From the UHGV virus genome UHGV-0246708: a stretch of 46,716 nucleotides of DNA, one strand, 5' to 3'. A program made the position numbers and the translations under genes. Under the pieces are notes generated by a model. That model was given only the letters and a program-made list of their open reading frames with translations. It had not been told where the DNA came from and made no database searches. The stretch comes from a virus. Shown in pieces: positions 1-46,716 of this stretch. How positions within the stretch are numbered: the first letter of the stretch is position 1; each line of letters starts with the position of its first letter.

Positions 1-105
1 GTGTATTTTTTGTTGCCTTCCAGTACCATTGCTACGCCCATTTGAAACGAAGTATTCCCAACGATCTTGACCGTTTTTCAATTTATAAGATTTTATAGAG
101 GCCAT
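1..105 (-). CDS. int: Tyrosine integrase, N-terminal 35 codons (ATG at 105..103, reading out of the left edge). It continues in frame at the right window end (46716..45595).
   Basis: The reverse complement of 1..105 translates to MASIKSYKLKNGQDRWEYFVSNGRSNGTGRQQKIH, a typical AP2-like integrase N-terminus. An RBS AGGAGTG lies 7 nt upstream. The start overlaps the stop of the upstream ORF (TAATG). Confidence 0.75.
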   Translation of the reverse strand, partial: MASIKSYKLKNGQDRWEYFVSNGRSNGTGRQQKIH

Positions 106-395
106 TAATCTTCACTCCTGAACATAGATTTTGGAAGAGTATAAAGTTTAGGTTTGTACCAACCTTTTTCATAGAACTTATCCATTTTTAATTCTTTTTC
201 TTTCCAGGAAAATAAGGGGAGTGTGACCATGTTTTCTTTTTCAATATCATATTTCAACTTTAATTGTTTTTCCAATACCTCTTGATATTCTTTTTCGCTG
301 TAATAAGCGTTTGTTAGTATTGGATAAATTTTTACTTCTGGAACATCTTTTTTCAATCTTTCTCGCAATTCATATGGTGTCATCATTATAGTCAA
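105..395 (-). CDS. Hypothetical 96-aa protein between the lipoprotein gene and int (moron position). The likely start is the internal MMTPYEL.
   Basis: ORF track entry. It is tightly coupled to the int start. No recognisable motif. Confidence 0.45.
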   Translation of the reverse strand: MTIMMTPYELRERLKKDVPEVKIYPILTNAYYSEKEYQEVLEKQLKLKYDIEKENMVTLPLFSWKEKELKMDKFYEKGWYKPKLYTLPKSMFRSED

Positions 396-493
396 CCCTT
401 TCGTAATTTAAACCTTTAAATAAAATTTTGAAACGGATCAGCGGCTTTATTTAAAAAATATGTTAATTTTTTCATACTTTTCATTTGGAATAA

Positions 494-507
494 CGAACGT
501 ACGTTCT
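494..507. promoter_or_regulatory. LexA (Cheo/SOS) box-like palindrome CGAACGTACGTTCT (GAAC-N4-GTTC), upstream of the 96-aa/int transcription unit.
   Basis: Perfect 12-bp palindrome GAACGTACGTTC. It matches the Gram-positive LexA consensus CGAACRNRYGTTYC at 13 of 14 positions. Confidence 0.4.
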
Positions 508-546
508 TTCGAGTTTTAAAAGAAAAGCCTAAAGGCCTTTCAATGA

Positions 547-1143
547 TTATTTTTTTAAATCAAAAGAAACGTCAAAGTCTTTTGAAGATTCCTCATCATA
601 ATTATTTGTGTCGAAATTAGCTCGCCAGATCAATCTTATATTTGGTACATTATCGACATTTGAAATCTTAGGAATTGAAAATGTTACCATGCCTTCTTTT
701 GTGACACCATGTAATATTTCTCCACCTAAATCATCACTAAACCACATGTCAGCATCAATTTGTTGGCCCTCAATTACTAAAGTTCCTTGGTCTGGATAAA
801 CATTAAAGTCTTTATCAGAAGTATTTTCAATTTTAAAATATACTTGAGCTACATATCTATTTTCAAGTTTTTGATTTTCCATTTCGCTTTTTGAAAGTTC
901 AGCAATAACTACTTTAGATATACTAGTTTTTAAACCTTGCCAATCTTCAGAAAAGCTAACGTTGTATTCAGCTCGATTTACAGTCGGGATTTTTTCTTCT
1001 TGTGTTAAAGTAGAAGATTCTTCAGATTTACTTGAAGTACGTAGTTTTGCGGAGCCTTGAGTAGCATCTTCCTTGTTACTCGAACATGCCCCTAGTGATA
1101 GTGTTGAAGCTACAATTAATCCTAAAAAAATACTTTTTTTCAT
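547..1143 (-). CDS. Secreted lipoprotein (198 aa), a candidate Ltp-like superinfection-exclusion lipoprotein.
   Basis: Signal peptide MKKSIFLGLIVASTLSLGAC with a lipobox LGAC. The gene sits between int and ImmA/cI, as ltp does in TP-J34-like prophages. A Ser/Thr-rich linker follows the lipobox. Confidence 0.8.
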   Translation of the reverse strand: MKKSIFLGLIVASTLSLGACSSNKEDATQGSAKLRTSSKSEESSTLTQEEKIPTVNRAEYNVSFSEDWQGLKTSISKVVIAELSKSEMENQKLENRYVAQVYFKIENTSDKDFNVYPDQGTLVIEGQQIDADMWFSDDLGGEILHGVTKEGMVTFSIPKISNVDNVPNIRLIWRANFDTNNYDEESSKDFDVSFDLKK

Positions 1144-1170
1144 TTTAAATCTCCTTATCTAGATTATTAT

Positions 1171-1635
1171 TTAAAACCATTTAACAATCCCCAATGTACC
1201 GTTAGGTTTAAAAAACAATTTATAATCGCCGTATACAAGACCTTCTGGAAACTGTTTGGAGTAAGCAGATAAAGCACATTCCAAGGCTTGTTTTGTAATG
1301 CCTAGGAAATCGGCGCATTCCCAAACATATGTAAAACGTTCATGATAGCAGTCAATTAAATCTTGAGGTGTGACTACCATTGTTGCTCCAATATCACGAG
1401 CTTTTTGTTCTTGTTTTCTCTTTTCATTTGTATCTTGATCTATTATATCACCAACCGACGTGAGGTGATGCCCAATTTCCTCTGCAACAGTACTAGTTAA
1501 TTCTCTAGGATGTTGTTGAGGATTTAAATACACAACATTGTTAATATACAATCCTTTTTGCTTTTCTGGCATGTTTGGTTCAAACTTATACGTTAAATCT
1601 GAAAAGCGAGCCATCAGTTCTTCCGAAGTAACCAT
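1171..1635 (-). CDS. ImmA/IrrE-family (DUF955, M78) metallopeptidase-like anti-repressor protease partner of cI. The zinc motif is variant: AEEIGHH instead of HExxH.
   Basis: Size and position immediately upstream of the XRE repressor in the same operon. The motif region VAEEIGHHL aligns to the ImmA consensus AHELGH. Confidence 0.65.
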   Translation of the reverse strand: MVTSEELMARFSDLTYKFEPNMPEKQKGLYINNVVYLNPQQHPRELTSTVAEEIGHHLTSVGDIIDQDTNEKRKQEQKARDIGATMVVTPQDLIDCYHERFTYVWECADFLGITKQALECALSAYSKQFPEGLVYGDYKLFFKPNGTLGIVKWF

Positions 1636-1651
1636 TAAAACACCTACTACT

Positions 1652-1960
1652 TTAATTATTGTGATCGCGTTTTTTGATGTAATCGATAAAAGACAGTATC
1701 TCGTTCATTTCATCTTCCGTGACATCATCATCTATGTGAGCAGCAACGGTATTTATTTCTTTTTCCTCATCGTCAAAATAAGAAACTGATACCCCTAATG
1801 CTTTCGCTAATTTTTTTACTGTATCAAAAGTTGGGTCTTTTCTTATCCCTTTTTCTAATCTGGATATATTAGAAGCGTTAACTCCTGATTTTAAAGCAAG
1901 CTGGTTAACTCCAAGTCCTTTTGACTCACGTAAATATTTTAATTTTTCTCCAAAATTCAT
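1652..1960 (-). CDS. cI-like XRE-family HTH repressor (102 aa) with an acidic C-terminal tail.
   Basis: The N-terminus LKYLRESKGLGVNQLALKSGVNASNISRLEKG is a classic XRE HTH. It is divergent from cro across an operator-rich intergenic region. Confidence 0.85.
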   Translation of the reverse strand: MNFGEKLKYLRESKGLGVNQLALKSGVNASNISRLEKGIRKDPTFDTVKKLAKALGVSVSYFDDEEKEINTVAAHIDDDVTEDEMNEILSFIDYIKKRDHNN

Positions 1961-2020
1961 AAGTTAAGCCCCCTTTCATAATTTTATGATATAGCCAACT
2001 GGCAACAAAATCAAAATAAA

Positions 2021-2088
2021 ATTGCAAAATGGCAATAAAAGTGTTGCCAAATGACAATTATTGTTATATACTGTTGTCATAAGGCAAT
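2021..2088. promoter_or_regulatory. Three operator-like imperfect palindromes in the cI-cro intergenic region: ATTGCAAAATGGCAAT at about 2021-2036, GTTGCCAAATGACAAT at about 2043-2058, and TTGTCATAAGGCAAT at about 2075-2088.
   Basis: Repeated inverted half-sites of the form TTGyC...GrCAA, spaced about 21-30 bp apart between divergent repressor and cro genes. A -10-like TATATACT element lies nearby. Confidence 0.5.
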
Positions 2089-2102
2089 GGAGGTGGATAA
2101 TT

Positions 2103-2372
2103 TTGAAAACATTATTAAATAAACAAGCAATGGAAAGACTTATGGAATCTAAAAATGATGATGTTTATTCATTAGCAAAACGTATGAATGTTGCTCCGTC
2201 TACTATATATCGTATTTTAAATGGAGATAGGGGTGTTGGAAGTGATTTAATTGCAAAACTTTTAAGAGCTTTTGATTTATCTGAAAAAGATTTTGACAAG
2301 CTTTTTATTTTTAGTGAAGTATTGCCAAATGTCAATGGAGGTTCGGAATCATGCCAGAAAAACAAAAAATGA
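2103..2372 (+). CDS. Cro-like HTH regulator. The track starts the ORF at 2061. The likely start is TTG 2103 behind the RBS GGAGGTGG, or ATG 2130.
   Basis: HTH segment SLAKRMNVAPSTIYRILNG. Divergent from cI. Confidence 0.7.
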   Translation: MKTLLNKQAMERLMESKNDDVYSLAKRMNVAPSTIYRILNGDRGVGSDLIAKLLRAFDLSEKDFDKLFIFSEVLPNVNGGSESCQKNKK

Positions 2373-2497
2373 TTGATTTCATTTTGGAAATCATGCCAAA
2401 TGTAAAGCTTATTGTTGAACTAGCAACAGATGACCAGTTAATTCGTCTGTATGAACAAGCACAGGATAAGTTGAACTATCAATTGGATCTAATCTAA
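2351..2497 (+). CDS. Small 48-aa ORF (MPEKQKMIDFILEIMPNVKLIVELATDDQLIRLYEQAQDKLNYQLDLI). It is not in the ORF track, which has a 60-aa cutoff.
   Basis: ATG sits downstream of a GGAGG and overlaps the cro stop. Coding status is uncertain. Confidence 0.3.
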   Translation: MPEKQKMIDFILEIMPNVKLIVELATDDQLIRLYEQAQDKLNYQLDLI

Positions 2498-2559
2498 TTG
2501 TATAAAAAAATACATCATATAAAAAGATGGTTAATTAAGAAAGGAAGAAGTAAAAGTAA

Positions 2560-3120
2560 ATGTCAATGTCAGTAATATTAAGAAAGTCGTTAATCGAAGT
2601 TCTTAATAAGAAAAATGAAAAGAAGAAAGATGTGGCACGTGAAATCAGTACATCTCAACAATCATTGAGTGATTGGACTTCTCAGAATAATGTTAAACCA
2701 GTAACGATTGAAAATGCTCTAAGGCTTAGTGATCACTTTAGAGATTCGACTTTCACAATGGAAGTTATTCATCAGTTTTTTGGAATGTTTAAAACTTGCG
2801 ATGGAGATGTTTATCGAAAAGACCCTTCATCATTGGACCGATTACAGAAAATTGAATCTAATGAGAGAAAAGCATTGAAGCATGACATCGAAAGAATTAT
2901 TTTGAAAAATCCTGAATATTTATCTGAACAAGATATTTCTAAAATAGTTGCATACGCAAATGAATATTTAGATGAAGTAATTGTTGAAATCACACTACTT
3001 AGTAGCTTGTGTGATCTTGCTTCAATCGATATTCGTTATTTAAGTGAGCAACGCTTTCCATATTGGGAACAATTAGGATACATGAGGAAGGAGAATACAA
3101 ATGGCACTAGAAGTTATTGA
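2560..3120 (+). CDS. HTH-domain protein (186 aa), an early regulator of unknown role.
   Basis: N-terminal KKKDVAREISTSQQSLSDW is XRE-like. Confidence 0.55.
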   Translation: MSMSVILRKSLIEVLNKKNEKKKDVAREISTSQQSLSDWTSQNNVKPVTIENALRLSDHFRDSTFTMEVIHQFFGMFKTCDGDVYRKDPSSLDRLQKIESNERKALKHDIERIILKNPEYLSEQDISKIVAYANEYLDEVIVEITLLSSLCDLASIDIRYLSEQRFPYWEQLGYMRKENTNGTRSY

Positions 3121-3331
3121 TTTTAAATCAAAAAAAGATCGAAAAGTTAATTCAAAGAAAATTCCACCTTTGAAAGCAATAGAAGTAGCAAAAAGAAAAA
3201 ATGTTTCAGCTGCTACTGTTACAAGATGGATGAAACGGGAAATTGATCCATTGCCTGCTAAAAGAAATGGTGGATTGGTAAGAATAGAAGTCGATGATTT
3301 AGAGGAATGGTATGAAAGAAACTTTATATAG
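3101..3331 (+). CDS. Excisionase-family (MerR-like HTH_17) DNA-binding protein (76 aa), a candidate Xis or early regulator.
   Basis: VSAATVTRWMKREIDPLPAKRNGGLVRIEVDDLEEWY matches the Xis/HTH_17 pattern. Confidence 0.55.
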   Translation: MALEVIDFKSKKDRKVNSKKIPPLKAIEVAKRKNVSAATVTRWMKREIDPLPAKRNGGLVRIEVDDLEEWYERNFI

Positions 3332-3342
3332 GAGGGTCTCTA

Positions 3343-3513
3343 GTGAAGAATAAGGAACTTGCAATTAAAACAATGATGACACTTTCCGTAGGAATTTTAT
3401 TCTTTGTGTTTATTTTATGTTTGATTAAATCACAATTTTTAACAGCGATTATATTAGCACTTTTTTTTATGTTTATCAGAGTGCTATGGGTAAATAGGGT
3501 GGAAAATAAATGA
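3343..3513 (+). CDS. Small hydrophobic membrane protein (56 aa, GTG start). Not in the ORF track.
   Basis: RBS AGGAGGG lies 5 nt upstream. VKNKELAIKTMMTLSVGILFFVFILCLIKSQFLTAIILALFFMF contains two predicted TM segments. The ATGA overlap couples it to the next ORF. Confidence 0.35.
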   Translation: MKNKELAIKTMMTLSVGILFFVFILCLIKSQFLTAIILALFFMFIRVLWVNRVENK

Positions 3514-3725
3514 AGAAAAGAAAACCAAAAAGCTTATACGAAGCTAGAATTTTAGGAGCATTTATTCTTGTCTTTATATTAGGGTTATTAATTAAAAATA
3601 GTGTTCCAGCGAGCTATCTACTTTTGATTATTGGACCAATTGCAGTTGTTTGGTTCATGAAGTACGACGATGCAAAATATTTAGTTTACACAAAAAAAGA
3701 GACTCATTCGTCAGCAAACGATTAA
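3510..3725 (+). CDS. Small membrane protein (71 aa).
   Basis: Two hydrophobic helices: ILGAFILVFILGLLI and LLLIIGPIAVVWF. Confidence 0.5.
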   Translation: MKKRKPKSLYEARILGAFILVFILGLLIKNSVPASYLLLIIGPIAVVWFMKYDDAKYLVYTKKETHSSAND

Positions 3726-3780
3726 GTCCCATACAAAAATTATACACGAGAATTATAACATAAAAACTGGAGGAAATGAA

Positions 3781-4071
3781 ATGGATAATGAGTCAAATAA
3801 ATTAATCATGTCAAAACGTTTTGAAGAATGGTTTAAAAATGCGACTGAAAATTGCGCAGAACGAGAATTATACGCTACAGCGTTAATTGCACGTATGGAT
3901 TGGTTAGTTGATCCAATAATTAGTAAAAGTTATAGATATGATTTAACAACAGAGCTGAATCAAAATCATAGTAGTGCTTGGTATGATGTTGCTACTGAAA
4001 TTTGTAACAAACGCAAAGAAACAGTTATACGAGCAATCTTAGAATACAATATTGAAATTGAAGGAGATTAA
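3781..4071 (+). CDS. Hypothetical protein (96 aa).
   Basis: ORF track entry. The RBS GGAGGAAATGAAATG sits upstream. Confidence 0.5.
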   Translation: MDNESNKLIMSKRFEEWFKNATENCAERELYATALIARMDWLVDPIISKSYRYDLTTELNQNHSSAWYDVATEICNKRKETVIRAILEYNIEIEGD

Positions 4072-4075
4072 TTTT

Positions 4076-6190
4076 ATGAAAAACATTAGCTTGGAGTCAA
4101 TCCGTATTCATAATTTTAAAGGTATATCAGACCTTATGATTGAACCAAATGGTAAAAGTATTGATATTTTTGGAGATAACGATGCAGGCAAAACAACTAT
4201 CTATGATGCTTTTCTCTGGTGCTTGTTCAACAAAGATTCAAAAGAACGAACTAAAATCCAGTGGAGACCACTTGATGAAAATAGCGAGCCGATTCGCGGT
4301 AAACAGACATCAGTAACTGTAGTTTTAGCTATCAATGGTCAGGCAAAGGAGTTTGAAAAGGTCCGAGGAGACAAAGAAGTCATCAAACGAAATTCGGAAC
4401 ACAAGTCTTATGAGATGTTTACAAAATACCTCGTAGACGGATTAGAGACCACCACAAAGAAAGCATTTGACGATGAAGTAGAAAAAGTATTAGATCAAGA
4501 CACATTTAAGAATCTGACTAGTGTGACTTATTTTTGTGAGCAGTTAGTGGCAGATGAACGACGTCAAAAGCTTTTTGAATACTTTGGCAGCAAGACAGAT
4601 GAAGAGATTATCAACGAAACGCCATCGATTCACCAATTAAAAGAAATTATTGGCAATGATGACATTAAAACAGCTCGTGATCGTGTGCTTCAAGACCAAA
4701 AGCGAATCAACGAAACGCTGAAAAATATTCCTGTAAAAATCGAAGGTATTCAAGCAGCATTGCCAGATATTGAAAATATCAACAAAGAGCAACTATTAAC
4801 CACTCGCAACGAGTTGACATCAAAGAAAAATGATATCGAAAACCAGCTCGTTACTATTAGAAATGGTGGTAATATTTCAGAATTAATTGCAAGTCTTAAT
4901 ACAAAACAAGAAGAATTAACTGCTGCTAAATTGAAGCATGATAATGCACAGAATGCACGTATTAATGGCATTGAGCAAGGTAAGTCAAAACTCTTTGCTG
5001 ATTTCAATAAAGCCCAGAAGACGTATGCAGATGAAGAATCAAGTCTTAATGTAACAGAACGTTTGGTTTCTATAAAAGATAATGAACTGATTGCATTAAA
5101 TAAAAAGCATGAAGAATTGTACGACAAATATGATGAAGTAGAAGCTGAAGAATTTACAGGCGGTCTAGTTTATACCAAATTATCTTTCAATGAAAATCTT
5201 TTAGTTTGTCAGCACTGTAATCGTCCATATGATGTCAAGGATCAAGATGAAATGAAACGACATCATGAGGAAGAAGAGCAAAAACGTGCAGAAGAAATTG
5301 AGTTAACAAATAAAGAAATAAAAGCCCAGTTTGAAGCGGATAAGCAAATCAAGCTCTCTGAAATTCGAGAAAAAGGCATTCAAAATAACAAAGATCGCGA
5401 AGCCTTAAAAAAAGAGATCGGCGAGTTAAAAGAACAACTATTGATTAAAACAGAAGCATATAACATTGCTAAAAAACACTTGGAAGATGTGAAGGAAAAC
5501 TTAGCTGATGTAGAGCAGCAGATTTCCTCATTAAAATTAGAAAAAATACCATTTGAAGCAACTGAAAAATATTCAACTATCACTAAAGAAATAAAAAAAT
5601 TGCAAGAGTACATTACTCAAAGTAACGAAGCTATTCTAGAACAAACTTCCGCTAAAACAAGTGAGATTACAGAAATAGATAAAGAAATCGCAATGATTGA
5701 TGAAAAATTAGCCTTGCTAAAAGAGTATGAAAGACAGTTATCGATTATTGAAGATTTCAATGAACAAGAGCGCCAATTATCACATAAGAAAGGCGAAGTA
5801 TTACAAAAATTAGTACTATTTGAAGAATTCTTTATAACAAAACAAAACATGCTGCAAGAAATTATAAATAGTCATTTCTCAGTTGTTAAATGGAAATTGT
5901 TCGATTTCTTTGAAGATGGAGGACTGAATGAAGCAGTATGTGAGCCGATGATTGACGGGGTACCGTTCAGTTCTCTAAATAACGGTAGCCGTATGCAAGC
6001 TGGATTAGATGTCTCAAATACGTTGATGAAACAGGAAGGCTATATCGTTCCAATTTTTATCGATAACGCTGAAGGTTTGACTAATCACAATAGAGACTCT
6101 GTTCAAGTAGACACTCAAGTTATTGCTATGTATGTAAATGAAGATGATAAAGCTTTACGAATCAAAAATCACAAAACGGAGGGCAAATAG
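4076..6190 (+). CDS. SMC/SbcC/RecN-like ABC ATPase with a long coiled coil. The track starts it at 4052, but ATG 4076 behind GAAGGAG is better supported.
   Basis: N-terminal Walker A GDNDAGKTT. Central heptad-rich coiled coil. C-terminal Walker B-like VPIFIDNAEGL. Confidence 0.7.
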   Translation: MKNISLESIRIHNFKGISDLMIEPNGKSIDIFGDNDAGKTTIYDAFLWCLFNKDSKERTKIQWRPLDENSEPIRGKQTSVTVVLAINGQAKEFEKVRGDKEVIKRNSEHKSYEMFTKYLVDGLETTTKKAFDDEVEKVLDQDTFKNLTSVTYFCEQLVADERRQKLFEYFGSKTDEEIINETPSIHQLKEIIGNDDIKTARDRVLQDQKRINETLKNIPVKIEGIQAALPDIENINKEQLLTTRNELTSKKNDIENQLVTIRNGGNISELIASLNTKQEELTAAKLKHDNAQNARINGIEQGKSKLFADFNKAQKTYADEESSLNVTERLVSIKDNELIALNKKHEELYDKYDEVEAEEFTGGLVYTKLSFNENLLVCQHCNRPYDVKDQDEMKRHHEEEEQKRAEEIELTNKEIKAQFEADKQIKLSEIREKGIQNNKDREALKKEIGELKEQLLIKTEAYNIAKKHLEDVKENLADVEQQISSLKLEKIPFEATEKYSTITKEIKKLQEYITQSNEAILEQTSAKTSEITEIDKEIAMIDEKLALLKEYERQLSIIEDFNEQERQLSHKKGEVLQKLVLFEEFFITKQNMLQEIINSHFSVVKWKLFDFFEDGGLNEAVCEPMIDGVPFSSLNNGSRMQAGLDVSNTLMKQEGYIVPIFIDNAEGLTNHNRDSVQVDTQVIAMYVNEDDKALRIKNHKTEGK

Positions 6191-7360
6191 ATGGCACATG
6201 AACTTGCAGAAAATAAGATTTACGGAAATAGATTAACTAAAATTAACGATACCTTTATGCCACAAGTAGAATCACAGCTATTGAGTAATGGAATAAATAT
6301 GACTGAATATCAAAAGCAATGCGTAATAAGCGCTATACAAGGAATTAATACAATGCTAACAAACTCAAACTTGTCAATTAATGATGTAGATTCAACAAAT
6401 ATGACAGAAACATTAATGACAATTGCAGCATTACAAGTCAATGCTTCAGCTATTCCTCGTGAAGTTTATTTTCAGACTAGAAATGTTAATAGGAAACAGT
6501 TCGGTCAATCAGATAATTGGGTGAAAGTAATTGAAATGGGTATTGAAGGAGATGGAAACGATGCTATCCTTTCAAAATTTGGACGGAACGTAAAACATGT
6601 TCATCGTCATTGGGAAGTGAGAGAAGAAGACCATTTTTCGTACCCAGGTTATAAAGGATTGTCAGTAACAGATCCAGAATGGGGGCCAACTGGTAAAGGA
6701 AAAGTAGTTAGAGTTGTTTATCCTATTGAAATGTCTGACGGTACAATCGAGTATCACATTGCAGAACGAGAGGATGTTGTTAAAAATTTAATTGCTCATA
6801 TAAACCAGAACCTTATGAATGAAACTTTTGGTATAGCCAAAAAGAAAAAAGACGCAAGTTATCAGCAAAAGCAGGAAATCGATAATAAAAAGCAAGAAAT
6901 TATGAACAATTTGAAAACAATGTCTTTAGATGACATCTTAGACAGTCAAGAATATCAATCATACATTAGTCCCGCATGGAAATCTCCACAAAGTAGAGAA
7001 TCCATGATTGTTCGTAAAATGAGAAACAACATTGTTAAGAAAATTCCTAAAAACTTCGAGAATGCGTATGTCGCTATGCAATATCAGTCGCAAGACGACG
7101 AAGTAGTTAAATCAGTTAGAAAAGACGTCACAGAACAAACAGCACAAGAGGTATTCGATTTTGATGAAGAACCATCCGAAGCTACACAAGAAACTATGAA
7201 ACACGATAAAGAAACTACAGCAGATACAACTATCATCGTTCCAGAAGAAGTAAAAGAGCCTGTCACTAGTCATGAGAAAGATAACGAACCAACACAAACA
7301 GCATTTTTCGATGATCTAACTACAAATATTACATCTGACACAGATGGACGTGGCTTTTAA
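6191..7360 (+). CDS. Hypothetical protein (389 aa) with an acidic C-terminal tail. It is possibly a RecT-like ssDNA-annealing protein.
   Basis: It sits in the recombination slot between the ATPase and the MBL nuclease. GYKGL motif and acidic tail. Family assignment is uncertain. Confidence 0.5.
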   Translation: MAHELAENKIYGNRLTKINDTFMPQVESQLLSNGINMTEYQKQCVISAIQGINTMLTNSNLSINDVDSTNMTETLMTIAALQVNASAIPREVYFQTRNVNRKQFGQSDNWVKVIEMGIEGDGNDAILSKFGRNVKHVHRHWEVREEDHFSYPGYKGLSVTDPEWGPTGKGKVVRVVYPIEMSDGTIEYHIAEREDVVKNLIAHINQNLMNETFGIAKKKKDASYQQKQEIDNKKQEIMNNLKTMSLDDILDSQEYQSYISPAWKSPQSRESMIVRKMRNNIVKKIPKNFENAYVAMQYQSQDDEVVKSVRKDVTEQTAQEVFDFDEEPSEATQETMKHDKETTADTTIIVPEEVKEPVTSHEKDNEPTQTAFFDDLTTNITSDTDGRGF

Positions 7361-8061
7361 TGATTGAAATTAATATACAAGGTTCTTCATCTGCAGGTAA
7401 TAATTATTTACTTGCAGATGGAAACTCTTCCTTAATGTTAGAAGCAGGATTAAAGCCTAAAGATATTATGAAACAAGGTATTAATTTTTCAAATATTCAA
7501 GGTTTACTTGTAACACATGAACATGGTGACCACTCAAAGTATATCAATGATATTTTACTCGCTGGAAGATTTGATGTGTGGGCCTCACGAGGAACTTTAG
7601 AAGGATTAGGTATAAATAGACGGTCACATATTTTAAAAGCTAACCAGCAACAGAAAATTGGTGATTGGTTAGTTAAACCTTTTGCCACTATTCACGATGA
7701 CAAAAAGGCACGGGCGAGAGAACCACTGGGCTTTCTTATTCTTTCACCTAGTGGAAAGAAAATAGTATTTGCTACAGATACTAACTATTTACCTAAAACG
7801 TTTAAAGACGTCACTCATTGGCTCGTTGAGTGTAATCATGATATCAAGTTAGTAAGACAGAGCAAACTGCCAAAAAGTGTTCAAGATCGAATTTTAAGAA
7901 CGCATATGAGCATAGATGCCTGTAAAAAGTTTTTTCAGTCAACTGATTTAACAAAAACAGAAGAAATATACCTCATCCATTTAAGCGACAAGAATAGTGA
8001 TCCAGAAAAATTTAAAGAAGAAATAGAAAAAATAACCAATAAAAAAATAATTATTGCATAG
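7360..8061 (+). CDS. Metallo-beta-lactamase-fold hydrolase or nuclease (233 aa).
   Basis: HxHxDH motif within LLVTHEHGDH. The start ATGA overlaps the upstream stop. Confidence 0.75.
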   Translation: MIEINIQGSSSAGNNYLLADGNSSLMLEAGLKPKDIMKQGINFSNIQGLLVTHEHGDHSKYINDILLAGRFDVWASRGTLEGLGINRRSHILKANQQQKIGDWLVKPFATIHDDKKARAREPLGFLILSPSGKKIVFATDTNYLPKTFKDVTHWLVECNHDIKLVRQSKLPKSVQDRILRTHMSIDACKKFFQSTDLTKTEEIYLIHLSDKNSDPEKFKEEIEKITNKKIIIA

Positions 8062-8072
8062 AGAGTGGAGGT

Positions 8073-8837
8073 GTGACATTGAATTATTTACAACAGATTC
8101 TTGCGTTTGACGATTATTTGCTTTATAAACAAAAGCTTTCATCAGGTCAGATTGCTTTATGGCGTGCATTAATGTCCATAAACAACAAAGCAGGATGGGC
8201 TACATGGTTTACAGCAGCTAATGCAACATTAGAATCTTTGTCAGGATTGTCACGCTCGGGAATTAATAAGAATAGAAACGCGCTAAAGCAACTAGGCTTG
8301 ATTGATTTTAAAAGTAATGGTCGAAAAGCTACTTCTTACAAGGTATGCGTACTTTATACGTTAAATAGTGCGCAAGAGAGTACACAACAGAGTAACGATA
8401 AAGTGACACTAAAGAGTACAACGCAGTCAACGAACAGTGGCACATTAATTAAACATAAACAAAACATAAACACAAACAATTCTTTTTCACCAGAAACAGA
8501 TAAAAATAAATTAAATATATACGCTGCCGTCGAACAAAATTTTGGGAGACCACTTTCGCCTATCGAAATGGAAATGATTAAACAGTGGCAAACAGAAGAT
8601 GGTTATCCAGATGACCTTATTCAATTAGCCCTTAAAGAGGCAGTTCTTAATCAGGCATTCAGTCTAAAGTATATGGACCGCATATTGTTAAGCTGGGAAC
8701 GTAAGGGAATAAAGACAAAAAATCAAGCTATAAAAAAAATTAGTGAATACAATATGCGAAATGATCAAGAGGAGATTTCTGTCGATTCAATACCAAAAGT
8801 TACAATGCATAACTGGTTAAATCCAGAGGGAAATTAA
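8073..8837 (+). CDS. Phage replisome organizer, DnaD-domain replication initiation protein. The likely start is TTG 8079.
   Basis: C-terminal DnaD-like repeat NFGRPLSPIEMEMIKQW...ILLSWERKGIKT. N-terminal phage_rep_org_N-like region. Confidence 0.8.
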   Translation: MTLNYLQQILAFDDYLLYKQKLSSGQIALWRALMSINNKAGWATWFTAANATLESLSGLSRSGINKNRNALKQLGLIDFKSNGRKATSYKVCVLYTLNSAQESTQQSNDKVTLKSTTQSTNSGTLIKHKQNINTNNSFSPETDKNKLNIYAAVEQNFGRPLSPIEMEMIKQWQTEDGYPDDLIQLALKEAVLNQAFSLKYMDRILLSWERKGIKTKNQAIKKISEYNMRNDQEEISVDSIPKVTMHNWLNPEGN

Positions 8838-8849
8838 GAGAGAGGTGCT

Positions 8850-9350
8850 GTGATGAAAGCGTGGAGTCAGTTTGAAAAAATGATTGAACAAACCAACGAG
8901 TGGTATTGTCGTAACAGAAAAGGCACAGTAGCAAAAATACCTAATGGAACTAAAACTATAAGGGTTGGTGGAAAACCCGTAGTGATTCCAACTAACAAGA
9001 CAGGATGTGATTTTATCGGACATTTGAAGGGACGGCCAATCGCCTTCGATTGCAAATCTACTGAAAATAAAACTGCATTTCCATTTTATGTTGGAAATAA
9101 ACCAATGTTAAAAGATCACCAAAAAAATTTTTTAAAGGATTTTAAATTAAGCGGTGGAACAGCATTTTTATTAATTCAATTCAACAAAAGTCATCAAGTA
9201 TTTTTAGTGGATGTTGATGATTATTTAAATATGCAAAAAAACTTAGGACGTAAGAGTATTCCATTAGATTACTTAAAAGAATTTGAGGTTCGACAGCATG
9301 GATACTATTCACATTATTTAGAAAAGTTAGAGCAAAACTACTGGCAATAA
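8850..9350 (+). CDS. RecU-like Holliday-junction resolvase (PD-(D/E)xK).
   Basis: CDFIGHLKGRPIAFDCKSTE resembles the RecU catalytic core DF.G......IafEAK. Confidence 0.6.
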   Translation: MMKAWSQFEKMIEQTNEWYCRNRKGTVAKIPNGTKTIRVGGKPVVIPTNKTGCDFIGHLKGRPIAFDCKSTENKTAFPFYVGNKPMLKDHQKNFLKDFKLSGGTAFLLIQFNKSHQVFLVDVDDYLNMQKNLGRKSIPLDYLKEFEVRQHGYYSHYLEKLEQNYWQ

Positions 9351-9364
9351 CAGATTTAGGAGGA

Positions 9365-9685
9365 GTGGAAATGAGTATTGCATTACCAAAACAAAAACAT
9401 TTAAGAGGTCCGTTACTTGATTACCTGAGAATTGCAGAGGATAATGGCGATTTGTTTGCATGGAGAAAGGCGTGCGAAATTGGGCGAGAAATATTCTCAG
9501 GTGATTTTTCAGACAATGCTAAACCATTAATTGTTATATACAAAGATGGATCTTCAGAAGTATTTAACACAAGAGCTGATGTAATTTCAGCGTGTCGAAT
9601 CGGAAATGAAACTTTGCGAAAATGTTTGGAGACTGGCAAACAAGATAGATTGGGTCGCTGTTATGACTATGCCATTTTAGAGTAG
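9365..9685 (+). CDS. Hypothetical protein (106 aa).
   Basis: ORF track entry. The RBS GGAGGAGTGG sits upstream. Confidence 0.5.
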   Translation: MEMSIALPKQKHLRGPLLDYLRIAEDNGDLFAWRKACEIGREIFSGDFSDNAKPLIVIYKDGSSEVFNTRADVISACRIGNETLRKCLETGKQDRLGRCYDYAILE

Positions 9686-9768
9686 CAAATTGTAATAGCT
9701 AATCGTATCTTTTGGCTCAAGAGGTTAGTCATTATGAATTTTAAAATTATGAGTTTGGAGGGGGAGCA

Positions 9769-10518
9769 ATGGGAAAAAATTTACTCAGAGAGAAGAAGCG
9801 ATTGATACGACAAAAAATTCTTTTTCTGACGGGTGAAAACGAATCTTGGATGAAGAATCCAGAAATCGTGAAAGAAGTCCAGAGGCTCTCTAAGCAACTA
9901 GAGTCAGATCTTATAGCAGATAAGCGACCATTGCCCAGTTTAGATCCTGATAAATTAACAAAAGAGAAGTATCAACATTTCTTAGATTTAGGTTATCAAG
10001 TAGGAGATATTAAGAAAGCCTTAGGACTAGGCACAACAACCTTTCAAAATTGGCGAAAGGCTAACGGGATAGAAAATAAAATTAATAGAAAACAAAAGAA
10101 AGAGGAGAGTAAACTTATGAAATTTAACATTCATACAGCAAGCTTATTATTACCAGGAACATTTGGAGCAGAAGGAAAAGAGTGTATTACGATTTCAAAA
10201 AGCGGGTTGGCTTTGAGCGGTCCAGTTGTGAGACGATTAAACAAACCTGAATGGATTCAATTGTATTTAGATGAATCAAGATTAGCATTGTTTGTAATTC
10301 CCTGTAAAGCGACGGACGAAGGCGCTAGAAGTTGTGTAAATCCGAAGTCAAAAAAGAAAGCAGGGTATCGTAAAAGCTGGTCAGGTAGCATTTTAGAGAA
10401 GGTAGCAAAAGCCAGCAAGATGGATATTGAAAATCATCGTTATCATGTTGAACCAGAAAGCGTTGAAGGCTATCCAACTGCTCTTGGTTTTGATTTAACG
10501 AAAGCCGTAAAAAATTAA
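9769..10518 (+). CDS. Hypothetical protein (249 aa).
   Basis: ORF track entry. The RBS GGAGGGGGAG sits upstream. Confidence 0.5.
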   Translation: MGKNLLREKKRLIRQKILFLTGENESWMKNPEIVKEVQRLSKQLESDLIADKRPLPSLDPDKLTKEKYQHFLDLGYQVGDIKKALGLGTTTFQNWRKANGIENKINRKQKKEESKLMKFNIHTASLLLPGTFGAEGKECITISKSGLALSGPVVRRLNKPEWIQLYLDESRLALFVIPCKATDEGARSCVNPKSKKKAGYRKSWSGSILEKVAKASKMDIENHRYHVEPESVEGYPTALGFDLTKAVKN

Positions 10519-10542
10519 TTCTAAATTGTTGAGGGTGAAAAA

Positions 10543-10770
10543 ATGAAATTAACTAGTGTGATATTTGAGTCGTCGGTTGAACGCTTTCCGCCACTTGTGG
10601 CGATAGATTTAGACCAGTTAACACCAGATGAATACGTGACACTTAGAAATTTGGGCTATGATACGCAACTTTCCAAAATTACAAAAAGGACCTTTGAAGA
10701 GTTGGAAGGCCATTTGGGAATTCGAGGAGACGTTGCAAAGAAAAATGGATTTTATGTATTAATTAAATAA
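10543..10770 (+). CDS. Hypothetical protein (75 aa).
   Basis: ORF track entry. The RBS GAGGGTG sits upstream. Confidence 0.45.
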   Translation: MKLTSVIFESSVERFPPLVAIDLDQLTPDEYVTLRNLGYDTQLSKITKRTFEELEGHLGIRGDVAKKNGFYVLIK

Positions 10771-10790
10771 TCAGAAGGTAGTGAAAAATT

Positions 10791-11018
10791 GTGACTTATC
10801 CGAATTTTGAGAAAGATAGCTCTACCTGTGCCAATTGTGGTAACGCATTGTTTAATGATGGAGAATTTACTAATCAATCATATTTAACAATTAGAGACAA
10901 TTTTATGATAGTTAATTTTTTCCAGTTTGAAGATGGAACAGACAATATGTTTTGTGATGCAAATTGTCTTGCTAGTTTTCTTTCAGCGGAAGAAGTGGAA
11001 ATATTAGAAAGCGAGTGA
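10791..11018 (+). CDS. Cys-rich small protein (75 aa), possibly a zinc ribbon.
   Basis: Paired Cys motifs CANCGN and CDANC. Confidence 0.45.
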   Translation: MTYPNFEKDSSTCANCGNALFNDGEFTNQSYLTIRDNFMIVNFFQFEDGTDNMFCDANCLASFLSAEEVEILESE

Positions 11019-11428
11019 AGAAGATGATTCCGAAGTTTAGAGCTTATTCAGTAGAAGAAAACATAATGTATTATCCTGATGAAGATAAAAATGTAGAATG
11101 GACTATTGATGATGATACAGGATTTATAGCGCCTCTTATCAATCTAGAAAATGGCATGTGGGGAATGATTGATAAATATGTTCTCATGCAATCAACAGGC
11201 TTGAAAGACAAGAACGGCGTTGAAATTTTTGAGGGGGACATTTTAGTTTATGATGCACCAAAAAAATACGCCCACCGAAGAAGTATGCACGAAATTGCTT
11301 ATGCAGATGGGCGCTTTTTCTGGGAATTTTTAGATCTTGTATTTTGTCAATCTAATATTTTGTATCGCGATGGCTATTTAGTCATCGGTAACATCCATGA
11401 AAACCCAGAACTGTTGGAGGGAAATTAA
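11015..11428 (+). CDS. YopX-family phage protein.
   Basis: KFRAYS...LMQSTGLKDKNGVEIFEGDIL matches the YopX signature. Confidence 0.75.
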   Translation: MKKMIPKFRAYSVEENIMYYPDEDKNVEWTIDDDTGFIAPLINLENGMWGMIDKYVLMQSTGLKDKNGVEIFEGDILVYDAPKKYAHRRSMHEIAYADGRFFWEFLDLVFCQSNILYRDGYLVIGNIHENPELLEGN

Positions 11429-11767
11429 ATGCATGAACTAATAAAAGAAATTGAACGTCAACTTGAGATGGATCGTGTTGAAGAAGGAAATATGTCAGCA
11501 GAAGATGTTTTATTCATCGTAAAAGGTTTTAAAAGACCATATCTAAACGAAAATCAGCAGATTGTTCTGGATTGGTTGAAAGAAAAATATACAGTCACAA
11601 ATATTGAACCTATAGAATTATTTTGGAGACTGAGAGTTAATTCTATAAAACCAGACTATCGTGATAGACCTGTCTATAGAAGTTACAGATATATGTCAAA
11701 AATTGGGCAATTACAAGTCATACAAGCGTTTAGCCGATGGGCCTTGGAACAGGAGAAAGCGGAATGA
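11429..11767 (+). CDS. Hypothetical protein (112 aa).
   Basis: ORF track entry. Tightly packed operon. Confidence 0.5.
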   Translation: MHELIKEIERQLEMDRVEEGNMSAEDVLFIVKGFKRPYLNENQQIVLDWLKEKYTVTNIEPIELFWRLRVNSIKPDYRDRPVYRSYRYMSKIGQLQVIQAFSRWALEQEKAE

Positions 11768-12117
11768 GTGATTATTTAGATCGAATAAAAAAGATAATGG
11801 AGCTTAAATCAAGAGACGAAGCGCTAGAAGTTATGGAAGAATCTTTAAAAAAAGGGTTTAAATATGTGGTCAGAGACTGCGACAGCGAATATCTTTCCTT
11901 TTTTTCCTTGAAGCCTAAAAAATATATGGACCTGGGTTCATGGGGATATGTTAATGAAAATGCACAAGGTGCATTGCCCTCAACTGTAATTCTTAAAAAT
12001 ACAGATATTACTGAAATTTCATGGCGTAATAAACAACCGATCATAATTACTGAATTTTTGAAGTATCAAAAAGCTGGACTAGAAGACGAACTTTTCAGAG
12101 TGGAGGAAGCAGAGTGA
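11764..12117 (+). CDS. Hypothetical protein. The track begins it at 11737. The likely start is ATG 11764 (MSDYL), which overlaps the upstream stop as ATGA.
   Basis: RBS GGAGAAAG. Translational coupling. Confidence 0.5.
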   Translation: MSDYLDRIKKIMELKSRDEALEVMEESLKKGFKYVVRDCDSEYLSFFSLKPKKYMDLGSWGYVNENAQGALPSTVILKNTDITEISWRNKQPIIITEFLKYQKAGLEDELFRVEEAE

Positions 12118-12278
12118 AACAATTAAAAATAAGCTATATAGATTTAGCTGTAATAATTGAAAGCATCTATTACGGAGGAGATGAAGATGTATCTGATATT
12201 GAGGACTTATTGAAATATTTGCGTGATAACGGACATCTGTCTACTGTTTTAACAGTTTCAAGGGGGATTAGTGATGAA
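12114..12278 (+). CDS. Small 54-aa ORF (GTG start). Not in the track.
   Basis: GGAGGAAG sits upstream. It overlaps both flanking genes (GTGA and ATGAATAA), which suggests operon coupling. Confidence 0.3.
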
Positions 12279-12888
12279 TAAACAAGAAAAAGAAGATTTA
12301 ATTCAAGCGCTCTATGATATCGGAGGCTGCGATGCAGAAGATGAATGGTCAAAAGGTTATGACGATGGAGTAAATGCATCAATTGAGGTCATAAAAGAGC
12401 TTAAAGTACATGGGAAAGTTATATTTTCGCATGAAGAGAAATTTGTGGCTGATTGGCTTAATGATTTAAGAGGCCAAATCAGTGATGTTAAGTTAAATTC
12501 TGGGGCTGTTTTCATGACGTTCATCGGCAGACAGTTAGAGCGGTACTATGATGAAGAATACTCGTTTTTAACTGAAAAAATAGAGAGTTGGCTTACAGTT
12601 CCAAAAAATAAAGTTAAACTAATGAGCGCCATTGACAACGGCTACGAAGTCGAGAAAGAGCCAACTATTCATGAATTAAAGATCTTACCAGAATACTTTG
12701 AAGCGGTTGTTTCAGGGGATAAGCGTTTTGAAATACGTAAGAATGACCGAAACTATGAAAAAGGCGATATCTTACGCTTAAACGAATATCAAGACGGACA
12801 ATATACAGGTGATGTTCATGTTGCAGAAATAACATACATTACAGATTATGCCCAACAAGATGGTTATGTAGTGTTAGGGATTAAGTAA
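12271..12888 (+). CDS. DUF3850/ASCH-like (PUA-fold) domain protein.
   Basis: The C-terminal ELKILPEYFEAVVSGDKRFEIRKNDRNYEKGDILRLNEY matches the DUF3850 pattern. Confidence 0.55.
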   Translation: MMNKQEKEDLIQALYDIGGCDAEDEWSKGYDDGVNASIEVIKELKVHGKVIFSHEEKFVADWLNDLRGQISDVKLNSGAVFMTFIGRQLERYYDEEYSFLTEKIESWLTVPKNKVKLMSAIDNGYEVEKEPTIHELKILPEYFEAVVSGDKRFEIRKNDRNYEKGDILRLNEYQDGQYTGDVHVAEITYITDYAQQDGYVVLGIK

Positions 12889-12901
12889 GGAGGTCAAATA
12901 A

Positions 12902-13219
12902 ATGAAAATTATTGCTAAAGGTCGAGGGACTGGAAAAACAACAGAGCTAGTTAAAGAATCAGCTAGAACAGGTCAGTATATTTTAGCATCGAATAAATCG
13001 CATGTCCGAGCTATTGAACAAATTGCCAAAAAAGCAGGCGTTACTATTCCATATCCTGTTACGGTGGATGAGATTGTAAGCATGGACCGCTTTACATGTG
13101 CCAGTTCTATTCAACGAGAGGGATTGCTAGTGGATGAAGCAATTATGGTTTTAAGTAAACTAATTGGCTTAAAAATCACTGGGGCCACTATATCTCTTGA
13201 AGGAGAACAACAATGCTAA
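12902..13219 (+). CDS. Small P-loop protein (105 aa).
   Basis: Walker A-like KGRGTGKTT near the N-terminus. Confidence 0.5.
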   Translation: MKIIAKGRGTGKTTELVKESARTGQYILASNKSHVRAIEQIAKKAGVTIPYPVTVDEIVSMDRFTCASSIQREGLLVDEAIMVLSKLIGLKITGATISLEGEQQC

Positions 13220-13419
13220 GTTATCCAGAATTATATATACTGGGCCGTCAAGTAGACGGCGTGTATGTTGAGTACCTGCATGGATCAGAGCAAGCCGATT
13301 TATTTTTCGATTATACAATTGCTCGTGATGAAAGAAATCATATGAATAAAACCAATATGAAAGATGGCGCTTGGGAAATTTTAAAGTATGGCAGCCCGAT
13401 CACGCTAAAGGAGAATTAA
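13213..13419 (+). CDS. Hypothetical protein (68 aa).
   Basis: ORF track entry. Confidence 0.45.
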   Translation: MLSYPELYILGRQVDGVYVEYLHGSEQADLFFDYTIARDERNHMNKTNMKDGAWEILKYGSPITLKEN

Positions 13420-13599
13420 ATGAAAACAGCTGAAGAAGAAATCAATGAATTACTGGGCAAATACAATTTTGATTTAGCGGTTTTAAAGGATATTAACTAT
13501 AGATTATCTTGCTGTAGAGAGGAAGCATATGCCAGACAGCAATTACGATATCTAAAGAATCAAATCATCATGGGATTTGCGACTGAAAAAAAGAAATAA
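13420..13599 (+). CDS. Small 59-aa ORF (MKTAEEEINELLGKYNFDLAVLKDINYRLSCCREEAYARQQLRYLKNQIIMGFATEKKK). Not in the track.
   Basis: AAGGAG RBS 8 nt upstream. Abuts the previous stop. Confidence 0.35.
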   Translation: MKTAEEEINELLGKYNFDLAVLKDINYRLSCCREEAYARQQLRYLKNQIIMGFATEKKK

Positions 13600-13731
13600 T
13601 AAGATATTAATTAATGAAAAGAGGAAAATTTATGGGTAAGAAAAAATCAAAAATTAAAAAGAAAAAAGCGTCGTTTACAAGAGAAAGCAATGGCCAATGG
13701 AACGATAAATACGAAGAAAAAATAATCAGAG

Positions 13732-13920
13732 GTGGATTATGTGGACTTTAAGCCAGCCAAACTATCCGAATTAGAGAATTTTGATGGAAAGCATGTTATA
13801 ATACTAGTTAGCAACGGGCAAACAAAAGTAGCCGATCTGCCTGAACATGGAATTGTTGAAGTAATATCTCATGCTGGTAAAGTAACGTTTATTGAACAAA
13901 AAATTAAAGAAAAATTTTAA
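13732..13920 (+). CDS. Hypothetical protein (62 aa, GTG start).
   Basis: ORF track entry. Weak RBS. Confidence 0.35.
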   Translation: MDYVDFKPAKLSELENFDGKHVIILVSNGQTKVADLPEHGIVEVISHAGKVTFIEQKIKEKF

Positions 13921-13948
13921 TATAGTCTGACTAGACATACTAGAAGAC

Positions 13949-14000
13949 ATCTGACCAATTGTGTTTATACACATTGGTTAGGTGTCTTTTTGTATTTTTA
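13949..14000 (+). terminator. Rho-independent terminator closing the early operon.
   Basis: Long imperfect hairpin GACATCTGACCAATTGTG/CACATTGGTTAGGTGTC followed by TTTTTGTATTTTTAT. Confidence 0.45.
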
Positions 14001-14020
14001 TTAGAAGGAGCGATTCGCCG

Positions 14021-14605
14021 ATGTTAGACCAACACGGAAGAGAGATTTTGATTCAGGAATATAAGTCTGATTTAAAAGACGCAAGTCGTCAGCATCGACG
14101 AATTGCAAAGAAGAAGTATCAAATTGAAAAAAATGGCAGATTAGAAACAATTGATGACCGCACTGCAGAAGATATAAAGGAACAGTCCATTTATGCTGAA
14201 ATAATTTCATCTACCAAATATGCGTTATATTGGCTTGAACATGGAATTGAGCGACCTCTTGATGAGGAGGCAGCAAAAAAAATACCTAAATATCGCAGAG
14301 ATAAACATATTACAAATATGGATAAGATATCATACGAAATTTATTGTAACCAGTATGAATCTGCACGTAATTACCCTATTACTGAAGAGAAACAAGAGAT
14401 GTTGATTCAACTTAAAGAGTTGTTATCAACGTTCAGCGAGAGAGAACGTGATTTGTTTGATTATATCCATAATCAGCAACTTACTTATGCAGAAGCTGCT
14501 GAAAAAATGGATATTAAAGTAGGGACTGCTAAATCCATGTCACAACGAATTAGGAATAAAATTGATGCTTATTTCGAATATGGACATCAGATTTCATTAT
14601 TTTAA
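14021..14605 (+). CDS. ArpU-family late-gene transcriptional regulator. The track starts it at 13982. The likely start is ATG 14021 behind AAGGAG.
   Basis: The C-terminal ERERDLFDYIHNQQLTYAEAAEKMDIKVGTAKSMSQRIRNKI is sigma70 region-4-like. Its position upstream of the packaging genes fits ArpU. Confidence 0.75.
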   Translation: MLDQHGREILIQEYKSDLKDASRQHRRIAKKKYQIEKNGRLETIDDRTAEDIKEQSIYAEIISSTKYALYWLEHGIERPLDEEAAKKIPKYRRDKHITNMDKISYEIYCNQYESARNYPITEEKQEMLIQLKELLSTFSERERDLFDYIHNQQLTYAEAAEKMDIKVGTAKSMSQRIRNKIDAYFEYGHQISLF

Positions 14606-14710
14606 ATTTCATTTTTTTGTAAACCATTCCCACCTATAGGTGAGAGGTAAAATTCTCCTATTCTATGTTGGTAGAGTAGCTTAATAATATTTACTTGTAA
14701 AAAAATACAA

Positions 14711-14740
14711 GAGAGGAGGTGTTCCTCCTCCTCTAAATTT
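14711..14740 (+). terminator. Hairpin AGAGGAGG-TGTT-CCTCCTCCTCT followed by a weak T run.
   Basis: 8-bp GC-rich stem seen in the sequence. Confidence 0.4.
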
Positions 14741-14763
14741 CTACAAATTACGAGTAAATTAGG

Positions 14764-14848
14764 TAGACGTGTAGCTCAATAGGTAGAGCAATTGATTTTT
14801 AATCAATGGTGCGTGATTGCTTGTGCAGGTTCGACTCCTGTCACGTCA
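14764..14848 (+). tRNA. tRNA-like gene with anticodon-loop TTTTTAA (UUU, Lys-like) and an aberrant 17-nt variable region. It is a possible phage tRNA or pseudo-tRNA.
   Basis: Canonical D-arm (GCTC-AATAGGTA-GAGC with T8, A14, G18G19, A21). Canonical T-arm (GCAGG-TTCGACT-CCTGT). 6-bp acceptor stem with a 1-72 A·A mismatch. The long variable region does not fold into a clean arm. A terminator hairpin AAGTGGGAAACCACTT plus A/T run follows. Confidence 0.45.
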
Positions 14849-15039
14849 ATAAGTGGGAAACCACTTAAATAAAAAATCGGTATATGTCAATAAATGTTTC
14901 TACTACTGTGACACACGATTTTCACTCCTTCCTTTCAAAGTGCCTGCCTGCGGAAACAGGAAAAGGCGAGCAACCTAGTATTGTTATTCAGTGTGGATTC
15001 GGCTAGGCGTTCCACATAAATTTAAATAGGGGATACATT

Positions 15040-15282
15040 ATGAATTACTGGTACATAAGTTTAAGTAAAAATTACCCACCAAAAATAACTAGACAAGTTG
15101 AACTTCATCGACACTATGCTGTTGTTGAATGTATACAACGTGTAAATAAAAAAGAAATGGTAGCTCTAGAATTGAATTTTCTAGGTTATGGATTTTATAA
15201 AGACAATCACATTCAAGAAAATTTAACACATAAAAAAAGGAGTGTTCATTATGAAAGAACTAATCAAAGTATCAGTCAATGA
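15040..15282 (+). CDS. Hypothetical small protein (80 aa). It overlaps the start of the antirepressor.
   Basis: ORF track entry. Weak RBS AGGGGA. Confidence 0.3.
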   Translation: MNYWYISLSKNYPPKITRQVELHRHYAVVECIQRVNKKEMVALELNFLGYGFYKDNHIQENLTHKKRSVHYERTNQSISQ

Positions 15283-15970
15283 AAATGATGAACAGTTAGT
15301 TAGCGGTAGAGAGTTACACGAATTTTTGCTGGTTGGAACGCCTTATAAACGATGGTTTGAACGAATAACAGAATATGGATTTGCTGAAAACGTTGATTTT
15401 ACCGTGATTGCCAAAAATGTCCATGACGAGACAGCTTTTGGTGGCGTTCGTACTGTTACTGATCACGCTATGACCTTAGATATGGCTAAAGAGATTTCAA
15501 TGATTCAAAGAACTGACAAGGGTAAACAAGCGCGACAATATTTTATTCAACTAGAAAAAGCTTGGAATAATCCTGAGATGGTCGTGCAACGCGCCTTACA
15601 AATTCAAACAAAAAAAGTTGAAGCTCTACAATTAGAAAATGAGCAATTGAGGCCCAAAGCGTTATTTGCAGATGCTGTCAGTGTTAGCCATACTAGTATT
15701 TTGATTGGTGAGCTTGCTAAATTGATTAAACAAAACGGTGTAGACGTTGGTGCTAAACGTTTATTTTCATGGTTACGTGAAAAAGGATACCTGATTAAAA
15801 GAAAAGGTACCGATTGGAATATGCCCACACAGAAGTCAATGGATCTCGAATTATTTGAAGTGAAAGAAACGACTATTGCACGTTCCGATGGTAGTGTAAG
15901 TATCAGTAAAACGCCTAAAGTTACTGGGAAGGGTCAGATTTATTTTGTGAATAAATTCTTGTCAGAATAA
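15251..15970 (+). CDS. Phage antirepressor (ORF6N-like N-terminus plus KilA-C-like C-terminus). The track starts it at 15242. ATG 15251 behind AAGGAG is better supported.
   Basis: LVSGRELHEFLLVGTPYKRWFERITEYGFAENVDF ... QARQYFIQLEKAW matches the ORF6N/Ant pattern. Confidence 0.7.
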   Translation: MKELIKVSVNENDEQLVSGRELHEFLLVGTPYKRWFERITEYGFAENVDFTVIAKNVHDETAFGGVRTVTDHAMTLDMAKEISMIQRTDKGKQARQYFIQLEKAWNNPEMVVQRALQIQTKKVEALQLENEQLRPKALFADAVSVSHTSILIGELAKLIKQNGVDVGAKRLFSWLREKGYLIKRKGTDWNMPTQKSMDLELFEVKETTIARSDGSVSISKTPKVTGKGQIYFVNKFLSE

Positions 15971-15976
15971 CTCCAG

Positions 15977-15997
15977 AATGAAATTTTATATTTCATT
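15977..15997. terminator. Bidirectional AT-rich hairpin AATGAAAT-TTTAT-ATTTCATT between convergent genes.
   Basis: Perfect 8-bp inverted repeat overlapping both stop codons. Confidence 0.35.
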
Positions 15998-16462
15998 TAA
16001 CTGTTCGATTATAGTAAGCAACTCTTGCAGTGAGTTTTTCATATTTTTACCTTGAAGGGTTTCTTGGTAAGCGGCAAACTGTTTTTTATTTCGGGGGTCA
16101 TCATCAAATGGCATTTCATCCCACACACAATAGCTTTTTCCAAAAATAAATTTTTTAGTAATAACTAGGGGAAAGGTAAAACTTGGCTTTACATCTAAAG
16201 CAACAAATTTAAAAGGTGTTTCTCCATGCTTGCTATAATTCCAAAGATATTTGTAACCAAGTAATGTTTTATCTTTGTAGATGTTTTTATTTGATCGTTC
16301 TAAAAAACTTCCTACAAAAGCTAGAGTAATAAATATTTGTTCTTCTATTAAAATATTAAATGAACTATCACTTGTGTTAAACAATCCAGGATTGTTTAAC
16401 ATGTTGATTGAAAGATTGATATGTTTTAATGTTAAAGCACGTAATGTTTTAAGTTCCATAAT
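15986..16462 (-). CDS. Hypothetical protein (158 aa from MELKTLRAL). The track extends it to 16552.
   Basis: Strong RBS AGGAGGAGATAATTATG. AT-rich codon usage. Moron position. Confidence 0.55.
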   Translation of the reverse strand: MMELKTLRALTLKHINLSINMLNNPGLFNTSDSSFNILIEEQIFITLAFVGSFLERSNKNIYKDKTLLGYKYLWNYSKHGETPFKFVALDVKPSFTFPLVITKKFIFGKSYCVWDEMPFDDDPRNKKQFAAYQETLQGKNMKNSLQELLTIIEQLNEI

Positions 16463-16613
16463 TATCTCCTCCTGTGTATATAGTAACATATAAATAACAG
16501 TTGCTTTCCTAATACAAATATAAATACAAAAACACTGAAGCAGATAGAACATATAGTAGCTAAAAATAATATTTTCTTCTTTTCGTGATATAATTGTAGT
16601 AAAGGAGAATTTT

Positions 16614-17405
16614 ATGTCAAAGAAATATAAGATTATTGATACCCTTAGTCGTGTTGAATTTGGAGAATTAAAACAATGTGAGTTTGAATCCTACAAACAA
16701 TTTGTAAAAAAATATAAATGGTTTGAAAACGTCTTTTTTTCCTTTGAGTTAGCGAATAAATCGGTGAAACAATTCAAAGACTTTGAAAAACACATAAATT
16801 CGAAAGAAAATAAATATGATATAAATGAAATTCACACAACTGGGCTATACCATATAACTAGCTTGGTTTTATTTCTAAGATTATTTATCGACAATTCAAA
16901 AAGTTACTCAACCAAGGTGTCTTCAGAGTGTAAACTATTCATCAAAAAAACAGAGAAAAATCCAAGTATAAAAATACTGAAAGCTTTAAGAGATTATTCT
17001 CAACATTACCACTTACCAGTGGAAAATACTCATAGAGTATATGATATATTTAACGAAACTATGACAACAAAATTTATAATCACCAAGTCTGATCTTTTAA
17101 AAAATAAAGAAAACAAACGCAACCTTGCTATTATCGAACAATATCCTGATGATGAAATAAACATTGGTGAAAAAATTGATGAATGGTTTCAAAGTATTAC
17201 TTTGCTTATGGAGAATATTTTAGAAGAATTTACAAGTAATATTTCAGAAGAGACAAAAAATATATTGCGCAATAAGTTTGGATGGATTCAAAGTAAAGAT
17301 AAGAAGTATTTTTTGAATTCAGTTGTTGAAGAAGGTGAGTATTATCCAGAAATCTATTATTCAACAGAACCACGAGTTTTAAATGTTATACTAATGATGA
17401 TTTAA
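16614..17405 (+). CDS. Hypothetical 263-aa protein with an Rx4H (HEPN-like) motif, a candidate abortive-infection or RNase-type moron.
   Basis: RDYSQHYH (R-x4-H-x-H). Very AT-rich, Lys/Asn/Ile-rich composition. It has its own extended -10 promoter TGATATAAT and the RBS AAAGGAG. Confidence 0.55.
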   Translation: MSKKYKIIDTLSRVEFGELKQCEFESYKQFVKKYKWFENVFFSFELANKSVKQFKDFEKHINSKENKYDINEIHTTGLYHITSLVLFLRLFIDNSKSYSTKVSSECKLFIKKTEKNPSIKILKALRDYSQHYHLPVENTHRVYDIFNETMTTKFIITKSDLLKNKENKRNLAIIEQYPDDEINIGEKIDEWFQSITLLMENILEEFTSNISEETKNILRNKFGWIQSKDKKYFLNSVVEEGEYYPEIYYSTEPRVLNVILMMI

Positions 17406-17456
17406 TGCAGTTTTTTTCTATATTTGTAATTAAATTAGAAAGGGGAGGTGAAGTTA

Positions 17457-18182
17457 ATGGCAAATCAGATGAAAGAACCAACTAAAAAAATTAAAGAGAG
17501 ATATGATTTGTTTGTTGATTACTACCTCCAGTCTTTCAATGCGACAAAAGCTGCTGTTTTAGTAGGTTATTCCGAAAAAACAGCAAGGCAACAGGGACAT
17601 AAATTACTAACAAATGCTTACATTAAAGAAAAAATTCAATTGGAAATGAAAAGACTACGCGATCGTATGAAGGACGAGGGATTGCGTAGTTTTTCAATGC
17701 TGTTAGATATAGCAATGCAAACTGAAGGGAAAATACAAGATCACAACGAAGCTGAGATAGCAATTGATAAAATAAAGTCTGAACTTAGCGATTTAGAGCT
17801 CGAAATGCTTAAGGCTAATAACGACTTAGAAAAAGTACAAAAGGCAGCAGATGCTATTGATGGTCGAAAGAAAGAAATGCGAAGCCACAAAAGAAGTCTT
17901 TTAGAGCAGATTGACTCCATAAAAAAAGAATATTTTGAACTGAATCTTGAAAGAGTTGTGTTACTAAATGAATTGTCAAAGCATCAATCTCGTTATCTTG
18001 ATGCCAAGGAATGGGAAAAATTACAGAGTCTAAAGAAATCTATTTTCCAAGACATTTTAGACCGAGGTGGCTTTAAAGCAATTGACCAGATACAGCATAG
18101 CGGAAAAGTGGATGTTAATCCGCTTGCGAATTTGTCGGAAGAAGAATTGAGGCGATTAGCAAATGGACCAAGAGCAACTTGA
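17457..18182 (+). CDS. terS: Terminase small subunit. The track starts it at 17448.
   Basis: The N-terminal HTH YDLFVDYYLQSFNATKAAVLVGYSEKTARQQGHKLL matches Terminase_2. It lies immediately upstream of, and overlaps, terL. Confidence 0.8.
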   Translation: MANQMKEPTKKIKERYDLFVDYYLQSFNATKAAVLVGYSEKTARQQGHKLLTNAYIKEKIQLEMKRLRDRMKDEGLRSFSMLLDIAMQTEGKIQDHNEAEIAIDKIKSELSDLELEMLKANNDLEKVQKAADAIDGRKKEMRSHKRSLLEQIDSIKKEYFELNLERVVLLNELSKHQSRYLDAKEWEKLQSLKKSIFQDILDRGGFKAIDQIQHSGKVDVNPLANLSEEELRRLANGPRAT

Positions 18183-19599
18183 TGCATTAGCTAACGCTGC
18201 ATTGGAAGAACTAGCTAGACGAAATTATGGAGATTTCTTCTATTTGTCACATGGTAAACAATGGGATTTATTAAGACATCAGAAATACATTACAGATCGA
18301 CTTCAAAAAATAATTGATGGGGAGCAAAAGTATTATATTATTGAAATACCTCCCCAACACGGTAAATCTACTGTAATTACAGAGACATTTCCAGCTTATT
18401 ATTTAATGAGGCATCCAGATAGTCTGGTGATGGTTGTTTCTTATTCAAAAGAATTATTCCAAAAGTTTGGTAGAAAGAACCGCGAAAAGTTCCGCTTGTT
18501 TTCGGACCAATTATTCGGCTTACAAATAAGTTCTGAAACTTCATCTGTTAGTGAATGGGGAGTTGAAGGTCATCTAGGCTCGCTTTACAGTACTTCTATT
18601 TTAGGTGGTGCAACAGGACGTGGAGCAAGGCTTTTAATTATCGATGATCCGATAAAAAATAGAGCAGAAGCTGAATCTAAAACAATTCGCGATAAAATAT
18701 ATAATGAGTGGCAAGACACTTTCTATTCTCGTTTGACGGCGGATGCCAGTGTCATTGTAATCATGACTAGATGGCATGAGGATGATTTAGCAGGTCGTCT
18801 GTTAAAAGAACAAACACTGCCTTGGGAAGAAATTAAAATACCAGCTATAGCCGAAGATGACGACTTACTAGGAAGAAAACCAGGAGAAGCGTTGGCACCT
18901 GAAATTGGGAAAGATGAGGAGTGGGCTGCTAAAACAAAAGCAGTTACTGGTTCTCGTGGTTGGGCTGCTTTGTACCAACAACGACCGACGCCAGCAGGTG
19001 GTAACATTTTCAAACGTTCATGGATTAAGTTCTATGTGCCAACATTATCCAAAAAAATTGAATTAAGTTTAGGCGATGACGTGGTTATTTTACCACGTCT
19101 TTTTGATAGACAAGCTCAGTCTTGGGACTGTACTTTCAAAGACACCGAAACATCTGACTATGTATCTGGTCAGGTATGGGGCAAGAAGAGAGCCGATTTT
19201 TATTTATTAGACCGTCATCATGAGCGTATGGGCATAGTTGAAACGATGAAAGCAATCAAAGTTATGTGTAATAAATGGCCTAAAGCCAGAGGGATTTATA
19301 TTGAGGATAAGGCAAACGGAACCGCTGTTATTGAGATGTTAAAGAAAAAGATATCTGGAATAGTTCCTGTGACTCCAGATGGTGGAAAAGAAGTTAGAGC
19401 CAACGCAGTTGCTCCTCTTTGGGAAGCAGGAAATATCTATCTTCCTCACCCTTTAATTTGTCCTTGGGTAAATGACTTTATTGATGAACTAATAGCGTTC
19501 CCAAATGCAGAACATGATGATGACGTTGACAGTATGACCCAATTGTTAAACAAAATGGTCAGCAAAGTAAGTTTAAGAGAAAGGTATCTCGACAATTAA
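18163..19599 (+). CDS. terL: Terminase large subunit (ATPase plus nuclease).
   Basis: Walker A EIPPQHGKST. Walker B LLIIDDP. C-terminal nuclease acidic residues. Size 478 aa. Confidence 0.9.
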   Translation: MDQEQLDALANAALEELARRNYGDFFYLSHGKQWDLLRHQKYITDRLQKIIDGEQKYYIIEIPPQHGKSTVITETFPAYYLMRHPDSLVMVVSYSKELFQKFGRKNREKFRLFSDQLFGLQISSETSSVSEWGVEGHLGSLYSTSILGGATGRGARLLIIDDPIKNRAEAESKTIRDKIYNEWQDTFYSRLTADASVIVIMTRWHEDDLAGRLLKEQTLPWEEIKIPAIAEDDDLLGRKPGEALAPEIGKDEEWAAKTKAVTGSRGWAALYQQRPTPAGGNIFKRSWIKFYVPTLSKKIELSLGDDVVILPRLFDRQAQSWDCTFKDTETSDYVSGQVWGKKRADFYLLDRHHERMGIVETMKAIKVMCNKWPKARGIYIEDKANGTAVIEMLKKKISGIVPVTPDGGKEVRANAVAPLWEAGNIYLPHPLICPWVNDFIDELIAFPNAEHDDDVDSMTQLLNKMVSKVSLRERYLDN

Positions 19600-19621
19600 A
19601 AATTTGAAAGGCGGTGAGTAA

Positions 19622-21016
19622 ATGGGGAATATAGCCAATGAAGCTAAGTTATTAAAGTTAGATGGTAAAGCATATCGAAGTGACTTTATGCTTGGAAATG
19701 GCAAAGGCCATGCTAGAGACAACTTATCTAGACAAAGACCAGGTATGAGCAAGAGATTGTCACACTCACAATTAGAGTCACTTTACTCGTCTAACTCGAT
19801 GGCGAAAAATATCGTAGACATTCCAGCAGAGGACTTAACTAGAAATGGGTGGAGTCTCAAAATGCAAGATGATAAAGTAAAAGCTCTGTACGAAAGTAAG
19901 CTGAGACAACTGAAGGCTAAGGAACGATTACAACAACTATTCACGTATGAACGATTATATGGAGATGGATTCGTAAGTATTGGAACAATAGAGAAAAGAG
20001 AATACTCTCTAAGTGAACCATTAGACTTTGAAAATATTAAAAGTGTTCCGTATATTAATGCATTCTCAGGCAAAAAGATTAGTAATCGAATTATTGATGA
20101 AGATGTTTTTAGTCCAAACTACGGACAGATTGAATCTTTTGAAGTCAATAACAGATCAAACAATAGTCGTATCCAGTTGTTAAATAATACGACATACAGT
20201 ACTGCGACTAAAATTCATCGATCGCGAGTGCTGCATCAGCAAAATTTACGCTTTGAAGATGAATTAGAAGGATCATCTTTATTAGAGAATCTTTATGATA
20301 TCTTAACTGTAGCAGATACGTCTGTGTGGTCAGTCGGGCAAATACTGTATGATTTCATCTTTAAAGTCTATAAGTCATCAGATGTACGTAGTTTAACGGC
20401 AGCAGATAAAGCGGAGATTGCCATGAAAATGGATTATAAGTTCAGAACTGAGGCACTTGCCATCATTGATTCTGAGGAAAGCTTAGGTAAAGAAAGTTCA
20501 CCAGTTTCGGGTATTGGGGAACTTCTAGATTTTGTTTGGGATTACTTAGCAGGGGCTGCTCGAATGCCTAAGACTGTTTTAAAAGGTCAAGAGGGCGGAA
20601 CTGTTACCGGAGCACAATATGATGTCATGAACTACTATTCTCGTATAACTGCTATACAAGAAAATCAATTAAGACCGCACCTTGAATATCTCATGCGGTG
20701 TCTAATGTGGGCAGAGGACGAATGTGGCGGTCGACTTGACCCTGATTCAATCGAATGGTCTATTGAATTCAATCCACTTTGGAATGTTGACAGCAAGACA
20801 GATGCCGAAATACGTAAGTTGACAGCTGAAACAGACAAAATTTACATCGAAGCTGGTGTATCTGATCCAGAAGATGTCCATGAAGCGCGCTTTGGTCGGT
20901 TTGGCGTAACTGAAACTTCTAAATTTAACGCAGATAGCTTAACACCAGACGAATTAGACATAATGGCTGCTGCTGTCTATACGAACTATAAACGGGTAAG
21001 GGATCATGAAAAATAA
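19622..21016 (+). CDS. Portal protein.
   Basis: 464 aa. It sits directly after terL and before the gp7-like head morphogenesis gene. Confidence 0.8.
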   Translation: MGNIANEAKLLKLDGKAYRSDFMLGNGKGHARDNLSRQRPGMSKRLSHSQLESLYSSNSMAKNIVDIPAEDLTRNGWSLKMQDDKVKALYESKLRQLKAKERLQQLFTYERLYGDGFVSIGTIEKREYSLSEPLDFENIKSVPYINAFSGKKISNRIIDEDVFSPNYGQIESFEVNNRSNNSRIQLLNNTTYSTATKIHRSRVLHQQNLRFEDELEGSSLLENLYDILTVADTSVWSVGQILYDFIFKVYKSSDVRSLTAADKAEIAMKMDYKFRTEALAIIDSEESLGKESSPVSGIGELLDFVWDYLAGAARMPKTVLKGQEGGTVTGAQYDVMNYYSRITAIQENQLRPHLEYLMRCLMWAEDECGGRLDPDSIEWSIEFNPLWNVDSKTDAEIRKLTAETDKIYIEAGVSDPEDVHEARFGRFGVTETSKFNADSLTPDELDIMAAAVYTNYKRVRDHEK

Positions 21017-22250
21017 TCCAAAAACAAGATATCCGTTACGTTTAGAAGAAAGCTATGCTAAAAACATTCAGAAGGCCCTAAAAGAAATAGAAAAAGTTTC
21101 ATTATATGAATTTGATAAGTATTTAGCACCGATGATAGATGAAAATAAGCTAGTAAACGATTCAAAGTTTATTCAAGACGGACTATTTGATGCCGCATCG
21201 AAACTAATTAGAAAAGCGCAAACATACTTTTTAGGTATTCTTCAAAACAGAACCGCACAAAAAATAGTTCGTAAGCATATTAATAGTGTCAACGCATTTA
21301 ACAAGTCTAATGTGAACTCTCAACTTAGCGCTAGAGGAATAAACCCACTACAGACTGAAAAATGGTTAGACAGCTATGTTCAAGCTAAAATAGCGGAAAA
21401 CATCAGTTATGTCACTAATATTCGTGATGATTACTCAAAAAAGTTTGAACAGGTTATTTATCGCGGAATCACAGAAGGCAAATCTTCAAACGAGATAAGA
21501 GAAGAGCTTGTTCATCAAGCTGGTATGTCATCAGACAAAGCAGCGTTTATTGCTCGTGATCAGACAGGTACTATTTTAGGTCAGATGAATAGTGAACGCC
21601 AAAAACGAGCGGGATTTCAAGCTTTTAGATGGAGTGATAGTGGAGATGAACGAGTTAGGGATTCTCATCGAGAACGTAACGGGAAGATTTACTTTTATGC
21701 TGATAATCCATTATTACCAGGCGAAGAATATAATTGTCGCTGCGTTGCTGAACCAGTCGACGATGAAGAATTGCTTGAAGAAAGCATTGATCTTGGCCTT
21801 TCTAATCAAGAAGAGCATGCGGTCAAGACATATGTTAGCTCTGAAGCTTACAAATTAAACGATAAGCTAAGAAATGGTTATCAGTTAGATGAAAGCGACT
21901 TGAAATTGATAGACAATTTAGACAAAGCGTTAGACAAAATGACCAACTATGATGGTGAAGTAACACGTTCCATGTTTTTTGATAGCAGTGATGATCTAGT
22001 GAAGTTTGCTAACAACTACAATTTAAATGATGTTGTTCAATTTCCTGAATACATTTCGACTACAAAAGACATTTACTCAGAGCAAGACTCGTTAAGATTT
22101 GTTATAATGAGCTCAACTGGAAAAGATTTAGGTTCTTACAACAAGTCTGAAAAAGAAGTTCTGTTTAATCGTGATGCCAAGTTTATTGTTAAAGACAGAT
22201 ATTTATTGGATGGAAAACCATATATAGTACTGGAGGAGTACCATGAATAA
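21006..22250 (+). CDS. Minor head / head morphogenesis protein of the SPP1 gp7 family, with a C-terminal ADP-ribosyltransferase-like domain.
   Basis: gp7/Mu F motif FRWSDSGDERVRDSHRERNGKIYFYAD...NCRC. The C-terminal region carries an Arg motif (VTRSMFF), STT (YISTTKD) and ExE (SEKEVLF), a layout typical of R-S-E ADP-ribosyltransferases. Confidence 0.85.
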   Translation: MKNNPKTRYPLRLEESYAKNIQKALKEIEKVSLYEFDKYLAPMIDENKLVNDSKFIQDGLFDAASKLIRKAQTYFLGILQNRTAQKIVRKHINSVNAFNKSNVNSQLSARGINPLQTEKWLDSYVQAKIAENISYVTNIRDDYSKKFEQVIYRGITEGKSSNEIREELVHQAGMSSDKAAFIARDQTGTILGQMNSERQKRAGFQAFRWSDSGDERVRDSHRERNGKIYFYADNPLLPGEEYNCRCVAEPVDDEELLEESIDLGLSNQEEHAVKTYVSSEAYKLNDKLRNGYQLDESDLKLIDNLDKALDKMTNYDGEVTRSMFFDSSDDLVKFANNYNLNDVVQFPEYISTTKDIYSEQDSLRFVIMSSTGKDLGSYNKSEKEVLFNRDAKFIVKDRYLLDGKPYIVLEEYHE

Positions 22251-22407
22251 AAATGAGAAAAACAAACGTAGATGGGAAGACGTTCCCAAATCAAAAAGTC
22301 TAGGTTACCCAGATGAAATGACAAAAAAAGAAATAGATACATCGAAAAAGAAAGATAAAGATTTTATGCAGCAATTGAAAAAATCTTTAAAAGAAAAAGA
22401 AGAGTAG
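22243..22407 (+). CDS. Small 54-aa Lys-rich ORF. Not in the track.
   Basis: GGAGGAG RBS. The start overlaps the gp7 stop. Confidence 0.3.
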   Translation: MNKNEKNKRRWEDVPKSKSLGYPDEMTKKEIDTSKKKDKDFMQQLKKSLKEKEE

Positions 22408-22442
22408 CACCGACCTATAGGTTGGTGCTATTTTTATACTCA
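22408..22442 (+). terminator. Strong rho-independent terminator inside the head module.
   Basis: GCACCGACC-TATA-GGTTGGTGC 9-bp stem followed by TATTTTTAT. Confidence 0.55.
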
Positions 22443-22461
22443 AAAAACAGGAGGGACATTA

Positions 22462-22749
22462 ATGGATAGTCAAAAATTTATTGATTTATGTAAAAAGCGT
22501 GTTGTTGATTTTGCTAATAGTCAATTGGATTACACAGATCAAAAAAAAATAAGCGAGTCTGATATTTACGTGGTCTGGTTGGCGAAAACCCTGCAAAATA
22601 ATAAAGCATTATTAAGTACCAATCTATTTGATGGTATGTATTACGAAGTTACCTTCAACGGTGATAAAAATGAACTATATTTCGATGCTTATAAAAAGTG
22701 GAGAAATATCAGGTTTGATGTAACTGAAGGAGGTGATCAAAATGGCTAA
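22462..22749 (+). CDS. Hypothetical protein (95 aa).
   Basis: RBS AGGAGGG. Confidence 0.45.
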   Translation: MDSQKFIDLCKKRVVDFANSQLDYTDQKKISESDIYVVWLAKTLQNNKALLSTNLFDGMYYEVTFNGDKNELYFDAYKKWRNIRFDVTEGGDQNG

Positions 22750-22951
22750 AGAGAAAAAAGCTTCTAGTAAAGAAGAAAACAAAAAAGAGTTGTCAAAAAC
22801 TACGCAAAAAACGACTCATACTGTTTCTGAAGGAGAAACTGCTAGTGAAATTGCGACACGCTATCATATGAGCCTACGAAAATTACTGGATCTTAATGAG
22901 TTAGAGTCGATTAATCAAGTAACCGAAGGCATTCGCTTATTAGTCGAATAG
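22733..22951 (+). CDS. Small LysM-like domain protein (72 aa).
   Basis: HTVSEGETASEIATRYHMSLRKLLDLNELESINQVTEGIRLLV fits the LysM pattern. Confidence 0.45.
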   Translation: MIKMAKEKKASSKEENKKELSKTTQKTTHTVSEGETASEIATRYHMSLRKLLDLNELESINQVTEGIRLLVE

Positions 22952-22963
22952 TGGGGTGAAGAC

Positions 22964-24064
22964 ATGGTAATTAGATATGACAAAGCCTTTATTCAGGATT
23001 TTAAAGAAACTGATGAAGGCTATTTGACAATCACAGCTTGTCCAATTACACGACCAGGTGTTTTCCCTTACCGCCGAACTGATGGTGGATTATCAATGGA
23101 GGCAAAATTGCCTGATGAATTATTTTCTAAGACAACTGTACTTTCAGCAAATGCTAAGCCAATGACTGATGATCATCCGACCGAACCAGTAACAGCAGCT
23201 AATTACAATAAATATTCAAAAGGCATGACTCATAATGATGCTCACGTTTTAGATAATAAGCTATTGGTTTCGTTCACAATTACAGATGCAGAGACAATAA
23301 AGAAAATTAACGATGGAAAACGTGAACTGAGCATCGGTTTTCAAGCAGATGTAACAAAAGAAACTGGCGTGTATAATGGCATGCAATATGATTCTGTTCA
23401 GAGAAACATGCAAATTAATCATATTGCAATAGTTGATGAAGGGAGAGCTGGTCACGAAGTTGCTATTCGTGGTGATTCAGCCGCTTTCATGATTGATACT
23501 AAAGATAAACAAACAGGAGGAAGTAATATGCCAAAGTTAATTATTGATTCAAAAGAGTATGAAGTAGATCCAGTAGTTAAAGCAAACTATGATGCTATGC
23601 AAGCAAAATTAGATGCTGCTGAACAACGTAGTTCTAACGTAGAGAAATTAGAAGGTGAGCGAGATGCTTTAAAAGCTCAAATTGATAAGTTGAATAAGGA
23701 AATTGACGAAGCAAAGAAAAAAGAAGTAACTGCAGATGCTTTGGATAAGCGTGTTCAAGATCGTGTTGATCTAATTAATAAAGCACAAAAGTTTCTTGGT
23801 GATTCAGTTGATTTCACTGGCAAATCTGATCGTGAAATTAAAGAATCAGTAATTGCCAAAACATCACCTGACTTTAAAGGTGATGGAAAATCTGACGATT
23901 ATATTGCAGCATACTTTGATTCAGCAGTTGCAAATGTGGAGAAAAAAGGATTTACAAATCCAGCAGCGTTCAACGATGCAAAAGATAAAGATAAAGAAGC
24001 TGCGGAAGAAATTGAAAAACAAAAAAATAACCGTTTGAACATGAACAAAAAGGAGGATAAATAA
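22964..24064 (+). CDS. Head scaffolding protein (N-terminal globular domain plus C-terminal coiled coil).
   Basis: Position before the capsid gene. The Lys/Glu/Ala-rich coiled-coil C-terminus is typical of scaffolds. Confidence 0.55.
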   Translation: MVIRYDKAFIQDFKETDEGYLTITACPITRPGVFPYRRTDGGLSMEAKLPDELFSKTTVLSANAKPMTDDHPTEPVTAANYNKYSKGMTHNDAHVLDNKLLVSFTITDAETIKKINDGKRELSIGFQADVTKETGVYNGMQYDSVQRNMQINHIAIVDEGRAGHEVAIRGDSAAFMIDTKDKQTGGSNMPKLIIDSKEYEVDPVVKANYDAMQAKLDAAEQRSSNVEKLEGERDALKAQIDKLNKEIDEAKKKEVTADALDKRVQDRVDLINKAQKFLGDSVDFTGKSDREIKESVIAKTSPDFKGDGKSDDYIAAYFDSAVANVEKKGFTNPAAFNDAKDKDKEAAEEIEKQKNNRLNMNKKEDK

Positions 24065-24066
24065 CT

Positions 24067-24537
24067 ATGACTATTCCTTATCCAGAAAAGTATATGAAGC
24101 CTGAACTTGGTATTGGGAAATTAGCTAATTATCAAGGTGTACAAGCAGATAGTCTTGTTGCAGGTGCTGGTGGCTTAGGTTTCGGTGTAGGTGTGCAAGT
24201 GAAGGAAGATGTGGCAACAACTTACCAAGATGGTCAATTCTACGGTGTCACCTATGCTAAAAACTACGTGGAAGAAATTCCTTTCGGAGACATTGAAAAA
24301 GTTGGTCTCTATAAAGAGCACGAAATGGTGCCGATTTTACGTAAAGGGGCTATTTGGGTGAAAGTTGATGAAGATGTTTTAGCAGGAGAAAATGCAAAAG
24401 CTTTATCAACTGGAAATTTTGGAAAAGCAACTATTAGTTCTGATCCAGCTACGACACCATCAGATACCGTGATTGGTACATTTAAAACAACAGCATCAGC
24501 TGGTAATTTAGCAGTTTTACAAATTAACTTACCTTAA
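24067..24537 (+). CDS. Head-associated structural protein (156 aa; decoration or unknown).
   Basis: Position between the scaffold and the capsid gene. Gly-rich. Confidence 0.45.
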   Translation: MTIPYPEKYMKPELGIGKLANYQGVQADSLVAGAGGLGFGVGVQVKEDVATTYQDGQFYGVTYAKNYVEEIPFGDIEKVGLYKEHEMVPILRKGAIWVKVDEDVLAGENAKALSTGNFGKATISSDPATTPSDTVIGTFKTTASAGNLAVLQINLP

Positions 24538-24558
24538 AAAATCTAGGAGGACAACTAA

Positions 24559-25440
24559 ATGGGAAATGATGTAACAGCAACTTTAGAAGCACGTGACCTA
24601 CAAGCAATTGATAAGGTCATTTATCAAGCACCACAGGAGGAACTTGTGGCGCGAACCATGTTTAATGTTAAAACAGATATCAATCCAGGAGCGGAAACAT
24701 ACGGTTACTATGTGATGACGCGTAGCGGCGCTGCTAAAATCATCGCAAATGGAGCTGATGACCTTCCTTTAGTTGATATCGACATGAAACGTTATCAATC
24801 GCCAATTTTTACTATTGCGGCTGGCGTTCGCTATAGCCGACAAGAAATCCGTCAAGCTCAAATGATGGGAACATCCATTGATGCTACAAAAGCAGAGGTA
24901 GCACGCCGCACCATTGCTGAAAAAGAAAACAGCTTCGTCTTTGTTGGTGATCCTAAAGTTAATCACAAAGGTGTCGCTAACGCTGAAGGTATTCAAGTGA
25001 TTAATTCGGCTAAAACTTGGAAAACAATGACTAGTGATGAGATTGTTGAACAATTGCGGACATCTCGTGCTAAAATTACGATTATTCCAGGTTTCAAAAG
25101 TGCGAACTTAAAGTTGATGATTGCTCCAGAACAGTTTGAAGAATTAAATCGTCGTTACAGTGACTATGACTCGCGTTCTATTATGAAGGTAGTGCAAGAG
25201 AACGGATGGTTCTCGTCTATTGAACAAGTTTACGATCTAAAAGGTGTTGGAACCAACAAAACCGATTCTTTCATCATCATGGATACTAAGCCATCAACTT
25301 GTGAGATTTTAATTCCAGAAGACATTGTCCGTTTGGAAGTTGAGTGGGCTTATCCAAACTGGAAAGTGCCATTTGAGGAACGTTGTGGTGGCGCATTAAT
25401 CAGAACACCTTACGCGATTGTTCGCGTTGATGGAATTTAG
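24559..25440 (+). CDS. Major capsid protein (293 aa).
   Basis: Strong RBS AGGAGG. Position and size. No programmed-frameshift partner seen. Confidence 0.7.
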   Translation: MGNDVTATLEARDLQAIDKVIYQAPQEELVARTMFNVKTDINPGAETYGYYVMTRSGAAKIIANGADDLPLVDIDMKRYQSPIFTIAAGVRYSRQEIRQAQMMGTSIDATKAEVARRTIAEKENSFVFVGDPKVNHKGVANAEGIQVINSAKTWKTMTSDEIVEQLRTSRAKITIIPGFKSANLKLMIAPEQFEELNRRYSDYDSRSIMKVVQENGWFSSIEQVYDLKGVGTNKTDSFIIMDTKPSTCEILIPEDIVRLEVEWAYPNWKVPFEERCGGALIRTPYAIVRVDGI

Positions 25441-25454
25441 GAAGGAGAATACAA

Positions 25455-25841
25455 ATGTTAGTTCATAATAAAGGCAAGTTTATTCGACACATTGGTGATG
25501 TTCGCTTGATACCAGGTATGAACGAATTAAGCAGTTCAGATATTGAAACTTTTACTAAAGGAATGGAAGTACCATTAAATAAAGCTTTGGAAAATCAGGG
25601 GGAAATTGAAATTCTGGATCAACCACAAAAAGGGAAAACGAAGAATTCTGTTGGATTTTCTGAATTAGCAGCAAATAAAGCAGTAGAATCCATTGCTGAT
25701 ACGTTCGATTTAGAATTGTTGGAAAAATGGTTGGAAGAAGAGCAAGCAAACAAAAATCGCACAACTGTAGTCAAAGCAATTGAAAATCAAATTGATGATA
25801 TTAAAAACCCTGATGAAGACAGCGTAGTTAATCCAGAATAG
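25455..25841 (+). CDS. Head protein (128 aa), hypothetical.
   Basis: Gene order. Confidence 0.45.
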   Translation: MLVHNKGKFIRHIGDVRLIPGMNELSSSDIETFTKGMEVPLNKALENQGEIEILDQPQKGKTKNSVGFSELAANKAVESIADTFDLELLEKWLEEEQANKNRTTVVKAIENQIDDIKNPDEDSVVNPE

Positions 25842-25852
25842 GAAGTGGTACT

Positions 25853-26194
25853 ATGCCAAAAAGCACAGTTGAAAATGTTAGGTTAACAGCTGCAGAACTA
25901 GTAGGAGTTAACAATGATTCTATTAAGTTGTTTATTGATGATGCTTGGCTAGAAGTAGATGCATTGCCATTTAAAGAAGAGGTTAAGGAGAAAGCGTGTC
26001 GATATCTCGCTTGCCATCTAGCCGTTTTGAACAACCAAAATACTAAATCCGAGCAAGTAGGCTCGCTAAAAAAAGAGTATTCGGGTTTTCACTCAACTTT
26101 TACCGACCTAAAAAGAACCGTTTATGGTCAAGAGTATTTACGTCTTTACAACGAATACGCTAAAAAAGGTTCATTGAGTTTGGTTGTGATTTGA
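25853..26194 (+). CDS. Head-tail connector (gp6-like) protein.
   Basis: 113 aa. N-terminal VRLTAAELVGVNNDSIKLFIDDAW resembles Phage_connect_1. Confidence 0.55.
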   Translation: MPKSTVENVRLTAAELVGVNNDSIKLFIDDAWLEVDALPFKEEVKEKACRYLACHLAVLNNQNTKSEQVGSLKKEYSGFHSTFTDLKRTVYGQEYLRLYNEYAKKGSLSLVVI

Positions 26195-26796
26195 TGAAAG
26201 TTACTGAGAATAACAGGATTATTAAGCTGATTGATGAACTAAATCAGCTTAATAAATATTCTTTGCAGATAGGAATATTTGGGGAAGATGATTCTTTTAT
26301 GGCGATGTTGGCCCAAGTTCATGAATTTGGTGTGACTATTCGTCCCAAAGGTCGTTTTCTTGTTATACCACTTATGAAAAAGTATAGAGGTAAAAGCCCA
26401 CGTCAATTTGATTTGTTTTTTATGCAAACTAAAGAAAATCACAAGTTTTTAGTAAGAAATAAAGGTAAAGATCAGTTAGAATTCGCATACATGTTAGCGG
26501 AGCAAATAACTATTCCAGAACGTTCCTTTATTAGATCTACATTTGACGAGCTAGAAAAGGCTTGGTCGGATTACGCCTTAAACCTTGTGAAAAAACTTAT
26601 TGCTGGAAAAATGACAGCAGAAGAATTGACAAATAAAGTTGGTGCTCGTATGCAAAGGGATATTCAACGAACTATCAGAAATTTATCTTATCCGCCAAAC
26701 TCTCCAATAACAGTCAATAATAAGAAGTCGAGTAATCCATTAATTGATACAGGAAAATTAAGACAGTCAGTGACTTATAAGGTGGTGAAAGGTTAA
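26191..26796 (+). CDS. Head completion or head-tail joining protein.
   Basis: Gene order between the connector and the tail genes. Overlapping starts. Confidence 0.45.
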   Translation: MMKVTENNRIIKLIDELNQLNKYSLQIGIFGEDDSFMAMLAQVHEFGVTIRPKGRFLVIPLMKKYRGKSPRQFDLFFMQTKENHKFLVRNKGKDQLEFAYMLAEQITIPERSFIRSTFDELEKAWSDYALNLVKKLIAGKMTAEELTNKVGARMQRDIQRTIRNLSYPPNSPITVNNKKSSNPLIDTGKLRQSVTYKVVKG

Positions 26797-27155
26797 TGCA
26801 AAGAATGAACTTTTCTAGTCTTATAGAAACTTTTGCGGTTGACTTTCAGTTAGTGTTACCTTCAGTTGAAGGTGCTGGTAAATATATTCACGGCGAATGG
26901 TTTCCTACTAACGAAGAACCCAAAACTGTTTCTGGGGCGATTATCCCATACGACAATCGGACGATTTATCAAAGTGGCGGAACACTCACATCTAGCGACA
27001 GGCAACTTGCTTACGTTGGTTCAATTCCTTTAGGTTCTAAAATTATTGACATGGGAAAAGAGTACAAAGTAGAAAGCGAAGAGCCATATGCGGAACACTA
27101 TGCAGATGTGAACCTTTACAGATTAAAGGCGGTGACCAATAATGCCACAAATTAA
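26796..27155 (+). CDS. Head-tail adaptor protein.
   Basis: Gene order. Confidence 0.45.
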   Translation: MQRMNFSSLIETFAVDFQLVLPSVEGAGKYIHGEWFPTNEEPKTVSGAIIPYDNRTIYQSGGTLTSSDRQLAYVGSIPLGSKIIDMGKEYKVESEEPYAEHYADVNLYRLKAVTNNATN

Positions 27156-27618
27156 TGGGACTTTTAGTTATGAGCTATTAGCTGATGAGCTAATAGCAAT
27201 TGTTAAGAAATCAACTGGACTTCAGCTTATTGAAAGTAGCACAGCTGGACCTCAACCAGACAAACCATTTTTTTCCTATGAAGTCATCTCGCCGTACATT
27301 CCAGTAACGATAGATGTCACTGATAATGAAGTATTTGAATTAGTAGTGTCTATTAAATGTCACACTGATTCTAGTATTCAGGCGCTTAATTTATCAGAGC
27401 AGTTAAGAAAGCATTTAAATGGTTTTTCTGTAAAAGTAGACCTTCAAAACTCTAAAATAGCCCTAGTTTCAACAACCCAATCTAAAAAACGGGATAATTT
27501 CATTAGCGTTGATTACGAACGTCTAGCTGGTTTTGATGCTCGTTTTAGAGTTCAAGACAGTTATGTTGACAATGCGGTAATTATCGAAAATATCGAATTA
27601 CAGGAGGAAAACAAATGA
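27142..27618 (+). CDS. Tail completion protein.
   Basis: Gene order. Confidence 0.45.
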   Translation: MPQINGTFSYELLADELIAIVKKSTGLQLIESSTAGPQPDKPFFSYEVISPYIPVTIDVTDNEVFELVVSIKCHTDSSIQALNLSEQLRKHLNGFSVKVDLQNSKIALVSTTQSKKRDNFISVDYERLAGFDARFRVQDSYVDNAVIIENIELQEENK

Positions 27619-28652
27619 TTGAAAAAATTACAGATGTTAATGTGAAAATTGACATTATGCATCCACAGCCCATTGTTGGATTAGGAAATCCAGCAATTTT
27701 TGTTCAAGGATCTACTCAAAACTATAAAGAATATACAAGTTTAGAAACATTAGCAAAAGATTTTGCTACAACAACTACTGTTTATAAAAAAGCAGAAACT
27801 ATTTGGAAACAGGAAAATAAGCCACAAACTATTGCAGTAGTAACTTTTGCAGCAGATACCCCTACTAGTCCAGAACAACCAGATAGCTTAATTGCTGGAA
27901 GTGGAATTATCGCCGCAGCTACAAGTTACTTTTATAATGATTGGCATTTTGCATTATTAGCCAACTTTGTCGAGGCAGATGCTTTGGCACTATCAAATTT
28001 AATTGAAGAAAACGAATTTAAGTTTTTAGTAATTCAGACAGCTACAGTTGACGAATTAACAGTTTTTGCAGGAAACAATCTAACTATCGGCTTAGCTCAT
28101 CCTTTAGAAGAATTTTTAGATGCTGCATTAATTGGTAATACTGCAAGCTTAACAGTCGGAAGTGTTACTTGGAAATTCCGACATAATTTAGTAGGGATTA
28201 CACCTAACACATTAACTACCTCTCAACTACAAGCGATTGAGAAAGCTAATGCTATTGCTTATGTATCAAAAGCGGGAATCCCCCAAACATCAGAAGGAAA
28301 AACAATGAGTGGCGAATTTATCGATGCCCTGCATGGGGATCACTGGGTTAAATCAAACATTGAAACGAATGTTCAGCGCTTGTTATCAACGACAGATAAA
28401 TTAACTTTTGATTCTAATGGGATTGCTTTATTAGATACAACCGTTGCAAATGTTTTGGAAACTGCATTTAATAACGGAATTGTAGATATTGTAGATGAAA
28501 CTGGTGTTGGAAATTATAGTGTGACTGCTTTGGGACGTCAAGATTTAAATCCAGATGATATTGCAGCACGAAACTATAAAGGATTATCATTTAAATACAA
28601 ACGTTCTGGAGCAATTCACACTGTTGATGTTACTGGAACAATTGAAGTCTAA
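27615..28652 (+). CDS. Tail sheath-like or major tail protein (345 aa).
   Basis: Its position is equivalent to XkdK in PBSX-like modules and it is followed by a tube-sized gene. Family not verified. Confidence 0.5.
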   Translation: MIEKITDVNVKIDIMHPQPIVGLGNPAIFVQGSTQNYKEYTSLETLAKDFATTTTVYKKAETIWKQENKPQTIAVVTFAADTPTSPEQPDSLIAGSGIIAAATSYFYNDWHFALLANFVEADALALSNLIEENEFKFLVIQTATVDELTVFAGNNLTIGLAHPLEEFLDAALIGNTASLTVGSVTWKFRHNLVGITPNTLTTSQLQAIEKANAIAYVSKAGIPQTSEGKTMSGEFIDALHGDHWVKSNIETNVQRLLSTTDKLTFDSNGIALLDTTVANVLETAFNNGIVDIVDETGVGNYSVTALGRQDLNPDDIAARNYKGLSFKYKRSGAIHTVDVTGTIEV

Positions 28653-28667
28653 AGGGGGAACTAACTA

Positions 28668-29066
28668 ATGCAAAGCATGACAACTTATGATGCCAAAGAG
28701 GTATCTACTATTATTGACAATGTCGTCCAATTCGGCTTTCAAGATGGCGATATGGTATCTTTTTCAAAAGATAATTCGTATATTGAAGTACAAACAGATG
28801 CCCAAGGACAATCTAGTGCTGCGAAGAACAACGATAATTTAGGGACTTTTACAATTAACTTGTCTCAAAATTCACCATGTAACAAACAGCTGATGGCTTT
28901 AGCTAATGGTCGTAAAGAATTTGCAATTTCTGTGACACATTCAACTGAAAAAGCATGGGCATCAAAAGCCTATATTGAAAAAACACCTGATGGATCGTTT
29001 GGTAAAGGCGTTCCGACTCGTTCTTATACGATTAAAGCATTAGATTACAAACACGAATATAACTAA
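28668..29066 (+). CDS. Tail tube-like protein (132 aa, XkdM position).
   Basis: Size and position before the chaperone pair and the TMP. A terminator-like hairpin follows at 29067-29098. Confidence 0.45.
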   Translation: MQSMTTYDAKEVSTIIDNVVQFGFQDGDMVSFSKDNSYIEVQTDAQGQSSAAKNNDNLGTFTINLSQNSPCNKQLMALANGRKEFAISVTHSTEKAWASKAYIEKTPDGSFGKGVPTRSYTIKALDYKHEYN

Positions 29067-29118
29067 GCGCTTAACATCTCGTTAAGTGCTTTTTATTTAA
29101 CTTTAGGAGGAATTTATC

Positions 29119-29451
29119 ATGACGAAAAAAGATGAAGTAAAAGAATTAGAAGTGAAAAATAACATTCCAGAAGCAGAAAAAAAACCATTTAATAAGTTCG
29201 GAAAACAAGAAAAACATACTGTTGAAGATGTGGAATATACATTTCAATTCCCTGGAACACGTGCAGCTCAAGCGATTTTAGATAACTCAAAAGGACCGTC
29301 AAATACTTTTTCTGACGTTGCTTACCACTCTCAACTTATGGACTCAGTTATTGTTACACCAAAATTGAACTGGGACTATTGGGATGAACACGAAGGATAT
29401 CGTGAGGTTATGGCATTAGCCGACAACTTTCTTGGTCGAATGCTTAACTAG
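29119..29451 (+). CDS. Tail assembly chaperone (G-like).
   Basis: It lies immediately upstream of the tape measure. It is paired with an overlapping downstream ORF in a different frame. Confidence 0.65.
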   Translation: MTKKDEVKELEVKNNIPEAEKKPFNKFGKQEKHTVEDVEYTFQFPGTRAAQAILDNSKGPSNTFSDVAYHSQLMDSVIVTPKLNWDYWDEHEGYREVMALADNFLGRMLN

Positions 29452-29632
29452 CCCTAATCCGAGAATTACGGAAAGAGAAGTTCAAAAAGATATGTTTAGG
29501 TGGCTGCCTGTAATAGCAGGCATTGCCACTAAAGATGAAGTCGAAATTGCCACGGCAGAGGAGCTAGCAGTTTGGAACGAAGTAGCCTATCAAAAAATAA
29601 ATCTAACTAAATCAAGAGGAGGTGTCATCTAA
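29432..29632 (+). CDS. Frameshift extension of the tail chaperone (GT-like). It is in the +1 frame relative to 29119..29451, open from about 29420, and has no RBS of its own.
   Basis: Frame arithmetic: 29432 minus 29119 is 1 mod 3. There is no SD before the TTG. This is the classic G/GT arrangement before a TMP. Confidence 0.5.
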   Translation: MVECLTSPNPRITEREVQKDMFRWLPVIAGIATKDEVEIATAEELAVWNEVAYQKINLTKSRGGVI

Positions 29633-29634
29633 TA

Positions 29635-32600
29635 ATGGCAGATGCGTTACGTAGTTCAGTAATCGAACTCGATTGGAAAATAAATAATAGATCGTTAGAG
29701 CGTGCCAATGAAGAAACTGATAAAATTCTTGCTAAAGCTGCACGAATGGAAGGTACTTATCAAAATTCAGCAAAATCCATAGATGGCGCCACAACCTCTT
29801 TAAAAAGAAATAGTGAAGGTTTAAAACAAAATACAGATAAAGTTGTCCAGTTCGGAAATCGAGCAAAAGATTCTATGCAAAAGACAACAAACTCTGCTAA
29901 ACAAACTGAAAAACAAGTAAAAGATGTTGGAAGTCAGTTTGATAAAAGTAAAAATTCTGCAAGTGTTTTCGCTCAATCTAGTGCAACATCTCTAAAAGTA
30001 GTTGGAAAAGCTGCGAAGGGTGTACAAACAAGTATTGGTCGTATAGGTGACTACGCAACAAAAGCTTCAGATGTTACTTGGAGAGCTTTTACAAAGATAA
30101 GAAATGGTGCAATGATAGCTGGTGCAGGTATTGTAGCCATAGGTAAAAGCGCTTTTGATGCTGCTTCAGATACAAATGAAGCTCTAAATAAAGTAGAAGT
30201 AGCTTTCGGGGACAATAATAAAGAAGTGAAAAAATGGTCTAAAAATACTATTGATAGTATAGGTTTGGCACAAGGTACAGCGTTAGATTTAGCAGCTACA
30301 TATGGAGATATGTCAACGTCAATGGGTATTGGAACAAAAGAAGCGGCGAATATGTCTACTTCATTAGTTGACTTGGCAGGAGATCTTGCTTCATTTAAAA
30401 ATATAGGAATTGATCGTGTAAATACCGCATTAAATGGTGTGTTCACTGGTGAAACTGAGGCATTAAAAGGTTTGGGTATTGTTATGACTCAAACCAACTT
30501 GGAACAGTTTGCGATGGCCAGTGGAGCGTTGCAATCGTCAGTAGATAATTCTAAGGCTGCAAAGAATGCCATGGCAAGAGAAAAAGCTCAAGATCGTTTA
30601 AACAAAGCTATAAAAAAACATGGTGAAAATTCAATTGAAGCTAGAGATGCCCAGTTAAAATTAACTGAGGCAGAATCTAAAGGTGAAGAAGTCCAACAAG
30701 CGAAACTGGACTCCCTTAGTCAAGAAGAACTAGTTCGTTTGCGTTATAACTATGTAATGTCTAAGACAAAAAATGCTCATGGAGATTTCGCAAGAACAAG
30801 TGATCAAGCTGCAAATGCTTCAAGAGTTTTCAACGAATCATTAACAGAATTGAAAAGTAATATAGGTCAACACTTATTACCAATATTTACTCCATTAATA
30901 TTAAAGGCCACAAAATTTGTAAGAAAAGGAGATCAATTAAAAGAAAAAATAAATGATATAGGTCAACAAGTTGAGCCAACGGCAAAACAGGTAATGAAAC
31001 ACTTTGGACAAGCAAAAGATTATTTTGTTGATGAAATAATTCCTACAGCTAAAAAGGTAGGCAAAGCTATAGGACCTGGCATTGCAGAAGGCGCTAAAAA
31101 TATGTTTAACGTAATGGATAAAGGGTTTAAATATATTATTAAGCCAAGCATTCGTATACTCAAAGAATTTACTGATGAAAACCCTGTGGCTATGAAACAA
31201 GTTGGCAAATGGGCCACGTATGGTATTGGCGGTTTACTTGGGTTTAAGTTAGTAGGTAAACCGCTGTTGGGCGTCTCAAAGGGAATTTTAGGTATTATCG
31301 GAAAACTAGAAAAGCTTGGAAACACTGCTCAGAGAGAAGCTTTTAAAACAAGAAAGGCTTTAGAAGATGTTGATTCTGCAGCTCAAAAAGCTAGCACACC
31401 AACGCATACTACTGCTAGTCCAAATATACAGGAATCCTTACCTGTTGGATCTGTTGGCAAAATAGGAAAAGGCGCTAAACTTTTTGGCGGAGTGAGAAGG
31501 TTTGCCAAATCGGTTCCTTTATTGTCTTATATTTCTGCAGGTTTGACTTTAACTCAAATTAATAAAAATAATAAGTTTGAAAAAATTGGTGATTCGTTAG
31601 GTTCTATCGTTGGTGGAGCATTAGGCGCTAAAGCAGCAACATTAGCTGGCGCAAAATTAGGTGCCGTAGCCGGAACAACATTTGGTCCAATTGGCACTGT
31701 GATTGGAGGTATATTAGGAACAGCTGCTGGTTCGTCTTTTGGTTCAGTTTTAGGTAAAAAATTAAAAGAAAATTGGCCTGAAGTTTCTGCAATGATTGGA
31801 AAGCTTTGGGATACGTATAAAAAAGTGCCGTTTTATGGTCAAATTGCTCAAGCTGTAGAATCTGGGATTGTTCATGGTGCAAAATCTGGAAAAAGAATAA
31901 TTGAAGAAGTTAAAGAATTCTTTCAAAAGCCCTTTAATGCTAATAATGTAAAACCTGAAAAAGGTGTATCAAAGAATTCTGCAAAACGCGTTAATTCCTA
32001 CCTTAAAAATTACGATAAAATTATTAGCAAAGATACTGAAAGTAAGATTGCTGGACGTGTTCTTACTGATGAGGAAATAGCAGAAAGAAATAAAATTTTA
32101 AGCGATATGGAGAAACAAGTAACTGATCGCTTAGAAGGAAAGAAAAACAAATCTTATAAGAATATTGATAAATTATCAGAATTAGGTATTCTTAGCGATA
32201 AAGATGTTCAAAGTGCAAAAGCAGTAAGTACCGAATTAGCAACTTTCCGTAAAAGAGCATATTCAGATAATGTTAATGAATTAAAAAAATTAGAAAAAGA
32301 AGAACATGATGCTGGAATTCAAGCTGCTGAAAGATATACTGCTAGAATTAATGCTATTAAAGAAAAAGCACGTCTTGAAAATCGCGAATTATCTAAAAGT
32401 GATTTAGAAGAAATTGAATCAAATGAAAAAAGTGCTGCAGCAGCAACTCGAGTTGTACAAGAAGAGTATGCGCAAAAAAAAGCTGCTTTGAATGAAAACA
32501 TGAAAAGACAAGCTGTCGGCGCTCTTTCAGAATCTGCAAAAGAGCAAAAAATCATTATGGGTAATTTAAAAAATACATCTGGTGAGATTAGTGCACAGCA

Positions 32601-34803
32601 AGCTGCAGATATTGTTTCTGCTTCTTATAAAGCAAAAGAAGGAGCTATAAAATCTGCGAATGAAAAATATGCTGAAACTAAACGTATTTTAGATGAAGAA
32701 AGATATGTTAATGGAACAATTACTCAAGCACAATATGAAGAAGCTCTAAAAAAAGCACAGGAACAAAGAGATGGTGTAGTTTCACAAGCAGAGAAACAGC
32801 ATGAAGAAGTTGTGACTCAAGCGAAGAAACAAGCAGAAGGCCATTTAGAGCAAGTAGATTGGGAAACTGGTGAAACGTTGTCTAAATGGGATGTTTTCAA
32901 GAAAAGTTCTAAAAAGAAATTTAAAGAAATTTGGGATGGAACAGTTGAAGGAGCTAAAAGTTTTGGTAAGGCCTTTGGTGAAGCTATGGATAAAGTTGTG
33001 TCTGGAGCATTAGAAACTTGGGATAATTTTAAAACAGGACTCGCCGATAAAGTAAATGCTGTTACAGGTGGTATTAATGTCGTATTAGATTTCTTTAGTA
33101 TTCCTAAAATACCAGAATGGAAACCGAATACACCTAATTCTACTAAAAACAAGCATGGTCGCTCTTTTAGCACAGGATCTCGTGGCGCTTCATACAGCGG
33201 TCAAGCCTTAGTTGGAGAAGAAGGTGTTGAATTAGCATATAACAAGAGCACTTCCTCAATGCGTTTATTAGGATCAAATGGTCCAGAAGTTACTAATGTA
33301 ACATCGGGTGAGCGGATTTTAAACCATTCAGATACGAAAGCTGTATTAAATGGTGGTATGGGCCAAGGCACAGTATTACCAGGATTCCATAAAGGTAAAG
33401 GAAATGGGCTTTCTGATTTTGTTGATAGTGCTAAGGATTTCGGTGCAAATACTGTTGATAAATTAAAAGACTTTGGATCTAATGCAGTAGATAAAGCAAA
33501 AGAAGTAGGAACGAAAGCTATAGAAAAAACTAAAGATATAGCTGAAACGGCAAAAGATTGGCTATCAGACCCGATAGGAAAAGTGACTGGCTTATTTAAT
33601 AAGCATAACACTTATAAAAAGGGTAAAAACATCCAAGGTCTGGGACATGGAGTCATGAACAAACTAAAAGACACCAGTTCCGAGTGGGTAAAAAATAAAC
33701 TTGAGGCTTTCAAAGGATTTTTTGATTCCGAAGATGGTGGCGCTTTTGGTTCAGGGGCTTTTGCTCCACATTTTGGTTCACCATTTGTTCGCACTTCTGA
33801 TTACGGCAAGCGACCAGGTCTTTATGGTGATTTTCATACAGGAATTGATTACGCTGCTCCAATGGGAACGCCTATTCCTGCTCAACATCCTGGTTTGGTT
33901 GATTGGGTTCAATCTTCTTCCATTGGATTAGGTGAACATGTAGGTGTTAAAGTTGCTAATAACTTATGGGCAATGTACGGACATATGAGTCGAATCAGAG
34001 CTAAAAAAGGTGAACAAGTTAAAGCAGGTCAAATCGTCGGTGATGTAGGCTCTTCTGGTTGGTCAACTGGTCCTCATGTTCATTATGAACTTAGAAAAGG
34101 TGGACCAAATGGCCAACACGTAAACCCTGATACTTATGGTGGATCTGTTGGCGGTGTAGCGGTAGGGGCTGCAGGATGGGGTCCTCAAGTTAGAAAAGCT
34201 GCTAAATTAATGAATCAAGGGATAACAGATTCACAAGTGAATGGAATTTTGGCTCAAATCCAATTAGAATCTGGTGGAAATCAAAGTGCGATTCAGAGTC
34301 TATCCGTAGATGATATAAACGCAAGAACTGGTAATTTAGCAAGAGGTCTTCTGCAATACACACCAACTACTTTTGAAGGATTTAAAGTGCGTGGTTATGA
34401 AAATATTATGAATGGTTTCCATCAGTTGGTAGCTTTTTTTAATAACTCAAATTGGCAAAATGATATCCAGTATGGGCGTTCGGGTTGGACTCCCAATGGT
34501 CATAGATTAAGGGCTTATGCAAAGGGAGGCCGCCCTTCAAAAGGTGAAACAGTTTTAGTAGGAGAGAATGGACCAGAATTGTTCGAAGCAGATACAGCTG
34601 GAACTGTACATCCTCATGAAAAAACTAAAGCGCTCTTTAATCAAGGATCTCCATCTGTTAATTTTAGTCCTAATATTACTATCAACGTTGGGAATAATTC
34701 TGATAAATCTGTTGTTGGAGATATTAAAGAGGCTGTAAGACAAGCATTAGAAGATGAGTATGCAAAATTACTTAACATTCTAGGAACAGGAGAGGTTGTT
34801 TAA
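29635..34803 (+). CDS. Tail tape measure protein (1722 aa) with C-terminal M23 peptidase and lytic transglycosylase (SLT) domains.
   Basis: Long Ala/Lys/Glu-rich coiled coil and Gly-rich TM segments. M23: HTGIDYAAPMGTPI...HVHYEL. SLT: QIQLESGGNQSAIQS...GLLQYTP. Confidence 0.9.
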   Translation: MADALRSSVIELDWKINNRSLERANEETDKILAKAARMEGTYQNSAKSIDGATTSLKRNSEGLKQNTDKVVQFGNRAKDSMQKTTNSAKQTEKQVKDVGSQFDKSKNSASVFAQSSATSLKVVGKAAKGVQTSIGRIGDYATKASDVTWRAFTKIRNGAMIAGAGIVAIGKSAFDAASDTNEALNKVEVAFGDNNKEVKKWSKNTIDSIGLAQGTALDLAATYGDMSTSMGIGTKEAANMSTSLVDLAGDLASFKNIGIDRVNTALNGVFTGETEALKGLGIVMTQTNLEQFAMASGALQSSVDNSKAAKNAMAREKAQDRLNKAIKKHGENSIEARDAQLKLTEAESKGEEVQQAKLDSLSQEELVRLRYNYVMSKTKNAHGDFARTSDQAANASRVFNESLTELKSNIGQHLLPIFTPLILKATKFVRKGDQLKEKINDIGQQVEPTAKQVMKHFGQAKDYFVDEIIPTAKKVGKAIGPGIAEGAKNMFNVMDKGFKYIIKPSIRILKEFTDENPVAMKQVGKWATYGIGGLLGFKLVGKPLLGVSKGILGIIGKLEKLGNTAQREAFKTRKALEDVDSAAQKASTPTHTTASPNIQESLPVGSVGKIGKGAKLFGGVRRFAKSVPLLSYISAGLTLTQINKNNKFEKIGDSLGSIVGGALGAKAATLAGAKLGAVAGTTFGPIGTVIGGILGTAAGSSFGSVLGKKLKENWPEVSAMIGKLWDTYKKVPFYGQIAQAVESGIVHGAKSGKRIIEEVKEFFQKPFNANNVKPEKGVSKNSAKRVNSYLKNYDKIISKDTESKIAGRVLTDEEIAERNKILSDMEKQVTDRLEGKKNKSYKNIDKLSELGILSDKDVQSAKAVSTELATFRKRAYSDNVNELKKLEKEEHDAGIQAAERYTARINAIKEKARLENRELSKSDLEEIESNEKSAAAATRVVQEEYAQKKAALNENMKRQAVGALSESAKEQKIIMGNLKNTSGEISAQQAADIVSASYKAKEGAIKSANEKYAETKRILDEERYVNGTITQAQYEEALKKAQEQRDGVVSQAEKQHEEVVTQAKKQAEGHLEQVDWETGETLSKWDVFKKSSKKKFKEIWDGTVEGAKSFGKAFGEAMDKVVSGALETWDNFKTGLADKVNAVTGGINVVLDFFSIPKIPEWKPNTPNSTKNKHGRSFSTGSRGASYSGQALVGEEGVELAYNKSTSSMRLLGSNGPEVTNVTSGERILNHSDTKAVLNGGMGQGTVLPGFHKGKGNGLSDFVDSAKDFGANTVDKLKDFGSNAVDKAKEVGTKAIEKTKDIAETAKDWLSDPIGKVTGLFNKHNTYKKGKNIQGLGHGVMNKLKDTSSEWVKNKLEAFKGFFDSEDGGAFGSGAFAPHFGSPFVRTSDYGKRPGLYGDFHTGIDYAAPMGTPIPAQHPGLVDWVQSSSIGLGEHVGVKVANNLWAMYGHMSRIRAKKGEQVKAGQIVGDVGSSGWSTGPHVHYELRKGGPNGQHVNPDTYGGSVGGVAVGAAGWGPQVRKAAKLMNQGITDSQVNGILAQIQLESGGNQSAIQSLSVDDINARTGNLARGLLQYTPTTFEGFKVRGYENIMNGFHQLVAFFNNSNWQNDIQYGRSGWTPNGHRLRAYAKGGRPSKGETVLVGENGPELFEADTAGTVHPHEKTKALFNQGSPSVNFSPNITINVGNNSDKSVVGDIKEAVRQALEDEYAKLLNILGTGEVV

Positions 34804-35360
34804 TGGGATACATTCAGAGTGGTAAATCTAAAGTTGAGATTGTAAACGTCAGTGAGACTGTAACCAGTGCTGCTAATGTATCTCAATATCCTGTTGAATC
34901 AGGAGCACCAATCACTGACAATATGATGTATACAGGCGGTCCAGTCACAATTAGTGGCTGGATTCTCGCTAAAAATGGTAACGCTGCAGAGCAAGCTTAC
35001 AATACATTAGTTGCATGGCAAAAAGATGTTCGTTGGATTGTTTATCGAGGCAGATCATATTTTAAAAATGCAGTTATACAAGATATCAGTAAAGGGTATG
35101 ACACAGTGGAAAATGGTTTCACTATAACAATTACGTTACAACCCATACGTGTAGCTAAGACTATTTGGGAGAAGATTCCACAACCGCCAGTTGCAAAACA
35201 ACCTTCGAAACCAAGTAATGCGGTATATGTGACAGTTCAGCCAGGAAATACTTATTGGGGTTGGTGGCAACAATATGGTACGTCTATTCAGCAATTAAGA
35301 GATTGGAACAAGTGGCCAGATAGATTTATACCCATAGGCGCTCGTGCGCGTGTGAAATGA
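34803..35360 (+). CDS. XkdP-like tail protein with a C-terminal LysM domain.
   Basis: YVTVQPGNTYWGWWQQYGTSIQQLRDWNKW...IPIGARARV is LysM-like. Position directly after the TMP. Confidence 0.65.
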   Translation: MGYIQSGKSKVEIVNVSETVTSAANVSQYPVESGAPITDNMMYTGGPVTISGWILAKNGNAAEQAYNTLVAWQKDVRWIVYRGRSYFKNAVIQDISKGYDTVENGFTITITLQPIRVAKTIWEKIPQPPVAKQPSKPSNAVYVTVQPGNTYWGWWQQYGTSIQQLRDWNKWPDRFIPIGARARVK

Positions 35361-35369
35361 GGTGACTAA

Positions 35370-35732
35370 ATGTCTTTAAGAGCATATATTCCTATTGATA
35401 AATATTCATTACCTGAAAAATTCGAAATACCTTTAGGTAATACAAATTACATTTTTGAGGTGGACTATAATCAAACAGAAAAATTTTTTACTGTAGATCT
35501 ATATGACATAGATCATACACCGATAGCTATTGGTGAGCGTATGGTAATCGATGAAAAACTTTGGCAAGACATTGTAGATACTCGTTTACCTTCAGCAGAT
35601 TTGGTGCCGATGGATGAGTCGGGAGCTTCAAAAGAAATAACTTTTGAAAATTTTGGTATTCAGGTTTTCCTTTATATAGATGATTTACCTCCGAATTATA
35701 ATGTTCCAAGTTTGGAAAGGGAAGATAATTAA
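35370..35732 (+). CDS. Baseplate or tail protein (120 aa).
   Basis: Gene order. Confidence 0.45.
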   Translation: MSLRAYIPIDKYSLPEKFEIPLGNTNYIFEVDYNQTEKFFTVDLYDIDHTPIAIGERMVIDEKLWQDIVDTRLPSADLVPMDESGASKEITFENFGIQVFLYIDDLPPNYNVPSLEREDN

Positions 35733-36563
35733 ATGGGAAATACGCAATGGCAACGATTATTACAAATTGAAATACACGACAAGAATGGGAAGAATCGAGT
35801 TCTACTAAGAGCTGATTCAGGCAGGTTGGATCGGTTAGAAATTCACTTTACAGCACCTTTTTCTGATTCACCTAATCCATCTGAAGTGAGTGTGACAATA
35901 TACAATTTAAATAAAAAAAGTATTGATTTTATTAAGAAAGGAAATCCAGTCTATATCCACGCAGGATATGCAGGTACTTCAAATGGAGTGATTACGTCAG
36001 GAACGATAGCAGAAGTAAAACCCTCTGTTCTAAACGGAGTAGATAGAGCAACAACATTTACTTTTTTAGAAGGTAAAGATTACTCGGAACAAAAAGAAGT
36101 AAATATTACTTTTAATAATGGAACGGATGCTCATACTATTATAAATCGAGTTGCTAGGGAAGCAAATATTCCTTTGTCAGAAATTAAGTTAAAAAATAAT
36201 AAAATATATGGGTCTGGCTACACAGCTGATGGCCAAGCAATGATGGTTTTAGAAGAGATTTCCAAAGCTTGTGACACATCACTATATTTTAAAAGAGGTC
36301 AACTTGTAATTAAAAATTTTCGAGATGGAAATAAAGAGAGATACAGATTAAGTCCTGAAACGGGACTTATTAACCAACCGACAAAAGTTGAAAGTCATGA
36401 TTATACTGGTTGGTCTGTTGAGTGTCTTTTGCAACATAAAATCACTACAGGTACAGCAGTCTATATCGATTCAAAAAATGTAAAAGGAAATTTTTATGTA
36501 AAAAATGGCCAGCACTCCTATGATGGTAGTCGATTTGTTACAACGTGTGAGGTGGTAACCTAA
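35733..36563 (+). CDS. XkdQ-like baseplate hub or tail protein (276 aa).
   Basis: Gene order in a PBSX-like module. Confidence 0.5.
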   Translation: MGNTQWQRLLQIEIHDKNGKNRVLLRADSGRLDRLEIHFTAPFSDSPNPSEVSVTIYNLNKKSIDFIKKGNPVYIHAGYAGTSNGVITSGTIAEVKPSVLNGVDRATTFTFLEGKDYSEQKEVNITFNNGTDAHTIINRVAREANIPLSEIKLKNNKIYGSGYTADGQAMMVLEEISKACDTSLYFKRGQLVIKNFRDGNKERYRLSPETGLINQPTKVESHDYTGWSVECLLQHKITTGTAVYIDSKNVKGNFYVKNGQHSYDGSRFVTTCEVVT

Positions 36564-36895
36564 TGAAAGAAACTGACTTAGCTTTTTTTCGATCATTTAA
36601 AAATAGAATTTTAAAAGAAATTAATGTTATGCAACTATGTCGAGTTGTGACTGTAAAAGGTGCAAGAGCTGATGTTCAGCCAATGGCATTAAAATCAGAT
36701 GGAGGCAAAAGAGCATTAATACTAAACGCGTTGATCACTAAGCATTGTCAGTCTGATATCTCACAGGGAGCGGTTGTAGTAGTAGTTTTTTGTGATCGTG
36801 ACATAGATAATTATAGAAGTTCAGCTGATTATTCATTATCATCTGATAGAATGCATAGTCAAAATGACGCTGTTATTATGGGGGTGATTGCTTAA
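36563..36895 (+). CDS. XkdR-like small baseplate protein.
   Basis: Gene order. ATGA start overlap. Confidence 0.45.
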   Translation: MKETDLAFFRSFKNRILKEINVMQLCRVVTVKGARADVQPMALKSDGGKRALILNALITKHCQSDISQGAVVVVVFCDRDIDNYRSSADYSLSSDRMHSQNDAVIMGVIA

Positions 36896-37242
36896 TGAGG
36901 GATTTGAAAATAGTCAATGGAGACTTATCATTTATTGACTATGGAATTTTACTAGTTGAAGGAGATTTAGAACTTGCACAAAGTGTATTTATGATCTTAT
37001 CAATACGACTAGAAGAATTCAAATTAGATACATCCGTTGGTTTAGAAAGTGATAATATGTTTGGAAAAAATTACAATGAAGATTACTTGAAACAAGATAT
37101 TACAGAAGCGATTTTAGATCAAGAACCTAGAATTAATAGTATTGAAAATATAGAAATTGTAAGAAACAATAGACAATTGAATATTACAGTGGAGATGCTA
37201 TCAACATTAGGTGATGAAGTGGAGGTGGTAATACGTGCTTGA
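36895..37242 (+). CDS. XkdS-like (gp25/W-like) baseplate wedge protein.
   Basis: Gene order and size (115 aa). Confidence 0.45.
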   Translation: MRDLKIVNGDLSFIDYGILLVEGDLELAQSVFMILSIRLEEFKLDTSVGLESDNMFGKNYNEDYLKQDITEAILDQEPRINSIENIEIVRNNRQLNITVEMLSTLGDEVEVVIRA

Positions 37243-38389
37243 TGAAAATGGATTTAAAAGAAAAACATATGATGAAATACTCTATGATATGTCTGAAAAG
37301 GCAAAGGCCTTGTTTGGTTCGGATGTTAATGTTTCAGGACATTCTGTTCTGGGTATCATTATTCGTATCGTTGCATGGTTTTTATCTATATCTCATGAAC
37401 TAACTGAAAGAGTTTATTATAGTGGCTTCATAAGTCAAGCTACAGGGGTTTCATTGGATCGTTTAGGTGCGAATAGTGGTATCTATAGAAATCCAGCTAC
37501 AGTTGCAATGGTTGAGCTGGAGTTCTCAGGAAAACCTGGTTACATCATTAATGAAGGCGTACGTTTTTCAACAGAAAATAAAGTTATGTTTCAGATGATT
37601 GATATAGTCAAAATTGATGATAATGGATTTGGGAAAGGCCGCGCAATTTCTTTAGAAGAGAATGCTAGTTCAAACGTACCAGCTAATACTATTATAGTAC
37701 AAGTGGAACCTACTGAAGAAATATCATCTGTTAATAACCCTGCTAGGGCTGAGGGTGGGGCAGAACGTGAAACAGATAAAGCCTATCGCGACCGAATTGG
37801 TATTTCTGTTCGTGGGAATCCTGGACCGCCAATAAACGGAATTCTAACTGCTTTGCTAGAAGTTAGTGGGGTACGGACCGCTAGTGTTGTTGAAAATAAA
37901 ACAATGGAAACTGATTCGTATGGTAATCCACCCAAGTCGGTACATGTGCATATTTTAGGTGGAGTGAAAGACGATATTGGGCAGGCAATTTTTAAAAGTG
38001 TTGCCGCTGGGATTGACACTGTTGGTAATCAGGAAGTTGAAGTAAAAGACTTAGGAGGATTTAGTCATATTGTTAAATTTGATTATGCAAAATCTGTTCC
38101 TATTTTTGTGAATATTTCTATTCAAGTAGATTCAAAATTTGAAAAAAACGGACAAGAAGAAATAAAAGTTATAGTAAATAATTACATTAACAATCTGACT
38201 ATGGGTGAAGTAGTCAGATTTTCTTATATTTATCCATTAATTTATCAAATACCAGGCGTTGTTGTCGCTGATGTAAAAATTGGATTATCTACTGAAACTA
38301 CCGAAGTCAAAGACATTAATCTGAATCCAAATGAGTCAGCTGAATGTAAAACAGAGAATGTGGTGATTACTAGTGACCAAAAAGCTTAG
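37235..38389 (+). CDS. Baseplate J-like protein (XkdT-like).
   Basis: 384 aa. Position before the XkdU-like gene and the fiber gene. Confidence 0.55.
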   Translation: MLDENGFKRKTYDEILYDMSEKAKALFGSDVNVSGHSVLGIIIRIVAWFLSISHELTERVYYSGFISQATGVSLDRLGANSGIYRNPATVAMVELEFSGKPGYIINEGVRFSTENKVMFQMIDIVKIDDNGFGKGRAISLEENASSNVPANTIIVQVEPTEEISSVNNPARAEGGAERETDKAYRDRIGISVRGNPGPPINGILTALLEVSGVRTASVVENKTMETDSYGNPPKSVHVHILGGVKDDIGQAIFKSVAAGIDTVGNQEVEVKDLGGFSHIVKFDYAKSVPIFVNISIQVDSKFEKNGQEEIKVIVNNYINNLTMGEVVRFSYIYPLIYQIPGVVVADVKIGLSTETTEVKDINLNPNESAECKTENVVITSDQKA

Positions 38390-39002
38390 AGATTATTTAC
38401 CAGATCTATTCAATCGCGAAAATTCAAATATTTCAAAACTTCTTGAAATTATTGAGTTTGAAATTAAAGACTTGACTGATTTGCTGAATAAAGTAGCAAA
38501 CTGGCGATCGATAGATGAAGCACGAGGGAAAGGACTAGATGAATTAGGTGCTAATGTTGGACAAGCGAGAGGAAAAACGACTGATGAAATATATAGAGTA
38601 TTGATTCGTGGAAAGGTAGCTAGAAATACAAGCGATGGATCAATCGACAAAATGTTACATGCAATTGCGACATCTTTAAATTGTCATCCTAGTGATATCC
38701 ATATTATATCAGCTAATGAGACGGTAGATGAAAAAGAACCTGCTTGTGTAATCATAAAAAAAGCTCCTCTTGACTACTTGAATAGTTCGGGTCTAAGTAT
38801 TAGTCAATTTTTACAAATTGTCGAGAGTATCAGTGCTGGAGGCATTAGAGTAGCCTACGTTAATTTGGAGGGAACTTTTTCATTTTCAAGTACGACTGAT
38901 ATAGAGATTAGTAAAGAAGGATTCGCTGATATTGATGGTAATATCGGAGGAACTTTGGGAGGAGTCTTTATTCCAGAAAATGATTATAAACTGCCGCTGT
39001 AG
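38373..39002 (+). CDS. XkdU-like tail protein (209 aa).
   Basis: Gene order. Confidence 0.5.
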   Translation: MTKKLRDYLPDLFNRENSNISKLLEIIEFEIKDLTDLLNKVANWRSIDEARGKGLDELGANVGQARGKTTDEIYRVLIRGKVARNTSDGSIDKMLHAIATSLNCHPSDIHIISANETVDEKEPACVIIKKAPLDYLNSSGLSISQFLQIVESISAGGIRVAYVNLEGTFSFSSTTDIEISKEGFADIDGNIGGTLGGVFIPENDYKLPL

Positions 39003-39014
39003 AAAGAGAGGAGA

Positions 39015-40664
39015 ATGCAAATGAAATTTACAAAGGAATTGCCTGTTTGGTTAGCACCAGGTATTAAACCACCCGAAAGCTTAACTAGCGATGGTTGGAA
39101 AGCTTCACAAAAACCACCAGCTGATTATTTTAATTGGTTCTTTAGCAGAACCCACGGAGCTTTAAAAGAATTGCAAGATAGTGCTACACATATTGAAGAT
39201 TTTAATGCCCATAAATCAAATATAAGTAATCCTCATGCGGTAACAGCTACTCAGGTTGGTTTAGGAAATGTACTAAATCAAAAGCAGGCAACTAAATCTG
39301 AGTTTGATGCGCATGATCAAGATAACATTAGACATATTACAGATGTAGAAAGAAATAGCTGGAATGGAAAAGCAGAAAAAAATCACACCCAACCATGGTC
39401 AACAATTACAGGTATTCCAGATTCAACAATTACCAAAAAAGGGATCGTGAAGCTGACTGACTCTGTTACGAGCACGGATATATTGACAGCAGCAACTCCA
39501 AATTCAGTTAAACAAGTCAATGATAATGCTAATGCTGCAATGGCTAGTGCTTCTTCTGTAAATGATAACCTGACGAGCCATAAGATTGATTATAAAAACC
39601 CTCATAAAGTTACTTCTGCACAAGTTGGTTCATATAGTAAAACAGAAACAGATAACCTATTCATCAATAAATCAGATGCTGAAAACGGCTTATTGGTAAG
39701 AAAAAGTATTGAAATAACAGACTTAAATAATGCTAAAGAACCTGGCATATACTCGATTCCAGCTACAGGAGTTGAAAACAAGCCGCTACCAAACTCTGGA
39801 AGTTTGTTCGTTAGTAAAGACCCAGGAGGAGTCAGACAACTATTTCAAACGGAAAGGACTATCGTTATTCGTCAATTTGGTGGTATTCCTTCAAAGTGGA
39901 CGGATTGGAAAGAAGTAGCATTTAAACCGAATGTTGTGAATTTAACTGAACCTCAACGTATAGGCGGAACTAAAGAATTTGCGGATATTCCATTAGTAAA
40001 TGGTACAGAAATAGCTTTGAAAGAAGATATATTTTTTTATCAAAAGACTGGGCTTGATGAAGTCCAAGCAGACTACAAAGCTTCTTTTAGGGAAGAAACA
40101 AATATGTTTCTTACACGAGAAGGAAACAGAGTTGATGCTTATTTACGAGTTAATGTGGTGGATGTCACCAAACTAAAAACTGCTTTTGTTCCGATTTTTC
40201 AAATTCCTGATGGATTTAAAATTGATCTTAGCATGAGGGAGAGTTTCTGGAATGTTCCATTGACAGTAACTCAATACACCTACCCACAAGGTAACTATGG
40301 TGCATTATATGAGATGAACGTGAAAGGAATCCGATTCGGAAGTGACCGTCTTGGTAATCATTATCTATACGGAAGTTGGCATACTAATGATCCAAAACCA
40401 GATGCTAAATTTAAGTATATGCTTTATGTGAACTTATATAATTTGTCTGAGGGAAGAGATTTTGTTTCAGGTTCATACAAAGGAGAAATTTATTATGTAG
40501 CTGTTGAAATTGATGGACAGTTAGGAGAAAAATTAAAAGTATCTGATGGTTTTTATAAGTATACGGTAGGAACTAAAATAAATAAGGCTTCTCAAAATGC
40601 ATGGGTGATTGGTTATGATCAGTCAGGAACAGAAGTAACTAGAAGCAAAATCAAAATATTATAG
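39015..40664 (+). CDS. Tail fiber / receptor-binding protein.
   Basis: Conserved fiber N-terminus LPVWLAPGIKPPESLTSDGWKASQKPPADYFNWFF. Repeated NPHxVTxxQVG and tail-fibre repeat IVKLTDSVTSTDILTAATPNSVKQV. Confidence 0.75.
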   Translation: MQMKFTKELPVWLAPGIKPPESLTSDGWKASQKPPADYFNWFFSRTHGALKELQDSATHIEDFNAHKSNISNPHAVTATQVGLGNVLNQKQATKSEFDAHDQDNIRHITDVERNSWNGKAEKNHTQPWSTITGIPDSTITKKGIVKLTDSVTSTDILTAATPNSVKQVNDNANAAMASASSVNDNLTSHKIDYKNPHKVTSAQVGSYSKTETDNLFINKSDAENGLLVRKSIEITDLNNAKEPGIYSIPATGVENKPLPNSGSLFVSKDPGGVRQLFQTERTIVIRQFGGIPSKWTDWKEVAFKPNVVNLTEPQRIGGTKEFADIPLVNGTEIALKEDIFFYQKTGLDEVQADYKASFREETNMFLTREGNRVDAYLRVNVVDVTKLKTAFVPIFQIPDGFKIDLSMRESFWNVPLTVTQYTYPQGNYGALYEMNVKGIRFGSDRLGNHYLYGSWHTNDPKPDAKFKYMLYVNLYNLSEGRDFVSGSYKGEIYYVAVEIDGQLGEKLKVSDGFYKYTVGTKINKASQNAWVIGYDQSGTEVTRSKIKIL

Positions 40665-40685
40665 AGAGTAAGGAGAAAACAAAAA

Positions 40686-41120
40686 ATGAAAAAAATTTGG
40701 AAATATGGACGTACTGGAGGGCAAGAGCTACAGGTATCTGATGATTTCCCAATGCAAGTTCCTTTTACAGATGTAGTTCCTTTACCAACCGTCAATTTAG
40801 AAGACCAATTTTTTATTCCATCTGAGAATAGATGGAAAGAAATTTCTAACCAATTAGATAAGGAAAATTTGGATAATTTAAGTATATTATATAAAAACCT
40901 TGAAAAGGATAATGAATTATTAAAAGCTAAAGCAGATAATCTTGCTCTTCTAAATTCTAAGCTAATGCTCAATGACCTTAATATCCAAAAAGAAAATACC
41001 CTCTTGAAAGCTAAAGCAAATGACCTAGCTGAGATTGGTGCGAAATCAATGTTGTCCATTGTACAAATTACTGGGGAAATAGGGAAAATTAATGAGCAAC
41101 TTAAAGGAGGTGCTAAATAA
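40686..41120 (+). CDS. Coiled-coil tail-fiber-associated protein (XkdW position).
   Basis: Repeating LLKAKA(D/N)(N/D)LA heptads. Confidence 0.5.
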   Translation: MKKIWKYGRTGGQELQVSDDFPMQVPFTDVVPLPTVNLEDQFFIPSENRWKEISNQLDKENLDNLSILYKNLEKDNELLKAKADNLALLNSKLMLNDLNIQKENTLLKAKANDLAEIGAKSMLSIVQITGEIGKINEQLKGGAK

Positions 41121-41248
41121 TGTTTACTTTTGATGATGTTAAATTGATGTATGATTGGGGTCTTTATACTGATGATGAAGTAAAGCTATTTGTACCTACA
41201 TGCATTACAGAAGAGGAGTTTAACGAGATTGTAGGGAAAGAAGGTTAG
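41120..41248 (+). CDS. XkdX-family small protein (42 aa). Not in the track.
   Basis: MFTFDDVKLMYDWGLYTDDEVKLFVPTCITEEEFNEIVGKEG matches the XkdX consensus. RBS AAAGGAGGTG. TAATG overlap. Confidence 0.6.
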   Translation: MFTFDDVKLMYDWGLYTDDEVKLFVPTCITEEEFNEIVGKEG

Positions 41249-41252
41249 TCAG

Positions 41253-41609
41253 TTGGAGTTAGAGCAAAAAGTAAAAGAACATGAAAAACGTCTTGGTGAT
41301 CACGATAGAGAAATAGGTCGTTTAGATAGACGAACGATGACTTTACAAGAGCAACTTAATGCAAATTTAGTTAGATTAGATGAGTCAAATAAATTCTTAC
41401 GTGAACAAAATATGAAGCAAATGGAGCAAAATAGTGAAATTCTAAATGCTATTTTGAATAGAAACAGTGAAGCGGATGAAAGAAAAGACGAACTAAAAAA
41501 ACTTAACACTGAAAATATATGGAAAGTAATACTAGCTATATTTGTTTCTAGCGGAGCAATAACTATTTTATTTAACTGGTTAAGCACATTTTTAGGAGGC
41601 GCTAAATGA
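41253..41609 (+). CDS. XhlA-like lysis-associated protein (coiled coil plus C-terminal TM helix). TTG start.
   Basis: N-terminal coiled coil. C-terminal TM segment IWKVILAIFVSSGAITILFNWL. Position before the holin. Confidence 0.6.
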   Translation: MELEQKVKEHEKRLGDHDREIGRLDRRTMTLQEQLNANLVRLDESNKFLREQNMKQMEQNSEILNAILNRNSEADERKDELKKLNTENIWKVILAIFVSSGAITILFNWLSTFLGGAK

Positions 41610-41803
41610 AAATTAATTGGAAACATAAATTCACAAGCAGAAAGTTTTGGGCTGCAGTGACAGGAGTAATCATTGCTTTGTTAGCAGTTTTCAATGTAGA
41701 TGATTTAACATCTGAAAAAGTGGTCACTTTAGTAGCAGCTATTGGCTTATTAGCTGCATATATTGTTGGCGAAGGATTTGTTGATTCAAATAGAGATAAT
41801 TAA
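41606..41803 (+). CDS. Holin (65 aa, two TM segments).
   Basis: KFWAAVTGVIIALLAVF and VVTLVAAIGLLAAYIVG. Charged C-terminus. Confidence 0.7.
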   Translation: MKINWKHKFTSRKFWAAVTGVIIALLAVFNVDDLTSEKVVTLVAAIGLLAAYIVGEGFVDSNRDN

Positions 41804-41810
41804 GAAGTCA

Positions 41811-41848
41811 TTCTAAAATGGCTTCTTTTTTTATATAAAAAATTAAGA
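41811..41848 (+). terminator. Hairpin plus T-tract between the holin and the endolysin.
   Basis: GAAGTCA-ttctaaaa-TGGCTTC followed by TTTTTTTATAT. Confidence 0.4.
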
Positions 41849-41861
41849 AAGAGGTTTTAAA

Positions 41862-42968
41862 ATGAAAAAGTTTAGTAAGTTTTTATTATCATTAGTTGTA
41901 GTTACAGGATTATTGTTACCAACTGCCGCAGATGCTTATCAAGTGGAACAAGATCCTATCGATTTTGGCGGATATTTTCCAGGTTATGCGACTAACGAAT
42001 TAATTGTCTTGCACGAGTCAGGAAATGGGAACAACGTTGGCCTAAACAGTCTAGACAATGAAACGGCATATATGAAACGCAACTGGACGAGCGCTTATGT
42101 TTCATATTTTGTCGGTTCTGGTGGTCGCGTGAAGCAGTTAGCGCCAGTTGGCCAGATTCAATGGGGAGCGGGAGCGACAGCCAATGCAAAAGCATATGCA
42201 CAGATCGAACTTGCTCGAACGAATAATAAAGAAACATTCAAGAAAGACTATGCTGCCTATGTCAATTTGATTCGTGATTTAGCAACACAAATTGGTGCAA
42301 CATTTGACTTGGATGATGGAACAGGATATGGAATTGTGACGCATGATTGGATCACAAAAAATTGGTGGGGGGATCATACAGATCCATACGGATATTTAGC
42401 ACAGTGGGGAATTAGCAAAGCACAACTAGCACAAGATTTACAAACTGGACTTCCAGAAGATGGTAGCGAAGTTATTGTAAATCCTGGCAAGCCTAATAAA
42501 CCAAAATATAAAGTCGGTCAGCACGTTCGCTTCACAACAATCTACAAAAATCCAGATGCGCCAATTTCTCAGCATATCAATGCAAACACATTGTGGACTC
42601 AAGTTGGAACCATTACACAAAAAATAAATGGCCGTAAAAATCTATATCGCATCGAAAACAGCGGCAAACTTTTAGGTTATGCAAACGATGGTGATATTGC
42701 GGAGCTTTGGGAAAACAGCAAACCAACACCAGCTAAAACATTCACTATTGGTGTAAATGAAGGAATTGTGTTGCGTACTGGATCACCTAGTTTGTATGCG
42801 CCAGTTTACGGCGTGTGGCCAAAAGGTGCACAATTTAGATATGATTCGGTTCGTGTGGCCGATGGCTATGTTTGGTTAGGGGGTTCTGATTCAAACGGAA
42901 CTCGGATTTGTATCCCAGTTGGCCCAAATGATGGCAACCCAGACAATACTTGGGGTACTGGATATTAA
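41862..42968 (+). CDS. Endolysin: Sec signal peptide, N-acetylmuramoyl-L-alanine amidase (Amidase_2/PGRP) and C-terminal SH3b-like binding repeats.
   Basis: Signal peptide MKKFSKFLLSLVVVTGLLLPTAADA|YQ. Amidase_2 motifs VLHESGN...THDWITKNWWGDHTDP. Two SH3_5-like repeats. Confidence 0.85.
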   Translation: MKKFSKFLLSLVVVTGLLLPTAADAYQVEQDPIDFGGYFPGYATNELIVLHESGNGNNVGLNSLDNETAYMKRNWTSAYVSYFVGSGGRVKQLAPVGQIQWGAGATANAKAYAQIELARTNNKETFKKDYAAYVNLIRDLATQIGATFDLDDGTGYGIVTHDWITKNWWGDHTDPYGYLAQWGISKAQLAQDLQTGLPEDGSEVIVNPGKPNKPKYKVGQHVRFTTIYKNPDAPISQHINANTLWTQVGTITQKINGRKNLYRIENSGKLLGYANDGDIAELWENSKPTPAKTFTIGVNEGIVLRTGSPSLYAPVYGVWPKGAQFRYDSVRVADGYVWLGGSDSNGTRICIPVGPNDGNPDNTWGTGY

Positions 42969-43061
42969 GAACAGCTTGATTTTCTGTAACCCTTAGTTTA
43001 GAATAAACTTACACTTATTAAATTTCTCTTGAGTCGCCTTCCCCAAGGTGGCTCTTTTTAA

Positions 43062-43135
43062 GGACCATTAGCTCAGTCGGTTAGAGCAAACGGCTCATAA
43101 CCGTTCGGTCGATGGTTCGAATCCGTCGTGGTCCA
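43062..43135 (+). tRNA. tRNA with anticodon CAT (Met elongator or Ile2).
   Basis: Full cloverleaf: acceptor GGACCAT/GTGGTCC, D-arm GCTC-AGTCGGTTA-GAGC, anticodon arm AACGG-CTCATAA-CCGTT, T-arm GATGG-TTCGAAT-CCGTC. No encoded CCA. Confidence 0.8.
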
Positions 43136-43143
43136 TAAAATTA

Positions 43144-43172
43144 TTGATCTGCGAACGAGTGTTTGTTATAAT
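43144..43172 (+). promoter_or_regulatory. Strong sigma-A-type promoter TTGATC-17 bp-TATAAT with an extended -10 TGn.
   Basis: Seen directly at about 43144-43149 (-35) and 43164-43172 (TGtTATAAT). Confidence 0.55.
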
Positions 43173-43206
43173 CGAAGTGTAATCCTCATATGATTATATC
43201 TGCTAA

Positions 43207-43246
43207 AGAAGTTACGAAAATGCTTGTTTTCGTAACTTCTTTTTGG
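43207..43246 (+). terminator. Leader hairpin or intrinsic terminator between the promoter and the first gene of the two-gene operon. It may also define a roughly 65-nt small RNA.
   Basis: Perfect 14-bp stem AGAAGTTACGAAAA/TTTTCGTAACTTCT with loop TGCTTG, followed by TTTTTGG. It is flanked by a 12-nt inverted repeat TTATATCTGCTA (about 43194) and TAGCAGATATAA (about 43258) that abuts the start codon. Confidence 0.5.
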
Positions 43247-43270
43247 TTTAATTAAAATAGCAGATATAAA

Positions 43271-43675
43271 ATGGAAAAGTGGGGATATTCATTGTTGAAA
43301 TTTGATAATTATCCAGAGAGTTGCCCTCCAGCTGAGGCTATCCCATTTGATGGAGTTTTTTTCAGACTATGTAAGGGTGAAAACTTTTGCGAAGAAGATT
43401 TTCTTACTCATTTTGAAGCTGGGAAAAGTTTCCCAGATAAAAAACTGTGTGAAGCTATGGCATTATCATTTTTTGATAGCTATGATCATGCAGAAAAATT
43501 AAAAAAAAGATTTAGAAAAAAATTTGCAACATGTTCTATCAAACCTGTTGCAATTATTGAAGATTATGGAGTAGGAATTTTTGAAGAGAATTCAGGGCAT
43601 CTTAATTTATGGGAGCACAGGAACGTTGATATTTTTGCTGATTTAATGAAGGAGGATAAAGGAAAAGATGAATAA
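43271..43675 (+). CDS. Hypothetical Cys-rich protein (134 aa), first gene of an accessory two-gene operon. No Shine-Dalgarno sequence.
   Basis: ORF track entry. Cysteines at C18, C34, C40, C60, C88. The upstream region is AT-rich with no GGAGG. Its stop overlaps the start of the next gene. Confidence 0.6.
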   Translation: MEKWGYSLLKFDNYPESCPPAEAIPFDGVFFRLCKGENFCEEDFLTHFEAGKSFPDKKLCEAMALSFFDSYDHAEKLKKRFRKKFATCSIKPVAIIEDYGVGIFEENSGHLNLWEHRNVDIFADLMKEDKGKDE

Positions 43676-44831
43676 TCTAATATTTTCAGACATGGAATAT
43701 ATTTTCGTTTTTGACTATTATGATACTCCTTTATTTTTCATTTCTCGAAGTCGGAAAAATAATAATTACTATTTATTCTACTCTATAAATGATGACGTTT
43801 ATTTTTACAGTGAGCTATCTGCTTCGGATATTAATTACTTATTTAGTAATCCAAATGGATACGACATTCTTCATTACCTTAAAAAGAAGTCTAAATTAAA
43901 TTTTGTTATGGTAAATAATAATTCTTTTGATATCTATAGCTTAGCGGAATATACAAATATATTTAATGAAGATATTAGCGAAGCACTACCTTTGGAAAAG
44001 TATCCAATAGAGTTTGATTTGGTTCATAAGCTTGATTTTGAAGATATAAGAATTAATTATAAAAGCTATTTTCCAAATGTATATGCTAATGATCAACTGA
44101 CTCTACGAATAAAAAATAAAGAGAATAGTAGCTCGTTAAATATTGATATTGTTTATAGTGCTTTAGAATTTATAAGAAGTACATGGCAAGATTTAAGTCA
44201 AAGGCATGCAGAATTAGGAACTCAGAAGAAACTTTTGATGTCCGCACCTTCAAGAGGGTCGCTAAAACTTGATTTCGAATTAGAAAAGGATCAACAAACG
44301 GGATTATTTACTGATGAGGCCTCTTTTTCTGAACTAATTGACTTCGTAGATAATTTAGCCTATATACCAATGTACGATGAAGAAGAACTGTTTAATGAAA
44401 GAAAGCTCATTGAAGAAACTGCTAAGCTGTATAAAGTTATTGAAGAAAATGATTTATCAATTGATTTAATTTCCAATCAAGTTAAGTTGAGTAATATAAA
44501 AAAATCAGAAAAGATCAAAAGAAATTTAGATGTTATGTTGTCTAGTGTGAATGATCAAATAAATGAAAGAAACGTGTTAACTGAAGAAATAGAGATAGAA
44601 GGAGAGGTCTTGGCTGCAAATAAAAGTAAGAACTATTTTAAGATTAGGTCTTTAGCACATGGAGATATCTCAGGTACATTTGAAAGAACGCTATTTAAAC
44701 AAATAAAGACCTCTGAAGTACAAATTACGATTTCAAAAAGTATTCATGCTTATATTACTAAAGAGCAAATTACTGATATCGATACCAACGAAACGAAAAT
44801 AAAGTATACATTAAATTCTTTTACTCAATAA
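43668..44831 (+). CDS. Hypothetical protein (387 aa), second gene of the accessory operon. Very AT-rich, with an Asn/Tyr/Phe-rich N-terminal region.
   Basis: Overlaps the upstream gene by 8 nt. GGAGGA RBS. No recognised catalytic motif. A terminator follows. Confidence 0.65.
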   Translation: MNNLIFSDMEYIFVFDYYDTPLFFISRSRKNNNYYLFYSINDDVYFYSELSASDINYLFSNPNGYDILHYLKKKSKLNFVMVNNNSFDIYSLAEYTNIFNEDISEALPLEKYPIEFDLVHKLDFEDIRINYKSYFPNVYANDQLTLRIKNKENSSSLNIDIVYSALEFIRSTWQDLSQRHAELGTQKKLLMSAPSRGSLKLDFELEKDQQTGLFTDEASFSELIDFVDNLAYIPMYDEEELFNERKLIEETAKLYKVIEENDLSIDLISNQVKLSNIKKSEKIKRNLDVMLSSVNDQINERNVLTEEIEIEGEVLAANKSKNYFKIRSLAHGDISGTFERTLFKQIKTSEVQITISKSIHAYITKEQITDIDTNETKIKYTLNSFTQ

Positions 44832-44836
44832 CGTAT

Positions 44837-44886
44837 TTAAGACCCTAGCCTACTATAAGCTACGGTCTTTTATTTTTATCAGAATT
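44837..44886 (+). terminator. Rho-independent terminator of the accessory operon.
   Basis: AAGACC-CTAGC...GCTAC-GGTCTT stem followed by TTTATTTTTAT. Confidence 0.5.
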
Positions 44887-44934
44887 AAACAGTCATTAAC
44901 GAAAGTCTTGCTCCCAGATAAGAGTGAGCATTTT

Positions 44935-45183
44935 TTATGCACTAATCAAAGATTTCCTTACAAGCATTTTCTCAATGACAAGTTGATTTCGTTTATTCAA
45001 GTGACCATAGACCGCTAATTCAGATCGTTCAGGTAACATTAGTAGCGTATTTGCCAGCTCGTTTTTCGAGACGATACAGTTTATAGTTTCGTCCTGTGTT
45101 ACTAATGAGAATCGAACTAGCATTTTTGGGTACATACTTAACATTCTAATCTTATCAACTACTCCTACATAATTAGTTTTCAT
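44935..45183 (-). CDS. Hypothetical 82-aa protein with its own promoter and a strong RBS. It lies adjacent to attP on the side that becomes the attR end after integration.
   Basis: RBS AGGAGGG 7 nt before the ATG. Upstream promoter TAGACA-18-TATAAT on the minus strand. No recognisable domain. Confidence 0.55.
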   Translation of the reverse strand: MKTNYVGVVDKIRMLSMYPKMLVRFSLVTQDETINCIVSKNELANTLLMLPERSELAVYGHLNKRNQLVIEKMLVRKSLISA

Positions 45184-45249
45184 ACTATCGCCCTCCTAGT
45201 AATATAATTATACCGAATGTATGTTCGTGTTGTCTATAGAAAAATTTTG

Positions 45250-45570
45250 TAAATCTATGAAATGATAAAAACAAATGGTGATACATTTGGTGATACATCT
45301 GAAATATCTATGAAAAAAATGTAAATAGTGAAAGACTTCAATAACTAATAAATCATTGATATATAAGTAATCGGAAAGAATGAAATCTATGGAAATGTTT
45401 TATCTAACAAACGCAACATGTTCGCTTTATTAGGTAAACCAGGTTTTGAAGAATTAGCAAAAGATTTAAATGCACGCCTATAAAACAGCATTCTAAGATA
45501 ATTTTTAGCTTTGCGGTGATACAAAGATGTTTGCTTTGAAATATTTTTGGTGATACAAATGGTGATACAT
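45250..45570. repeat. attP-like region. Five direct copies of (T)GGTGATACA, two at about 45276 and 45288 and three at about 45514, 45548 and 45560, are candidate integrase arm-type sites. There are also three copies of ATCTATG(A/G)AA and an AACATGTT-centred palindrome at about 45411-45424 that is a candidate core.
   Basis: Repeats seen directly in the sequence. The region lies immediately 3' of int between convergent genes, as expected for attP. Confidence 0.5.
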
Positions 45571-45580
45571 TTATAAATAA

Positions 45581-45612
45581 AATCAGGTAACGTTTTAGTT
45601 ACCTGATTTTTT
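45581..45612 (-). terminator. Hairpin ATCAGGTAAC-GTTTTA-GTTACCTGAT overlapping the int stop and followed by a T run. It is the int terminator and reads bidirectionally.
   Basis: Perfect 10-bp inverted repeat seen in the sequence. Confidence 0.5.
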
Positions 45613-46716
45613 GTGTTGCATTTGATATAATTCAAGTTTATTTACAGCTCGTTCTTTAACTTCAGCAGATACGTGTGCATATATCTCAGTTGTTTTAACG
45701 TTCTTGTGACCAAGCATGTCTTTAATATCCTCAAGTGGAACTCCTGCTTGTCGTAAACGAGCAGCATTAGTATGGCGACCGTCATGAATTCTGATTTTTG
45801 GTAAGTTTGCTTTTTGAATGATTCGGTGCCAAGCCGTGTCAACGGATCGTTGACGAATAGGTAAGCCAACGTTTTTTCCTCTATGATTGATAAATAAAAA
45901 ATCTTGGTTTGAGTTAGTCATAGGTAATACATTACTTGTAAGATCATAATTAATACCATAGAGTTCTAAGACGGAGTTTCTCACTCTGTTTGTCATTTTT
46001 AGAGACCTTTTACCAGCATCAGTTTTAACGTCATCTAAAATTACTTGACCAGGTCGTTCTTTTCTATACAAACGCTGCTTGTCAAATGTGAGAATATTAT
46101 CTCTAAAATCAAAGTTAAACCATCGTAAGGCCATTACTTCACCTTTTCTTAATCCTAAATCAAAAATAATTAAAAAAAATACATACCACATATACTCATC
46201 AAAATTTCTTGCAGTGTCGAGGAACAGATTTTCCTGCTCTAAAGTATAGAATTCTAGTTTCTTTTCTTTATTAGTTTTTTCTTTTACTTTATCTAATGGA
46301 AACTCTACTAAGTAGGTAGGATTACTTTTTACAAAACCTAATTTTTGTGCCTTTTTGAAAGCATTGGACAAGGCGGCATTTACAATTTTTACTGTGTTAT
46401 AACTGAGCCCGTTTTTATTTTTTCCTAATTCTTTATTCGTAAATAAGCTATTAATAAATTTTTGGTGATCTGCAGGTTTATATTTATTTAATTGATAATT
46501 TCCTATATATGGATCAATATACATACGGATAGCATCTCGATAGACAATTCGTGATCCTTCCTTAACATTGTTTTTATACTCATTGATCCATATATTCATA
46601 AATTTTGAAATAGTCATTTTTTGTGGGTTTTCTTTAACGAATTCTTCAGATGCAATTTGTCCTTCAACTATTTTTGCAGCCTTCAAAGCTTCCTTATGAC
46701 TTCTAAAACCTCTCTT
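45595..46716 (-). CDS. int: Tyrosine integrase, C-terminal 373 codons. The ORF is open to the window edge and continues in frame at 105..1.
   Basis: Catalytic signature R...HDGRHT (HxxR)...LGH...TTEIYAHV (catalytic Tyr). The frame stays open through 46716 (..KRGFRSHKEALKAAK..). Codon boundaries at both window ends match. Confidence 0.9.
   Translation of the reverse strand, partial: KRGFRSHKEALKAAKIVEGQIASEEFVKENPQKMTISKFMNIWINEYKNNVKEGSRIVYRDAIRMYIDPYIGNYQLNKYKPADHQKFINSLFTNKELGKNKNGLSYNTVKIVNAALSNAFKKAQKLGFVKSNPTYLVEFPLDKVKEKTNKEKKLEFYTLEQENLFLDTARNFDEYMWYVFFLIIFDLGLRKGEVMALRWFNFDFRDNILTFDKQRLYRKERPGQVILDDVKTDAGKRSLKMTNRVRNSVLELYGINYDLTSNVLPMTNSNQDFLFINHRGKNVGLPIRQRSVDTAWHRIIQKANLPKIRIHDGRHTNAARLRQAGVPLEDIKDMLGHKNVKTTEIYAHVSAEVKERAVNKLELYQMQHKKSGN

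Follow-up and report, generated by a model that had tools for sequence, protein, structure and literature searches.

Prophages carry many defence and toxin systems, but the ways in which these are regulated, and in which self-harm is avoided at induction, are poorly understood. In the DNA analysed here (the window, 46,716 nucleotides of UHGV virus genome UHGV-0246708, corresponding to prophage pp3 of E. faecalis V583), a near-consensus promoter is followed by a terminator-like hairpin, and the accessory genes EF1487-EF1488 begin beyond it. The original prediction held this order of promoter, terminator and gene to be out of the ordinary; the layout is present, yet it has a classical precedent in the PR′-tR′ arrangement of lambda and Stx phages.

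The control head and its relatives

The strong promoter that had been claimed at this place, P1, was recovered as TTGATC-17-TGtTATAAT and scored 10/12 in a consensus scan, in addition to its extended −10 element (TG), and its position is kept in all family members. A transcript starts from it in published dRNA-seq of V583, in which coordinate 1444054, corresponding to window position 43179, is a 'secondary' TSS of EF1487 with a 92-nt UTR, a step height of 148.8 and a TEX enrichment of 7.0 (Michaux et al. 2020, Suppl. file 2). The 51 nt upstream of this TSS are identical to the window sequence. With hexamers 17 nt apart and a published TSS 7 nt downstream, P1 has the arrangement of a sigma-A promoter; it is near-consensus, yet weak in uninduced V583 cells.

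The spacer of P1 holds a LexA-type (Cheo/SOS) box, CGAACGAGTGTTTG, with a single mismatch to CGAACN4GTTCG. The LexA operator of Firmicutes is a CGAAC-N4-GTTCG palindrome, with GTTYG tolerated, that overlaps a promoter, and the P1 box agrees with this description at the sequence level. Boxes with at most two mismatches occur in 36/36 unique family promoters, within several different promoter layouts, versus 1.7% of random 62-nt windows, and the lexA promoter of V583 carries CGAACGCTTGTTTG, whose half-sites are identical to those of the P1 box. From the box we infer that LexA may bind at P1. Counting against an SOS reading, the EF1489 promoter is highly active without induction despite a comparable box, and pp3 excision was reported to be barely responsive to inducing agents. 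In addition, no terminator separates P1 from a tRNA promoter of great strength 170 nt upstream, which may feed identical 5′ sequences constitutively.

Downstream of P1, a perfect 14-bp stem with a U-tract had been described; both are present, and the stem in fact extends over 16 bp (43205-43220 / 43227-43242), which makes it the longest perfect inverted repeat of the window. The resulting hairpin, H2, has the sequence features of an intrinsic terminator, with 17 pairs, a 4-nt loop and the tail TTGGTTTAAT; the sequence right after the stem, TTGGTTTAATT, was scored as terminator-like in a terminator scan, and the stem energy is −19.0 kcal/mol. The stem holds only four G-C pairs, and three U residues of the tail pair with upstream A residues. 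As a predicted terminator, H2 would end the P1 RNA at ~65-70 nt; the supplements of PMC7724050 hold no terminator or sRNA entry at this site. A role of H2 as the mere terminator of the upstream tRNA was rejected, as H2 belongs to the leader in copies without an upstream tRNA.

The claimed 12-nt inverted repeat, TTATATCTGCTA and TAGCAGATATAA, likewise exists and ends 1 nt before the ATG at 43271. Taken alone it is within chance, the window containing ~7 perfect inverted repeats of at least 12 nt within 100 nt; we judge it real because it is conserved with compensatory changes in relatives. These arm variants stem from a scan of viral sequences for relatives (gap ~45 nt) that left the arms unconstrained, and arm covariation was seen in five loci (L201, L202, L205, L206 and L207). 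In the model-fitted alignments of related sequences on which all pair counts rest, the arms show three pairs with changes on both sides and five with G·U changes, with 98.7% of cells paired, and H2 shows five stem pairs with changes on both sides, its indels being confined to the 5′ strand. Over the whole structure, nine pairs change on both sides versus 4.8 in shuffles (1/500 reach it), and 56 cells do so versus 21.8 (0/500). Because H2 and the arms covary, G·U pairs included, they are RNA helices.

A small 5′-terminal hairpin, H1, emerges from the RNAalifold consensus and is also predicted in the short transcript, with one compensatory pair and several G·U pairs. A check of the fold, as suggested with the original prediction, gave −40.1 kcal/mol (z = −7.8), with 0/200 shuffles as good, and in the predicted folds the long-range helix stacks on H2 without competing with it. 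Tandem repeats (type III toxin-antitoxin, ToxIN-like) were sought in 42900-43400, and none was found.

This promoter and leader form a conserved control module of ~125 nt ahead of the cargo, hereafter the control head, which is shared by ~45 loci in Enterococcus prophages, one copy per locus, with scores of 68-100 bits under a covariance model of the leader family. We limit the family to Enterococcus, the 'Listeria' and 'Acinetobacter' host labels on three GenBank records looking unreliable. A loose-pattern scan of genome contigs returned 120 loci, nearly all due to chance, the sole real one being L183 from Ca. Enterococcus testudinis.

Table 1. Features of the control head and the cargo slot, in window coordinates.
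Feature	Position	Strand	Details
Promoter P1	43144-43172	+	−35 TTGATC 43144-43149, 17-nt spacer, extended −10 TGtTATAAT 43164-43172
LexA-type (Cheo/SOS) box	43152-43165		CGAACGAGTGTTTG; in the P1 spacer, overlaps the extended −10
TSS of P1 (G)	43179	+	published V583 dRNA-seq
H1, small 5′-terminal hairpin	43179-43197	+	43179-84 / 43192-97; RNAalifold consensus
5′ arm of long-range helix	43194-43205	+	UUAUAUCUGCUA; covaries with the 3′ arm
H2 hairpin and U-rich tail	43205-43249	+	stem 43205-43242, 16-17 bp, loop GCUU; terminator-like
Internal promoter P2 (putative)	43224-43252	+	−35 TTGTTT 43224-29, exactly 17-nt spacer, extended −10 TGgTTTAAT 43244-52
3′ arm of long-range helix	43258-43269	+	UAGCAGAUAUAA; start of the P2 mRNA, end of the conserved part of the cassette
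Cargo-mRNA 5′ end (A), taken as TSS of P2	43259	+	published V583 dRNA-seq; second nucleotide of the 3′ arm
Cargo EF1487 (127/134 aa) and EF1488 (387 aa)	43271-44831	+	overlapping two-gene module
SD-like site and probable TTG start of EF1487	43277-43294	+	AAGUGGGGA; SD 43277-43285, TTG 43292, 7-nt spacing
Right end of slot, hairpin and T-tract after EF1488	44840-44916	+	L049 homology resumes at ~44917

A second 5′ end inside the long-range repeat

The same dRNA-seq data place another 5′ end at V583 coordinate 1444134, window position 43259, as the 'primary' TSS of EF1487 with a UTR of 12 nt, a step factor of 41 and a TEX enrichment of 5.7 (Michaux et al. 2020). Both ends are TEX-enriched, and the step height at 43259 is 654 versus 149 at P1. 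An earlier candidate for an internal promoter, with TTGGTT as −35 and its −10 within the 3′ arm, was discarded because this −10 has no T at position 6; the 5′ end at 43259 pointed to the register TTGTTT-17-TGgTTTAAT, here called P2, and sits exactly where P2 predicts, 7 nt downstream of the −10. The −35 of P2 falls in the loop and 3′ strand of H2, the putative promoter thus being built into the 3′ half and U-tract of the hairpin. The pattern TTGTyT, a 17-nt spacer, TGnTTTAAT and then 6 nt to +1 recurs in 38/38 unique family members, and P2 would thereby explain the invariant blocks of the H2 region that are otherwise unexplained. An A at position 2 of the −10 is usually essential; P2 has a T there (TTTAAT), and the site is absent from the consensus-scan list. 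Lying at a helix edge, the 43259 end could instead be a TEX-resistant processing product.

The premise that P1 is the only plausible promoter fails, because a second and stronger TEX-enriched 5′ end at 43259 adjoins an invariant internal promoter-like motif upstream of it. The proposal of a ~65-nt sRNA with operon expression by read-through is thereby divided: the short RNA fits best, given a TSS at 43179 and a covarying hairpin ~67 nt on, whereas expression by read-through is probably wrong.

The start codon of the first accessory gene had been described as SD-less; the true start is likelier the TTG at 43292, which has an SD-like site. Homologue starts align with this TTG (MLKFD...) in 7/9 cases, the position of the annotated ATG is ACG in L017, and the corresponding ATG is out of frame in L209. 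Because of these comparisons and of AAGUGGGGA at 7-nt spacing, the ATG at 43271 is probably mis-annotated, with EF1487 starting 21 nt downstream. Two practical corrections to the V583 record follow from this section: EF1487 probably has a misplaced start codon, and its productive leader is probably a different one from the 92-nt 5′ UTR.

Two stretches in the 5′ part of the P1 RNA have complements in the P2 mRNA, one in its opening 11-12 nt and the other in the Shine-Dalgarno sequence of the respective cargo. The anti-SD AUCCUC (43182-43187) lies in the 5′ strand and loop of H1 and pairs in the full-length MFE structure with GGGGAU (43281-86). Full-length MFE structures pair the 5′ end with the cargo SD in 34/34 unique members (mean P(SD paired) 0.73), and in L031 and L063, as well as in L054, anti-SD and SD region have changed in step. 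In addition, the short RNA is predicted to bind the P2 mRNA with −16.9 kcal/mol, versus −5.5 kcal/mol for shuffled targets. Opening the RBS is predicted to cost 8.4 kcal/mol in P1 read-through RNA, 4.5 in P2 mRNA and 4.9 in ordinary genes; the masking is moderate, 17% of ordinary genes being predicted to be as costly to open, and in the window itself, with 40 nt of coding sequence included, the P2 mRNA (8.2 kcal/mol) is not more open than the read-through transcript (6.0 kcal/mol).

A proposed two-promoter switch and its alternatives

Taking these observations together, we favour, while judging its chances to be about even, an explanation by two tandem promoters and a short RNA, in which the cargo is expressed from P2 and repressed by the P1 RNA. 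Transcription from P1 would start at G43179 and run into H2 and its U-tract, giving a ~67-nt antisense-like RNA, and P2 would start the cargo mRNA at A43259, within the second repeat arm. The P2 mRNA would be bound over its initial 11-12 nt by the first arm of the P1 RNA, and at the Shine-Dalgarno sequence of the cargo by the anti-SD AUCCUC; the terminated RNA would pair in this way in trans, and a P1 read-through transcript would make the equivalent pairing in cis, leaving it poorly translatable. RNA polymerases from P1 would, moreover, halt on top of P2. Through trans pairing, inert read-through and polymerases stopping on P2, P1 output would act negatively on the cargo, and productive expression would come from P2. 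Should P1 be under LexA control, then DNA damage, which is also what signals prophage induction, would produce more short RNA and shut the cargo off. Such a switch would be a same-strand antisense arrangement of a new design, in which the terminator of the regulatory RNA houses the promoter of its target, and it would tie the SOS response directly to the expression of defence genes.

More tentatively, and holding it to be less likely than not, we speculate that the cassette is a self-silencing device for prophage-borne defence at large, P2 guarding the lysogen and SOS-induced P1 RNA silencing the cargo so that the lytic cycle is spared. In the lysogen, a weak P2 would hold the cargo, whether Kiwa-like, DUF6731, HipA-like or of another kind, in readiness; LexA cleavage and induction would then release a flood of ~67-nt P1 RNA that pairs with the shared 5′ end and SD, and the phage's own lytic cycle would thus not be aborted by its own defence genes. 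The module would be portable, any cargo placed behind the 3′ arm inheriting the control.

The opposite polarity is possible, though doubtful. The cargo would then be transcribed from P1 only, as a locked leader in which H2 stops most transcripts and the anti-SD clamp masks those that read through, until a cut at 43258/43259 by RNase III, Y or J1 activates them, and DNA damage would switch the cargo on, in the manner of SOS-controlled toxin mRNAs that need 5′ processing. The coaxially stacked rod of 12 bp plus 16 bp in the predicted folds would be a plausible RNase III substrate, and the 43259 end lies at a bulge-helix junction; the missing canonical A at position 2 of the P2 −10, the LexA box at P1 and the abundant precursor that the strong upstream tRNA promoter could supply also agree with a processed leader. 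However, the 43259 end is enriched 5.7-fold by TEX and exceeds the P1 end ~4-fold in abundance, no role would be left for the invariant TTG, the exact spacing of 17 nt and the TGn, and defence cargo would be silent in ordinary lysogens.

It is unlikely that the element serves mainly as an insulator and stabiliser, with H2 ending upstream transcription (tRNA, late or ArpU operons) and leaving the cargo reliant on a promoter of its own, the structure protecting RNA ends and the complementarity having no regulatory consequence. This would account for a cassette located at operon ends, after endolysin or ArpU, for the very strong tRNA promoter that no terminator separates from H2, and for an RBS masking predicted to be moderate, but it leaves unexplained the LexA-box promoter that precedes the terminator in 36/36 members, the compensatory changes in the arms and the co-variation of the 5′ segment with the SD of each cargo.

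The order of promoter, structured leader, terminator and gene, together with the many invariant nucleotides, would also suit a signal-sensing attenuator, in which a ligand, a protein or a phage product governs read-through of H2; we consider this very unlikely. A competing antiterminator was sought in single-sequence and consensus folds and none was found, H2 being kept in all forms, so that the mutually exclusive folds of the attenuator first suggested are absent from both, and P2 would account for most of the invariant unpaired nucleotides. A riboswitch-like leader had also been suggested, but no known riboswitch or Rfam family matches the window or the relative L002: among the Rfam 15 covariance models, including that of C4 antisense RNA, tRNA alone exceeded the gathering threshold in the whole window, the best other match being Yfr10 (30 bits against a threshold of 43), and the Rfam search of L002 gave no match. 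The small leader ORF of the window (21 codons, 43190-43255) is not conserved, relatives having an early stop or no ATG, and leader-peptide attenuation was rejected.

Hardly credible, finally, is a DNA-level element, whether an operator bound by a dimeric protein or an attC-like folded recombination site that exchanges cargo. Homology breakpoints do cluster just past the 3′ arm, the outer repeat is conserved around a variable centre and the cargo is highly diverse. Yet the arms of L201, L202 and L207 keep pairing through G·U wobbles, which restore RNA pairing and not DNA symmetry and disfavour an operator at the arms, no recombinase accompanies the cassette, some copies lie far from int, the window holds no other close copy of the arm sequence, as a repeated operator would have, and homologous recombination in the conserved flanks would give just as sharp a junction. 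The protein operator of the original prediction is thus disfavoured at the arms, and a putative one lies elsewhere, at the LexA-type box inside P1.

Known systems and the cargo slot

The proposed switch is reminiscent of the c4 antisense RNA of the immI operon in phages P1 and P7 (Rfam C4), a short phage RNA encoded upstream of its target on the same strand, which represses a gene important in the lysis-lysogeny decision. Both have inverted-repeat complementarity to the ribosome-binding region of the downstream gene. By contrast, c4 is cut from the transcript of its own target and has its own conserved fold, whereas the P1 RNA has its own promoter, with a putative LexA box, and its own predicted terminator, within which the target apparently has a promoter to itself, and it has no Rfam match. 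The target of c4 is an antirepressor; here it is a set of variable accessory genes.

Prophage promoters placed directly before an intrinsic terminator produce short RNAs in the case of Gifsy-1 IsrK and of lambda 6S RNA (PR′-tR′). StxS of Stx phage is likewise a short RNA from a prophage promoter that is followed at once by an intrinsic terminator (PMC7547250). In all of these, as proposed here, the read-through product is a different mRNA, translationally inert or regulated, and the short RNA has regulatory potential. However, IsrK, StxS and 6S involve antitermination (Q, AntQ) or activation by the short RNA, whereas the control head has no antiterminator partner, an internal promoter and a predicted repression, and bears no sequence relationship to them.

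SOS type I toxin-antitoxin loci such as tisB/istR-1, symE/symR and dinQ/agrB, and also par of E. faecalis pAD1 (RNA I/RNA II), offer a third comparison. They resemble the control head in the LexA box, putative here, in a small RNA that pairs with the 5′ UTR or SD of a potentially harmful gene and in inert primary transcripts. There, it is the toxin mRNA that LexA controls, with a constitutive RNA as its partner, whereas the polarity proposed here is reversed; their RNAs are antisense or divergent, and those of the control head run in tandem on one strand. Their products are small membrane peptides, unlike the ~130-500-aa proteins of many families found here; the small hydrophobic peptide of a type I toxin-antitoxin system is not seen, first cargo genes encoding 127-510 aa.

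Prophage morons are promoter-gene-terminator units, and BstA/aba is a self-immunity element of a prophage defence. The control head and its cargo resemble morons as an autonomous expression unit, late or att-proximal in location, whose flanks are conserved and whose cargo can be exchanged, and share with BstA/aba the need of the prophage to stop its own defence from aborting its own induction. Unlike in morons, the conserved head would be an elaborate two-promoter RNA device, and aba is a DNA element, not RNA. AriS, a candidate from the literature, proved unrelated to the control head, and literature searches on the sequence of the element, on LexA with Enterococcus prophages and on Kiwa with LexA returned nothing specific.

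Related phages lose homology 1-28 nt past the 3′ arm and regain it beyond the cargo. A moron or defence slot has a promoter and terminator of its own, lies at a module boundary and holds variable cargo between conserved flanks; the cassette shows these features, and we take the control head to be the conserved regulatory head of such a swappable accessory-gene slot ('moron') in Enterococcus prophages. It precedes at least 15 unrelated modules, mostly paired with a membrane protein, including one in the clinical reference strain V583, for which mutants and transcriptome maps exist; if the two-promoter model holds, whatever follows the 3′ arm would be tagged by sequence as a new accessory or defence gene of Enterococcus prophages. 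The cargo is often defence or toxin-like, with matches to KwaB (1.6e-116), PDC-M67A (4.3e-153), DUF6731 and PDC-M66A/HipA-like kinase. The cargo of the window gave no informative match in Pfam, PHROG or PDB, and no PDB relatives. EF1487 (ORF-A) has a weak PADLOC match only, to PD-T4-10_A (7.6e-5). The EF1487-EF1488 pair is conserved in Enterococcus, and one remote relative of EF1488 (ORF-B) carries DUF6575.

Position of the cassette in prophage pp3

The window is the E. faecalis V583 prophage pp3, ef1417-ef1489 (Matos et al. 2013, PMC3675006), in excised form, and represents the circularised phage, since the published att core ACAAACGCAACATGTTCGCTTTATTAGGTAAACCAGG is present internally with int to its right. 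Between tRNA(CAT) and two overlapping accessory genes (the cargo) lies a cassette comprising an upstream promoter (P1), a terminator-like hairpin (H2) and the two arms of a 12-nt long-range inverted repeat.

Features of the cassette and its surroundings, in window coordinates
Feature	Position	Strand	Remarks
Endolysin	41862-42968	+	right end of window
tRNA(CAT) region	42976-43135		own very strong V583 TSS at 43011, step height 24,916; promoter TTGATT-17-TAGAAT
"Endolysin terminator" hairpin	43031-43054	+	inside 51-nt tRNA leader
tRNA(CAT)	43062-43135	+	G1-C72
P1	43144-43172	+	TTGATC-17-TGtTATAAT
Putative LexA-type box of P1	43152-43165		CGAACGAGTGTTTG
P1 5' end	43179 (V583 1444054)		step height 149; TEX 7.0; secondary
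5' arm / 3' arm	43194-43205 / 43258-43269
H2 stem	43205-43220 / 43227-43242		16-bp inverted repeat
Putative P2 (internal promoter)	43224-43229 / 43244-43252		TTGTTT / TGgTTTAAT
5' end ascribed to P2	43259 (V583 1444134)		step height 654; TEX 5.7; primary
Cargo, EF1487 (ORF-A) and EF1488	43271-43675 and 43668-44831	+	overlapping
Cargo slot	43271 to ~44916
EF1489 (82-aa ORF)	44935-45236	-	right of cargo
att core	~45407-45443
int	45595-46686	-	follows EF1489

Given G1-C72, tRNA(CAT) is not an initiator tRNA and could be an elongator Met or a lysidine-modified Ile2 species. With no terminator between it and P1, its transcripts probably run on to H2 and stop there. A tRNA of this kind also accompanies sister cassettes, lying upstream in L049 and L063 and downstream of the cargo in L021 and L041. 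ARAGORN also called a tRNA-Lys(UUU) at 14764-14850, unusually long for a tRNA at 87 nt.

Rfam returned no match other than tRNA for the window or its relative L002. BLAST and pattern scans of IMG/VR recovered ~45 related loci, with one more from a Ca. Enterococcus testudinis genome and one via a cargo homologue. A covariance model trained on 24 unique copies detected a single copy in each locus, with scores of 68-100 bits (97.9 for the one in the window, at 43175-43269). Named hosts of family members belong to Enterococcus. The labels Listeria (UNVERIFIED_ORG) or Acinetobacter on three GenBank records look wrong because the records are near-identical to an Enterococcus phage: "Acinetobacter phage D2SVT" (L004, PQ554527.1) is ~identical to Enterococcus phage vB_ElaS_B1578 over the cassette region, and "Listeria phage LM 4-11-1" (L002, OR846730.1, flagged UNVERIFIED_ORG) shares 93% identity with it. 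Two prophage contigs each carry two cassettes with different cargo and nearly the same arms (L005 and L058 on UViG_2860422191_000001; L021 and L203 on UViG_647000243_000001), whose short RNAs could cross-talk.

On sequence comparison, the cassette marks the left boundary of a slot for exchangeable cargo: homology between related phages covers promoter and leader, ends 1-28 nt past the 3' arm and returns after the cargo, in one subgroup at a conserved terminator. Some phages carry the cassette behind the endolysin gene, others between ArpU and terS. By BLAST, the first cargo genes sort into at least 15 mutually unrelated groups, among them KwaB/DUF4868 (PADLOC, 1.6e-116), DUF6731/PDC-M67A (4.3e-153), a HipA-like kinase/PDC-M66A and an NA37-like protein; many of their products had zero hits, and most of these genes are followed by one for a 145-230-aa multi-pass membrane protein. 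The window pair is a rare Enterococcus module with no assigned function, its only signal being a weak PD-T4-10_A match.

Transcript ends and RNA helices

The H2 stem is perfect, as originally noted, but spans 16 rather than 14 bp; it is the longest perfect inverted repeat of the window and, with its U-rich tail, terminator-like by scan. The 12-nt repeat was confirmed, its last nucleotide lying 1 nt short of ATG 43271, and folding of RNA 43178-43300 gave -40.1 kcal/mol (z = -7.8), predicting a rod with the outer arms stacked on the hairpin and a 16-nt bulge on the 3' side. As 12-nt inverted repeats, taken singly, are not rare within the window, the significance of this one must rest on relatives. 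A 21-codon ORF without an SD (43190-43255, MIISAKEVTKMLVFVTSFWFN) covers the 5' arm as well as H2; relatives do not conserve it. At its 5' end, the integrase gene carries a perfect inverted repeat of 14 nt whose arms, 46505-46518 and 46582-46595, are 63 nt apart.

Two TEX-enriched 5' ends are listed for EF1487 in the V583 dRNA-seq TSS table (Michaux et al. 2020, PMC7724050, Suppl. file 2), with identical upstream sequence in table and window. The 43259 end lies 7 nt downstream of TGgTTTAAT, which TTGTTT precedes by exactly 17 nt, and the arrangement TTGTyT, 17-nt spacer, TGnTTTAAT and 6 nt to +1 recurs in 38/38 unique members; these were the invariant blocks that previously had no structural explanation. 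Because this end is in register, motif and spacing are invariant, and H2 length variation is confined to the 5' strand, we read these blocks as a putative internal promoter, P2, embedded in the terminator's 3' half. Two caveats bear on this reading: the P2 -10 element has T for the canonical A at position 2, and TEX may spare a 5' end lying at the edge of a helix, leaving room for a processing origin. In the main rival, the 43259 end arises by processing of P1 read-through mRNA, which is thereby unlocked; the cargo response would then be opposite to that of the P2 model.

In a model-fitted alignment of 38 distinct copies, all related sequences, five H2 pairs and three arm pairs (U-A to C-G; C-G to U-A) changed on both sides, and five arm pairs showed G·U changes, with 98.7% of arm cells paired. 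Over the whole structure, nine pairs changed on both sides versus 4.8 in shuffles (1/500 reached nine), as did 56 cells versus 21.8 (0/500 reached 56). The arm variants (L201, L202, L205, L206, L207) came from a scan that left the arms unspecified and are therefore not an artefact of member discovery. This comparative evidence indicates that H2 and the arm helix are both RNA helices, and the G·U wobbles, which preserve pairing in RNA but break symmetry in DNA, argue against the arms being a DNA operator.

Predicted control of cargo translation

The "SD-less ATG abutting the repeat" most likely reflects an annotation choice, not biology, because 7/9 ORF-A homologues start at the position of TTG 43292 (MLKFD...), the ATG is ACG in L017 and out of frame in L209, and AAGUGGGGA (43277-43285), an SD variant of the kind used by sister cassettes, lies 7 nt upstream of the TTG. 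The P1 transcript opens with nucleotides (AAUCCUY...) that complement the SD region of whichever cargo follows: CCUCAUAA with UUAUGAGG in L054, AUCCUCA with UGAGGAU in L056, CCUUAUG with CAUAAGG in L002, UCUUUCU with AGAAAGA in L031, and AUCCUC (43182-87) with GGGGAU (43281-86) in the window. In full-leader MFE structures this pairing formed in 34/34 unique members (mean P(SD paired) 0.73). Cognate pairs had a mean duplex energy of -9.6 kcal/mol, compared with -6.2 in shuffles and -7.7 across 196 ordinary SD regions, and mean RBS opening cost was 7.6 kcal/mol versus 4.9 for ordinary genes, 17% of which were equally costly. The modelled masking is thus consistent across the family, yet moderate.

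In the proposed mechanism, P2 would produce a cargo mRNA with the 3' arm at its start and no anti-SD, while P1 would yield either an RNA ending at H2 (~64-69 nt), predicted to fold into H1 (a small 5'-terminal hairpin) and H2, or a read-through RNA clamping its own SD. Across the family, RBS opening costs 4.5 kcal/mol in the P2 mRNA, like ordinary genes, versus 8.4 in P1 read-through; the window is an exception (8.2 versus 6.0). The short RNA would pair with the P2 mRNA via 11-12 bp of the arm plus the anti-SD, with a predicted interaction of -16.9 kcal/mol versus -5.5 for shuffled targets; 0/100 shuffles reached the observed value in 30/33 members and 1/100 in the other three. P1 transcription would also terminate on top of P2, and all P1 products would be anti-cargo. 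The cassette's anatomy is solid; its mechanism is a proposal. A degenerate copy (L210, 2887-2978, 21.7 bits) upstream of an EF1487/EF1488-like pair keeps H2, a P2-like block and the 3' arm, whereas H1 and the 5' arm are gone; its setting, with ABC-transporter neighbours, does not look phage-like.

The cassette would work like c4, the same-strand antisense RNA of phages P1/P7, and resembles the prophage short-RNA/read-through pairs IsrK and PR'-tR'/StxS as well as SOS-linked type I TA loci, but is a member of none of these systems. We know of no earlier description of a promoter nested in its own regulator's terminator ahead of exchangeable cargo.

LexA-type boxes

Sites of the CGAACRNRYGTTYG type are LexA operators in Firmicutes (Cheo box). 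A match to CGAAC-N4-GTTCG with at most two mismatches occurs at P1 in 36/36 unique promoters versus 1.7% of random 62-nt windows, 23 of the 36 having a perfect GAAC-N4-GTTC core. Its place varies with subtype (within the spacer, overlapping the -35 or immediately upstream), and so the box has been kept while the surrounding promoter changes. The half-sites of the window box match those of the V583 lexA promoter box CGAACGCTTGTTTG, and we regard it as a putative LexA-type operator. With all P1 products predicted to be anti-cargo and the SOS-type box lying at P1, we infer that the cargo would be silenced on DNA damage.

Sites with at most one mismatch number three in the window versus 0.48 expected. 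At EF1489, which adjoins attP and encodes a phrog_15227 protein (unknown function), the box CGAACATACATTCG (45214-45227) lies in the spacer of the promoter TAGACA-18-TATAAT, with a TSS at 45200 (step height 2,909); as no excisionase is annotated in pp3, EF1489 is a candidate SOS-controlled excisionase or antirepressor. The third LexA-like box, CGAACGTACGTTCT (494-507), is located upstream of an ORF of 96 aa on the minus strand (395-105), beside the lysogeny module (547-1960) of lipoprotein, ImmA-like protease and XRE repressor.

Follow-up and report, generated by a model that had tools for sequence, protein, structure and literature searches.

The closest described system is prophage pp3 of Enterococcus faecalis V583. 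Matos et al. 2013 (PLoS Genet 9:e1003539; PMC3675006) reported pp3 as a 47.3-kb prophage, ef1417-ef1489, inserted in the 3' end of ef1416. Its att core was experimentally confirmed as ACAAACGCAACATGTTCGCTTTATTAGGTAAACCAGG (Table 2 of PMC3675006). Spontaneous excision, attP circles, replication and plaques were described for pp3 with PCR-based methods, and the circles were found to replicate at least 10-fold above the excision site. Packaged pp3 DNA was undetected by FIGE/Southern (PMC3675006).

Two further systems are relevant at the level of the integrase and its sites. The lambda-type heterobivalent integrases have a three-domain layout, in which an N-terminal arm-binding domain is followed by a core-binding domain and a catalytic domain with the residues R-K-H-R-H-Y. 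In lambda attP, repeated arm sites flank the core, and these sites are laid out as P1, P2 and P'1-3. The second system is the integrase of Tn1549, which comes from a conjugative transposon and not from a phage. It is the closest solved structure by sequence to the integrase described here (PDB 6EMY/6EMZ/6EN0) and was aligned with its core-binding and catalytic domains over aa 83-387 (E 3e-11). It differs from the phage integrase in that the identity is low and the deposited chains gave no alignment to the arm domain.

The window, which is the whole 46,716-bp stretch of DNA that was analyzed, was compared with these systems. It is very probably the complete genome of a temperate, contractile-tailed E. 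faecalis phage in its excised form, linearized within int and belonging to the V583 pp3 lineage, where the lineage assignment rests on the att core and the integration site and the highest similarity measured was to the prophages in CP036249.1 and LR962356.1 (99.97-100% identity). The window shares with pp3 the integration site (the 3' end of ef1416, which is pgi) and an att core identical to 45407-45443. The integrase adjoins att in both, the sizes are 47.3 kb for pp3 and 46.7 kb for the window, and both have the same module set with no annotated excisionase. V583 prophage pp3 is the right comparator for this phage.

Integrase gene at the two ends of the window

The integrase gene (int) lies across both ends of the window. 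The features in its neighborhood are as follows.

105..386, minus strand: small ORF, 93 aa in public annotations, phrog_2240, whose stop overlaps the int start (TAATG)
1..105, minus strand: 5' part of int, codons 1-35, first half of the Arm-DNA-bind_4 domain
45595..46716, minus strand: 3' part of int, codons 36-408 and stop, encoding the rest of the arm-binding domain followed by the SAM-like core-binding and catalytic domains
45579..45610: terminator-like element across the int stop codon, a perfect 13-bp hairpin with T/A runs

On the minus strand, the frame that starts with the ATG at 105-103 reaches base 1 after exactly 35 codons and encodes the peptide MASIKSYKLKNGQDRWEYFVSNGRSNGTGRQQKIH. 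An AGGAG ribosome-binding site and an in-frame stop are located upstream of this ATG, and the small ORF at 105..386 and int are probably co-translated. At the right end of the window, 373 codons can be read on the minus strand between 46716 and 45598 before the frame closes with a TAA at 45597-45595. When both ends were concatenated, a 1227-nt CDS encoding a 408-aa protein was obtained, without stop or frameshift. The preliminary description of this DNA had proposed that the integrase halves join in frame across the ends, and the uninterrupted translation bears this out; its coordinates, peptide sequences and length for the integrase were all correct on recheck. The in-frame join is far beyond chance.

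The domain structure of the joined protein was determined with Pfam. Arm-DNA-bind_4 (PF14657), an AP2-like arm-binding domain, was found at aa 15-58 with 43 bits versus a cutoff of 22.3, and it crosses the join at aa 35/36. This match verified the AP2-like arm-binding N-terminus that had been read earlier from the sequence. Phage_int_SAM_3 was found at aa 70-126 and Phage_integrase (PF00589) at aa 193-386, the latter with 81.4 bits versus a Pfam gathering threshold of 27.1. The catalytic residues R225, K266, H346, R349, H372 and Y381 were invariant in 12 aligned sequences, and the active-site residues of the joined integrase all align with the active site of the Tn1549 integrase (6EMY). The three-domain layout is thereby shared with the lambda-type integrases; the arm domain here is of the AP2-like PF14657 family, whereas that of lambda is of another family.

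The homologues of the joined protein are continuous at the join. A cluster of contiguous 408-aa E. faecalis integrases (181 members) matched it with 98% identity over 100% of its length. A gap at the join was seen in none of the 11 homologues aligned, with identities down to 40%, and the same alignment showed conservation just past the join, where K36 and G38 hardly vary and F39 is invariant. The nearest integrases in deposited phage genomes are those of the Lacticaseibacillus/Lactobacillus phages phiFSW, iLp84 and PLE3 and of Enterococcus phage EG-TP1, with 41-51% identity over 98-99% of the length; the hosts and the phage backbones differ. Among arm-binding tyrosine integrases, the 408-aa protein is thus an ordinary one.

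The adjacency of the two ends was further verified in independent genomes. Window bases 46716 and 1 are directly adjacent in 14 independent E. faecalis records, comprising one draft genome (L001), three IMG/VR prophage contigs (L002-L004) and ten chromosomes or large scaffolds (L031-L040). In CP036249.1 (L038, junction 11143/11144), window 45407-46716 is matched with 100% identity and window 1-11143 with 99.991%, and no base is gained or lost at the junction. The 3' part of int (45595..46716) is found with 100% nucleotide identity in L031, L034 and L036-L039. The exact 40-mer over the join was absent from IMG/VR; the related prophage contigs there carry SNPs at the join, and the contiguity was therefore shown by alignment instead.

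These data also bear on the possibility that the two ends are unrelated or degenerate integrase fragments, for example from a prophage remnant cut from a chromosome, which came into phase by accident. Agreement of phase alone would occur with a chance of 1 in 3. However, the halves are contiguous in the 14 independent records at up to 100% nucleotide identity, the Pfam arm domain spans the join, the window carries attP and not attL/attR flanks, and its length equals that of the integrated prophage unit, as described below. The probability of such an accident is therefore negligible. A truncated or pseudogenized integrase and a chromosomal prophage fragment were both ruled out by the contiguous genomic copies together with the att and unit-length comparison.

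Attachment sites and integration at pgi

The attachment region is located between the lysis side of the genome and the 3' end of int. Its features, and a candidate excision factor encoded elsewhere in the window, are listed below.

45407..45483, plus strand: attP common core, a 77-bp copy of the host pgi 3' end, including the TAA stop at 45481-45483
45407..45443, plus strand: crossover segment, 37 bp identical to the published V583 pp3 att core ACAAACGCAACATGTTCGCTTTATTAGGTAAACCAGG
45277-45285 and 45289-45297, plus strand: two candidate arm-type Int sites GGTGATACA, lysis-side arm, 110-130 bp from the core
45515-45523, 45549-45557 and 45561-45569, plus strand: three candidate arm-type Int sites GGTGATACA, int-side arm, 32-86 bp from the core
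3101..3331, plus strand: candidate excisionase/directionality factor, 76 aa, HTH_17 / PF12728 (E 4e-8, 33.8 bits versus a cutoff of 27)

The 77-bp core is common to attP, attL, attR and the empty attB sites, and it equals the last 24 complete codons and the stop of host pgi. At attL, the integrated copies show int followed by host pgi (PGI family, PF00342), and the homology to the window ends at 45407. At attR, the lysis-side homology extends up to 45483, beyond which lie host genes (NrdI flavodoxin, V-type ATPase). Since the phage supplies its own copy of the pgi end, pgi is intact after integration. The position of the core in the end of a protein-coding gene and its length of 77 bp differ from the short intergenic core of lambda-type systems.

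The distribution of the core was surveyed in several collections. A metagenome scan with part of the core gave 11 empty attB contigs, with pgi, the core and the host downstream flank, as well as 2-3 attR-type contigs and 1 attL-type contig. A 33-mer of the att core occurs in many E. faecalis chromosomes as well as in 17 metagenome contigs. The core was not found in the species-representative genome collection with a 41-mer or a 33-mer, both within window 45408-45481; this miss is probably due to a SNP or to masking in the representative genome.

The point of strand exchange was narrowed by the alleles within the core. In CP036249.1, attR carries host alleles at 45444, 45465 and 45477, and attL carries phage alleles; the host SNPs in attR occur only to the right of 45443. 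The restriction of these host SNPs to attR indicates that strand exchange takes place inside the 37-bp segment, and it accounts for a published core of 37 bp and not 77 bp. The shared att block is 77 bp here versus 37 bp for pp3 because the hosts considered here lack the SNPs that shorten it in other strains. Int would recombine the 77-bp attP core with an identical attB at the pgi 3' end, and the exchange would fall within the first 37 bp. The att geometry and the SNP pattern fit an integrase that acts on its own att sites by site-specific exchange within 45407-45443.

The sites that flank the core were also analyzed. The sequence GGTGATACA occurs in 5 copies in the 46.7-kb window, all of them in attP and in one orientation, where 0.19 would be expected by chance. 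The offsets of the three int-side copies are unchanged in 3/3 attL loci, the divergent L001 included, and those of the two lysis-side copies in 5/5 attR loci. GGTGATACA was absent from the attB contigs. Since the integrase has an arm-binding domain, these repeats are the obvious candidates for arm-type sites, and all five are probably bound by the integrase in this way. In the proposed mechanism, the N-terminal domain of Int would bind the five repeats as in a lambda-type intasome. Lambda attP likewise has repeated arm sites flanking its core, and the candidate sites here number 2 + 3. The product of 3101-3331 is the only candidate directionality factor; its role as Xis is predicted from the HTH_17 match, and this small protein may serve as the excision factor.

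The window has both phage arms around the core, which is the attP arrangement and not the integrated one. This arrangement exists only after excision or in an equivalent representation, which indicates that the window is in the excised configuration. The core in the window carries phage alleles throughout (G45444, T45465 and C45477).

An alternative origin of the circle was considered here, in which it would be an artefact of the assembly graph: an integrated prophage of a sequenced lysogen whose loop was closed through the 37-77-bp attL/attR repeats and then opened at a random point. Such a loop would have the sequence of a real excised circle without requiring any free phage DNA. At their length (77 bp shared, of which 37 bp are exact in lysogens of the CP036249.1 type), the repeats can collapse at common k-mer sizes, integrated copies in complete chromosomes match the window with 99.97-100% identity, and a second record with the attP arrangement was not found in IMG/VR or in the metagenome scan. 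The phage alleles throughout the core are nevertheless the exact product of an attL x attR excision inside 45407-45443, which a path through the graph could also match. Moreover, pp3 excises spontaneously and its circles replicate at least 10-fold above the excision site (PMC3675006), so that genuine attP reads are expected in any lysogen culture. Taken together, an assembly artefact is improbable.

One genome unit with its modules and cargo

The window and the integrated prophage agree in length. Measured between equivalent core positions of attL and attR, the prophage in CP036249.1 spans 46,715 bp versus 46,716 bp for the window, which indicates that the window is one whole phage unit. Colinear integrated copies were found as follows: window 1-11143 in CP036249.1 (L038, 99.991%), 11005-32250 in LR962356.1 (L045, 99.991%, with one 1-bp gap), 33668-45483 in CP036249.1 (L029, 99.975%) and 45407-46716 in CP036249.1 (L038, 100%). 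These colinear blocks span the whole window except 32251-33667, which is inside the uninterrupted 1722-aa tape-measure ORF. A terminal direct repeat was not present in the window, and internal direct repeats of at least 40 nt were likewise not found. Without such repeats and without terminal redundancy, the window is one unit and not a concatemer.

The annotation found all phage modules in the window, as the preliminary description had expected. The features that outline the unit are given below.

1..46716: one complete pp3-like temperate phage unit, a circular permutation opened inside int, by colinearity and unit length
547..2372: lysogeny switch adjoining int, made of the following four genes
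547-1143, minus strand: DUF4352 protein
1171-1635, minus strand: ImmA-like M78 peptidase
1652-1960, minus strand: cI-like HTH repressor
2103-2372, plus strand: cro-like HTH
17448..19599, plus strand: packaging genes TerS and TerL, Terminase_2 with N-terminal HTH and Terminase_6N/6C
41862..42968, plus strand: endolysin (Amidase_2 and SH3_5), the last late gene, followed by tRNA-Met, two cargo ORFs and attP

The replication and recombination module contains an SbcC-like protein, RecT, a DnaD-like loader and RecU. A metallo-beta-lactamase-fold hydrolase is encoded within this module at 7360-8061 (plus strand); the Pfam run gave only Lactamase_B_2 for it, and in precomputed public annotations its orthologues show a weak match to Anti-Pycsar Apyc1 (PF23023). 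The regulation module contains XtrA and sigma-r4-like regulators together with Ant. The XtrA and sigma-70 region-4 regulators, at 13732-14605, are PBSX-like. They are followed by a tRNA-Lys(UUU) at 14764-14850 (plus strand), which is unusually long with 85-87 nt.

A variable, low-GC (29%) moron spot is located just upstream of terS at 15242-17405. It holds Ant and two ORFs, 15986-16552 (minus strand) and 16614-17405, both without any family. Other strains, among L041, L043, L044 and L046, have a ParB_N-N6_N4 methyltransferase at this spot instead. In L044, an IS (Transposase_mut) is inserted at about window position 16460.

The packaging and head module consists of TerS, TerL, the portal, a Mu F-like head protein, a DUF2213 head protein, which PHROGs labels as head maturation protease, and the major capsid protein. 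The Mu F / SPP1 gp7-like protein at 21006-22250 (plus strand) has a C-terminal ADP-ribosyltransferase exoenzyme/toxin domain (PF03496, aa 264-410, E 8e-8). From this domain match, it is a candidate for a virion-delivered ART.

The tail module consists of the terminator, sheath, tube, tape measure, baseplate hub, sheath initiator, Baseplate_J and fiber. The contractile-tail genes lie at window 27615-29066 and 35733-38389 and include the sheath (phrog_205, E 2e-104), tube, sheath initiator, Baseplate_J and baseplate hub. Within the 1722-aa tape measure (29635-34803, plus strand), a Peptidase_M23 / lysin-like domain is embedded near aa 1383-1646. By gene content, the phage is myovirus-like, with a contractile, PBSX/XkdK-like tail module.

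Phages A118, TP901-1 and Sfi21 are siphoviruses. They had been named earlier as comparators for the integrase, which proved not apt, since the tail is contractile here and the TerL of TP901-1 is only 25% identical. A likeness of the phage as a whole to A118, TP901-1 or Sfi21 was rejected on the sheath and baseplate genes. Among related terminases, that of the lactococcal ul36/phiSMQ86 type has 73.5% nucleotide identity.

No holin was assigned in the window; the endolysin is directly preceded by two small ORFs, 41253-41609 and 41606-41803, for which Pfam returned no match. A tRNA-Met(CAU) at 43062-43135 (plus strand) comes right after the endolysin. Two overlapping cargo ORFs, 43271-43675 and 43668-44831 (plus strand; 134 and 387 aa), are located between this tRNA and attP and gave no Pfam or PHROG match. 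The sole PADLOC hit among the two was a weak match of the 134-aa ORF to PD-T4-10_A (E 7.6e-5). The corresponding place in related phages is occupied by a TIR protein (EFC-1) or an Abi gene (IME197). The two cargo ORFs before attP could be an uncharacterized defense moron.

Physical state of the DNA and meaning of the contig

The adjacency of the ends, the attP configuration, the unit length and the colinearity together support the earlier suggestion that the window is a circular or circularly permuted complete phage genome. The circular map would have been linearized at an arbitrary point between int codons 35 and 36. Since a circle was written as a line and opened inside int, the split integrase is an artefact of representation and not a biological feature. 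Taken by itself, the sequence is equally expected from a circular replicative form after excision, from permuted virion DNA packaged by the headful mechanism and from an assembler loop through the att repeats.

Headful (pac) packaging would make the virion DNA circularly permuted, and such DNA would assemble as a circle. Terminase_6N/6C, an SF6-like TerS and a Mu F-like gene form a set typical of headful packagers. The TerL of this phage belongs to Terminase_6N/6C, the T4-type family. The N-terminal HTH of TerS matches the small terminase G1P of the pac phage SF6 (3ZQP, E 1.8e-5), and the gene for the Mu F / SPP1 gp7-like head protein comes after the portal gene. The terminase families and the Mu F-like protein thus lean to headful packaging.

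The same genes bear on a second reading of the circular map, in which the virions contain linear DNA with unique cohesive (cos) ends and the circle arises by cos ligation or represents the replicative form. The sequence does not define any termini, and TerL gave no sequence match in PDB. As packaged pp3 DNA was undetected by FIGE/Southern in the work of Matos et al. (PMC3675006), the ends of pp3 are uncharacterized. The T4-type family of TerL, the SF6-like HTH of TerS and the position of the gp7-like gene after the portal gene all speak against cos ends, which are therefore considered unlikely, and headful packaging of a permuted genome is tentatively proposed for the virion DNA.

The split gene is an ordinary result, and the pp3-type prophage and its att biology are already known. 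For practical use, the window is best handled as a circular complete genome and rotated prior to annotation, with terS or attP as possible starting points. When unrotated, the integrase is called as two fragments or missed, and the phage may be misjudged as integrase-less or incomplete. Through the link to V583 pp3, E. faecalis is identified as the host and the 3' end of pgi as the integration site, and the exact attP core and the crossover interval are defined.

The pp3-type prophage is present in very many E. faecalis genomes, and single window proteins were listed in 197-745 blocks of the genomic collection searched. In a separate phage collection of 50,697 records, the share of the window covered by any one phage genome was at most 6% at the nucleotide level. 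Since no deposited phage genome exceeds this coverage, the free form is under-represented among isolate phage records. It may tentatively be proposed that the contig is the free, replicating or packaged form of this widespread pp3-type phage and that the 2 + 3 GGTGATACA repeats are a previously undescribed arm-site code for PF14657 arm domains. If so, the free form would lack an isolate genome in the 50,697-record collection, where the nucleotide coverage is at most 6%, and the five predicted arm-type sites would offer a testable prediction for the integrase of this phage.
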